From: Nitrososphaera viennensis EN76
Lineage (GTDB): Archaea > Thermoproteota > Nitrososphaeria > Nitrososphaerales > Nitrososphaeraceae
Assembly (NCBI RefSeq): GCF_000698785.1
Contig: NZ_CP007536.1
Coordinates: 1,500,001-1,532,000, forward strand
Direction of reading: 5' to 3'
Length of the DNA: 32,000 nt
Below, piece by piece: positions 1 to 32,000 of the stretch (positions are counted from its first letter, which is position 1; the number at the start of each line of letters is the position of its first letter). The translations under genes were made by a program, and so were the position numbers. The notes under the pieces were generated by a model that ran no database searches, was not told the origin of the DNA, and saw nothing but the letters and a program-made list of their open reading frames with translations.

Positions 1-493
1 GCTTTAGCTTTTCCTCCGCGCCTTCCATCCTGTTCACGACGGCCACAACATCCTCCACAACGCCGCCGTTTGCCCTTATCGCGTCGATCGCCTTGCTCAC
101 GGAAAGGCCGGTGGTCGCAACGTCGTCGACTATGACCACCCGGGCGCCGGAGGCAAGGTGGCCCTCCACCAGCTTGCTCATGCCATAGCCCTTGGACTCT
201 TTTCTCACGTAGACAAAGGGCTTTTCCATCTCGTAGGCAAGGGCCGAGCCAAAGACGAGGCCGGAGGTCGGCACCGAGGCAAAGGTGTCAAAGCTTGCCA
301 CCTTTTTTGCCACGGCGTCCTTGAGGGCGCCTATTGTCAGGCGAAAGTGCGCCGGAAAGCTTGGCAGCATTCTCAGGTCGATGTAGTAGGGGCTTGGCTT
401 GCCGCTTGCAAGCGTGAATGCGCCGAACTTGAGCGCGTTGCTCTTTAGCAGGAACGACGCAAATTCCAGGGTAAAATCAGAGGAGGAAGGCAC
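1..493 (-). CDS. pyrE: orotate phosphoribosyltransferase, 3' end cut by window edge
   Basis: Own translation of the minus strand (absent from the ORF track because it runs off the window). GTG at 493 gives MPSSSDFTLEFASFLLKSNALKFGAFTLASGKPSPYYIDLR...GARVVIVDDVATTGLSVSKAIDAIRANGG. The PRPP-binding loop VVIVDDVATTG is typical of type I phosphoribosyltransferases. Confidence 0.85.
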   Translation of the reverse strand, partial: MPSSSDFTLEFASFLLKSNALKFGAFTLASGKPSPYYIDLRMLPSFPAHFRLTIGALKDAVAKKVASFDTFASVPTSGLVFGSALAYEMEKPFVYVRKESKGYGMSKLVEGHLASGARVVIVDDVATTGLSVSKAIDAIRANGGVVEDVVAVVNRMEGAEEKLK

Positions 494-556
494 GGTTGAT
501 CTGCAAGGGATTCGTTTTTATCTTTTGTCATCGTGGCTTGCACGGGAGATAGATAT

Positions 557-1705
557 ATGCCGGAGATATGGCTCAGGTACGGCGGCACCGACGTGGTGCT
601 GGACATCAGGTTTGAAAACCTGTCAAGCCAGGTCTCCTCCACGTTTTCAGCCATGCCTGACGAGCAGGCAAAAGCGGCGCTTGACTCTGTCCCAGTAACC
701 GACAACATGCTGGTGCTGGCGCTTGCCCCGTCAAGGGCGGTCGCAAAGGCGGTTGTCTCTATTTCAGAAGCTGCAAGGGCAAAGGGCTATGCAGCCATTA
801 CGGTTGACGTCCCTGCAAAGGCCGCCGGCGCGCTGCGGGCAAACCTTGCAGCTATTGCACCTGCCGACCCGCAGGCAGCACCTTCGATAAACCGTATTGA
901 CTACCAGTCGCTTGAAGAGCGCGCAAAAAAATTCCAGAGCACCGTCATAGTGTCGCAGGCCGGCTTTGACCCGCTCTTTGGGTTCTCCGGGGCGCCCACC
1001 GCGCTCGTGCGCACCCTGTATCCTGAAAAAATGGCAGAGGCGTTTTCGGCGCGAAAAGAAGGCAACGTGCCGGCGCCCGGCGAGCAGGGCGAACCGCTGA
1101 AAATAGCGACGTCAGCTATTGAAGGCGTTATTATTCCTGCCGCAACGTCGGTCGAGCTTGTGGCAAACGGCGCCGGAATAGCCGGCGTGCACGCCGGCAC
1201 AGTGCAGGAGGCGTTTTCAAGGGCGGTCGAGCAATTAAAGGCGGTTGCGACCGTCGAGGCCGACCCCGTCAGGTCCGCGATAATCAGCGCCGGAAGCGAG
1301 GCTGGCACGCACGCGACGCTTGCCGGCGCGCTCTATTCCCTCTGGAACGCAGCCCACATCGTCAGGGGCGGCGGGTCTGCCGTGCTCCTTGCCGAATGCC
1401 GCGAAGGCGTCGGGGGCGGCGCGCTGCAGGCGTTTGTCGAGGGCAGGCTCAAGCAGGAACAGCTTGCAACTGCGCAATATACTGACGGCCTTGAGCACCT
1501 GCTGTACATGCAGGAGCTGAGGCAGAAATGCGAGCTGGGCCTGGTGTCGAGCCTGCCGCACTATTACGCAGGAGCAAAGCTCGGGTTTGCTACGTACGCG
1601 GGCGCAAAGGACGCCCTTGAGAAACTTCTTGCGCGAAACGGCAAGGGCCACAAGGCCCTTGTAGTGTCTGACGCCGACATCACCCTTCTCAGGCCAAGGA
1701 CGTGA
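557..1705 (+). CDS. LarA-like / DUF2088 (lactate racemase N-terminal domain family) protein
   Basis: ORF 533..1705; ATG at 557 (MPEIWLRYGGTDVVLDI) preferred over GTG at 533. Segments GFDPLFGFSGAPTAL and VLLAECREGVGGGALQAF resemble LarA-family motifs. Assignment by eye only. Confidence 0.5.
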   Translation: MPEIWLRYGGTDVVLDIRFENLSSQVSSTFSAMPDEQAKAALDSVPVTDNMLVLALAPSRAVAKAVVSISEAARAKGYAAITVDVPAKAAGALRANLAAIAPADPQAAPSINRIDYQSLEERAKKFQSTVIVSQAGFDPLFGFSGAPTALVRTLYPEKMAEAFSARKEGNVPAPGEQGEPLKIATSAIEGVIIPAATSVELVANGAGIAGVHAGTVQEAFSRAVEQLKAVATVEADPVRSAIISAGSEAGTHATLAGALYSLWNAAHIVRGGGSAVLLAECREGVGGGALQAFVEGRLKQEQLATAQYTDGLEHLLYMQELRQKCELGLVSSLPHYYAGAKLGFATYAGAKDALEKLLARNGKGHKALVVSDADITLLRPRT

Positions 1706-2864
1706 ACACTTCGGCAGGCAGCGGCGCGCACAGGACGGCAAGTGCTATTGCAACCCAAAAGAGCGCCTTGCGCTTTTTCGACAGCGGGGACACGTCGTCA
1801 AGGGGCGTGCTTTCCGGCGCGCGTGAGCTAAAGAGGAGCACGAACGCGGCCATGATAAAGTAGCCAAGGCCTGTCAGCACTCCGACGCTAGAGTAGGTCA
1901 GGATGCGGTGCCACCTGACGCCAAGGGCAGACCTTGCAAGGTGCCCGCCGTCCAGCTGCCACGCCGGCAGCAGGTTGAGAAACGTGATGAGAAAGCCCAC
2001 CCATGCGGCAAAGAGCACGGGCGACATTATCAGGGCCGCGTCGCCGGCCGCTGCGCCGTGGCCTGTCAAGTCCAGGGTCGCCTGCATCAGGATGCTGCTG
2101 TTTATGCGCAGCAGTCCAGAGTCGCCAAAGAGGTCCTGCACCCTGTCTGCCGGCACGAGCACCGATATCGACGAGCCGTACACCGACACCACCATAGTCA
2201 CCAGGAGGCCGGCTATCGGCCCGGCAATCCCCACGTCGAACAGGACGTTTCGGTTGGTCATGTTGCTTCGTATCTGGATCATAGCGCCAAAGGTCGGCAC
2301 AAATAGCCCCGGTATCCCAGGTATGAAATACGGCCACGACGCCCTGATCCCGTGGTGCTTGGCTGCTATCATGTGACCCATCTCGTGCACGCCCAGTATC
2401 CCCACTAGCGACATCGTGTATACTGCCGCAAGGAGCAGAGGGTTGCGGATGAACACGTTGGCAAAGTCTGACTGGGAGCGGTACAGGCCGTCGATAAAGA
2501 CTACTGTGAGAGTCGCTATGAACAGGATCGCCGGAATCGAGGGCAGGTACCTGTTGCTGCCCTGCCTGGGCGGCTGCTTCTGGACCTTGGACACGGTCAC
2601 CACTATGCCGTCCTCGACCGTCAGGTTGGTGGACGAAAGCGTGGGCATCAGCCTCGACGCGTACCTGGTGCGCTTGGCAGTGGCTATCATGTCCATCTTG
2701 GCAAGCTCCCTTACGAGCTTGGGAAACGAGTCATAGATGTCCGACTCGGCGATGAGGAACCGGACGGCGTCCTCGGTCTGGTGCTTTTGCATGTCCACTA
2801 TGCGGTAGAATGAGGAGACGACCGGGACCGCCCGTGAGTAGTCGCCTTCGACAAAGCTTGCCAC
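1689..2864 (-). CDS. site-2 protease family zinc metalloprotease (peptidase M50), membrane protein
   Basis: HExxH motif (VHEMGHMIAAKHHG) and the second S2P motif FLNLLPAWQLDGGH, plus several hydrophobic helices. GTG start at 2864. Its 3' end overlaps the convergent LarA-like gene by 17 nt. Confidence 0.85.
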   Translation of the reverse strand: MASFVEGDYSRAVPVVSSFYRIVDMQKHQTEDAVRFLIAESDIYDSFPKLVRELAKMDMIATAKRTRYASRLMPTLSSTNLTVEDGIVVTVSKVQKQPPRQGSNRYLPSIPAILFIATLTVVFIDGLYRSQSDFANVFIRNPLLLAAVYTMSLVGILGVHEMGHMIAAKHHGIRASWPYFIPGIPGLFVPTFGAMIQIRSNMTNRNVLFDVGIAGPIAGLLVTMVVSVYGSSISVLVPADRVQDLFGDSGLLRINSSILMQATLDLTGHGAAAGDAALIMSPVLFAAWVGFLITFLNLLPAWQLDGGHLARSALGVRWHRILTYSSVGVLTGLGYFIMAAFVLLFSSRAPESTPLDDVSPLSKKRKALFWVAIALAVLCAPLPAEVFTSLA

Positions 2865-3005
2865 TACAGTGACCTATTGGCAATTTTGGGATTAAAACAT
2901 TGTTCCAGATGGCTCTACGTACAGAGCAGTGAGGTCCGGCCTCGGCGAAAAGCAGAATTGACAAACTTAAGGTTAAATAGTGTCGGTTCAGAGTCTAGTT
3001 CAGAT

Positions 3006-3506
3006 TTGCAGACTGCCCTGCGAAAAGTAGGCGACGACTATGTGATACGCCGCTGCGAGGACAGCGACCTCCAGGCAGTGATTGACATCAACATGGCCGC
3101 CCTGCCGGAGCACTACTCGGACTATTTCTTCGAGTCGATACTGAGGGAGCTCCCGGAGGCGTTCATCGTGGCCGAGACAGGAGGCAAGGTAATCGGCTAC
3201 ATCATGTGCAAGATCGAGTTTGGCTTTTCCAACTTTCGCAAGCTGGGCTTTGTGAAAAAGGGCCACGTCGTCTCCGTGGCCGTGCTTGACGAGCACAGGG
3301 GCAGGGGCGTCGGAAAAGCGCTGATGCTTGAGGGCATCAACGGCGTGCTGCAGAGAAAGGCGGACGAGATTTACCTCGAGGTCAGGGTCAGCAACACCAG
3401 CGCGATCAAGATGTACGAGAAGCTGCGCTTTGAGACAAAGTCGAGGCTGCGCTCGTACTACCGCGACGGCGAGGACGCGTACCTCATGGCGCTCGAGCTC
3501 GCCTAG
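3006..3506 (+). CDS. N-alpha-acetyltransferase, Ard1/RimI (GNAT) family
   Basis: Reading frame of track ORF 2877..3506. From DYVIRRCEDSDLQAVIDINMAALPEHY through GHVVSVAVLDEHRGRGVGKALM and EIYLEVRVSN...YYRDGEDAYLMA it is collinear with my recollection of Sulfolobus Ard1. The start is uncertain: TTG 2877 is the longest option, while TTG 3006 or GTG 3042 fit the family length better. A TATA-like TTAAATA sits at 2973-2979. Confidence 0.8.
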   Translation: MQTALRKVGDDYVIRRCEDSDLQAVIDINMAALPEHYSDYFFESILRELPEAFIVAETGGKVIGYIMCKIEFGFSNFRKLGFVKKGHVVSVAVLDEHRGRGVGKALMLEGINGVLQRKADEIYLEVRVSNTSAIKMYEKLRFETKSRLRSYYRDGEDAYLMALELA

Positions 3507-5171
3507 CTAGTCCACAAAGTCGTTTGCGATGTTGCTTATTGCTTCCATTATCCTCGGCTCGTGGGCTTTGGCATTCACCAGCACTACAGCGCCTGCGCCT
3601 TCGTAGGACGAGACGGTCTCTGACACGCGGCGCAAAAGAGAAAACGCCTTTTCAAATCCAAGCATGTATATCAGCTCTGTCGCGCTGTCGATGAGGACGG
3701 TAGAGCCGGGGTTTTCCCGGGTTATCGACTCTATCTCGCGGGCTATTCTTTCCTCGTTGTCCGACAGGATCACCCGCTCGGAGCCTTCTTCGTTTCTGCC
3801 GCCGCCCTCCTTGGCGCCGCCGACGGCAGCGACCGACTGGAGTATGTACAGCCTGGGCTTGCCCTTGCCCTGCAAGGCGCGGTAGTAGATGTTGCTCCCC
3901 TTCCTTGTGAGGACGATGGTGTTCTGGCTTGCAAGCAGGCCTTCAAGCGCCTTTGCCGCGTGGCCAAACCTGCTTGCGTTGAGAAGGACCAGCTTGCCCT
4001 TGTAGTCGCCGACTTGTTGTTTTGGAGCCGGCAGATTCTCGTCATTATCATCTGCAAAGGCCTTTGTCTTGCCGGCGGCCGCCGCTGCCGGCTTGAGGTT
4101 ATTGTCCTCTGCAAAGGCCCATGTCGGCTTGCCTGCGGCCGCTGCCGGGTCGTCATCTTCGATGAAGGCCTTGGCCTTTTTCTTGCCGATGACCACGTCG
4201 TCCTCGCTTGCGGACGGCACCACGGCCGACGGCACATCTGCAACAACAGTGCGGGGCGCACCACCTTCCTGCATCTGGCTCTTTACCATCTGGAGCAGGG
4301 CGTCAGAGCCCCCGCCGATGAGGTCGCGAAGGGTGGTCTCGACAAGCTCCAGCTTTGTCATGCGCACCAGGTCGCCAAGCACCACCCTCTTTGAGATGAG
4401 TATTGCTGCCGCGGTGGCGCACGCGGCCGAGATTGCAGACGCAAGGCCGCCGTAAAAGAACGCCAGCTGCATCACCTGCTGCGACTGGGCGCGGGATGCC
4501 TCGCCTATCTGCGCGTCGATTGCGAGAAGATCGTCGTACGACGATACTAGCCTGTCAGTCTGGGCCACGAGCTGCAGCGCCTCTGCCTGCGCCTGGGGCG
4601 CAAACGACGGGTCCGTGGACAGGATCGCAAGGTCTTCCACCCTTGAGCTATAGTCCTCCCACTGCTGGCCTATGGTCTCCACAAGGACGGTCTCGTCTGC
4701 AGATATCTTGCTCAGGTCGACTCCTTGCGCAGGCAAAAAGTCGCCCGGCAGGTCCTGTATGGTCTTGTAGCTCCCCGCGGTCGAGGCAATCCCGTTTTTG
4801 AGCAGGATCATGTGGGATATGCCGGCCTTTTTCTGTGCAGGGTCTTGCGAGCTTGCGAACTGGATTAGGTCTGACCTCATGCCAAGCAGGTCGCCCTTGT
4901 TCTTTGAGAGCAATTCCACGTTCGTGACGTAGCCGGAATAGATGTTGGCTATCTGGTCCTTGAACTTGATTATCGTGACCGTCGAGACGGCCGAAAGCGC
5001 GATGATCGGTATGATCGCTATCAGGATGAAAAACAGGATGAGCCTGTTCTTAAAATCCAAGCATAGATCGATAGAGGCAGGTTCTATGTAAGTTTTGTCA
5101 GGACCGCTTTTTGGGCAACAAAGGGAAGCTTTTGCCCTAATCGCGGCCTGTGTCGGTGAGTTTAAAAGCAC
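3507..5171 (-). CDS. membrane sensor-like protein: TM, extracytoplasmic helical (4HB/MCP-like) domain, TM, acidic/Ala-rich triple repeat, C-terminal DUF835/KaiC-like domain
   Basis: Two hydrophobic helices (LILFFILIAIIPIIALSAV and LAFFYGGLASAISAACATAAAILI). The C-terminal ~165 aa (LVLLNASRFG...STVLIDSATELIYMLGFEKAFSLLRR...AVVLVNAKAHEP) looks like a RecA-fold lacking a Walker A motif. Probable true start is TTG at 5060 (MDFKNRLILFF), because the dodecin TATA box lies inside the 5061-5171 extension. Confidence 0.6.
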   Translation of the reverse strand: MLLNSPTQAAIRAKASLCCPKSGPDKTYIEPASIDLCLDFKNRLILFFILIAIIPIIALSAVSTVTIIKFKDQIANIYSGYVTNVELLSKNKGDLLGMRSDLIQFASSQDPAQKKAGISHMILLKNGIASTAGSYKTIQDLPGDFLPAQGVDLSKISADETVLVETIGQQWEDYSSRVEDLAILSTDPSFAPQAQAEALQLVAQTDRLVSSYDDLLAIDAQIGEASRAQSQQVMQLAFFYGGLASAISAACATAAAILISKRVVLGDLVRMTKLELVETTLRDLIGGGSDALLQMVKSQMQEGGAPRTVVADVPSAVVPSASEDDVVIGKKKAKAFIEDDDPAAAAGKPTWAFAEDNNLKPAAAAAGKTKAFADDNDENLPAPKQQVGDYKGKLVLLNASRFGHAAKALEGLLASQNTIVLTRKGSNIYYRALQGKGKPRLYILQSVAAVGGAKEGGGRNEEGSERVILSDNEERIAREIESITRENPGSTVLIDSATELIYMLGFEKAFSLLRRVSETVSSYEGAGAVVLVNAKAHEPRIMEAISNIANDFVD

Positions 5172-5183
5172 ACACCATAAGAT

Positions 5184-5399
5184 ATGCGCATGGTTTTCAA
5201 GTACATCGATATCCTGGGCGAGTCGGCAAAGAGCTTTGAGGACGCGGTCCAGAACGCCATAACAGAGACTGCAAGGACCGTCAAGGACATCCGCACGGCA
5301 GAGGTGATGAAGATGAACGCCATTGTCAACAGCGACAAGATAGTAGAGTACCAGGCGGTGGTGCGCGTTGCATTCAAGGTCCGCCGGAAGGAAGAATAG
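5184..5399 (+). CDS. dodecin (small flavin-binding protein) family
   Basis: MVFKYIDILGESAKSFEDAVQNAITETARTVKDIRTAEVMKMNAIV..IVEYQAVVRVAFKV matches the dodecin pattern. The start may be the second ATG at 5190. A TATA-like TTTAAAAG lies at 5161-5168. Confidence 0.75.
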   Translation: MRMVFKYIDILGESAKSFEDAVQNAITETARTVKDIRTAEVMKMNAIVNSDKIVEYQAVVRVAFKVRRKEE

Positions 5400-5445
5400 C
5401 TGCTACCCTAAAGATTGATAAGATGCGCAGCTTGCCATCAACGGC

Positions 5446-5664
5446 ATGGGCGCAGTGAAGGGCAACAAGGGCGCAGGTGCGGCCCTTTTAGCGGCTGCAA
5501 TAATCGTGTTTTTCGCCTACGCCTACGCCATGTTCGGGACGCAGTACAGCGAGATGATAATCAAGTTCACGATGGTGGCCGCGGTGGGCATACTCCTTGC
5601 GGTGCTTGGCTGGATAGGCTACACGATGCTGACTGCGCCAAAGGAAGACAGAGTCACTTCGTGA
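5446..5664 (+). CDS. small two-helix membrane protein, unknown function
   Basis: 72 aa with two clear hydrophobic helices (AALLAAAIIVFFAYAYAMF and MVAAVGILLAVLGWIGYTML). Its 3' end overlaps the convergent methyltransferase gene by 11 nt. Confidence 0.5.
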   Translation: MGAVKGNKGAGAALLAAAIIVFFAYAYAMFGTQYSEMIIKFTMVAAVGILLAVLGWIGYTMLTAPKEDRVTS

Positions 5665-6502
5665 TTTTCACGTCGGCGACGATCTGGTAGACGCGCGGGC
5701 CGACTTCCCGGACCACCGTTGTTTCCATGATTTCGCAGCTGTAGGGCGCAAACGCCTCTGCAGCGTCCCTTGCGCCTGCCTCTTCCCTTGCCTTCTGCTT
5801 GCCGTCTGCCTTGACGTGGGCAAAATAGTGCACGACGCCACCGCGCTCTTTCAGGGCAAGCACGGCCGGCCCGACAAACTCTCTTGCCCTTTCCGGAAGC
5901 GGCATTATCACCCTGTCTGCGACGCCTGCCAGCTGCGTTTTTATCGCTTCGGTCGCGTCAGCGCACACTGGCACGACGCGGTCGGCCACCTTGTTCAGCC
6001 TGGCATTTTCGATGCACAGGTAGTTTGCCACGGGGTTGGAGTCGACGCTGTACACCTTGCACGTCTTGACCGCCTTGGCGATTATTATCGAGTACGTGCC
6101 GACGCCGGCAAACATGTTGACCACCGTCTCGTTGTCCTGCACGAGGCCTGCTATGCGCTGGCGCTCTGTCGACAGGCGCGGCGAAAAGTAGGCGCGCGCA
6201 ACGTCGACCTTGAACCTGCAGCCATGCTCCCTGTACTCCGTGACCGTGCGGTTCTCGCCTGCGACGAACTCTAGCTCGCGGATGCGGTAGTCGCCCTTTA
6301 CCGCGGACGCCTGCGCAAACACCGCTTTTGCGGTCTTGACATTTGCAAGTATCGCCTCTGCTATAACTTGCTTTTTTGAGGCAAGGCTGTCAGGGATTTT
6401 TATTATGACAATGTCGCCCACCTGATCAAACGCGGAATAGACCTGCGATGCCTCTTCGGCAGGGAGCACGCCGGCTAGCACGTTTTTGAGCATGTGCGGC
6501 AT
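5654..6502 (-). CDS. class I SAM-dependent tRNA methyltransferase, Trm5/Taw2 (Met-10+) family
   Basis: VVNMFAGVGTYSIIIAK SAM-binding motif, YFSPRLSTER and DRVIMPLP motifs typical of Trm5/TYW2. Start codon lies 1 nt downstream of the ABCE1 stop, suggesting an operon. Confidence 0.75.
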   Translation of the reverse strand: MPHMLKNVLAGVLPAEEASQVYSAFDQVGDIVIIKIPDSLASKKQVIAEAILANVKTAKAVFAQASAVKGDYRIRELEFVAGENRTVTEYREHGCRFKVDVARAYFSPRLSTERQRIAGLVQDNETVVNMFAGVGTYSIIIAKAVKTCKVYSVDSNPVANYLCIENARLNKVADRVVPVCADATEAIKTQLAGVADRVIMPLPERAREFVGPAVLALKERGGVVHYFAHVKADGKQKAREEAGARDAAEAFAPYSCEIMETTVVREVGPRVYQIVADVKITK

Positions 6503-6503
6503 T

Positions 6504-8321
6504 TTATTGCTGCGGCTGCCTTGTGTAGTAATAGTTGCCCGAGTCCTTTTGCTCCCTGTCCAGCCTGCCGCCTTCCTTGTTCACGCGGGGCCTGCCGGTG
6601 GTCTCGTCGCGCCTGTATGTGATCGCAAGCGCCTTCAAAAAGCGGTTCATGCCATCCTCCTTGCGCATGGGGGCAGTCGCGTGGCCTTCTATGCCCGGCT
6701 CGCCCTCGAATATCACGAGCGTGTCTGACACAAGGTCTACCAGCTGGAGGTCGTGGTCGATGATTATCGCCGAGCGCCCCTGCGCCCTGACAAAGCGCTG
6801 CAGGAATTTTGCGACCGCTATCCTGTCCTCTGCATCAAGGAAGGCGGACGGCTCGTCAAGCGCGTAAATGTCTGCCTGGCGCAAGAGTGATGCGGCAACC
6901 GCGACCTTTTGCAGCTCGCCTCCGCTCAGGTTCTTGACGCTCTTTTCAAGAAGTTTCTTTATGCCAAGCGGGATTATGATCTGCTCTTCTGCCGGCGAGT
7001 TTTCGATTGGGGCCTGGTACGCCGTGTACAGGAGCGAGCGCACGTCGCCCTCGTAATCCTGGTTGAGGTACTGCGGCTTGTACGATATCTTGGCGCCTAC
7101 CTCAATCTTGCCCGAGTTGGGCTTGTCGACCCCGGCGAGCATGCGCATGAACGTCGTCTTGCCGAGCGCGTTTGCGCCCACCACGCCCACTATCTCGCCC
7201 CTGCGGATCTTGCCCGCAGCGACGTTCAGCCTGAACGAGGGAAATGCCTTTGAAACGTCGGTATAGCTTGCGACTGCCAGTTCCTCCACGATGTCGTCCG
7301 CCGCGGTGGCAACGTCAAAGCGGAACGCCTTTTCGCGGAACCGCACGTTTTCCGCCGGCAAATAGCCGTCAAGAAAGTTGTTGATGCCAACCTTGGTGCT
7401 CTGCAGTGCCGAGACGATGCCGTACGCGCCCGGCTCGCCGTATATTATATGAATATAGTCGGACAGATAGTCAAGGAGCGTCATGTCGTGCTCGACTACC
7501 ATCACGCTCTTGCCCTGCTCTGCAAGGTTTTTCATCACCTTTGCGACTGCAAGGCGCTGGTACACGTCGTTGTACGAGGACGGCTCGTCGAAAAAGTAAT
7601 AGTCGGCGTCCTTTGCCGCCGCCACCGCCACCGCAAGGCGCTGGAGCTCGCCTCCCGAAAGAGTAGCAAGGTCGCGGTCAAGAACGTTTTTCAGTCCCAG
7701 CTCTTCGACCAAGCTGTCAGAGACCTTGCGCTCGTCGTATTTCTTTAGCAGTTCTTTTGGCGTGCCCTTGAAAGCCTTTGGTATCAGGTACACGAGCTGC
7801 GGCTTGATCGAAGCGCGCAGCTGGCCGTTTGCTATCTTTTCAAAGTGGGCTTTTAGCTCAGTGCCCTGAAAATATTTCAGCACCTCGTCCCATGCAGGCT
7901 CGCCCTCGAACCTGCCGAGGTTTGGCTTCATGCTGCCTGAAAGGACGTTTACGATCGTGGACTTGCCCATGCCGTTTCGGCCCACGAGGCCGACCACCGC
8001 GCCTTTTTTTGGAGTCGGCAGGCGGTAAAAGCGGAACGAGTTGACGCCGTATTGATGAATTTTGTCCTCCGACAGCTCTTTTGCAAGGTTGACTATTACA
8101 ATGGCGTCAAAGGGGCATTTCTTTATGCAGATGCCGCAGCCCGTGCACAGTTCTTCGGATATAAGCGCTTTTCCATCCTCCTCGCGCTGGATTATGCACT
8201 GGCCCCCCGTCTTGTTCACCGGGCAGTATACTATGCACTCTAGGCCGCACTTTCTTGGCTGGCACAGCTCATAGTCCATTACCGCTACGCGGTGGGTCGA
8301 TGACGGGTCGTCGCTTCCCAT
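6504..8321 (-). CDS. abce1: ABCE1 / RNase L inhibitor-type ribosome recycling ATPase
   Basis: N-terminal 2x[4Fe-4S] Cys clusters (CIVYCPVNK, CTGCGICIKKCP). Two ABC domains with Walker A GRNGMGKST and GANALGKTT, and two LSGGELQ signatures. Start taken at ATG 8321 (MGSDD...RVAVMDYELCQP); the track extension to 8486 has no family-like sequence. Confidence 0.95.
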   Translation of the reverse strand: MGSDDPSSTHRVAVMDYELCQPRKCGLECIVYCPVNKTGGQCIIQREEDGKALISEELCTGCGICIKKCPFDAIVIVNLAKELSEDKIHQYGVNSFRFYRLPTPKKGAVVGLVGRNGMGKSTIVNVLSGSMKPNLGRFEGEPAWDEVLKYFQGTELKAHFEKIANGQLRASIKPQLVYLIPKAFKGTPKELLKKYDERKVSDSLVEELGLKNVLDRDLATLSGGELQRLAVAVAAAKDADYYFFDEPSSYNDVYQRLAVAKVMKNLAEQGKSVMVVEHDMTLLDYLSDYIHIIYGEPGAYGIVSALQSTKVGINNFLDGYLPAENVRFREKAFRFDVATAADDIVEELAVASYTDVSKAFPSFRLNVAAGKIRRGEIVGVVGANALGKTTFMRMLAGVDKPNSGKIEVGAKISYKPQYLNQDYEGDVRSLLYTAYQAPIENSPAEEQIIIPLGIKKLLEKSVKNLSGGELQKVAVAASLLRQADIYALDEPSAFLDAEDRIAVAKFLQRFVRAQGRSAIIIDHDLQLVDLVSDTLVIFEGEPGIEGHATAPMRKEDGMNRFLKALAITYRRDETTGRPRVNKEGGRLDREQKDSGNYYYTRQPQQ

Positions 8322-8508
8322 GCAAGCTCTTTGCGGCGTGAATGCGTTATATAGGTAGTGTTTTTTTTCGCATCTAAAAGTCCTGCCGGCAACCCGGAGC
8401 ATAGCAAAAACTGGCGTGCGTCCCTGCCGCCAGCAATCGGGCGATTTTTTGCCACCTGGTACGCCTGGGCAGTACCTGTCAGCCATACCACAAATGCCCT
8501 GCCTCTAG

Positions 8509-8745
8509 TCGCGAGCTTGGCAGGCGAGTCTCTCTGCTCCTGCGGTCAGGGACCGGCTGGAGCGCCTGAAGAGCAAAGGGATCCTCCAGAGGTTCATGCT
8601 ATCGATGGATCCAGGCGTGTTTGACCGCGATGACCTTTTGCTGTTCTTCCGGGGCGACTTTACGCGAAAGACTGTGCTGGCGGCGCTTGCGGCGCCGGAC
8701 GTATCCTGGGTGGCCTGGAAGCTGGACGAGCGGATGACCGTATGA
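8509..8745 (+). pseudogene. startless remnant of an Lrp/AsnC-type HTH+RAM module, in frame with the downstream CDS and separated from it by one TGA
   Basis: The frame opens after TAG 8506-8508 and reads SLSAPAVRDRLERLKSKGILQRFMLSMDPGVFDRDDLLLFFRGDFTRKTVLAALAAPDVSWVAWKLDERMTV, then TGA at 8743-8745, then ATG at 8746. There is no plausible start codon before the HTH recognition helix. Confidence 0.5.
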
Positions 8746-9333
8746 ATGTGGACAAAAGACGAGCGCAAGGCCACGGACGGCCTCGCAAATATCCTGGGGT
8801 CCAGGCCCTCGGGACGGGCTTTTACGCCACGCAAAAAGAAGAGGCGAGCGCCGGTTTCGATTATCGACCTGTCCATAATGGATGCCTTGGTAGACGATCC
8901 CAAGTTGCCATTTGGCGAACTTGTAAAATCCACGGGGCTGAGTCCAAAGACTGTACGCAAGCACCTTGAGCTGCTCTTAGAGACGAAAACGATTTCCATC
9001 GAGCCAAGTCTAGGGGCACTGACGGATTCCGGCAAATTGATATATCAGCTGCTGGTCGCCGGGAGGGTCGGCATGAGCGAAGTGCGAAGGACAATAGGCG
9101 AGACTGCCCTGACGCACCACACCCAGGAACCGCCGACGAAGTACATGCTCCGCATGGGAAGCTCGCTGGCCGATGTGATGACAAAGACCCGCGTGCTGGA
9201 AAAGGTCCAGGGAGTCGAGTCTGTCACGATTTCTTTGAACCGGGAGGTGCTGGTCTCTACGGACCTCAGGCACTCCCTAATCAGGAAGGAAATTCACAAG
9301 CTGGAAAAGGAACGAAGAGCAAGGTTAAATTAA
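8746..9333 (+). CDS. Lrp/AsnC-type winged-HTH transcriptional regulator
   Basis: HTH segment IIDLSIMDALVDDPKLPFGELVKSTGLSPKTVRKHLELLLETKTI followed by a RAM/ACT-like beta-alpha-beta region. The first ~20 residues continue the upstream remnant domain. Confidence 0.7.
   Translation: MWTKDERKATDGLANILGSRPSGRAFTPRKKKRRAPVSIIDLSIMDALVDDPKLPFGELVKSTGLSPKTVRKHLELLLETKTISIEPSLGALTDSGKLIYQLLVAGRVGMSEVRRTIGETALTHHTQEPPTKYMLRMGSSLADVMTKTRVLEKVQGVESVTISLNREVLVSTDLRHSLIRKEIHKLEKERRARLN
9325..9333 (+). promoter_or_regulatory. TATA-like box for the 5S rRNA gene
   Basis: TTAAATTAA centred about 23-25 nt upstream of the inferred 5S 5' end. It lies inside the last codons of the Lrp-like gene. Confidence 0.4.
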
Positions 9334-9351
9334 CCCCTTCTTGAAAGAGAG

Positions 9352-9473
9352 GGTAAGCCGGTCATAGCGGCAGGGTGCGACCCGGTCCCATTCCGAACCC
9401 GGAAGTCAAACCTGTCGTCGCTGCTGTGTTACTGATCTGCGTGAGCGGTCGGGAAGCAGCAGTGCTGGCATTA
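9352..9473 (+). rRNA. rrf: 5S ribosomal RNA (stand-alone, no 16S/23S nearby)
   Basis: Contains the conserved 5S core GGTCCCATTCCGAACCCGGAAGTCAAAC. 5' GCCGGT (9357-9362) can pair with 3' GCTGGC (9464-9469) as helix I. Ends are +/- 3 nt. Confidence 0.9.
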
Positions 9474-9484
9474 TCATCATCATA

Positions 9485-10057
9485 TCATACATACTCGTTC
9501 TCCCCAAAGTGCACCTGCTTCATCAGCTTGCGGGCGTGCATCGCCATCCTGTCCAGGATCCCAAACACGGAGGCAAGGCCAGCAGGGTCCCACACCGACG
9601 TTTCAACGACGCAGCAATAGTTGTGCGCCCGGACGTTGATGCGCTTGCACTCTTCCTTCATGATGTTTTTTGCAAGCTCGGCCGAAAGCTCGGCATCTTG
9701 CGCAAGCAGGTTTGAAAGCACGCCTCCGCTCCAGCCCAGGTTCTTTGGCCGGCCGTTATGCAGCTGGAAATACGGGCTTGCGTCCAGCAGGTTGTGGGCG
9801 TTGTCGTCGCTTCCCGACAGCGAGTCGTTTCCGACGAGGCAGTAGACGTTGAAAAACGGGCCCATGCGCACGACCTCCTCTATCCCGATATAGTCTATGT
9901 GGCCGCTTTCCATGGTCACAAAGCCGTCACGGTTTTGCAGCCACCGCTCAAAGTAGGGCCACCTGTCCGGCCTGACGTCTGACCTGGCTCCTTCCTTGCA
10001 CGCGTAGCCAAGAGCCGCAAGGGCCTCCACCAGAGTGTCGACTGCAAAAATAGGCAT
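9485..10057 (-). CDS. hypothetical protein, likely co-transcribed with pepA
   Basis: ORF 9485..10258 trimmed to ATG 10057 (MPIFAVDTLVEALAALGY...), because upstream codons overlap the pepA 3' end. Start lies 8 nt after the pepA stop. No family recognised. Confidence 0.55.
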   Translation of the reverse strand: MPIFAVDTLVEALAALGYACKEGARSDVRPDRWPYFERWLQNRDGFVTMESGHIDYIGIEEVVRMGPFFNVYCLVGNDSLSGSDDNAHNLLDASPYFQLHNGRPKNLGWSGGVLSNLLAQDAELSAELAKNIMKEECKRINVRAHNYCCVVETSVWDPAGLASVFGILDRMAMHARKLMKQVHFGENEYV

Positions 10058-10065
10058 ATTTCTTA

Positions 10066-11619
10066 CTACTGCTGCTGTTGTTGCTGCTGTTGTCCCTGCT
10101 GTGATGATGACGATGATGATGTTGATGGCTTTTCTTCCTCTCCAAGCAGTTTCAAGAGCGTCCTTATGCCAAAGCCCGTGGCGCCCTTTGGGTTGTAGCT
10201 CCTCTCGTAGGTGCCGTCCTGCGTCCACGCCGTGCCGGCGATGTCCATGTGGACCCACGGCGTCCCGGCGACGAAATTGGAGAGAAACGCCGCTGCCGTT
10301 ATCGCGCCTCCGGACCTGCCCCCGACGTTCTTGATGTCAGCGTACGAGCTTTTTATCTGCTCGTGGAACTCGTCGTACAGCGGCAAGTCCCACACCCGCT
10401 CGCCGGCCTTCTCTGCCATCCTGCGCACCCTGTCGGTCAGCTGCTTGTTGTTGCCGACAAGCGCCGCGACGTTGGCGCCAAGCGCGATTATGGCTGCGCC
10501 AGTTAGCGTGGCCATGTCGATGACTGCCTTTGGGCTGTAGGTGGAAATGCCGTACGCCAGCGCATCTGCAAGGATCATGCGCCCCTCGGCGTCGGTATTG
10601 AGCACTTCGACTGTCTTGCCGTTGTACATCCTGATAATGTCGCCGGGCCTGTACGCCGTGCTTGACGGCATGTTTTCCACCGACGGCACGATGCCGACCA
10701 CGTTTACCGCAAGTTTCAGCGAGGCAACGGCGCGCAGTATCGCAAGCACGTTGCAGCCGCCGCACTTGTCAAACTTCATCTCGTCCATCTTGTCTCCCGG
10801 CTTGAGCGATATGCCGCCCGTGTCAAACGTGACTGCCTTTCCCACAAGCAGGTAGGGCTTGGCGTCGCTTGCTGTGGCGCCGTTGTATTCGAGGATTATC
10901 AGTTTGGGCGGGTTGTTGCTCCCCTTGCCCACCGCCACGATTCCCCCCATGTTCATGTTCTCAAGCTCGTACCGGTCGATGACGCGGGCCTTCATGCCAT
11001 ATTCGGCTGCCAGAGAAAGCGCCACCGACGCAAGGTGCGCCGGCGGGCAGTCGTTCGGGGGCAGGTTGCCGAGGTCGCGTGCAAAGTTGACGGCGTCTGC
11101 GACGTGGCTTGCGCGCTCGGCTATCATGGAAAAGCGCGGCGAGTCAGAGTTTATCAGGATCGTGACTTCTTCAACGCGGACGGCGTCCTTGTCCTGCGCC
11201 TTGTACTTGTCAAAGGTGTATAGCGCAAGCGCGATGCCCTCCGTCATCGCCTCCACGAGCCCCTCGTCGAGGTTTGAGAACTGCAGTATAGAAAATTCCT
11301 TTGTGCCAAGGTCCCTTGCACGGTGGGCCGCCTTGCCGGCGCATATCCTTGCCATCTCGTCGGTGAACTTGTCCCGCTTGCCAAGGCCAAGGAGCATAAT
11401 CTTTTTCATCGGGCCCTTGCCCAGCGTGTACGCAACCATGCTGGAGCCAAAAGTCCCGCGGAAATCCTTGTTCTCAAGCGCCTCTTTTATGTACGTCAAA
11501 ACGGACGGGTCAAGCTCTTTGGACTGCGAGAAATCCTGCTCGCCTTCAAACACGCCGATAACCAGAAGCGACGTCTGCTTTTGATCGATCTTGGCCTTTT
11601 CTACCCTGATCTGGACCAT
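10066..11619 (-). CDS. pepA: leucyl aminopeptidase (peptidase M17) with a Ser/Gln homopolymer C-terminal tail
   Basis: M17 signature NTDAEGRMILADAL, VGKAVTFDTGGISLKP and DMATLTGA motifs. The C-terminus ends STSSSSSSQQGQQQQQQQQ. Confidence 0.9.
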   Translation of the reverse strand: MVQIRVEKAKIDQKQTSLLVIGVFEGEQDFSQSKELDPSVLTYIKEALENKDFRGTFGSSMVAYTLGKGPMKKIMLLGLGKRDKFTDEMARICAGKAAHRARDLGTKEFSILQFSNLDEGLVEAMTEGIALALYTFDKYKAQDKDAVRVEEVTILINSDSPRFSMIAERASHVADAVNFARDLGNLPPNDCPPAHLASVALSLAAEYGMKARVIDRYELENMNMGGIVAVGKGSNNPPKLIILEYNGATASDAKPYLLVGKAVTFDTGGISLKPGDKMDEMKFDKCGGCNVLAILRAVASLKLAVNVVGIVPSVENMPSSTAYRPGDIIRMYNGKTVEVLNTDAEGRMILADALAYGISTYSPKAVIDMATLTGAAIIALGANVAALVGNNKQLTDRVRRMAEKAGERVWDLPLYDEFHEQIKSSYADIKNVGGRSGGAITAAAFLSNFVAGTPWVHMDIAGTAWTQDGTYERSYNPKGATGFGIRTLLKLLGEEEKPSTSSSSSSQQGQQQQQQQQ

Positions 11620-11661
11620 GAGGTTGTGTTGCGCCCCGTCGCTATTTTAATAATATGATGA

Positions 11662-12093
11662 CTATGAGGAGGAGGCGAAGGGAAAGGTCGCGCCGTGCGA
11701 CAGCATCCTTGCCAGGCGCTTGAAGACGTTGGTCGGCGTGTAGCACGACATCAACGGGGTGCCGTCGTACTCGCAGGCAGGTGCAGACAACATGTCTATG
11801 TTTTTTCTGCCTCCCCGGAACCATCCTGCAACTATCTCTCTTGCCAGCGGCGGCAGTCCCGAGCGGGCCCCGTGCGCGCCTGACCTGTTGACGAGCCAGA
11901 ACATGCGGGTAGCGTCATAGCCTTTTGGGAATATCATCTCCCTGGCCCTCTTGGCCTCCTCCGAGTGGTAGTGGCCTGCGGTGCGTATCCAGCCCCTTGA
12001 GAGGGCGCTGGCGGTCCTGGCGAACTTGGTGCACGAGTAGCACTTGTCGTCGTATATGAGTAGCGGCCTTGCAAACGTCGATGACAGCGACAA
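11662..12093 (-). CDS. DCC-family thiol-disulfide oxidoreductase (DUF393)
   Basis: N-terminal LIYDDKCYSCTKFA matches the YDGxCxxC motif of the DCC family; the size (143 aa) fits. Confidence 0.6.
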   Translation of the reverse strand: MSLSSTFARPLLIYDDKCYSCTKFARTASALSRGWIRTAGHYHSEEAKRAREMIFPKGYDATRMFWLVNRSGAHGARSGLPPLAREIVAGWFRGGRKNIDMLSAPACEYDGTPLMSCYTPTNVFKRLARMLSHGATFPFASSS

Positions 12094-12229
12094 GCGACAA
12101 GGTACCTTGTACCGCCGGCGTTATAGCCTTTTTTTAGGTAGTAGTAGTGTAGAGGCGCACGGAGCTATGTTTTTATTTCCTCGAAGACTGGTTTCAGCTG
12201 CCGCTTGGGCTGTTGCTGGCAGGGTGACA

Positions 12230-13879
12230 ATGACAATAATGGGATTTGACATGCGCTATCTGGAGCTGAAGAGAAAGGTACGCGAGGTCCGCATGTGGGC
12301 CATCCAGGGGATCGCGGAGGCCGGCTCGGGCCACCCCGGCGCGTCGTTTTCGGCCGCAGAGATAATGAGCACGCTCTACTTCCGCAGGATGAGGCATGAC
12401 CCGAAAGACCCGGCGTGGCAGGAGCGCGACTACTTCATCAATTCAAAGGCTCATTCTGCGCCCGGCTATTACTCGACCCTTGCGGTGGCAGGCTATTTCC
12501 CGCCGGAAGAACTGAAAACGCTGCGCAAGCTGGGATCGCGCCTCCAGGGCCACCCCGTGCGCTACTCGGGGCGCCAGAAGGACCACAGCGTGCCCGGCGT
12601 AGAGTATTCCGGCGGATCGGAGGGCATCGGGCTCTCGGTCGGTGTCGGCATCGCGCTTGCAAGCAAGCTGGACGGCAAGAAAAACCGCGTCTATGTCATG
12701 ATAGGCGACGGCGAGTCAAACGAGGGCCAGATATGGGAGGCCTCGATGGCGGCTGCAAAATTCAAGCTTGACAACCTGGTAGCGGTGCTTGACCGAAACC
12801 GCATCCAGCAGGACGGCTTTACCGAGGACATCATGCCCCTTGACCCGGCAAAGAACAAGTGGGAGGCGTTCAACTGGCAGGTGTTTGAAGTAGACGGCCA
12901 CCGCGTGGAGCAGTTGGTGGACGCGCTGAACAGGGCGTCTCAGGTAAAGGACAAGCCCGTGATGATAGTCGCAAACACGGTCAAGGGAAACGGGATACGC
13001 CACATGGCAAACAACCCGCAGTGGCACGGAAAGGCGCCGTCGAAAAAGCAGACGCCAGTGCTCCTTGAGGAGCTGGAAAGCGAGTACTTCATCGCGCCCT
13101 CCATAATCGCCGGCGAGAAGGAAAACTATGAGGACAAGATACGCAAGGTCGAGCGCGAGGGCGTGGAGATGATACACCTCGACGTCATGGACGGCAAGTT
13201 CGTCCCGAACACGACGTTCCTTGCCGACACGATAAAGCGCCTGAGGCGCGTTACCGTGCTTCCCTTTGACGCGCACCTGATGATAGAAAACCCTCTCGCA
13301 CACATTGACGAGTACATCGACGCGCGCTGCGACGTCATCACGGTCCACGCAGAGGCGTGCAACGAGGACGAGTTTGTGCAGATACAGGACAGGTGCCTGG
13401 CGGCAGGCATCAGCCCCGGAATCGCGATAAACCCCAAGACAGACATACCAGAATGGCTGTACCCACACATTTCAAACGTCGACGTCGTGATAGTCATGTC
13501 GGTCAACCCCGGCTTTGCAGGCCAGAAATTCATGCCAGAGGTGCTTCCAAAGATGGTCGCAGTCAACAAAAAGCTTCGCGAGCACGGCTTTAAAGGCTAC
13601 ATAGAGGCCGACGGAGGTATCGACTCGACAACACTGCCGCAGGTGTACGACGCCGGCGCGCGCATATTTGTCGCCGGCAACGCAGTCTACGGCAACGTCG
13701 ACGTGCACACGGCGGTGATACAGCTGCGCCACAAGGCGGCAGTCGCGCTTGAGAAGAAACTTCTCGACCATGCGACGCGCATCGGGATAAGGGGCGACTG
13801 GATGAAGGCGCGTAAACATATATTGATTCCGTACGCTTCTGAACTTGGGATAGAGGCAGAGCTTCATGCTATTAAGTAG
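12230..13879 (+). CDS. fusion protein: transketolase N-terminal (TPP-binding) subunit + ribulose-phosphate 3-epimerase
   Basis: The TktN part has GSGHPGASFSAAEIMSTLYF and GDGESNEGQIWEA. The C-terminal ~225 aa has Rpe motifs IAPSI..., HLDVMDGKFVPN, DAHLM, MSVNPGFAGQKF and EADGGI. Start is ambiguous (ATG 12167, 12230, 12239 or 12251); the track start at 12044 overlaps the divergent DCC gene. Confidence 0.85.
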   Translation: MTIMGFDMRYLELKRKVREVRMWAIQGIAEAGSGHPGASFSAAEIMSTLYFRRMRHDPKDPAWQERDYFINSKAHSAPGYYSTLAVAGYFPPEELKTLRKLGSRLQGHPVRYSGRQKDHSVPGVEYSGGSEGIGLSVGVGIALASKLDGKKNRVYVMIGDGESNEGQIWEASMAAAKFKLDNLVAVLDRNRIQQDGFTEDIMPLDPAKNKWEAFNWQVFEVDGHRVEQLVDALNRASQVKDKPVMIVANTVKGNGIRHMANNPQWHGKAPSKKQTPVLLEELESEYFIAPSIIAGEKENYEDKIRKVEREGVEMIHLDVMDGKFVPNTTFLADTIKRLRRVTVLPFDAHLMIENPLAHIDEYIDARCDVITVHAEACNEDEFVQIQDRCLAAGISPGIAINPKTDIPEWLYPHISNVDVVIVMSVNPGFAGQKFMPEVLPKMVAVNKKLREHGFKGYIEADGGIDSTTLPQVYDAGARIFVAGNAVYGNVDVHTAVIQLRHKAAVALEKKLLDHATRIGIRGDWMKARKHILIPYASELGIEAELHAIK

Positions 13880-14846
13880 CGAGAAAAAGACGGCAGACAT
13901 GAGGGGCGCGTACGGCGATGCCCTCGTGGAGCTTGGCAAGACCGACTCGCGCATCGTCTGCGTCGGAGGGGACACCACCGACTCGCTCAAGACCAAGAAA
14001 TTTGGCGACAAGTACCCGGAGCGCATGTTCAACGTCGGGATCGCAGAGGCAAACCTCGTCTCGATCGCCGCCGGCCTGGCAATTGCAGGCAAGGTGGCGT
14101 TTGCAAGCACCTATGCGGCTTTTATCCCTGGAAGGGCGGTCGACCAGATCCGAAACACGATATGCTATCCCGCCCTTGACGTCAAGCTGGTCGTGTCGCA
14201 CGGCGGCCTGACAGTAGGCCCGGACGGCGCGTCGCATCAGCAGATTGAAGACCTGAGCACGACTCGCGCCATGCCAAACATGCGCGTCATGGTTCCCGCG
14301 GACGCGGTCGCAGTCAGGCACCTGATAAAGGCGATGGTCGACACTCCGGGCCCCTTTTACATGCGCCTTGCAAGGCCGACCACAGAGCTTGTTTATGCAG
14401 AGTCGACCCCGGCCGACCAGTTCAGGGTCGGCAGGGGCAACGTGCTTGTGGACGGCTCTGACGCGACGATAGTTGCGTGCGGCCTGATGGTCGGAAAGGC
14501 GCTTGAAGCCGCAAATCTCCTAAAGCGCGAGGAGGGCATCTCTGCAAGGGTGGTCGACATGTTCACGATAAAGCCGGTCGATTTTGACCTCGTGGCAAAG
14601 TGCGCCAAGGAAACCGGCGCTATTGCCACCGCCGAAGAGCACAACATCATCGGAGGCCTCGGTGCGGCTGTTTCAGAGGCGGCAGGAGAAACTTATCCGG
14701 TGCCGATAAAGCGCGTCGGCGTGCGCGACACGTTTGGCGAGTCGGCAAGGGACGAGGAGGTCGACACGCTCCTGGAGCAGTACGGCCTGACCGCAACAGA
14801 AATAGCAAAGGCGGTAGTTGAAGCAAGGAGCAGGATGAAAAAATAA
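13866..14846 (+). CDS. transketolase C-terminal (pyrimidine-binding) subunit
   Basis: RGAYGDALVELG, FNVGIAEANLVSIAAGLA and HGGLTVGPDGASHQ motifs. Overlaps the upstream gene by 14 nt. Confidence 0.9.
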   Translation: MLLSSEKKTADMRGAYGDALVELGKTDSRIVCVGGDTTDSLKTKKFGDKYPERMFNVGIAEANLVSIAAGLAIAGKVAFASTYAAFIPGRAVDQIRNTICYPALDVKLVVSHGGLTVGPDGASHQQIEDLSTTRAMPNMRVMVPADAVAVRHLIKAMVDTPGPFYMRLARPTTELVYAESTPADQFRVGRGNVLVDGSDATIVACGLMVGKALEAANLLKREEGISARVVDMFTIKPVDFDLVAKCAKETGAIATAEEHNIIGGLGAAVSEAAGETYPVPIKRVGVRDTFGESARDEEVDTLLEQYGLTATEIAKAVVEARSRMKK

Positions 14847-14847
14847 G

Positions 14848-15513
14848 ATGAAGATCTTTCTTGACACGGCCAACCTCGACTCGATAAAAAAGTACAACGA
14901 CATGGGCCTGGTCGACGGGGTCACCACCAACCCGACGCTTCTGTCAAAGGAGAAGGGAAACCCGGCCGACATCATGCACGAGATCGTGCGCATTGTCAAG
15001 GGCCCGGTGAGCCTCGAGGTCGTCGGGACGACGTACGACAGCATGATGGAAGAGGCGCACAGGCTGAAAAAATACGGCAGAAACGTCGTAGTCAAGATAC
15101 CGATGCTCCCTGACGGCATGAAGGCGGTCAAGAAGCTCAGTGAGGAAGGAATAGAGACAAATGTCACGCTGGTCTTCTCCGCAAACCAGGCAGTCCTTGC
15201 TGCAAAGGCGGGCGCGTCGTACGTCAGCCCGTTCATAGGCAGGCTGGACGACGCGGGGCAGGACGGCATGACCCTGATACGGGAGATAGTGCAGATCTTT
15301 AACAACTACAAGTTCACCACAAACGTGCTCGTCGCAAGCGTGCGCCACCCGATGCACGTGGTGGAGGCAGGCAAGGTTGGTGCCCACGTAGTCACGCTGC
15401 CCCCCGACATACTCGGCAAGATGATGGCCCACCCGCTCACCGACAAGGGGCTTGCCGCGTTTCTTGCAGACTGGGAGAAGGTAAAGAAGGAAAACCCGAA
15501 ACTGTCGCTCTAG
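14848..15513 (+). CDS. tal: transaldolase / fructose-6-phosphate aldolase family (short type 3B)
   Basis: MKIFLDTANLDSIKK...GVTTNPTLL, VVVKIP (Schiff-base Lys context) and SPFIGRLDD. Starts 1 nt after the tktC stop. Confidence 0.9.
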   Translation: MKIFLDTANLDSIKKYNDMGLVDGVTTNPTLLSKEKGNPADIMHEIVRIVKGPVSLEVVGTTYDSMMEEAHRLKKYGRNVVVKIPMLPDGMKAVKKLSEEGIETNVTLVFSANQAVLAAKAGASYVSPFIGRLDDAGQDGMTLIREIVQIFNNYKFTTNVLVASVRHPMHVVEAGKVGAHVVTLPPDILGKMMAHPLTDKGLAAFLADWEKVKKENPKLSL

Positions 15514-17114
15514 GCGCGCAAGAGCTTTATCACTTTTTTCGGCATGTCCTGGAGCCGGCTGACCGACAGGGCCTTTTCATAGTTCAGGTATTTCAGGTTC
15601 TGGCCGATTCCCACCGCGTCGTTGAGGTTGCGCCCGACCCCTATTGCCACCATCTTTATCCCGACCTTGCGGTAGGAAAGCACCATCGCCCTCACGGCGT
15701 CAAAGTCGGACGGCTCGCCGTCGGTCAGGGTCACGAATATGTCCGGCTTGAACGACTTGAGCACCGGCTGCAGGAGCCCGTAGACCTCTGCAAGCGGCGT
15801 CCCACCAACCGCCTTTATCTGCGCGAGCCGGCGGGCGCACACGAGCGACCACTTGACCGTTGGCGGCTTGACCACCCAGCACTTTACCTGCCGGTTCTCG
15901 GTGGAAAACGCGTACACGGCAAACTTCACGCCAAGGTAGCTGAGTGCCTCGCAGAGTGCAACCGTGGCCTGCTTGTATTCAGTCTCCACGTCGGCTATGC
16001 TGCTTGAATGGTCCAGGAGCAGGACGACCTTGGACTTTATCGACAGTTTCACGTCAGAGAGGAAGGGCTTTGGCAGCGATTCCACAATAGTCTCGATGTC
16101 AAGCTCCTCGCCTGTCTCGTCATGGCGCTCGACCCAGCCTGTCTTCCACTCCCTGAACGCGGCCTTGACCTTCTGTATGAGGTCGAGGTCGTAGATTTGC
16201 GTCTCGTCCACGTCCATCCTGTCCGGCACGCTCAGGCCAAAGTTCTCCAGGCTGTCGTAGCCCTTGTTCTCGGTCTTCTTGCTCTCCTTGACGAGCGCCT
16301 CGAACTCGTGCAGCACGTCGCTTCCCTCGTAGATCTCTTTGGACTTTTCCTCGGAATCCTTTTCCCTCTTTTTCGTCCTGACGACCTTCTCTATCTGCTT
16401 CAGCACGTCCTGCTGCGTCAGCGACGCGCCCATCCTGGTGCGGGGCGCAAGGACGGGTATGGAGACAAGCGGGTCAAGCTCCAGCATCTTTATCAGTTTT
16501 GGGATCTGCTGCTCGACCCACTCGGTGCCATAGTTGTTGTCAAGCGCCTCCTTCACCACCTCGTTGGCAAACTCGACGGCTTTCTGCACCTTCTCAAGCT
16601 CGCCCCCGAAAAGCTCGCCCTTTACATAGCCTGTCAGGAAATACTGCGAGAACGCCTCTGCAATCTTGTACCGGCCGTAGATGGTGTTCAAAAGCTGCCG
16701 GGACTGCCACGATATACCCTCGTAAAATATCAGCTCGTTTTCCATGCCCTCCCAGTCGCGGAGGCCCAGTATCTCGACGCGCTTTGTCTCTAGCGTGTTC
16801 AAGAGAAAGCCAAAAGCGTGCTCGTTTGACAGCACCTTGCTTGAATGGCGCATGCGCATCGACTCGTACCAGAGGGCGACGCGCCACTGCCTGTATCTTT
16901 GAAAGTCCGTGCCGACGTAGTAGGCAAGCGCCGGTAGCGTCACCTGGCTCTTGTCCGGCTTGGTCGCCGGCGGCCTGTCCGGCGCAAGCGTGATTATTGT
17001 CCTGTCATTTCCTGACCACCTGCGGGCAAGGAACGTGGCGATGTCCAGGAGGACGTCGTTTCGCATCACGGCTTTTTCAAGCTTGGACATTGTTTTGTCG
17101 TCACTTGTCGCCAA
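15510..17114 (-). CDS. von Willebrand factor A domain protein, NorD/CbbO/CobT-like partner of the adjacent AAA+ ATPase
   Basis: C-terminal VWA with MIDAS VVLLLDHSSSI ... GGTPLAE ... TLTDGEPSD, and a long helical N-terminal region. Its start overlaps the AAA+ gene by 14 nt. Confidence 0.8.
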   Translation of the reverse strand: MATSDDKTMSKLEKAVMRNDVLLDIATFLARRWSGNDRTIITLAPDRPPATKPDKSQVTLPALAYYVGTDFQRYRQWRVALWYESMRMRHSSKVLSNEHAFGFLLNTLETKRVEILGLRDWEGMENELIFYEGISWQSRQLLNTIYGRYKIAEAFSQYFLTGYVKGELFGGELEKVQKAVEFANEVVKEALDNNYGTEWVEQQIPKLIKMLELDPLVSIPVLAPRTRMGASLTQQDVLKQIEKVVRTKKREKDSEEKSKEIYEGSDVLHEFEALVKESKKTENKGYDSLENFGLSVPDRMDVDETQIYDLDLIQKVKAAFREWKTGWVERHDETGEELDIETIVESLPKPFLSDVKLSIKSKVVLLLDHSSSIADVETEYKQATVALCEALSYLGVKFAVYAFSTENRQVKCWVVKPPTVKWSLVCARRLAQIKAVGGTPLAEVYGLLQPVLKSFKPDIFVTLTDGEPSDFDAVRAMVLSYRKVGIKMVAIGVGRNLNDAVGIGQNLKYLNYEKALSVSRLQDMPKKVIKLLRA

Positions 17115-17931
17115 AGATCGAGGTTATCATGTCCAGGACCTTCTGGTATTCCACCTGGCCCCACTGGTCGTACGCGTTTGCGTACACGACTTCGGCAGCC
17201 TGCCTGCCTGAAAGCCCGGCGTTTAGCATCTTGGCAAACGCTATGGTCTCCCTGAGCGACGGGCTGTAATACAGCTCTTCCACGGCCGCGGCGTCGCGCA
17301 GGCTCCTGGCGAGCTGTATAGCGTGCTTGACGTCGCGCATCCTGCCGTCGTCCATCTTGACGTGCCTCTTTACTATCTCCAGCTCCAAGTCCTCCGGCGG
17401 GTAGTCAAGCCTCATCCTCACCGGGAACCTGCTCAAGAGCTGCGGCGGCAGTTCCTTTGTCCCCACGTGCGAAAGCGGGTTTATCGTCGCAATCACGAAC
17501 CAGTCCGGCGACGCCTTTACGAGCTGGCCCTCGGCCTCCTTGAGCACCAGCTGGCGCCTGTCGTCGAGGGCCTCGTCAAGGCGCAGGAGGACGTCCGCTT
17601 CTGCTGCGTTTAGCTCGTCGAGGTACAGCATCGTTCCTTCCTTCATCGATTTTACCAGCACGCCTTCGACAAAGCTTATCTCCCCCTTGTCAATCGTCCT
17701 CGTGCCGACAAGGTGCGATTCCCTCGTTCTGAGCGAAAAGTTCACGGAATAAAGCTCTTTTTTCATCGCCGAGGCGAACTTGCGCACAAGCGTGGTCTTG
17801 CCGGTCCCCTTGGGGCCGATGATTAGCACAAAGAGCCCGGCCTTGTAGGCCTTTTCAAGCACGTCCAGGGCGTTGTTCCAGTCAAGGTAAACCACCTCAT
17901 GACTGCCATCGTCCAGTTCAGTCGCTGCCAT
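17101..17931 (-). CDS. AAA+ ATPase, MoxR class, CbbQ/NirQ/NorQ (AAA_5) type
   Basis: Walker A IIGPKGTGKTT, Walker B MLYLDELNAAE, ATINPLSHVGTKELPPQLLSRF (sensor/arginine finger region). Start taken at ATG 17931 (MAATELDD). Confidence 0.85.
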   Translation of the reverse strand: MAATELDDGSHEVVYLDWNNALDVLEKAYKAGLFVLIIGPKGTGKTTLVRKFASAMKKELYSVNFSLRTRESHLVGTRTIDKGEISFVEGVLVKSMKEGTMLYLDELNAAEADVLLRLDEALDDRRQLVLKEAEGQLVKASPDWFVIATINPLSHVGTKELPPQLLSRFPVRMRLDYPPEDLELEIVKRHVKMDDGRMRDVKHAIQLARSLRDAAAVEELYYSPSLRETIAFAKMLNAGLSGRQAAEVVYANAYDQWGQVEYQKVLDMITSIFGDK

Positions 17932-17983
17932 CTCTGGGTTATAGCGGGGTACAATGGTATTTGAGCGTTTAAGCGTACGAGAG

Positions 17984-17994
17984 ATATTATAATA
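17984..17994 (+). promoter_or_regulatory. TATA-like box upstream of the hemerythrin-like gene
   Basis: ATATTATAATA about 30 nt upstream of ATG 18024, within the 92-nt divergent intergenic region. Confidence 0.35.
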
Positions 17995-18023
17995 GAGGCG
18001 CCTGCACACTTTTTCCCGCGGCG

Positions 18024-18587
18024 ATGAGCACCCGGGAGCTCGTGCAGGACCACGCCACTGTCAGGCGCATACGCGACATTGCGCAGAAATGCTCCGACAG
18101 GCTGTACGCCGGCGACGACATCCCGCTTGAGGAAATCGAGATAATCTCCGTCGTCATCGAAGAGTTTGTGGACGCGTTCCACCACGGCAAGGAGGAAAAG
18201 GCCTACTTTCCGGCAAACGAGCGCAAGAGTGGCGACTACGCGGAGGAGGTGCGCAAGTTCAAGATAGAGCACGAGTTCGGGCGCAGGGTCGCAGGGATGA
18301 TGCTCCGCAGCCTGAAAAAGTGGAAGAGCGGGGTTGTTGACGGCAGGGAGCCCGTCGCGCGGTTCTTAAAGACGTACGCGGCGTTTGTCACGGACCACAC
18401 CGGCAAGGAAGAGAAATTTTTTGAAATGGTCGAAGAAATGAGGAGCATATCAAGCGAGGAGGACAGGCAGATCCTGCGCCACTATGAGGCGTGCAGGATC
18501 GACGTGGGAGGGAGCGCAAGGGTGCAGGAGTTGTTGAGGCTGGTCGAGTACCTGGAAGAAAGGGAGTGGATGAAGAAGAAAAAATGA
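18024..18587 (+). CDS. hemerythrin-like (HHE cation-binding) domain protein
   Basis: Repeated His/Glu motifs spaced as in a four-helix-bundle di-iron protein: DAFHHGKEEKAYFP, KIEHEFGRR, VTDHTGKEEKFFE. Confidence 0.65.
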   Translation: MSTRELVQDHATVRRIRDIAQKCSDRLYAGDDIPLEEIEIISVVIEEFVDAFHHGKEEKAYFPANERKSGDYAEEVRKFKIEHEFGRRVAGMMLRSLKKWKSGVVDGREPVARFLKTYAAFVTDHTGKEEKFFEMVEEMRSISSEEDRQILRHYEACRIDVGGSARVQELLRLVEYLEEREWMKKKK

Positions 18588-18597
18588 TCCATCGCTG

Positions 18598-19974
18598 CTA
18601 CTCCACAGTCAGGCTTCCCTCCATCCACGGATGCAGCGCGCAGTAATAGTCGTGCCTGCCTGCGCTGTCGAATTTGTGCGTCCACGAGCCGCCTGCCCCT
18701 ATCAGCGACGAGTCAAAAGCCCCCTGCCTGTCGGTGACCGTGTGCACTATGGTGTCCTGGTTTACCCAGGTCACTTCCGATCCTGCATTGACAGAGATTT
18801 CGCGCGGGGCATAGTTCTCTTTTTGTTTGTTGTCCCACGAGCCTGCCACGATTGCCACCTGCGGGCCTGCGCCATGATGGGGGGAAGAGGAGGAGCTTGC
18901 CGGGGCGGTGGCGTTGTTTGCACCGCCGGTGTACTCTGTCACCTCCGGCTTTTGCAGCTTTTCAATCAGCTCGTGCTGCCAGCCTATCATCGACTCTGCC
19001 CGGTACGGCCCCTGCGACGGCTCGACCATTATCTCGCCCATGTTGCCCCGCTCTTCCTGCAGGCCGTGGCTGTGGAAGAGGTACGTCCCGGGCCACTTCC
19101 ACGTCGCCTCGACTATGGCGGCGTTTCCCGGCCCTATTTCGACCGTCTGGGCGTCTATCGGGTCGTTGGACCAGAGCCCCGACGGGTACGCCTTGAAGAT
19201 GGTGCTGTGAAGGTGGAACGAGTACGGGATGGTGGTGCCCATGTTGATGACGTACATCCTGATAAGCTCGCCCTGCCTGACGTGCAGCATGTTGTTGTCT
19301 TCGCCCATGTACTGGTCCGCGTAGCCGTTTACGAGATAGTACCTGGGCACAAAGCTCTCCTGGTCTTCCGGGTCAAACTCGCCCATCACTATCACAAACT
19401 CTCTTGCCGGCTCGGGCTTGCTGTTGCTGTCATCTTTGGGGTCTACTATCAGCGCGCCGTACATGCCCATCCTGATGTGGAGCGACGTCGGGTACGCGTG
19501 GCAGTGGTACATCAGCGCGCCGGCGGGGTCGGCCACGAAAGTGTAGTTGTAAGCCTCCCCGGGGAGCAACTGCGGGTGGACCCCGTCGCTTTCGTCGTCG
19601 TGGTTCCCGTGCAGGTGGAGCGTGTGCGCAAGGGGCGTCTTGTTTATGAAATGTATGGTGACGTTGTCGCCCTCGGTGAACCTGAGGGTCGGCCCGGGCA
19701 TCGTGCCGTTGAACGTCCACGCTTTAACGCGCTCGCCGGGCGCTATCTCGATCTCGGCTTCTTCGGCCACGAGCGTGACCTCTTTTTTAGCATTAGCATT
19801 ATTATTGTTGCTGTCTGCCGCCGCTGCCGCTGCTCCTCCTCCTGCCGCCCGGCCTTCAGGCGCAAGGAAGAAGAGCGAGCCGGCCACAACGCTTGAAGCA
19901 ACCGCGGCCACGACTGCAAGAGCAAGAAGCTTTTTCCCTCCCCTACCATCATTATTGTTGTTTTCACTTGGCAT
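18598..19974 (-). CDS. membrane-anchored/secreted two-domain multicopper oxidase fused to a C-terminal cupredoxin (amicyanin/plastocyanin-like) domain
   Basis: Four HxH-type motifs: HTLHLHG and YHCHAYPTSLHIRMGM (domain 1, type-1 Cu C-x7-H-x4-M), then FHLHS and LFHSHG (domain 2). The C-terminal domain has HTV ... YYCALHPWMEG (C-x2-H-x2-M). N-terminal hydrophobic anchor KKLLALAVVAAVASSVVAG. Start taken at ATG 19974. Confidence 0.85.
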   Translation of the reverse strand: MPSENNNNDGRGGKKLLALAVVAAVASSVVAGSLFFLAPEGRAAGGGAAAAAADSNNNNANAKKEVTLVAEEAEIEIAPGERVKAWTFNGTMPGPTLRFTEGDNVTIHFINKTPLAHTLHLHGNHDDESDGVHPQLLPGEAYNYTFVADPAGALMYHCHAYPTSLHIRMGMYGALIVDPKDDSNSKPEPAREFVIVMGEFDPEDQESFVPRYYLVNGYADQYMGEDNNMLHVRQGELIRMYVINMGTTIPYSFHLHSTIFKAYPSGLWSNDPIDAQTVEIGPGNAAIVEATWKWPGTYLFHSHGLQEERGNMGEIMVEPSQGPYRAESMIGWQHELIEKLQKPEVTEYTGGANNATAPASSSSSPHHGAGPQVAIVAGSWDNKQKENYAPREISVNAGSEVTWVNQDTIVHTVTDRQGAFDSSLIGAGGSWTHKFDSAGRHDYYCALHPWMEGSLTVE

Positions 19975-20072
19975 AGGAAAAATTTCTCTGGTTTTGCATA
20001 TAGGCAGGCCGTATACACAGCAAGCCCGCCTCCGTACTATAATCGCCTGCAACCTTTTGCAGCCGGCCGCAG

Positions 20073-20101
20073 GCGCGCCTGCTTGCCGGCGCTTGCAATG
20101 C
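20073..20101 (+). promoter_or_regulatory. operator-like element S1 (GCGCGCCTGCTTGC-CGGCGCTTGC-AATGC)
   Basis: The 21-mer 20081-20101 is 20/21 identical to 21070-21090. GCTTGC is repeated with 10-bp phasing. The element lies ~10 nt upstream of the TATA-like TTTTAATA (20111-20118) of the ABM gene. Confidence 0.5.
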
Positions 20102-20132
20102 AGACTCTTGTTTTAATAGGGGCGGAAAAGAT

Positions 20133-20471
20133 GTGATGGCGTTGGCGGACCAGCTGGTGGAAAAGCGCGCCCTCCTGGAGGGCATGGTATTCGTGGCAAT
20201 AGCGGACATTGAGCTGAAAAAAGGAAAGGAGGAGGAGTTCAAGAAGTGGTTTTTGCAGTCAAACCGCGTCCTTGCAAGGCAGGACGGCTTTATAGCAAGA
20301 AAGCTGCTAAAGTCGCCCAATGGGAGCCAGCACCGGATAATGGTCATCATGGAAAGCAAGGAGGCGTTTGCCAAGATGCACACGACATCCGAGCACGCCA
20401 AGCTCCACACGGAGGCGCTTGCGTTCATGGCAAGGCCGCCAAAAATATCCGCCTATGATTCCGTGTCCTGA
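20133..20471 (+). CDS. antibiotic-biosynthesis-monooxygenase (ABM, ferredoxin-like dimeric alpha+beta barrel) domain protein
   Basis: MVFVAIADIELKKGKEEEFKKWF...GFIARKLLKS...RIMVIMESKEAFAKMHTTSEH is the typical ABM pattern. Start is uncertain (GTG 20133, ATG 20136 or ATG 20184). Confidence 0.65.
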   Translation: MMALADQLVEKRALLEGMVFVAIADIELKKGKEEEFKKWFLQSNRVLARQDGFIARKLLKSPNGSQHRIMVIMESKEAFAKMHTTSEHAKLHTEALAFMARPPKISAYDSVS

Positions 20472-20485
20472 CTTGCTTGCTTTCG

Positions 20486-21016
20486 CTATTCGTCGACTGT
20501 GAGCGTGAGCATGGTGTTTGACACCATGATGTCTACGCGCCTGTTCAGGATCTCGTTGAATATCTGCTCCAGGAGCGTCTTGTGGTAGAGCGACCAGTTG
20601 TATCCGAGGTCGTGCTTCATCACAAAGACGTGCCGGCCCTCGTTTTCGCTGTGGGAAAACTCGATTGACGAGCTCTTCATCCGGGTCTCAAGCCACGACA
20701 GGAACGACGAGAGGTCCATCCTAGTCTTCATGAAAAGCGCGATGTCGTGAACCACGCCCTTGCCAATCTTTTGCGCCATCTCCAGTATTTCCTCCCTGTC
20801 CATGCTTTCAAAGAGCGTGTGCACCAGGGGCCTTGCGATCGGTATCATGCCGACCTTTGGCTCGTACACGTCCCACTCGACAAAGCGCTTAAGTATCTGG
20901 TTGACAAGCGTGTTGAGGCTGACTTCCCTCTTGTCAGACTCGGACCGGAGCTTGCCCATGACGCCTTCTTCGATGCGGAACGTCATAGTGACTGTTTTTT
21001 TGGAATCATCTGTCAT
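20486..21016 (-). CDS. ribbon-helix-helix (CopG/Arc-like) DNA-binding protein with a ~130 aa C-terminal domain of unknown function
   Basis: N-terminal TVTMTFRIEEGVMGKLRSESDKREVSLNTLVNQILKRFVEW fits a beta-strand/helix/helix RHH pattern. Start taken at ATG 21016 (MTDDSKK). Confidence 0.55.
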   Translation of the reverse strand: MTDDSKKTVTMTFRIEEGVMGKLRSESDKREVSLNTLVNQILKRFVEWDVYEPKVGMIPIARPLVHTLFESMDREEILEMAQKIGKGVVHDIALFMKTRMDLSSFLSWLETRMKSSSIEFSHSENEGRHVFVMKHDLGYNWSLYHKTLLEQIFNEILNRRVDIMVSNTMLTLTVDE

Positions 21017-21069
21017 GGGGACTATTACAGAGTTTTTCCGCGTTTGAACTATAATAACGATGCTGAAAC

Positions 21070-21090
21070 GCTTGCAGGCGCTTGCAATGC
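21070..21090 (+). promoter_or_regulatory. operator-like element S2 (GCTTGCAGGCGCTTGCAATGC)
   Basis: 20/21 identical to 20081-20101. It sits in the divergent region between the RHH gene (start 21016) and the zinc-ribbon gene (start 21123), ~10 nt upstream of the A/T-rich CATAAGTAT. Confidence 0.5.
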
Positions 21091-21122
21091 GTACCTGATG
21101 CATAAGTATCATTCTGGCCTAG

Positions 21123-21338
21123 ATGCAGCAGTTGGTCCTTGGCTGCAGGGGGCTTTGCGCCCGGCTGGAGACGATTGGCGGAGGCAAGAACTCGGTGTAC
21201 AGCCTCGGCTACAAGCGGTGCTCGTCCTGCGACATTTACATAAAGTGGGACGACGGGTGCCGGTGCCCGTGCTGCAAGCTGCCGTTGCGCGTGAAAAAGA
21301 GAACAAAGCAGAATATCGTCTCCTCCCGCGCGTACTGA
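21123..21338 (+). CDS. small zinc-ribbon protein (Cys-rich, basic C-terminus)
   Basis: 71 aa with GCRGLCARL ... KRCSSCDIYIKWDDGCRCPCCKLPLRVKKR. The CxxC and CPCC pairs form a zinc-ribbon-like pattern. Confidence 0.5.
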   Translation: MQQLVLGCRGLCARLETIGGGKNSVYSLGYKRCSSCDIYIKWDDGCRCPCCKLPLRVKKRTKQNIVSSRAY

Positions 21339-21404
21339 TTCTTATTATTATCTGCAGTACAGTTTCACGGTTATGCCGTCAGGGTCGCGCACAGTGGCAG
21401 AATC

Positions 21405-21421
21405 GCGCGCCTGCTTGCAAT
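21405..21421 (+). promoter_or_regulatory. operator-like element S3 (single-unit version: GCGCGCCTGCTTGCAAT)
   Basis: The 14-mer GCGCGCCTGCTTGC is identical to 20073-20086. S3 equals S1 minus one 10-nt unit. It lies ~6 nt upstream of the A/T-rich ATAATTAATATTTATT preceding the 21471 gene. Confidence 0.4.
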
Positions 21422-21470
21422 CTCGATGATAATTAATATTTATTCGGGTTCCAATGACGAACCGTAAGAA

Positions 21471-21746
21471 ATGCCAAAAGAGCTTTCAGAAGCGCAAGCG
21501 TGGGAGATAGTCAAGCCGGTCTGCAGGGAGCTGGTCGAGCTCGTCAATGAAAAGATGGTCAGGTTCGTCTCTGCCACGGAAAGCGACAGCGGGACGTACG
21601 CGATTAACTTGAAATCAAGCCGGATTCATCTTGCCTCCCGCGGGTTCAAGGACAGCATCGGCGACATAGAGTACGGCGATGGAAAGCTGAGGATCGGGCT
21701 GCGGGCAAACGGCAGGCCGGGAAACATTTTCATCGACCTGGAATGA
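21471..21746 (+). CDS. hypothetical small protein
   Basis: 91-aa ORF with an ATG start and a TATA-like box 30-40 nt upstream. No family recognised. Confidence 0.45.
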   Translation: MPKELSEAQAWEIVKPVCRELVELVNEKMVRFVSATESDSGTYAINLKSSRIHLASRGFKDSIGDIEYGDGKLRIGLRANGRPGNIFIDLE

Positions 21747-21838
21747 ACAACATGCATAGTTCCATTTTTCAAGCGTGCATAATTGCATAATTTGAGCACG
21801 GCCGTGCATAATTGGGAAAAAACGACTGTGCTTGGGTG

Positions 21839-21867
21839 ATGCGTGTGTGTGCGCGCGCGTGTGTGCG
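21839..21867. repeat. RY-1: 29-nt perfect alternating purine-pyrimidine tract
   Basis: ATGCGTGTGTGTGCGCGCGCGTGTGTGCG. Contains the core CGTGTGTGTGCGCGCG at 21842-21857. Lies in the intergenic region between convergent genes. Confidence 0.95.
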
Positions 21868-21960
21868 GCGGGACATGCAAGATAGGTGGTATCCATGTCG
21901 TACATAGATAAAAGAACTACTATATTCTGCAAAAGATATGTGTGCTGGCGCATTTTTTTC

Positions 21961-22377
21961 TTATTCTGAAGAAGAGATGAGCCTGTGCTTTTTCAACAAG
22001 GGCAGCACCTTGCCCAGTATTATTTCTTCGTGGCGGGCATAGTTATCAAAGGACATGAGCAGGAGGGCATAATCACCGTGCATCAACGGGATTGAAGCCC
22101 TTTTCACTTTCTCGTACAGGGTGAACGTGTATACGGCCCTGCCAAGTCTTGATTCATAATCTTCACGGGTCTTCATGCGAAGGACAGACTTGACTGCAGA
22201 GCCTTCCACCTCCTCGTCGGTCAAGAGAGGTTTCACCCCTTCTCGAAACTCGGAGGCAACCATTTTGCCCATCTTGTTTGCAATTCCCGCAAACCGGATA
22301 GAACTGTCAGCCAAGAGTATCTGCCTGCAGATATTTTTTAGATGAAGAGCGGCATCATTATCATCAGCAACTACCAT
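21961..22377 (-). CDS. hypothetical protein, possibly Roadblock/LC7 (MglB-fold)-like
   Basis: ORF 21961..22440 trimmed to ATG 22377 (MVVADDNDAALHLKNICRQILL), with TATA-like TTTAGATAATTATT about 25-40 nt upstream. The pattern IRFAGIANKMGKMVASEF ... ALLLMSFD resembles Roadblock-type proteins; this is a weak call. Confidence 0.4.
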   Translation of the reverse strand: MVVADDNDAALHLKNICRQILLADSSIRFAGIANKMGKMVASEFREGVKPLLTDEEVEGSAVKSVLRMKTREDYESRLGRAVYTFTLYEKVKRASIPLMHGDYALLLMSFDNYARHEEIILGKVLPLLKKHRLISSSE

Positions 22378-22521
22378 TTTTCCCTCGCAACCACCTTGGG
22401 TACGGCAATAATTATCTAAAACAGTTGCCGGACAGGACACAGATGATGATCTCTATTATTCGTACCTGTTTAATATCATGACGTCCAAGATCCACGGCTG
22501 GCGCCGATATATGCACGATTG

Positions 22522-22536
22522 GTATGCGTGTGCACA
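22522..22536. repeat. RY-2: 15-nt alternating purine-pyrimidine tract (plus an 11-nt tract at 22507-22517)
   Basis: GTATGCGTGTGCACA, upstream of the 21961-22377 gene. Confidence 0.7.
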
Positions 22537-22687
22537 AGGGATCCTGACGGTCAATCACGGTATTAGCAGTAGTTGCAGCAGAGCCTCCCAATCCGGGTCA
22601 GAATCAGCGAAAGACATTCTCATACCCTCCAATATAGTATAGATATAGCGGGAATTTGCACTTTAATTAAATAGTAAAATCAGATAT

Positions 22688-23116
22688 TTGACGAATGTGA
22701 GGAACGACACTTCGTCAAGGCTGGCTGCTGTCGCATTAATATCTGCGATATTGCTCGGAGCGACGGCAGCAGTTGGGTACATGTTGAACATTCAGACAGC
22801 ACGTGCAGTAGAGGTTGGCAACACGCAAGTACAGATACAGGTACAGGGCTCGGGAAGCGATGGCGGTGGGGGTAGCGGCAATAGTGGCAGCGGCAGCGAG
22901 GGAGGAGGACAGGGCTCGGGAAGCGATGGTGAGAGAGATGGGCAAGATAGCAATGGTGGCGATAATGGACAAGGTCGATATTGCTACAGCGCCGCCGTCA
23001 CTAACCCATTCACCGGCAAGACACGCACCGTCGATGTGTGCTTTGACAGCCAATCTGACTGCGAACAGGCCCAGCAGCATGACCCAGATTCGGCATCCGG
23101 CTGCGAAACGCAGTAG
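22688..23116 (+). CDS. small secreted/anchored protein: signal anchor, Gly/Ser-rich acidic linker, C-terminal 4-Cys domain
   Basis: TTG start. Hydrophobic LAAVALISAILLGATAAVGY, then QGSGSDGGGGSGNSGSGSEGGGQGSGSDGE (encoded with a 20-nt internal DNA repeat), then RYCYSAAV...VDVCFDSQSDCEQ...SGCE. Confidence 0.5.
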   Translation: MTNVRNDTSSRLAAVALISAILLGATAAVGYMLNIQTARAVEVGNTQVQIQVQGSGSDGGGGSGNSGSGSEGGGQGSGSDGERDGQDSNGGDNGQGRYCYSAAVTNPFTGKTRTVDVCFDSQSDCEQAQQHDPDSASGCETQ

Positions 23117-23201
23117 CAAAAGCCACCAAAGCGCGCCGGCCAGGGCATTTGCCGAAAAACGAAAGAGCAAGATGCACGTGTGTACAAGATACTGAGCAGG
23201 C

Positions 23202-23543
23202 GTGGTGGCTTTTTCTTCTGCTGCTGCCGACAACCAGCCACAATTCCTGTACCTGGACACCAGGGGGTGGAAGACTGGCAAAAAGCACCAGATAGAAATC
23301 TGGTTTGTCGAGCATGAAGGCAAATATTACATAATGTCAGAGCGCAGGGAACGCTCCCACTGGGTCCAGAACATCATGCACGACCCCGGCGTTTTCTTCA
23401 GCGTCAACGACAAGAAATTCGAGGGGACTGCAAGGACCGTCAGGCAGGAAGATGAGCCCGGGCTGGCGGTGGAAGTCGCAAAATTGATGAATGCCAAATA
23501 CCGGTGGGACGACGGCTTGATTGTAGAGCTCAAGCCGGCGTAG
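23202..23543 (+). CDS. split-barrel flavin/deazaflavin-binding protein, DUF385 / PNPOx-like
   Basis: YLDTRGWKTGKKHQIEIWFVEHEGKYYIMSE...SHWVQNIMHDPGVFFSVNDKKFEGTARTV matches the pattern of F420H2-dependent reductase-like DUF385 proteins. GTG start is uncertain. Confidence 0.5.
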   Translation: MVAFSSAAADNQPQFLYLDTRGWKTGKKHQIEIWFVEHEGKYYIMSERRERSHWVQNIMHDPGVFFSVNDKKFEGTARTVRQEDEPGLAVEVAKLMNAKYRWDDGLIVELKPA

Positions 23544-23563
23544 CAGCAACAGCAGCCCATATA

Positions 23564-23588
23564 GCGCGTATGCGTGTATGCATGCGCA
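23564..23588. repeat. RY-3: 25-nt perfect alternating purine-pyrimidine tract
   Basis: GCGCGTATGCGTGTATGCATGCGCA, preceded by CATATA (23558-23563) with one phase slip. Lies between two convergent 3' ends. Confidence 0.9.
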
Positions 23589-23624
23589 GGTCCATAACTT
23601 GCAGGCTCGCCACGGCCGCGGCAG

Positions 23625-24650
23625 TCACGGAAGGGGAGTGATCTCTCTTATGCTAAAGTCAGAGTACGCCATCGTTCCGTATTCGTGCCTTACATAGACT
23701 GTAAGCATGGGTTTTCCTGTCTCGCTGCTATCATCTATGAACGAGTGTATTAGCGGCAGCGCCGGGTCCACGCCAGGCCTGCATGCGCCCCGGTCAACGC
23801 CGAAATTGTTGCCGTTGTCAATGAATTCCGTTATTTTCTGCCATGAGCCGCCATTCAAGCCGCCAGTCATGTCCCGGTACAGCTCCAGCTTTACCTTGGT
23901 GTTGTCGTCCATGTTGCGCAGCACGTACTTGAAGCCCACCCACGTGTTCAGCGGTAGCTCGCCTGACGGCCTTTGCCCTGCCGCGCGGGTGTAGCCGTCG
24001 TCTAGGTGGTGCGCAGTCTCTTTTTCAAAGGCCCATCCGCCGTTGATGTTCACCAGGCCGCCGTAGCCGCGGTCGTCGCAGTAATTGACATTCTCCCTGC
24101 CCTCTGTCCCGTGGTTTGTGCGCGCAAACACCTGCATGCCTGAATAGTCGACGATCTCTGTTTCGTCGATCCTCTTGACGTACAGCGTTATCTCCAGGTT
24201 CTCCGACCATTCGCGCTCGTTGGCAGGGTCGTGGACGTACATCCTGACATAGTCGCCGGATGCTGTCAGCGTGCCTGCGCCGTCTATCGTGTACGTCCCG
24301 TCGCCGTGCTTTGTTTCAAACCAGTCATCCTCAGGATCAACGTCATTGACTATTGTCCGCGCCGCCCCGTTGTCCCATTTTGACGACCATTCAATGCCCC
24401 CGGGAGAAGTGGGGTACAGCCGTGTGATTCCAAACCTGTCCTTTGGCGACAAGAGATCAGTTGCCGTTGGCGGCACAGCCTGAAGCAAAATTACCAGTAC
24501 CAGAGCCAGTGCCAGCAGCGCCGCAGCAATAATGATGATGATGACAAAGACGAGCCGCTTGCGAGTGTTCGGCGACTGCAGCAGTGACAATAAGGATCGC
24601 TTTATGCGATCGCCCATGCTGTTACTTGCATCGGCATCTCCTACAGTCAA
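23625..24650 (-). CDS. membrane-anchored extracellular beta-sandwich protein (ConA-like lectin/glucanase or polysaccharide-lyase-like fold), paralog A
   Basis: Short cytoplasmic N-terminus, a TM helix (LVFVIIIIIAAALLALALVLVILL), then a ~270 aa domain (DRFGITRLYPTS..EWSSKWDNG...GDYVRMYVHD...WVGFKYVLRN...VKLELYRD...VYVRHEYGTMAYSDFSIREI). TTG start at 24650 is preceded by the SD-like AAGGAG. Fold assignment is tentative. Confidence 0.7.
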   Translation of the reverse strand: MTVGDADASNSMGDRIKRSLLSLLQSPNTRKRLVFVIIIIIAAALLALALVLVILLQAVPPTATDLLSPKDRFGITRLYPTSPGGIEWSSKWDNGAARTIVNDVDPEDDWFETKHGDGTYTIDGAGTLTASGDYVRMYVHDPANEREWSENLEITLYVKRIDETEIVDYSGMQVFARTNHGTEGRENVNYCDDRGYGGLVNINGGWAFEKETAHHLDDGYTRAAGQRPSGELPLNTWVGFKYVLRNMDDNTKVKLELYRDMTGGLNGGSWQKITEFIDNGNNFGVDRGACRPGVDPALPLIHSFIDDSSETGKPMLTVYVRHEYGTMAYSDFSIREITPLP

Positions 24651-24687
24651 CTTTTTTCTCCTTGAATTTGCTGTTCATGTGTGCTCT

Positions 24688-24735
24688 TACGCGCACACGT
24701 ACACGCACGTGTGTGTGCGCGCGTACGCACATACA
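24688..24735. repeat. RY-4: 48-nt perfect alternating pyrimidine-purine tract, quasi-palindromic
   Basis: TACGCGCACACGTACACGCACGTGTGTGTGCGCGCGTACGCACATACA. Core at 24708-24723. CGCGCACAC (24690-24698) is complementary to GTGTGCGCG (24713-24721). Lies in the presumed 5' leader of paralog A. Confidence 0.95.
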
Positions 24736-24916
24736 AGGCAGCCGGTTATCAGGTACAGGCAAGGTATATCTACAAACGTGTCATTATTGAAGATAATACT
24801 GGAACCTTTTACCATACTCTTCTTCGACAATAGGTCAGACGCTCACTCATTGCAGTCTGCTGCTGGAGTAAGAAAAACTAGAAAGAGAAGGCGAGAGAGA
24901 GGGGGCGAGAGAAAAG

Positions 24917-25270
24917 CTACGGATTTGCCTTGGCCTTCTCGACTTCTATGGTGCATTTGGTCACTATTCCTGCTATTACGCCCAGCGCGGCCAGCCATGG
25001 CGCCAGCGCGAGCACCGCAACCGCCCCGGCCGCTCCCCATGTGACAGGGATGGACAAGAGCAGCTTGCCTTTCTCATCTTTTATGTTGATTCTCTTGACC
25101 TGGGCATCGTTGATTATTTCCTTGACTTTGCCGACCAAGCCTTCGCCAGAGACGTTGTAGACGTCCTTTTCAATCCCTACCTGGGCCCCGCAATTGGGGC
25201 AGAATCTAGCATTAGACGGGAGTTCAGCATGGCATTCCTTGCATTTTCCGGGAGTGGCTTCTTCGACCAT
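24917..25270 (-). CDS. zinc-ribbon + DUF4342 domain protein
   Basis: CKECHAELPSNARFCPNCG zinc ribbon. VSGEGLVGKVKEIINDAQVKRINIKDEKGKLLLSIPVTWGAAGAVAVLALAPWLAALGVIAGIVTKCTIEVEK matches the DUF4342 pattern as I recall it. ATG 25270 preferred over TTG 25303. Confidence 0.65.
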   Translation of the reverse strand: MVEEATPGKCKECHAELPSNARFCPNCGAQVGIEKDVYNVSGEGLVGKVKEIINDAQVKRINIKDEKGKLLLSIPVTWGAAGAVAVLALAPWLAALGVIAGIVTKCTIEVEKAKANP

Positions 25271-25360
25271 ATCGAACTTGCGTGTACCTCTTTTCTCCAG
25301 CAATCAATCAACAGTACAATATTCAAGGTTTTTCCTGCGGCTACCAACAGCCAGGTTGTC

Positions 25361-25388
25361 CATGCGCGCACGTGTGTGTGCGCGCGCA
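25361..25388. repeat. RY-5: 28-nt perfect alternating pyrimidine-purine tract
   Basis: CATGCGCGCACGTGTGTGTGCGCGCGCA. Shares the 20-mer CGCACGTGTGTGTGCGCGCG with RY-4 in the same orientation. Lies in a divergent promoter region. Confidence 0.95.
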
Positions 25389-25456
25389 ACCGCCTTGATC
25401 CTGCCATTACTTATTATTGCCCGCTGACATCATGAACAGGGGACCCGTTCACCACC

Positions 25457-26383
25457 ATGCTGCAGCCCCGGATTGTAACCTCTGTTGCGCCGTACGTGAC
25501 TGTCGCCGGCGCCCTGCAGGCTACCCAGCTTGCGCACGAGGACGGATTTTCAGGGGTGGAGCACAGCGAAGACCACCTTCACTGCTCTGTTGCGGCAAAG
25601 CCAAACTGCCTTGCCATGCTGAGGGAATTCAGCGCGGACAAGCACATGCACAACTCCCTCCACAAGACCTTGCACAGGCCCAGCATCGACTCGCCGGACA
25701 GGGCCGAGAGGAAGAAGGCAGTAGAATACACGCTAAAGACGCTCGATTACATGGAGGCTGCCGGCATCCCGAGGATGGTCCTGCACAGCTTTAGCGACCT
25801 GCCTGCCTTCTTTTCCCTAAAGGCCGAGCGCGCCAACAGGGCAGGATACCTGGTAGGCTCCAACGTTGTCAAGGTGTACGGCGTCCTTGCTCCCGCGCTA
25901 AGGGCGTACCGCCGGTGGAAAAAAGAAGAGGTCCAGGCGAACTTTATGCGCTCGCTGGAAGAGATAGCGAAGTACGCGGCCGACAAGAAAGTAGACGGCG
26001 GCAGGCCCATCGAGATCGTGTTTGAGGAGCATTACTCGGATGCCATTGACTATGACCTCGTCCCGTACGGGAGGGGGAATTTCGTCAACGTCATCCGCGG
26101 CATAGACACGGCGCACCACCTGATCAGGACAGGAAAAGACCTGGACCTTGAAGGGGTGTCGGAGCCTATCCACTTTCACGCAGTCGACACGAACGGCAGG
26201 ATAGACGACCACAGGACGATAGGCACGGGCAGGGTGCATTTCGAGAACAGCCTGTCGGCCGCCATTGGAAGGAACCTGGCAAGCGCCATCGTGATAGAAG
26301 ACGGCACGAGAAAGAGCGCGCTAAGGTCCAAGGAAGTGCTGGCGGCCATGATAAAGCGCATTGGCACGGCTAGTCGAAATTGA
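25457..26383 (+). CDS. xylose-isomerase-like TIM-barrel protein (sugar phosphate isomerase/epimerase family)
   Basis: Alternating beta/alpha pattern with conserved His/Glu/Asp positions (GVEHSEDH, MVLHSF, IVFEEHY, IDTAHH, IHFHAVD) typical of the AP-endonuclease-2/xylose-isomerase-like fold. Call by eye. Confidence 0.55.
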   Translation: MLQPRIVTSVAPYVTVAGALQATQLAHEDGFSGVEHSEDHLHCSVAAKPNCLAMLREFSADKHMHNSLHKTLHRPSIDSPDRAERKKAVEYTLKTLDYMEAAGIPRMVLHSFSDLPAFFSLKAERANRAGYLVGSNVVKVYGVLAPALRAYRRWKKEEVQANFMRSLEEIAKYAADKKVDGGRPIEIVFEEHYSDAIDYDLVPYGRGNFVNVIRGIDTAHHLIRTGKDLDLEGVSEPIHFHAVDTNGRIDDHRTIGTGRVHFENSLSAAIGRNLASAIVIEDGTRKSALRSKEVLAAMIKRIGTASRN

Positions 26384-26421
26384 TATCACATCATCAACAA
26401 CAACGCGTGGGTAAAAACGTC

Positions 26422-27372
26422 CTAGTCAGAAGAAGAAATGCCTGCGACTTCAGAATAGGTCTTTATCGTGTATCCCTTGGCGCGAATGTCGTCGATGAGC
26501 GCATCCAGGTCGGCCAGTTCGCTGCTTGAAACCTGGTTTGTCGGGTTCTGGTTTGAGTCCTTGATTGCAAAGTCTTCAGGGTGCAATGTCACCACTGCAT
26601 ACCCGTAGGATGATATTGCCTCGTCGATGCTGCTTGTCATAGTATTCATCGATGTCTTTGTCGGCGGTTCGGAATCGTAGGTGTAAAAGCCCACCACCTG
26701 CGGGAGGTGGTAGACGCCATGCGAGTCTGAAATGTCAGAGCCAGGCATTGCCTTGTAGACCTTGTTGTTTGGGCTGTCAGGGTCGTCAGGGTCGTAGACG
26801 CTCAAAAGCTCTTCGTCGAATTCCGCGCTTATGATCTTCATGTCGAGCGCTTCCAGTGCGGCAAGAGTGTCTTCGTTATAGGAGTTGTACGGCGGGATAA
26901 AGACTACTGCGCTTGTCCCCCAGAGCGCGACCATCTTTTGGTTGGCCCGCTGCAGCGTGGCGCGCTGCTCCTGAAGAGTCAGGGTCTTGTAGTCGACGTG
27001 GTCCCACGCGTGGCTTGCAAGCTCGAACGTGCCAGACGAGAGGCCTGCCCTTACTTTGTCAACCACGGATGAATCGTTTCCCACAATGTTCATTATCGCC
27101 CCGACGTTGAGTTTTTCATTCTTTTCAATGAAATAATCCATGAGTGCAACCTGGACCGAGTTCATCCACTCATCCTGAATGTCATCAAGCCTAAAGATGA
27201 CGCAATTGCAGGCTTGTTCCTCCTGTGCAGGCGCTGCGGCAATGGAAGCATTGGCAGAAGAGATTGGAACAGAGACCATGCCAGAGACGAGCAGCAGGGC
27301 TGCAACAGCCGCTGCTACTGCTGCCGAGCTATTCCTGGCTGACAACATCCGGCTTTTTTTGCCACATTTCAT
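26422..27372 (-). CDS. secreted polysaccharide deacetylase (NodB homology / CE4-like)
   Basis: Signal anchor AAVAAAVAALLLVSGMV. Motifs FRLDDIQD, SHAWDH and FIPPYNSY correspond to CE4 motifs 1-3. Start taken at ATG 27372; the alternative is 27348. Confidence 0.7.
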   Translation of the reverse strand: MKCGKKSRMLSARNSSAAVAAAVAALLLVSGMVSVPISSANASIAAAPAQEEQACNCVIFRLDDIQDEWMNSVQVALMDYFIEKNEKLNVGAIMNIVGNDSSVVDKVRAGLSSGTFELASHAWDHVDYKTLTLQEQRATLQRANQKMVALWGTSAVVFIPPYNSYNEDTLAALEALDMKIISAEFDEELLSVYDPDDPDSPNNKVYKAMPGSDISDSHGVYHLPQVVGFYTYDSEPPTKTSMNTMTSSIDEAISSYGYAVVTLHPEDFAIKDSNQNPTNQVSSSELADLDALIDDIRAKGYTIKTYSEVAGISSSD

Positions 27373-27557
27373 TTGTACAGGCGCGTCTTGCGTTTCCTTT
27401 CTTGGACTAAAAGCGTGGTGCAGACCTACTCTATAGAATCCAAGCATTGAATTTTACGCTAAAGGTGCCATCACCTCTGATTGCAGAACAATAATACACC
27501 GCGAAAACAGGTTTTTCATGCAACAAAGCTACTACTTTATTCCGGCCTTTTGCTGTC

Positions 27558-28484
27558 TCACATGCTTTGACGCGCGTAAGGACCCTTTGCACCCAGGCAC
27601 GCCGACCACGATGGCGCCGCATTACCGGGCGTCCTCTCCCAGGGGTTCACGCACTTGTTTTTCGCTATCTCTGCCTTATGCTGGAGATACGCTTCTTCGA
27701 ACCATGATTGCATGCGGCTCTTTGATGGCACAATGTTGTTGTGGTGCTCCTTGTCAGCACCAGCGGCTTTATCCCAGAGTATCTCGCGTCCATACTGCTC
27801 TGAAAACCACATCTTGTGCGTCCTGTCAGCTCCTCCTCTGTCCCACCACTTTTGAAATGCCTTGAAGTTTTGCTTTTCCGTCTTGGCATAGTCGTAATGC
27901 CAGGCTTGCTTTTCCAGCGACAGATAGTGGCGCCAGGTCTTGTCGTCGGCCTCTGCATGCCGGGTCATGTTATCTCTCATCTCTGCTCGTTTTTGCAGAT
28001 ATTTCATCTGTTCATCTGTCTTCTTTATCTCGTGATGTGGCTGGTGGTTGGCCTTGTTCCAGAGTATCTCGTCCCTGAGATGCTCGTGCTGCCACATTTC
28101 GCCCTTGGGATAAGATGACGGGTCGCAAGCGTGAGTGAAATCCTTGTAGCCGTGCAGGCGCAAGTCTGCGCAGTACCACTTTTGGTATGCCTTGACATTG
28201 TGCTTTTCCATTTTGCCGTAGTTGTAATGCCAGGATTCTTTTTCCAGTTTCAAAAAATCCTGCCAGTACTGCTGTCGCAGCTTGGCAGTAGCGGTAGCGA
28301 TGTTATTGTTACTGCTACTGCTACTTTTGTCGGCGTTGTTGTTATTATTATTGTTGCCAGTTATCTTGGTCGCCTGCTCTGCGGCAGATGCCCTGTACGG
28401 CGATGATTGAATGGCCGCGAAAATCAAGAGGGCCGTCAGTGATAGCACGGCCGCAGACATCATCCCTACTCGTCTTTTGTCCAT
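27558..28484 (-). CDS. secreted Trp-rich protein with two internal ~60-70 aa repeats, unknown family
   Basis: Signal anchor MMSAAVLSLTALLIFAAI, an Asn/Ser homopolymer linker, then the repeats YWQDFLKLEKESWHYNYGKMEKHNVKAYQKWY...EILWNKA and TWRHYLSLEKQAWHYDYAKTEKQNFKAFQKWW...EILWDKA. Start taken at ATG 28484. Confidence 0.6.
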   Translation of the reverse strand: MDKRRVGMMSAAVLSLTALLIFAAIQSSPYRASAAEQATKITGNNNNNNNADKSSSSSNNNIATATAKLRQQYWQDFLKLEKESWHYNYGKMEKHNVKAYQKWYCADLRLHGYKDFTHACDPSSYPKGEMWQHEHLRDEILWNKANHQPHHEIKKTDEQMKYLQKRAEMRDNMTRHAEADDKTWRHYLSLEKQAWHYDYAKTEKQNFKAFQKWWDRGGADRTHKMWFSEQYGREILWDKAAGADKEHHNNIVPSKSRMQSWFEEAYLQHKAEIAKNKCVNPWERTPGNAAPSWSACLGAKGPYARQSM

Positions 28485-28661
28485 GGCAGCGCTATTTTTT
28501 TCGCTCTCGCCTTCAATCATGCTATTTCGTCGTTTACAATGATCCACAAACGAGTAATAAAGAGCCATGATTTCAGTCTCCTGAGGGAGAGTGCAGAAAG
28601 AAATTCGCGTATTTCTCTCGCGCCTGCTCCTATTTTTTGCTCCCGTAGATCAGAGGAGACT

Positions 28662-29870
28662 GCTGCAGTCATCATGAAAGCGGGTCGATCTCTCTTATGT
28701 CAAAGCCCGAGTACGCCATCGTTCCGTATTCGTGCCTCACATAGACAGAGAGCATTGGCTTTTTTGATTCGCTGCTATCGTCTATGAACGAGTGTATTAG
28801 CGGCAGCGCCGGGTCCACGCCGGGCCTGCATGCGCCGTAGCCGGCACCGAAATTGTTGCCGTTGTCAATGAATTCCGTTATTTTCTGCCATGAGCCGCCA
28901 TTCAAGCCGCCAGTCATGTCCCGGTACAGCTCCAGCTTTACCTTGGTGTTGTCGTCCATGTTGCGCAGCACGTACTTGAAGCCCACCCACGTGTTCAGCG
29001 GTAGCTCGCCTGACGGCCTCTGGCTTGCCACGTCGACATAGCCATTGTCCAGGTGGTGCGCCGTCTCTTTCTCAAACGACCACTGGCCGTTGATGTTCAC
29101 CAGGCCGCCGTAGCCGCGGTCGTCGCAGAGGTTCACCTCTTCGTTGCCGTTCGTGCCGTGGTTTGTGCGCGCAAACACCTGCATGCCTGAATAGTCGACG
29201 ATTTGCGTTTCGCTTATTCTCTTGACGTACAGCGTTATCTCCAGGTTCTCCGACCATTCGCGCTCGTTGGCAGGGTCGTGGACGTACATCCTGACATAGT
29301 CGCCGGATGCTGTCAGCGTGCCTGCGCCGTCTATCGTGTACGTCCCGTCGCCGTGCTTTGTTTCAAACCAGTCATCCTCAGGATCAACGTCATTGACTAT
29401 TGTCCGCGCCGCCCCGTTGTCCCATTTTGACGACCACTCCATTCCACTGGCAGAAGTAGGATACAGCTCGGTGATTCCAAACCTGTCTTTTGACGGGGAA
29501 GAGTTTCTAGTAGTCGTTGTTGTTGTCGTCGTAGTTGTTGTTGGCACAGCCGGACCTGGCTTTTGGGAGATTCCCACCACCAGTATTACAGGAATCGATG
29601 CCACCAGCGTCGCTGCAACAAGTACAAAGATAAGCCGGTTGCGAATTTTTGCCGGCTGGGGCGATGATGATGACGACGACGATAATAGCCGCTTTATCCG
29701 ATTACCGATATTGTTTGTCCCAGCGTCATCATCTCTTACAACCACGGTTTGTTCTCCTCTCGGTTTTTTTGCGGTTTATTTGCACTCTGCGGCCCTGACT
29801 GTCAGATTCAGACAGAGAATATATCACCAAACATGTCAGTATTGAAGATAATTCTGGAACTTTTTACCAT
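28662..29870 (-). repeat. duplicated gene+promoter unit, copy B
   Basis: Collinear with 23615-24815. Perfect-identity runs at 28848-29019 and 29219-29436. Confidence 0.9.
28672..29745 (-). CDS. membrane-anchored extracellular beta-sandwich protein, paralog B (poly-Ser and poly-Thr linkers)
   Basis: Same architecture as 23625-24650. GTG start at 29745 is preceded by the SD-like GAGGAG. Linker TTTTTTTTTTT follows the TM helix. Confidence 0.7.
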   Translation of the reverse strand: MVVRDDDAGTNNIGNRIKRLLSSSSSSSPQPAKIRNRLIFVLVAATLVASIPVILVVGISQKPGPAVPTTTTTTTTTTTRNSSPSKDRFGITELYPTSASGMEWSSKWDNGAARTIVNDVDPEDDWFETKHGDGTYTIDGAGTLTASGDYVRMYVHDPANEREWSENLEITLYVKRISETQIVDYSGMQVFARTNHGTNGNEEVNLCDDRGYGGLVNINGQWSFEKETAHHLDNGYVDVASQRPSGELPLNTWVGFKYVLRNMDDNTKVKLELYRDMTGGLNGGSWQKITEFIDNGNNFGAGYGACRPGVDPALPLIHSFIDDSSESKKPMLSVYVRHEYGTMAYSGFDIREIDPLS

Positions 29871-30093
29871 GCCGGAAATCACGGGTGAGGACTGATCCCA
29901 TTATCATCTTGTTTTAAACATAGTCCAGGTCCCATGGCCCGCCACCGAATAGTCCGGGATATATGTCCTCCAAATGGTTCATCTGGCTCCAACAATGCCA
30001 GGGCAGTTTCTTCCAGAGTTTGCGCCCGAAATAACGCGACATTACAACCATGACGATAACTCGTAAATATTTTTTCTGCCGTACCAAGAGGCT

Positions 30094-30432
30094 ATGAGCC
30101 TTCATGAGCTAAAATGCGAGGCGTGCAGAGGAGATGTGCCCGTGCTTCAAGAAAGGGAGATTGCGGAGCTCCGGCCCGGCGTGCCCGACTGGGAATTAGC
30201 CCTCGTGGACGGGATAAAAGTCCTCAGGCGGGTCTACAAGTTCAAGAATTTTGCAGAAGCGCTTTCATTTACAAACAAGGTAGGGGCACTGGCAGAAGAG
30301 CAAGGGCACCATCCTGCGCTGCTGACAGAATGGGGCAAGGTAACCGTCACGTGGTGGACCCACGCGATAGGCGGCCTGCACAAGAACGACTTTATCATGG
30401 CCGCCAAGACCGACAAGCTGCTGGAAAGTTGA
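30094..30432 (+). CDS. pterin-4-alpha-carbinolamine dehydratase (PCD/DCoH family)
   Basis: [45 protein letters not shown] matches the PCD signature. TATA-like GTAAATATTTTTT lies ~25 nt upstream. Confidence 0.8.
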
Positions 30433-30515
30433 GCAGGTAATTATTTCCGGTAACTGCTCACTGCTTACTTTCAGATAACTGCCGCTCTTCTGTATTTTAA
30501 TAACCCTCATAATGT

Positions 30516-31028
30516 ATGTGCAAAGTGCACAACGACAAAACAATTCTTGAAAACAAAACGAATCATCATCGTCGTCTGTTGGCTGGTCTTGCGGCAACAA
30601 TAATGGCGGCAGCAGGATTCGCAGGGGACTTTTTGTTTCCGGAATCATTTGCAGCAACAACGACAGAAGCATCCACCGCACTTCAGGAAGAAGACACCAC
30701 TAAACCGACCGGAACCATCATTTCGCCGGCGCCAGGGAACACGGTTCAGCTGAACACCCCCATAACTGTGACCGGGACCGCGTTTGACGACGTAGAAATA
30801 TCAAAGGTCGAGGTCAGGGCTGTGAACCTGGAAGATACAAAGGGGACGACGTACGCTCTGGCAACCTCGTCTGACGGGTATGCCAGCTGGACATTTACCC
30901 TGACGATACCAAGCGAGAGTTACGAGAACATCACTGTGAGGATAACCGATACTTCGGGCAACCAAAAGTGGATGACGCACCGTGTTCAGGTCACAGGAAC
31001 CGTTCCTGTGACGACGACAACAACATAG
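30516..31028 (+). CDS. secreted Ig-like/beta-sandwich domain protein, possible Tat signal
   Basis: HHRRLLAGLAATIMAAAG signal-like N-terminus. TGTIISPAPGNTVQLNTPITVTGTAFDDVEISKVEVR... resembles bacterial Ig-like domains. Poly-Thr C-terminus. Confidence 0.55.
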   Translation: MCKVHNDKTILENKTNHHRRLLAGLAATIMAAAGFAGDFLFPESFAATTTEASTALQEEDTTKPTGTIISPAPGNTVQLNTPITVTGTAFDDVEISKVEVRAVNLEDTKGTTYALATSSDGYASWTFTLTIPSESYENITVRITDTSGNQKWMTHRVQVTGTVPVTTTTT

Positions 31029-31256
31029 TAGTAATAGTAGCAGTGCTCCCTGCCGCCGGAAAGAACAGAGAGGCTGCTGCGGCCGCCGTCATTCTGCCGA
31101 GGGGCAAGAAGACGGTCCGGCGCGCAGATACAAAAATCGTCTTATTGCGTTTGTTTGTCCGCGCGCGTCGGCACAGCGCGCGTAATAATAGTAATAATAA
31201 TATTTTATAGCAAGAAAGCGCCGTATCACAGTTGTCGCGCAGCAGGTCTTTTGAAA

Positions 31257-32000
31257 ATGCAGTACAGGATGATAAAACGCCTCGGGTCCGGCGGCTTTGG
31301 GAACGTCTACCAGGTAGAGGGGAGCGACGGCAACACCTACGCAATGAAGCTCCTAAAAAGCGCCGACGTGGTAAACAAGAAGCGCTTTGAGCGCGAGATC
31401 AAGATACTGGCCACCCTGGACCACCCAAGCGTGGTCAGGATATACCAGTGGAACCTCGGGGGCGACCCTCCCGACTTTAGCCCGTGGTACGTCATGGAGT
31501 ACCTGCGCGGGGGCTCGCTTCGGGAGCACATGGACGAAAAGTTCCGCGACAGGTATGTGTTCCAGCGGAACAGGTCCATAAACTCGATAATCCTGCCCGT
31601 ATGCAACGCGCTTGCGCAGGCCCACAGCCTGGGCATATACCACCGCGATTTAAAGCCAGACAACATCATGTACGTGGATGGCGACAGGACGGCCATCAAG
31701 ATAACGGACTGGGGCCTCGGCAGGGACATCAACAGAAAATCTTTGATGCTAACGGCGGAGATAGGCCACGTCGGGGGCGACCCGGGCTACTGCGCGCCCG
31801 AGCAATGGTTTGCCGCCGAAAACCATGTTGACGGCAGGGCCGACATATTCTCGATGGGGGTGATGCTGTACGAAATGATGACCGGCAGGAGGCCGGCGCA
31901 CTATGACAACCACATGGGCAGGCCCGCCGTCGAGCCGCCGTCAAAGTTCCATCCAAGCATATCTCCCCAGATGGACAGGCTGGTACTGAAGATGCTCAGC
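31257..32000 (+). CDS. Hanks-type serine/threonine protein kinase, 3' end cut by window edge
   Basis: Own translation (not in the ORF track): MQYRMIKRLGSGGFGNVYQV...YAMKLL...HRDLKPDNIM...ITDWGLG...GDPGYCAPE. Glycine loop, catalytic loop, DFG-variant and APE motifs are all present. Confidence 0.85.
   Translation, partial: MQYRMIKRLGSGGFGNVYQVEGSDGNTYAMKLLKSADVVNKKRFEREIKILATLDHPSVVRIYQWNLGGDPPDFSPWYVMEYLRGGSLREHMDEKFRDRYVFQRNRSINSIILPVCNALAQAHSLGIYHRDLKPDNIMYVDGDRTAIKITDWGLGRDINRKSLMLTAEIGHVGGDPGYCAPEQWFAAENHVDGRADIFSMGVMLYEMMTGRRPAHYDNHMGRPAVEPPSKFHPSISPQMDRLVLKMLS

Follow-up and report, generated by a model that had tools for sequence, protein, structure and literature searches.

NorQD and CbbQO are protein pairs that remodel enzymes, including metalloenzymes. 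Each is encoded by a two-gene operon in which the gene for an ATPase of ~270 amino acids with a single AAA_5 domain comes first and that for a larger partner, with a C-terminal VWA domain carrying a MIDAS site, comes second (NorQ/NorD, PDB entries 9qh4–9qhg; CbbQ/CbbO, PDB entries 5c3c and 6l1q). AAA_5 modules and a MIDAS domain are also combined in midasin (Rea1/Mdn1) of eukaryotes, which has six AAA modules within one giant polypeptide and acts on pre-60S ribosomes. Furthermore, the viral cobST cluster of tailed phages and archaeal viruses, in which an AAA_5 ATPase gene adjoins the gene of a VWA/MIDAS partner (phrog_249/phrog_5298), is widespread (Liu et al., 2021, PMC8651126). The orphan pair of ammonia-oxidizing archaea (AOA) is already known in the literature, as are the pairings of MCO4a with ABM and of hemerythrin with MCO4. 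The multicopper oxidase (MCO) Nmar_1354 (MCO4) of Nitrosopumilus maritimus is a hydroxylamine:O2 oxidoreductase that forms nitroxyl (Voland et al., 2025, PMC11761707).

In this study, a 32,000-nucleotide stretch of the genome of the soil AOA Nitrososphaera viennensis EN76 (the window, to which all coordinates refer) was analyzed around such an ATPase/VWA pair. A first-pass annotation had read the pair and three adjoining genes as one functional cluster, with the neighbouring MCO or an N-oxide-handling complex as an attractive candidate for the client of the pair. The evidence presented below indicates that the five genes very probably represent two unrelated units (Units A and B), which lie side by side by chance in N. 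viennensis.

Organization of the locus

The following features were located in the window.

12044..15513, plus strand: tktN-rpe fusion, tktC and tal genes (Pfam)
15510..17114, minus strand: VWA/MIDAS adaptor NVIE_017700 (Unit A), 534 amino acids, Pfam VWA
17101..17931, minus strand: AAA_5 (MoxR-class) ATPase NVIE_017710 (Unit A), 276 amino acids from ATG, AAA_5 E = 2e-28
17932..18023, no strand: intergenic region of 92 nt flanked by the divergent ATPase and hemerythrin genes, read from the sequence
18024..18587, plus strand: hemerythrin-like di-iron protein NVIE_017720, Pfam Hemerythrin E = 7e-13
18577..20079, no strand: 1.5-kb MCO4a segment (the gene and its upstream region), delimited by blastn against the closest relative
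18598..19974, minus strand: MCO4a NVIE_017730 (Unit B), with Cu-oxidase_3, Cu-oxidase_2 and a C-terminal plastocyanin-like domain (Pfam)
20081..20101, no strand: GCTTGC-repeat operator-like element 5' of the ABM gene (TGCTTGCCAGCGCTTGCAA)
20133..20471, plus strand: ABM-fold protein NVIE_017740 (Unit B), Pfam ABM, 28.3 bits (cut-off 23.1)
20486..21112, minus strand: putative RHH (CopG-like) regulator NVIE_017750, arCOG08805 (Unit B), with an RHH-like N-terminus

The five genes and their domains, as well as the intergenic gaps of 92, 10 and 158 nt, were as first annotated: open reading frames, Pfam matches and the sequence itself agree. Gene order and products also agree with NVIE_017680–017760 in two published N. 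viennensis datasets. The genome contains amoA. The tkt/tal block and the VWA gene are convergent, with stop codons that share 4 nt, and the region between the ATPase and hemerythrin genes contains an A/T-rich, TATA-like stretch near 17984–17994.

The ATPase/VWA pair

The ATPase carries the Walker A motif GPKGTGKT and the Walker B motif LYLDELN. An AlphaFold2 model of NVIE_017700 (pLDDT 80) comprises a conserved helical N-domain (residues ~15–280), a low-confidence linker (324–358) and a C-terminal VWA domain (363–499), in which the MIDAS residues D368-x-S370-x-S372, T439 and D465 are invariant in 16 orthologues and again in a set of 43. Both pair proteins are presumably cytoplasmic, because a hydropathy scan of six proteins located no hydrophobic segment in either. 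The two genes can safely be taken to form an operon. The exact overlap behind the proposed translational coupling is less certain: a start at the TTG at 17114 gives an overlap of 14 nt, whereas an ATG eight codons inward leaves a gap of ~10 nt after the ATPase stop. Relatives align only from about residue 9–15, and the spacing of the pair in other genomes is 0–30 nt.

The assignment to a NorQ/NorD-like MoxR-VWA family was borne out. The ATPase resembles NorQ and CbbQ in size and in sequence pattern over its whole length. NorQ is the top solved match of the ATPase (E = 4.5e-24 with the single sequence, for an end-to-end alignment with PDB entry 9qhd, and 4.5e-30 with the family profile), compared with E = 4e-21 for CbbQ (PDB entry 5c3c). 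In a Foldseek comparison with the PDB, NVIE_017700 best matches structures of NorQD complexes, through the VWA domain of NorD (E = 5e-8, 254–268 aligned columns). Midasin comes second, and its single AAA modules score ~72 bits against the ATPase. Within its own family the ATPase is 61–70% identical (62–70% across AOA families), whereas the full-length match to NorQ is far weaker at 88.6 bits. The ATPase has no Pfam CbbQ_C match, and the N-domain of the adaptor has no detectable relative among solved structures. In contrast to midasin, the pair consists of two small proteins. In addition, neither norCB nor Rubisco genes were found, near the pair or elsewhere in the genome. As first annotated, norB/norC were not found in the window and neither was Rubisco, which was not found anywhere in the 2.53-Mb genome; two COX1-family genes are located 0.8 and 1.4 Mb from the window.

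The VWA gene is single-copy in 84 of 86 AOA genomes and was found in none of 65 other genomes of the class Nitrososphaeria. Both genes are seen in 108 loci, and in every one of these they are adjacent: 30 of 30 loci from ~20 AOA genera and 78 of 80 Nitrososphaeraceae loci, the other two of which end at a contig edge. The tkt/tal block is the sole conserved neighbourhood; of those among the 80 Nitrososphaeraceae loci with a long enough contig, nearly all show it collinear with the pair. In the 30 loci from other genera, tkt/tal genes lie within ±9 kb in 14, directly adjoining the VWA gene in about half of these.

What is new here is the occurrence of the same two-gene module, with an ATPase 61–67% identical to that of the window, on contigs of archaeal viruses or mobile elements and in Methanomethylicia. 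The VWA partner is 28–31% identical to its virus/element homologues. One of these contigs also encodes a terminase, a major head protein and a head protease. Unlike viral cobST, the AOA pair is chromosomal, single-copy and vertically inherited, and is not part of the integrated elements mapped in N. viennensis. The AOA VWA protein itself gives no phrog_5298 match, and the viral ATPases are extended at the N-terminus by a stretch with a CPxCG motif, which is missing from AOA.

MCO4a and the adjoining genes

MCO4a is predicted to be a membrane-anchored or exported, two-domain MCO with a C-terminal cupredoxin domain. Of the six proteins scanned, it alone has a hydrophobic segment (KD19 = 2.33, residues 19–37), and no twin-arginine motif was found in its sequence. 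By its full-length match to PDB entry 9CCK (Nmar_1354; E = 7e-127), MCO4a is the counterpart of the N. maritimus enzyme, with which it shares the architecture of two MCO domains and a 'dangling' cupredoxin. However, only about half of the residues are shared. The neighbours of Nmar_1354 are also different, namely an ArsR-type regulator, a flavodoxin and a nitroreductase, and the N. maritimus pair lies 139 kb away from Nmar_1353/1354.

In the closest relative, the ATPase of which is 95% identical to that of the window, segment 18577–20079 is missing from an otherwise collinear locus. Window positions 15001–18576 correspond to 9099–5502 of this locus (L072), and positions 20080–20472 to 5420–5025 (blastn), with an 81-nt AT-rich spacer in between; the GCTTGC-repeat element 5' of ABM is present there despite the absence of MCO4a. 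Insertion of the MCO4a segment between the hemerythrin and ABM genes is the most parsimonious explanation, the direction of the event (insertion here or loss elsewhere) being drawn from parsimony over 11 relatives and not from a rooted species tree. MCO4-type genes occur in ~25 of the 86 AOA genomes.

In a tree, NVIE_017720 is an orthologue of the AOA-core hemerythrin, and its residues H10, H53, E57, H83, H125 and E129 do not vary among 33 AOA sequences. The label 'RIC/YtfE type' was not upheld, as neither an ScdA_N domain nor an NCBIfam match was found. The gene is present in all 86 AOA genomes, mostly away from the pair. Among the 80 loci from Nitrososphaeraceae, it adjoins the pair in only 11, all of which are closely related. 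The ABM gene lies beside the pair only in 11 close Nitrososphaera relatives, and in 11 Nitrososphaera loci it adjoins hemerythrin without an MCO. Adjacency of hemerythrin and MCO4 arose twice according to the tree.

Homologues of the RHH regulator (46–51% identical), the C-terminal domain of which is of no recognized type, directly adjoin MCO4 genes in eight Nitrosopumilaceae loci, and paralogues adjoin MCO4b in the N. viennensis genome. Its arCOG08805 label was taken from a published dataset (PMC12448741). Together with arCOG03914 and arCOG01471, this arCOG ranks among the most frequent cargo of integrated elements in Thaumarchaeota (PMC6563490). The hemerythrin and the MCO, like the RHH protein, share their arCOGs with this cargo, although the present hemerythrin is itself an AOA-core orthologue.

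Expression

Published N. viennensis transcriptomes cover two conditions, copper limitation and biofilm growth. Under copper limitation the log2 changes are −0.65/−0.57 for the pair (ATPase −0.57), against +2.85 for hemerythrin, +4.27 for MCO4a and +2.05 for ABM, such that the divergent promoters in 17932..18023 respond in opposite directions, hemerythrin up and ATPase down. This strong induction of MCO4a differs from the response of its N. maritimus counterpart. In biofilm the changes are −0.3 for the pair, +1.8 for MCO4a and +2.38 for ABM, with TPM values in this dataset of ~110–240 for the pair and ~3,500–10,000 for MCO4a.

Discussion

That the pair serves MCO4a, or an N-oxide-handling complex around it, as a chaperone for metal insertion or remodelling was suggested by the proximity of the genes in N. 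viennensis and by the established roles of NorQD and CbbQO. The same has been proposed for N. evergladensis (Zhalnina et al., 2014). However, MCO4a is beside the pair in none of 110 other loci (30 from ~20 AOA genera and 80 from Nitrososphaeraceae species), the closest relative included, and ~59 AOA genomes have the pair without MCO4. Missing synteny does not in itself disprove interaction, as chaperones can serve unlinked clients. The pair is also uncorrelated in expression with MCO4a, hemerythrin and ABM, with opposite responses to copper limitation. Recombinant Nmar_1354, produced in E. coli without the pair, was active with all copper centres filled (PMC11761707), which speaks against pair-dependent metallation, although a holo-enzyme obtained in E. 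coli with added copper leaves room for a helper role in the native cell. Furthermore, MCO4a is predicted to be exported by a Sec-type signal or anchor, away from a presumably cytoplasmic pair, and the pair has homologues on virus contigs and in the anaerobic Methanomethylicia. The pair adjoins MCO4a because the MCO4a gene occupies that spot in this genome alone among those compared, and MCO4a is therefore a very unlikely client; a chaperone role centred on it is extremely improbable as an account of the pair. The proposal of a single functional cluster of five genes fails with it, the MCO4a adjacency being confined to N. viennensis among the genomes compared and the expression opposed. The client gene is not adjacent to the pair.

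Two further roles were considered. By analogy with NorQD, which acts at the FeB site of NorB, the pair might insert or repair the non-heme iron of a di-iron protein, for example the AOA-core hemerythrin. N. viennensis and 11 related species have a hemerythrin gene that diverges from that of the ATPase, hemerythrin and pair each occur in nearly all AOA, the ligands of the di-iron site are conserved, and the Methanomethylicia pair lies near genes for a DUF438-hemerythrin-PAS protein and a flavodiiron protein. This role is nevertheless very unlikely: the two are unlinked in most AOA and oppositely regulated under copper limitation, two genomes (G141 and the closed, amoA-positive G135) retain hemerythrin without the pair, no relationship is detectable between the hemerythrin domains of Methanomethylicia and AOA, and the virus/element copies are surrounded by replication genes and have no di-iron gene close by. 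AOA are cobalamin producers, and a CobS/CobT-type chelatase motor for cobalamin synthesis, as proposed for the widespread viral cobST (PMC8651126), could be considered from the match of the ATPase to phrog_249, the phage 'CobS' family (E = 5e-38), and from Pfam CobT matches in four of 18 virus/element relatives. However, no CobN/ChlH large subunit was found in the genome, the CobS equivalog model (cut-off 558 bits) gives 35 bits, solved CobS (57 bits) ranks well below NorQ (108) and CbbQ (92), none of 16 AOA VWA proteins matches CobT, and no CobT structure appears among the top 50 fold matches, making this motor very improbable.

The arrangement is best explained by two unrelated units. Unit B (hemerythrin, MCO4a, ABM and the RHH regulator) comprises accessory genes responsive to copper limitation and biofilm growth. 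Unit A, present in almost all AOA, is a two-gene operon that is inherited vertically and expressed at a moderate, steady level. By analogy with NorQD and CbbQO, the adaptor may use its N-domain and MIDAS site to grip a client protein, and the ATPase ring may pull on the adaptor or the client, thereby opening a buried site or freeing a bound partner. The job of Unit A would not be specific to nitrogen-oxide or copper chemistry, because the module is also found on virus/element contigs and in anaerobic Methanomethylicia.

Genes at the locus

The window covers positions 1,500,001-1,532,000 of a closed genome, 2.53 Mb in size and encoding an archaeal amoA, and falls outside the mapped integrated elements of N. 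viennensis (NitVie-E1 to NitVie-E5). Locus tags NVIE_017680-017760 were tied to it by gene order and products in two published N. viennensis EN76 datasets. The genes concerned are as follows.

12044-15513, forward strand: tktN-rpe fusion, tktC and tal, convergent with the VWA gene, the stop codons sharing 4 nt
15510-17114, reverse strand: VWA protein (NVIE_017700), 534 aa, with a C-terminal VWA domain
17101-17931, reverse strand: AAA_5 ATPase (NVIE_017710), 276 aa, AAA_5 match at E = 2e-28
18024-18587, forward strand: hemerythrin (NVIE_017720), PF01814
18598-19974, reverse strand: multicopper oxidase MCO4a (NVIE_017730), two-domain with a fused plastocyanin-like domain
20133-20471, forward strand: ABM protein (NVIE_017740)
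20486-21112, reverse strand: RHH-type protein (NVIE_017750, arCOG08805), 208 aa
21471-21746, forward strand: 91-aa ORF, probably NVIE_017760, without a Pfam match

The VWA, ATPase, hemerythrin, oxidase and ABM genes were found, with their domains, where the first-pass annotation had placed them, and its intergenic distances of 92, 10 and 158 nt were correct. It had also described the ATPase and VWA genes as translationally coupled; the operon is safe, whereas the exact 14-nt overlap is not, because it hinges on a TTG start and relatives align only from about residue 9-15. The 91-aa ORF is 91% conserved in the closest relative found. Elsewhere in the genome there are two full-length genes of the COX1 family (heme-copper oxidase subunit I), at 131631-132956 and 2312588-2313910 of its contig (G000:C1), 0.8-1.4 Mb from the window.

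Distribution and synteny of the ATPase-VWA pair

In the order of ammonia-oxidizing archaea (AOA), 84 of 86 genomes carry a single copy of the VWA gene, which occurs in none of 65 other genomes sampled from the class. The ATPase gene lies directly 5' of it in all 30 loci compared, from about 20 genera, across which the ATPase is 62-70% and the VWA partner 41-57% identical, and no homologue of the hemerythrin, MCO4a or the ABM protein was found within ±9 kb of the pair in these loci. Nitrososphaeraceae, compared across 80 species-level genomes, retain the order ATPase-VWA-tal-tktC-tktN/rpe almost everywhere; hemerythrin and ABM genes stand upstream of the ATPase gene in no more than 11 of them, all close relatives (VWA identity ≥ 79%), and MCO4a stands beside the pair in none of the 80. 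In Nitrosopumilaceae (L004, L021 and 23 other loci) the pair lies 3' of a conserved co-directional housekeeping string encoding S15, a DHH/RecJ-like protein, a 78-aa protein, seryl-tRNA synthetase, S3Ae, a 142-aa protein and a GGR-like FAD oxidoreductase. Several genera of this family also have tkt/tal genes near the pair. In N. maritimus, 139 kb separate the pair from Nmar_1353/1354, the latter being the counterpart of MCO4a.

The closest relative found (ATPase 95% and VWA partner 91% identical to N. viennensis) is collinear through the aminopeptidase gene, tkt/tal, the pair, hemerythrin, ABM, the RHH gene and beyond, with the sole exception of 18577-20079, where the MCO4a gene and its upstream region are replaced by an 81-nt AT-rich spacer. 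Because collinearity is otherwise complete, the MCO4a gene is a lineage-specific indel between hemerythrin and ABM, and parsimony favors an insertion on the lineage of N. viennensis.

Full-length MCO4-type genes occur in about 25 of 86 other AOA genomes, so most pair-bearing genomes are without MCO4, and a hemerythrin orthologue is present in all 86 AOA genomes at unrelated positions. Two amoA-positive AOA genomes, G135 (closed) and G141, retain the hemerythrin and have neither the ATPase nor the VWA gene; the pair is therefore near-universal yet not indispensable for an ammonia oxidizer. As natural loss cases, these two genomes are usable for phylogenetic profiling.

Expression at the locus and metallation of the oxidase counterpart

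Under Cu limitation (dataset of Reyes et al., 2020) the log2 changes were -0.65 for the VWA gene, -0.57 for the ATPase gene, -0.45 for tktB and -0.40 for tal; on the other side of the locus they were +2.85 for the hemerythrin, +4.27 for MCO4a, +2.05 for ABM and +0.63 for NVIE_017750. Between biofilm and planktonic cells (PMC12448741 dataset) they were -0.32 (VWA) and -0.28 (ATPase), with +1.80 for MCO4a, +2.38 for ABM, -0.56 for the RHH gene and -0.16 (not significant) for the hemerythrin. NVIE_017760, probably the window ORF at 21471-21746, changed by +3.20 (log2) under Cu limitation and by +1.5 in biofilm. Transcript levels in the PMC12448741 dataset were about 110-240 TPM for the pair and 3,500-10,000 TPM for MCO4a. 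The expression of the pair tracks its tkt/tal neighbors and not the oxidase.

The oxidase gene, called MCO4_a in PMC7785015 and PMC12448741, encodes Cu-oxidase_3, Cu-oxidase_2 and C-terminal cupredoxin domains, and its product matches Nmar_1354 (PDB entry 9CCK) over the full length (E = 7e-127). Nmar_1354 made in E. coli has its T1, T2/T3 and extra cupredoxin Cu sites filled and converts NH2OH to HNO with O2, a reaction viewed by its investigators as off-pathway detoxification and not as the missing HAO (Voland et al., PMC11761707); the activity is known from Nmar_1354 only. No ATPase/VWA helper was required for the holo-enzyme in E. coli. Furthermore, MCO4a alone of the six proteins has a strongly hydrophobic segment (residues 19-37, following KK and without a twin arginine), from which it is predicted to be exported or anchored in unfolded form; neither the ATPase nor the VWA partner has a hydrophobic export or membrane segment.

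The first-pass annotation had proposed the neighboring oxidase, or an N-oxide-handling complex, as the client of the pair, with adjacency, co-expression and metallation as its checks. Such proposals have a history: orphan norQ/norD genes in AOA have been on record since Hallam et al. (2006) and were repeated later, and Zhalnina et al. (2014) argued from a nirK-like multicopper oxidase close to norD/norQ; the idea is thus already in the literature and is not new. The pair is not discussed in the main text of Abby et al. (2020). The adjacency that suggested the oxidase recurs neither in the 30 loci nor in the 80 Nitrososphaeraceae genomes, expression is uncorrelated, the pair going down and MCO4a up both under Cu limitation and in biofilm, and the counterpart Nmar_1354 is Cu-loaded without the pair. 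A pair that serves MCO4a or an N-oxide complex is hardly credible; very probably the locus consists of two unrelated units, and MCO4a is not the client.

Identity of the pair

The ATPase consists of one AAA_5 module, about 270 aa long, in which Walker A and B are intact and the motifs invariant. Its residues 14-274 align end to end with residues 15-268 of NorQ (9qhd; E = 4.5e-24), and solved CbbQ follows at E = 4e-21; with a profile of the family, NorQ scores 108 bits (4.5e-30), CbbQ 92 and CobS 57 among solved structures. In the VWA partner the MIDAS (DxSxS...T...D) is complete, with D368, S370, S372, T439 and D465 invariant. When its AlphaFold2 model (mean pLDDT 80) was compared with the PDB using Foldseek, ranks 1-4 were NorD VWA domain chains of NorQ-NorD complexes (E = 5e-8 to 1.3e-7, TM normalized to the target 0.58-0.67, 254-268 aligned columns), followed by the midasin MIDAS domain, and a profile of VWA relatives from viruses and elements likewise had NorD as its best match (6e-5). 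Since NorQ tops the sequence and profile matches and the NorD VWA domain tops the fold matches, NorQ/NorD-like, as the pair had been called, is a fair name for its closest characterized relatives.

Several features do not fit full NorQ/NorD membership. CbbQ_C (PF08406) is absent from the ATPase among the best 25 Pfam families listed at E ≤ 0.01. For the partner's helical N-domain no sequence or profile match to a solved chain was detected; in the top-ranked NorQD entries the modeled part of NorD spans only 234-286 residues, of about 640 in the deposited sequence. Neither norCB nor Rubisco was seen as a neighbor of the pair in 110 loci, and RuBisCO is missing from the whole genome. The earlier description of the pair as lacking a norB/norC or Rubisco partner holds. 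Architecture, conservation, operon structure and closest relatives of the pair are clear, and no conserved client gene lies nearby. NorQ and CbbQ use ATP to insert FeB or to free inhibited Rubisco. If the pair works as NorQD and CbbQO do, the ATPase ring would act via the MIDAS-bearing adaptor to remodel a client.

Relatives outside the AOA and candidate roles

In a phylum-wide scan, full-length homologues outside the AOA were found in one genus only, of the Methanomethylicia/Verstraetearchaeota (loci L156 on G248:C36 and L157 on G262:C16), the sole non-AOA cellular lineage found with the pair. These proteins are 63% (ATPase) and 28% (VWA partner) identical to those of N. viennensis, and their genes neighbor radical-SAM (Fer2_4 + Fer4), DUF438-hemerythrin-PAS_10 and flavodiiron (FprA) genes in genomes without amoA. 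With this VWA partner as query, about 20 more protein clusters were recovered from metagenomes. An AAA_5 gene lies directly 5' of the VWA gene in all four metagenome contexts examined (L164-L167), within unidirectional arrays that encode family-B DNA polymerase, ERCC4 nuclease, primase, RFC-like and MCM-like proteins, TGT and integrases. A fifth homologue (L168, IMG/VR UViG 3300034404_000018) is accompanied by a large terminase, a major head protein and a head protease; it was the only viral contig with a close homologue in an IMG/VR scan that was pattern-based and may miss others. These virus-like or element-like contigs are 38-54 kb in size.

Over the whole module, the contig-borne ATPases share 61-67% identity with the AOA protein, as close as AOA families are mutually, and they have an N-terminal extension bearing a CPxCG motif; their VWA partners are 28-31% identical to the AOA protein. 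An unrooted tree separates the AOA from all non-AOA sequences (support 100/99), with the AOA side mirroring family structure and the Methanomethylicia copy nested among element copies; built without outgroups, this tree carries no direction of transfer. The window ATPase also matches phrog_249, a phage 'CobS' family, at E = 5e-38, and phrog_5298 is matched by the Methanomethylicia partner (6e-11) and the UViG partner (6e-6), the AOA partner being without any PHROG match. A viral cobST two-gene cluster is widespread (PMC8651126).

These relatives in viruses, elements and Methanomethylicia argue for a task that is independent of ammonia oxidation, copper and nitrogen oxides. An obligatory part in AMO maturation is weakened by G135 and G141, which are without the pair, and by the Methanomethylicia, which have the pair and no amoA; presence in the latter likewise weakens a heme-copper oxidase as client. 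It is very unlikely that the client is a di-iron protein or the hemerythrin, and a cobalamin role, to which the 'CobS' label would point, is highly improbable. A CobS/CobT chelatase fails because TIGR01650, the CobS equivalog model, reaches 35.5 bits where its cut-off is 558, and CobN/ChlH is missing from the genome, where PF02514 (CobN) was absent with controls positive. An anti-phage defense system, a reading that originates in the arCOG02900 label 'predicted toxin ... vWA', found no PADLOC match for the VWA protein and only generic AAA for the ATPase, and against it the gene is single-copy, its synteny is stable and its tree follows the AOA families, as in core-like vertical inheritance. 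A further reading makes the pair a virus-shared AAA_5-MIDAS remodeler, of a tightly conserved family found also in archaeal viruses and mobile elements, with a housekeeping client and not an N-oxide or metal-enzyme chaperone. In the elements the pair sits within the replication module beside PolB, primase, RFC-like, MCM and ERCC4 genes, and its place amid translation and replication genes in Nitrosopumilaceae fits loosely. We consider this reading rather unlikely; if true, it would imply midasin-like action on a conserved housekeeping client and passage of the module between an early ancestor of the AOA and its viruses.

Linkages of the oxidase

The hemerythrin had been likened to the RIC/YtfE type, an assignment that finds no support: ScdA_N and the RIC family model were unmatched, only PF01814 was found, and there was no NCBIfam or PDB sequence match. 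Its di-iron ligand pattern is conserved. A second hemerythrin copy adjoins MCO4 in several Nitrosopumilus genomes, N. maritimus included, and these MCO4-linked copies (L052-L056), compared with core copies L032-L051, form a genus-level duplicate nested in the Nitrosopumilus core copies (support 100/98). The N. viennensis hemerythrin is the core orthologue, whose nearest relatives in the tree are without MCO4a. Since one copy is a duplicate and the other the core orthologue, hemerythrin-MCO4 adjacency arose at least twice, and its repetition is modest evidence for a functional link.

RHH homologues (46-51% identity) directly adjoin MCO4 genes in eight Nitrosopumilaceae loci, and RHH paralogues flank MCO4b in the N. 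viennensis genome (L053-L055, L063, L067-L070 and L071 in all); the RHH protein is likely a dedicated regulator of MCO4 genes. One match, with two mismatches, to the promoter motif that Reyes et al. give for Cu limitation (TTCSGSMTTTGWACYANT) lies at 21036-21053; about 0.9 matches are expected by chance, so it is not informative. Thaumarchaeal integrated elements count arCOG08805 (RHH), arCOG03914 (MCO) and arCOG01471 (hemerythrin) among their most frequent cargo (Krupovic et al., 2019, PMC6563490). Nmar_1352-1357 have been proposed for NO processing, with Nmar_1354 up during anoxic O2 production (Kraft et al.).

Implications

For twenty years 'NorQ/NorD without NorB' has served in AOA genome papers as a hint of hidden nitric-oxide chemistry, and in at least one paper its closeness to a NirK-like oxidase was taken to argue that both belong to one pathway. 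With the proximity of pair and oxidase confined to a single genome of those compared, a tempting wrong lead is gone from the search for the missing hydroxylamine and NO enzymes. The hemerythrin and RHH linkages provide concrete, testable partners for the sole AOA copper oxidase family of known chemistry. The pair itself is among the few families that are almost universal in AOA yet missing from their non-oxidizing relatives, and its nearest relatives come from archaeal virus-like contigs and from one lineage of anaerobic methanogens; given this distribution, its client is to be sought by direct capture and not by gene neighborhood.

Follow-up and report, generated by a model that had tools for sequence, protein, structure and literature searches.

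Long, perfectly alternating purine–pyrimidine tracts in gene spacers of Nitrososphaera viennensis

Introduction

An archaeal precedent for alternating purine–pyrimidine (RY) sequence is the RY box of the Halobacterium bop promoter, which Yang, Kim, Molinari and DasSarma are said to have described in 1996. It reportedly spans about 11 bp of non-coding DNA at a fixed place in one promoter of a gyrase-containing haloarchaeon, and is said to have been proposed to adopt a non-B structure. The tracts of Nitrososphaera viennensis are likewise alternating RY sequence in archaeal non-coding DNA, but they are 2–4 times longer, lie in terminator, leader and promoter spacers, and belong to a host without gyrase. 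Bacterial REP/BIME elements and the Nitrososphaera tracts are both short, GC-rich, extragenic, often palindromic, frequently near gene 3′ ends and present in many copies per genome. The tracts, however, have no conserved consensus or termini, we saw no RAYT gene in the sampled DNA, and the property that they have in common is RY alternation, not palindromy. Microsatellites and cryptically simple sequence, such as eukaryote-style (TG)n and (GA)n, and the simple sequence repeats (SSRs) of bacterial contingency loci resemble the tracts in their non-coding confinement, in 2-nt length steps between related species and in the enrichment of homopurine runs alongside. The tracts differ in their mixed units, in the lack of a tandem repeat call by TRF (T3–T5 below) and of strain-level length polymorphism, and, unlike contingency-locus SSRs, they are not placed in genes or promoters so as to give phase variation.

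Huang & Mrazek (2014; PMC4060949) made a prokaryotic survey of potential Z-DNA-forming sequences, namely (CG)n, (TG)n and mixed RY tracts, which the Nitrososphaera tracts resemble as uninterrupted, CG/TG-rich RY alternations in non-coding DNA. At 25–48 nt, they are well over the RY12–RY24 motif definitions of that survey, and their host has no gyrase. Whereas RY patterns are generally suppressed in the surveyed prokaryotes (PMC4060949), they are about 25-fold enriched in Nitrososphaera spacers.

Results

Five uninterrupted RY alternations had been listed in a sequence-only reading of a 32-kb stretch of N. viennensis DNA (the window), and all five were found exactly where they had been placed, between genes according to the gene calls of two NCBI assemblies. 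T1 (21839–21867), a perfect tract of 29 nt with units TG ×8 and CG ×6, lies in the convergent spacer between the genes at 21471–21746(+) and 21961–22377(−). T2 (22522–22536), a run of 15 nt, is in the divergent spacer between 21961–22377(−) and 22688–23116(+). The 25-nt T3 (23564–23588), which reaches 31 nt from 23558 if one phase break is allowed, occupies the 81-nt convergent spacer between 23202–23543(+) and 23625–24617(−), and has GTATGCGTGT in common with T2. T4 (24688–24735), at 48 nt, sits between a conserved promoter-like block and the start of the 330-aa gene 23625–24617(−), and is probably within the 5′ leader of that gene. T5 (25361–25388), of 28 nt, is in the divergent spacer between a DUF4342 gene (24917–25270, −) and an AP_endonuc_2/TIM-barrel gene (25457–26383, +), and a TATA-like CTTATTATTG follows about 20 nt after its end. 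An RY-run scan of the window added T2b (23172–23186), which the earlier list lacked: a 15-nt run located 16 nt upstream of an F420H2-quinone-reductase-like gene (23202–23543). T2b falls inside an annotated CDS (22815–23195), but this was called in the wrong frame; the gene that is conserved lies at 22688–23116. The palindrome CACGTG is present in T4, T5 and T2b.

We modelled chance with 300 dinucleotide-preserving shuffles of the window, in which the longest RY run averaged 15.5 nt and reached 23 nt at most, and runs of at least 12 nt averaged 9 per 32 kb. The tracts of 25, 28, 29 and 48 nt far exceed what chance gives, as the earlier reading had argued; T2 and T2b, at 15 nt, are background judged by length alone. 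The first 20 kb of the window contain nothing comparable (longest run, 12 nt), as had been pointed out. Two GCGCGCGT blocks at 31161–31186, upstream of a protein kinase gene, had been mentioned as weaker (31160–31184); each has only 9–10 nt of alternation, a background level without significance.

The 16-mer CGTGTGTGTGCGCGCG that had been described as a core of three tracts is indeed found on the + strand at 21842–21857 (T1), 24708–24723 (T4) and 25371–25386 (T5). Under a unit-level Markov null, the exact 20-mer CGCACGTGTGTGTGCGCGCG common to T4 (24704–24723) and T5 has P < 0.001 for independent tracts, and the 16–17-mers that these two have in common with T1 have P of about 0.01; the sharing among the three is beyond chance. 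A 14-mer recurs at a distant N. viennensis locus and in 0 of about 58 loci of relatives, and the 16-mer is sporadic in more than 120 unrelated genomes, as low-complexity sequence would give. No flanking motif common to the tracts was found across spacer types. TRF detected an internal 14-nt duplication in T1 and called no tandem repeat in T3, T4 or T5; pure unit runs in the tracts comprise at most 4 copies. No explanation for the tracts came from Rfam families, viral matches or published motifs; Rfam hits below threshold, to miRNAs derived from (TG/CA) repeats, stem from the same composition.

For enrichment, three loci were compared, namely L001, another N. viennensis locus some 640 kb distant (L185) and a locus of N. 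evergladensis (L187); the analysis sampled about 58 kb of the 2.5-Mb genome. RY runs of at least 13 nt have intergenic densities of 2.0, 1.7 and 1.2 per kb, respectively, against 0.06 per kb in coding DNA; the 7, 7 and 4 runs observed compare with means of about 0.7–1.0 in dinucleotide shuffles of the same spacers. Intergenic enrichment, which the sequence-only reading had raised, is thus borne out at the sampled loci, whereas an enrichment peculiar to the accessory region is not, as the second N. viennensis locus and N. evergladensis are enriched in the same way. Homopurine/homopyrimidine runs are enriched equally in these spacers (7 versus 0.23 at ≥15 nt); M/K and S/W patterns show weak enrichment or none, and none is significant at ≥15 nt. 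Because homopurine/homopyrimidine runs are just as enriched, the signal is a general landscape of purine/pyrimidine-patterned simple sequence, not of Z-DNA motifs specifically. Convergent, divergent and tandem spacers all contain tracts. Of the 21 tracts, 9 lie at most 36 nt from a stop codon and others a short way upstream of TATA-like boxes, and we found no rule for their position relative to genes. Such positions and sequences are too heterogeneous for the operator of one protein, nor do they form a CRISPR array; on both points we concur with the earlier reading.

By comparison with relatives, the long tracts are young, labile indels. The promoter-like block of the 330-aa gene (24738–24827, −), which contains TTGACACGTTTGTAGATATA and abuts T4, is kept in a paralog, copy B (29820–29870, 88%), in the relative L127 and in N. 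evergladensis; its promoter role is putative. The copy B gene (28672–29745, −) is about 90% identical to copy A over the shared 3′ portion, and its leader (29746–29819), an internal control for T4, has no RY tract, so that T4 appears as a 48-column gap in the alignment. At the T4 site, L127 has 37 nt of non-RY sequence instead, and the N. evergladensis sequence is limited to TACACACACAT, an 11-nt (CA)n seed. Against N. evergladensis, T3 stands out as a clean insertion of 24 nt, flanked by conserved ATATAG and ATAACTTGC. T5 is missing from the closest relative, and a (TGY)n run takes its place in the 87%-identical relative; by our own reading of both spacer sequences, homology with L127 restarts right after T5, at about 25390, although the BLAST HSP beyond T5 begins only at 25461. 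The segment 21748–22581, containing T1, has no homolog in N. evergladensis. The boundaries of indels and rearrangements fall at the tracts, in keeping with the recombinogenic character that had been proposed.

RY alternation is nevertheless kept by N. evergladensis at 2 of 3 testable sites; the spacer orthologous to that of T2b has a 27-nt RY tract there, with ATGCACGTGTG in common. Upstream of AP_endonuc orthologs an RY segment recurs in distant clades, and among relatives with near-identical flanks it shifts in 2-nt steps, for example TGTGTATATGT versus TGTGTGTATATATGT. The lineage has a ts:tv of only about 1.7. Two further sequences, CP103305.1 and CP104300.1, match the window at 100% identity over 15457–32000, a span that includes all tracts, and the independent metagenome assemblies L004 and L005, covering 24263–29019 only, are 100% identical across T4 and T5. 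Tracts are also identical between two N. evergladensis strains (98.96% identity). Length polymorphism was not seen among the four independent N. viennensis assemblies or the two N. evergladensis strains.

T3, T4 and T5 are imperfect palindromes, T5 having the form GCGCGCAC-GTGTGT-GTGCGCGC. Only the T5 hairpin is better than shuffles (z = −3.65); the T4 fold is no better than shuffles, and T1 has no palindromy (z = +0.28 versus its own shuffles), so cruciform potential is not the shared property that it had been taken for. Their richness in CG and TG makes the tracts the region's most flexible and most Z-prone DNA. Among topoisomerases, N. viennensis possesses Topo III, Topo IB and Topo VI and lacks gyrase (PMC8185306, Table 1). 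By a rough estimate, the B–Z flip requires a sigma of about −0.035 to −0.05. Given this threshold and the absence of gyrase, steady-state Z-DNA at the tracts is doubtful, and the Z-DNA and supercoiling analogy with the bop RY box, which the earlier reading had drawn, transfers poorly.

Discussion

In our best reading, the tracts of the window belong to a genome-wide spacer population of strictly purine/pyrimidine-patterned simple sequence in Nitrososphaera, as young insertions or expansions specific to their lineage. We see about an even chance that they are self-propagating simple sequence, which templated copying together with even-length slippage would produce and which only spacers would tolerate. 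A tract would start from a seed, a short RY stretch present by chance in a spacer (CATATA or TACACACACAT, for instance). When DNA is replicated or breaks are repaired, this seed may mispair with itself or with a different RY tract. Slippage by even lengths, along with template switching guided by microhomology, would then copy RY sequence in register, and the tract would grow or be imported, its alternation staying perfect; the expected outcome is cores such as CACG(TG)4(CG)3 common to different tracts. Selection would purge such sequence from coding DNA, leaving it to build up only in spacers, of all types. A dedicated protein would not be required, and effects on nearby promoters, leaders and terminators would be a by-product, not the reason for the tracts' existence.

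Several observations count against self-propagation. As pure unit runs have at most 4 copies and T3–T5 give no TRF call, ordinary slippage is expected to be slow, and the identity among strains and assemblies means that the tracts are not hypermutable. Perfect 48-nt alternation with mixed units cannot be reconciled with neutral decay of a pure repeat. RY kept at two N. evergladensis sites and at AP_endonuc orthologs could be due to selection. Finally, RY patterns are generally suppressed in prokaryotes (PMC4060949), and their abundance in Nitrososphaera therefore needs a cause.

The main rival supposes that the RY tracts, perhaps together with the homopurine runs, are structural elements at gene boundaries, whether non-B or flexible DNA, topological or chromatin, in which alternation, rather than a precise sequence, is selected. 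They could take up negative supercoils generated by transcription, as transient Z-DNA sinks, or serve as favoured sites of Topo VI or Topo IB action or as archaeal histone-array boundaries. We consider this possible but less likely. It is consistent with the roughly 25-fold enrichment over shuffles, restricted to spacers, with the placement near stop codons and TATA-like boxes, with the stability between strains, and with an alternation that is perfect although units are mixed and ts:tv is low. RY-ness also persists, with sequence and length differing, ahead of the F420H2 reductase gene in both N. viennensis and N. evergladensis and ahead of AP_endonuc in several clades. Precedents are the gyrase-binding BIME/REP elements of bacteria and the preference of eukaryotic topoisomerase II for alternating RY repeats. 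However, the longest tracts are dispensable, since they are missing from the closest relative, the paralog and N. evergladensis; they follow no positional rule, and the core of the window (1–20 kb) has none. Moreover, convergent spacers (T1, T3) gather positive, not negative, supercoils, and, as gyrase is lacking, the estimated B–Z threshold would be attained only briefly, in the wake of RNA polymerase. The tracts look like sequence spreading by copying rather than a regulatory switch, though they may have a structural role.

Could the tracts instead be REP-like miniature GC-rich extragenic palindromes, copied by a dedicated (RAYT/IS200-like) or borrowed enzyme? Palindromy in T3–T5 and the strong T5 fold, the clean insertions of T3 and T4 relative to homologous sequences, the core common to T1, T4, T5 and a distant locus, and the extragenic placement, often near 3′ ends, agree with this idea. 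Still, we regard it as unlikely: the ends are not conserved, no target-site duplication is seen, lengths range from 13 to 48 nt, T1 is non-palindromic, T4 does not fold beyond chance, and most other tracts have no consensus except alternation. Neither the window nor L001 yielded a transposase, and a DDE transposase fragment at the edge of L185 is unassociated with any tract. Short RY seeds are already present at the insertion sites, which fits the expansion of simple sequence better than transposition.

A sequence-specific regulator that binds the core (e.g. GCACGTGTGT or CGTGTGTGTGCGCGCG) and co-regulates neighbouring genes is very unlikely. It would explain why the core is exact in three same-strand tracts, why T5 and T2 are in divergent promoter regions and why CACGTG recurs, but not why T1 and T3 are between convergent 3′ ends or why tract length and sequence vary so widely; relatives' orthologous promoters are without the core, the 16-mer turns up sporadically in unrelated genomes, and the tracts bear no relation to the copper-responsive motifs published for N. 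viennensis (PMC7785015). An assembly or sequencing artefact in low-complexity sequence, with collapse of the tracts on resequencing, has a negligible probability and is ruled out by the 100% identity of two complete genomes and two independent metagenome assemblies across the tracts; a k127 metagenome contig (L003) is chimeric in the region, which is explained by 100%-identical paralog stretches, not by the tracts.

Perfect purine–pyrimidine tracts in the window

A direct scan of the window recovered all five of the uninterrupted purine–pyrimidine alternations (RY tracts) that had been picked out in a sequence-only reading: T1 (21839–21867, 29 nt), T2 (22522–22536, 15 nt), T3 (23564–23588, 25 nt), T4 (24688–24735, 48 nt), and T5 (25361–25388, 28 nt). 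It also found one that had gone unlisted, T2b (23172–23186, 15 nt). Shuffling the window 300 times with its dinucleotide composition preserved gave a chance baseline for tract length, in which the longest RY run averaged 15.5 nt and was 23 nt or less in every shuffle. T1, T3, T4, and T5 are therefore far beyond chance, whereas the 15-nt runs do not stand out from background in length; the original claim that the tracts are not a chance product holds for the four long ones but, on length alone, not for the short ones.

The 16-mer core common to T1, T4, and T5 lies on the same strand at 21842–21857, 24708–24723, and 25371–25386, as first read. T4 and T5 also have an exact 20-mer in common, CGCACGTGTGTGTGCGCGCG, for which a scan of viral contigs gave no match. 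Over all eight tracts, the dinucleotide units number 30 CG, 27 TG, 24 CA, and 13 TA, and the longest pure unit runs are (TG)4 and (CG)4. Two complete genomes (CP103305.1 and CP104300.1) are 100% identical to the window over 15457–32000, every tract included, and two independent metagenome assemblies, which span T4 and T5 only, are likewise 100% identical there. The tracts thus persist in independent assemblies, which rules out an assembly artefact or a lab-stock polymorphism.

According to the NCBI gene calls, the tracts lie outside genes, in agreement with the claim that all are intergenic. The one overlap is that of T2b with the annotated CDS 22815–23195 (126 aa), a call whose frame appears, from sequence comparison, to be wrong: ORF 22688–23116 (142 aa), which overlaps it, matches its N. 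evergladensis ortholog with E = 9e-43, as against E = 4.2 for the annotated frame. The product of this ORF has a signal or TM segment, a linker rich in Gly/Ser, and a C-terminus containing Cys. T1 and T3 are located between convergent 3′ ends of genes and T2 and T5 in divergent spacers, while 16 nt separate T2b from the F420H2-quinone-reductase-like gene downstream of it. T4 has a conserved promoter-like block on one side and, on the other, the start of a gene for a 330-aa protein, and is probably in the 5′ leader of that gene. For nine of 21 tracts, the distance to a stop codon is 36 nt or less. The tracts occur in all spacer types, and no flanking motif is common to them; TATA-like sequences occur near T5 and T2b only.

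Other repeats were seen beside the tracts. A 19-nt inverted repeat (23110–23128 and 23203–23221, 89% complementary) flanks the T2b spacer on both sides, and the orthologous spacer in the syntenic N. evergladensis region (L187, 11464–11483) carries a perfect palindrome, ACACCGCGTCGACGCGGTGT, after the stop of the upstream gene, which is possibly a terminator hairpin. The direct repeats GTGCATAATTG / TGCATAAT (21776–21815, TRF period 8) precede T1 by ~25–60 nt and belong to the spacer that follows a 91-aa gene.

Enrichment in intergenic DNA

The sample comprised ~58 kb of DNA from N. viennensis and ~42 kb from N. evergladensis, and run densities were calculated from the called genes. RY runs of at least 13 nt occur at 2.0 per kb in intergenic and 0.06 per kb in coding DNA at L001, the N. 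viennensis locus covering the window region; at 1.7 and 0.06 per kb at L185, a second N. viennensis locus ~640 kb from the window; and at 1.2 and 0.06 per kb at L187. Eight such runs were found in the intergenic DNA of L185, among them the 24-nt ATATGTGTGTGTGCGCGCATATGT. The runs of this length observed in spacers numbered 7, 7, and 4 at L001, L185, and L187, respectively, compared with a mean of ~0.7–1.0 in dinucleotide-shuffled spacers. The excess over coding DNA and over shuffles is present at all three loci, and the tracts are no peculiarity of one accessory stretch, since L185 and N. evergladensis show the same enrichment.

RY tracts are ~25-fold enriched in spacers. Homopurine/homopyrimidine runs of at least 15 nt (7 vs 0.23) are as enriched as alternating runs (13 vs 0.51), and amino/keto and strong/weak patterns showed weak or no enrichment, none of it significant at ≥15 nt. 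Given the equal enrichment of homopurine/homopyrimidine runs, the signal is that of a simple-sequence landscape with purine/pyrimidine patterning and is not specific to Z-DNA motifs. Huang & Mrazek (PMC4060949) report a general suppression of RY patterns among prokaryotes, and we found no literature linking Nitrososphaera with Z-DNA; hence, the spacer RY enrichment in Nitrososphaera appears to be undescribed so far. Perfect tracts of 25–48 nt, enriched to this degree in the spacers of a cultivated model ammonia oxidiser, are an exception to the reported suppression.

Homopurine and homopyrimidine runs are enriched in the spacers of N. viennensis and N. evergladensis generally. One polypurine tract of ~35 nt (24880–24913, (AGAGAAGGCGAG)-like, TRF period 12 × 2.5), directly downstream of a DUF4342 gene, is possibly a terminator, because it is polypyrimidine on the sense strand.

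A contig scan for the 16-mer core found one occurrence each in at least 120 unrelated, GC-rich genomes, as is expected for low-complexity sequence. A few of these loci are microsatellite-rich, which makes them a poor baseline for RY runs. Those with 100–500-nt TG/CA microsatellites (L024, L031, L035, L041, L042, L077, L078, and L109) are probably eukaryotic host contamination; several belong to a MAG that carries the label Metamycoplasmataceae. The 16-mer matches listed include disproportionately many Solirubrobacterales MAGs (L017, L071, L091, L123, L124, and others). In several Solirubrobacterales loci, two to four RY runs of at least 16 nt lie within 8 kb, and the order may have a comparable RY-tract habit.

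Turnover of the tracts between species

The window contains two paralogs of the 330-aa gene, copy A (23625–24617), which adjoins T4, and copy B (28672–29745). They are ~90% identical over their shared 3′ portion, with some stretches at 100%, and both keep the promoter block (24765–24815 vs 29820–29870, 88% identity); T4 corresponds to a 48-column gap in copy B. The T4 site in N. evergladensis reads TACACACACAT only. L127, the 87%-identical locus of the closest relative, is homologous to the window over 24279–24668 and 24738–24827, and 37 nt of non-RY sequence fill the T4 position. In place of T5, L127 has a (TGY)n run, and homology restarts directly after the tract, at ~25390 when the spacer sequences are read (the BLAST HSP starts at 25461). 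T3 is a clean 24-nt insertion relative to N. evergladensis, flanked by conserved ATATAG and ATAACTTGC, and T2b has an orthologous tract of 27 nt there, with ATGCACGTGTG in common. To judge from the T3 and T4 comparisons, the tracts were inserted after the N. evergladensis split or after the paralog duplication.

The segments 21748–22581 (T1/T2) and 24834–27533 (T5) have no counterpart in the syntenic N. evergladensis region. The former carries a DUF6659 gene and the latter DUF4342/zinc-ribbon, AP_endonuc_2 TIM-barrel, and polysaccharide deacetylase genes; in L127 the TIM-barrel and deacetylase genes are present and the DUF4342 gene is absent.

Upstream of AP_endonuc orthologs in ~15 relatives (~40% GC) we found a (TG)n(TA)nTGT segment of 9–26 nt, whose length varies in 2-nt steps among the relatives while the flanks are otherwise conserved. 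Length polymorphism was thus seen between species at these orthologs. Two N. evergladensis strains (98.96% identity) have identical tracts, and no length polymorphism was found between them or among four N. viennensis assemblies. As far as these sequences tell, the tracts turn over between species yet are not hypermutable.

AP_endonuc orthologs at L132–L175 have a conserved block, CTTTTTATAGATTCATTTATGAATACCTTTATTCGG, ~100 nt upstream, which includes the palindrome ATTCAT-TT-ATGAAT and is a candidate regulator site in the ~40% GC Nitrososphaera relatives; this block is absent from N. viennensis.

Copying between tracts as a possible origin

T1, T4, and T5 share more sequence than their unit composition predicts. 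Under a unit-level Markov null, the 20-mer shared by T4 and T5 has P < 0.001 and the shared 16–17-mers have P ~0.01. A 14-mer recurs at a distant N. viennensis locus and occurs in 0 of ~58 relatives' loci. A (TG)4(CG)3 core is common to 4 of ~17 N. viennensis tracts, the others differing. T1 holds an internal 14-nt duplication (TRF: 14-nt unit × 1.9), and short RY seeds are present at the insertion sites of T3 and T4. The shared k-mers, the 14-mer recurrence, the seeds, and the T1 duplication point to copying between tracts. On this ground we favour even-length slippage combined with microhomology-guided template switching between RY tracts, an origin to which we would give an even chance. Such a process would keep the RY phase automatically and could copy tracts without a dedicated enzyme, and selection would filter the products out of coding DNA.

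Z-DNA potential and a possible selected role

T1, T3, T4, and T5 (25–48 nt) fit the sequence definition of potential Z-DNA-forming sequence (RY alternation of at least ~12 bp, dominated by CG and TG/CA), and by sequence the tracts are a new instance of this known kind of feature. A rough estimate from textbook energies, reportedly those of Ho et al. (1986) and of Peck & Wang (1983), puts their B–Z flip threshold at sigma −0.035 to −0.05. For N. viennensis, Table 1 of PMC8185306 lists Topo III, Topo IB, and Topo VI but neither gyrase nor any other type IIA enzyme. Sustained negative supercoiling is therefore unlikely, and the tracts could flip only by transcription-driven transients; the convergent spacers (T1 and T3) would be under positive stress. 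The Z-DNA proposal of the sequence-only reading thus agrees with the sequence definition, but the lack of gyrase makes sustained Z-DNA doubtful, and the equal enrichment of homopurine/homopyrimidine runs shows that the signal is not confined to Z-DNA motifs.

Cruciform potential, which had been taken as a common property, is not shared, because only T5 folds better than its own shuffles (hairpin z = −3.65, vs −1.09 for T3, −0.08 for T4, and +0.28 for T1).

The RY box of the haloarchaeal bop gene is said to be fixed in the core promoter, beside the TATA box and the transcription start, and reportedly stimulates transcription in a supercoiling-dependent manner. By contrast, our tracts occur in spacers of every type (convergent, divergent, and tandem), at distances of 3–278 nt from the ends of genes. 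The suggested analogy thus fails on position, and the bop box is a weak analogue also because sustained negative supercoiling is unlikely in a host without gyrase.

A selected structural role would agree with the spacer enrichment of the tracts, their perfect alternation, their stability between strains, and the RY character kept at two of three orthologous sites; we consider it somewhat unlikely. Broader still, and improbable in our view, is the idea that RY and homopurine spacer tracts form a genome-wide topological/chromatin punctuation in Nitrososphaera, which has histones, a eukaryote-type Topo IB, and no gyrase. RY tracts at gene boundaries might then be places where Topo VI or Topo IB preferentially acts, or transient sinks in the form of Z-DNA, and would be an archaeal counterpart of bacterial BIME–gyrase sites, in which selection keeps the alternation while the sequences turn over.

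If slippage and template switching have made the tracts a self-propagating simple sequence, they would imply that replication or repair works in an unusual way in Nitrososphaera and would mark indel/rearrangement hotspots in variable regions. If they are under selection, they would provide a tractable case for studying what non-B-DNA or topoisomerase sites do in an archaeon whose chromatin and topoisomerases resemble those of eukaryotes. Under either reading, RY tracts are a property of intergenic DNA across the genus, not a locus-specific device.

Rejected origins and known sequence classes

Neutral decay of pure (CG)n by transitions cannot give 48 nt of perfect mixed-unit alternation at the lineage ts:tv ratio of ~1.7, at which nineteen transitions without any transversion have a calculated P of ~1e-4. 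The youth of the tracts, evident from the T3 and T4 insertions, also excludes decay, and they must therefore have been born as mixed RY sequence. A target-site duplication through insertion of the DUF4342 gene, with the 20-mers in T4 and T5 as direct repeats, was rejected because the native promoter block (24738–24827) lies between them.

A classical microsatellite (SSR) was rejected on unit structure, the units being mixed; TRF at a minimum score of 30 reported no period-2 tandem array in the tracts and called T1 alone. A REP/BIME-like family failed on consensus, no tract having conserved termini, and the genes called at L001 and L185 include no RAYT (IS200/IS605-like) transposase. The tracts do not form a CRISPR array, as had been recognized from the sequence: there are no regularly spaced identical repeats, and the spacings are 683, 650, 392, 1124, and 673 nt with genes between. 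A known RNA family was rejected, as no Rfam covariance model reaches its gathering score; the best match, mir-466 (34.5 bits vs gathering 85), and the other sub-threshold matches to repeat-derived miRNAs are compositional only. The copper-limitation (copper-responsive) motifs of N. viennensis (PMC7785015) are unrelated to the tracts.

Other observations in the region

Copies A and B and a third N. viennensis paralog (L185, 10001–11692) belong to one protein family, which has no Pfam match and whose members are secreted or anchored in the membrane; the third carries discoidin (F5/8 type C) and Big_7 domains as a fusion. Members of the family are common across Nitrososphaera (181 matches at E ≤ 1e-10). 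The 100%-identical nucleotide stretches between copies A and B suggest gene conversion. In a mock-community metagenome contig (L003, ERZ922837 k127_605), window 27441–29492 is joined straight to ~24446–27306. This is most likely an assembler mis-join via the identical paralog stretches; a real circular or tandem-duplication junction is possible.

A gene for a 336-aa hypothetical protein (27558–28568) contains a 92-nt direct repeat (27845–27936 and 28175–28266, 76% identity, 330 nt apart), which would indicate a repeated protein domain. The multicopper oxidase gene at 18598–19974, which adjoins hemerythrin and ABM-domain genes, probably belongs to the MCO4 genes, for which strong induction has been reported in copper-limited N. 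viennensis (PMC7785015).
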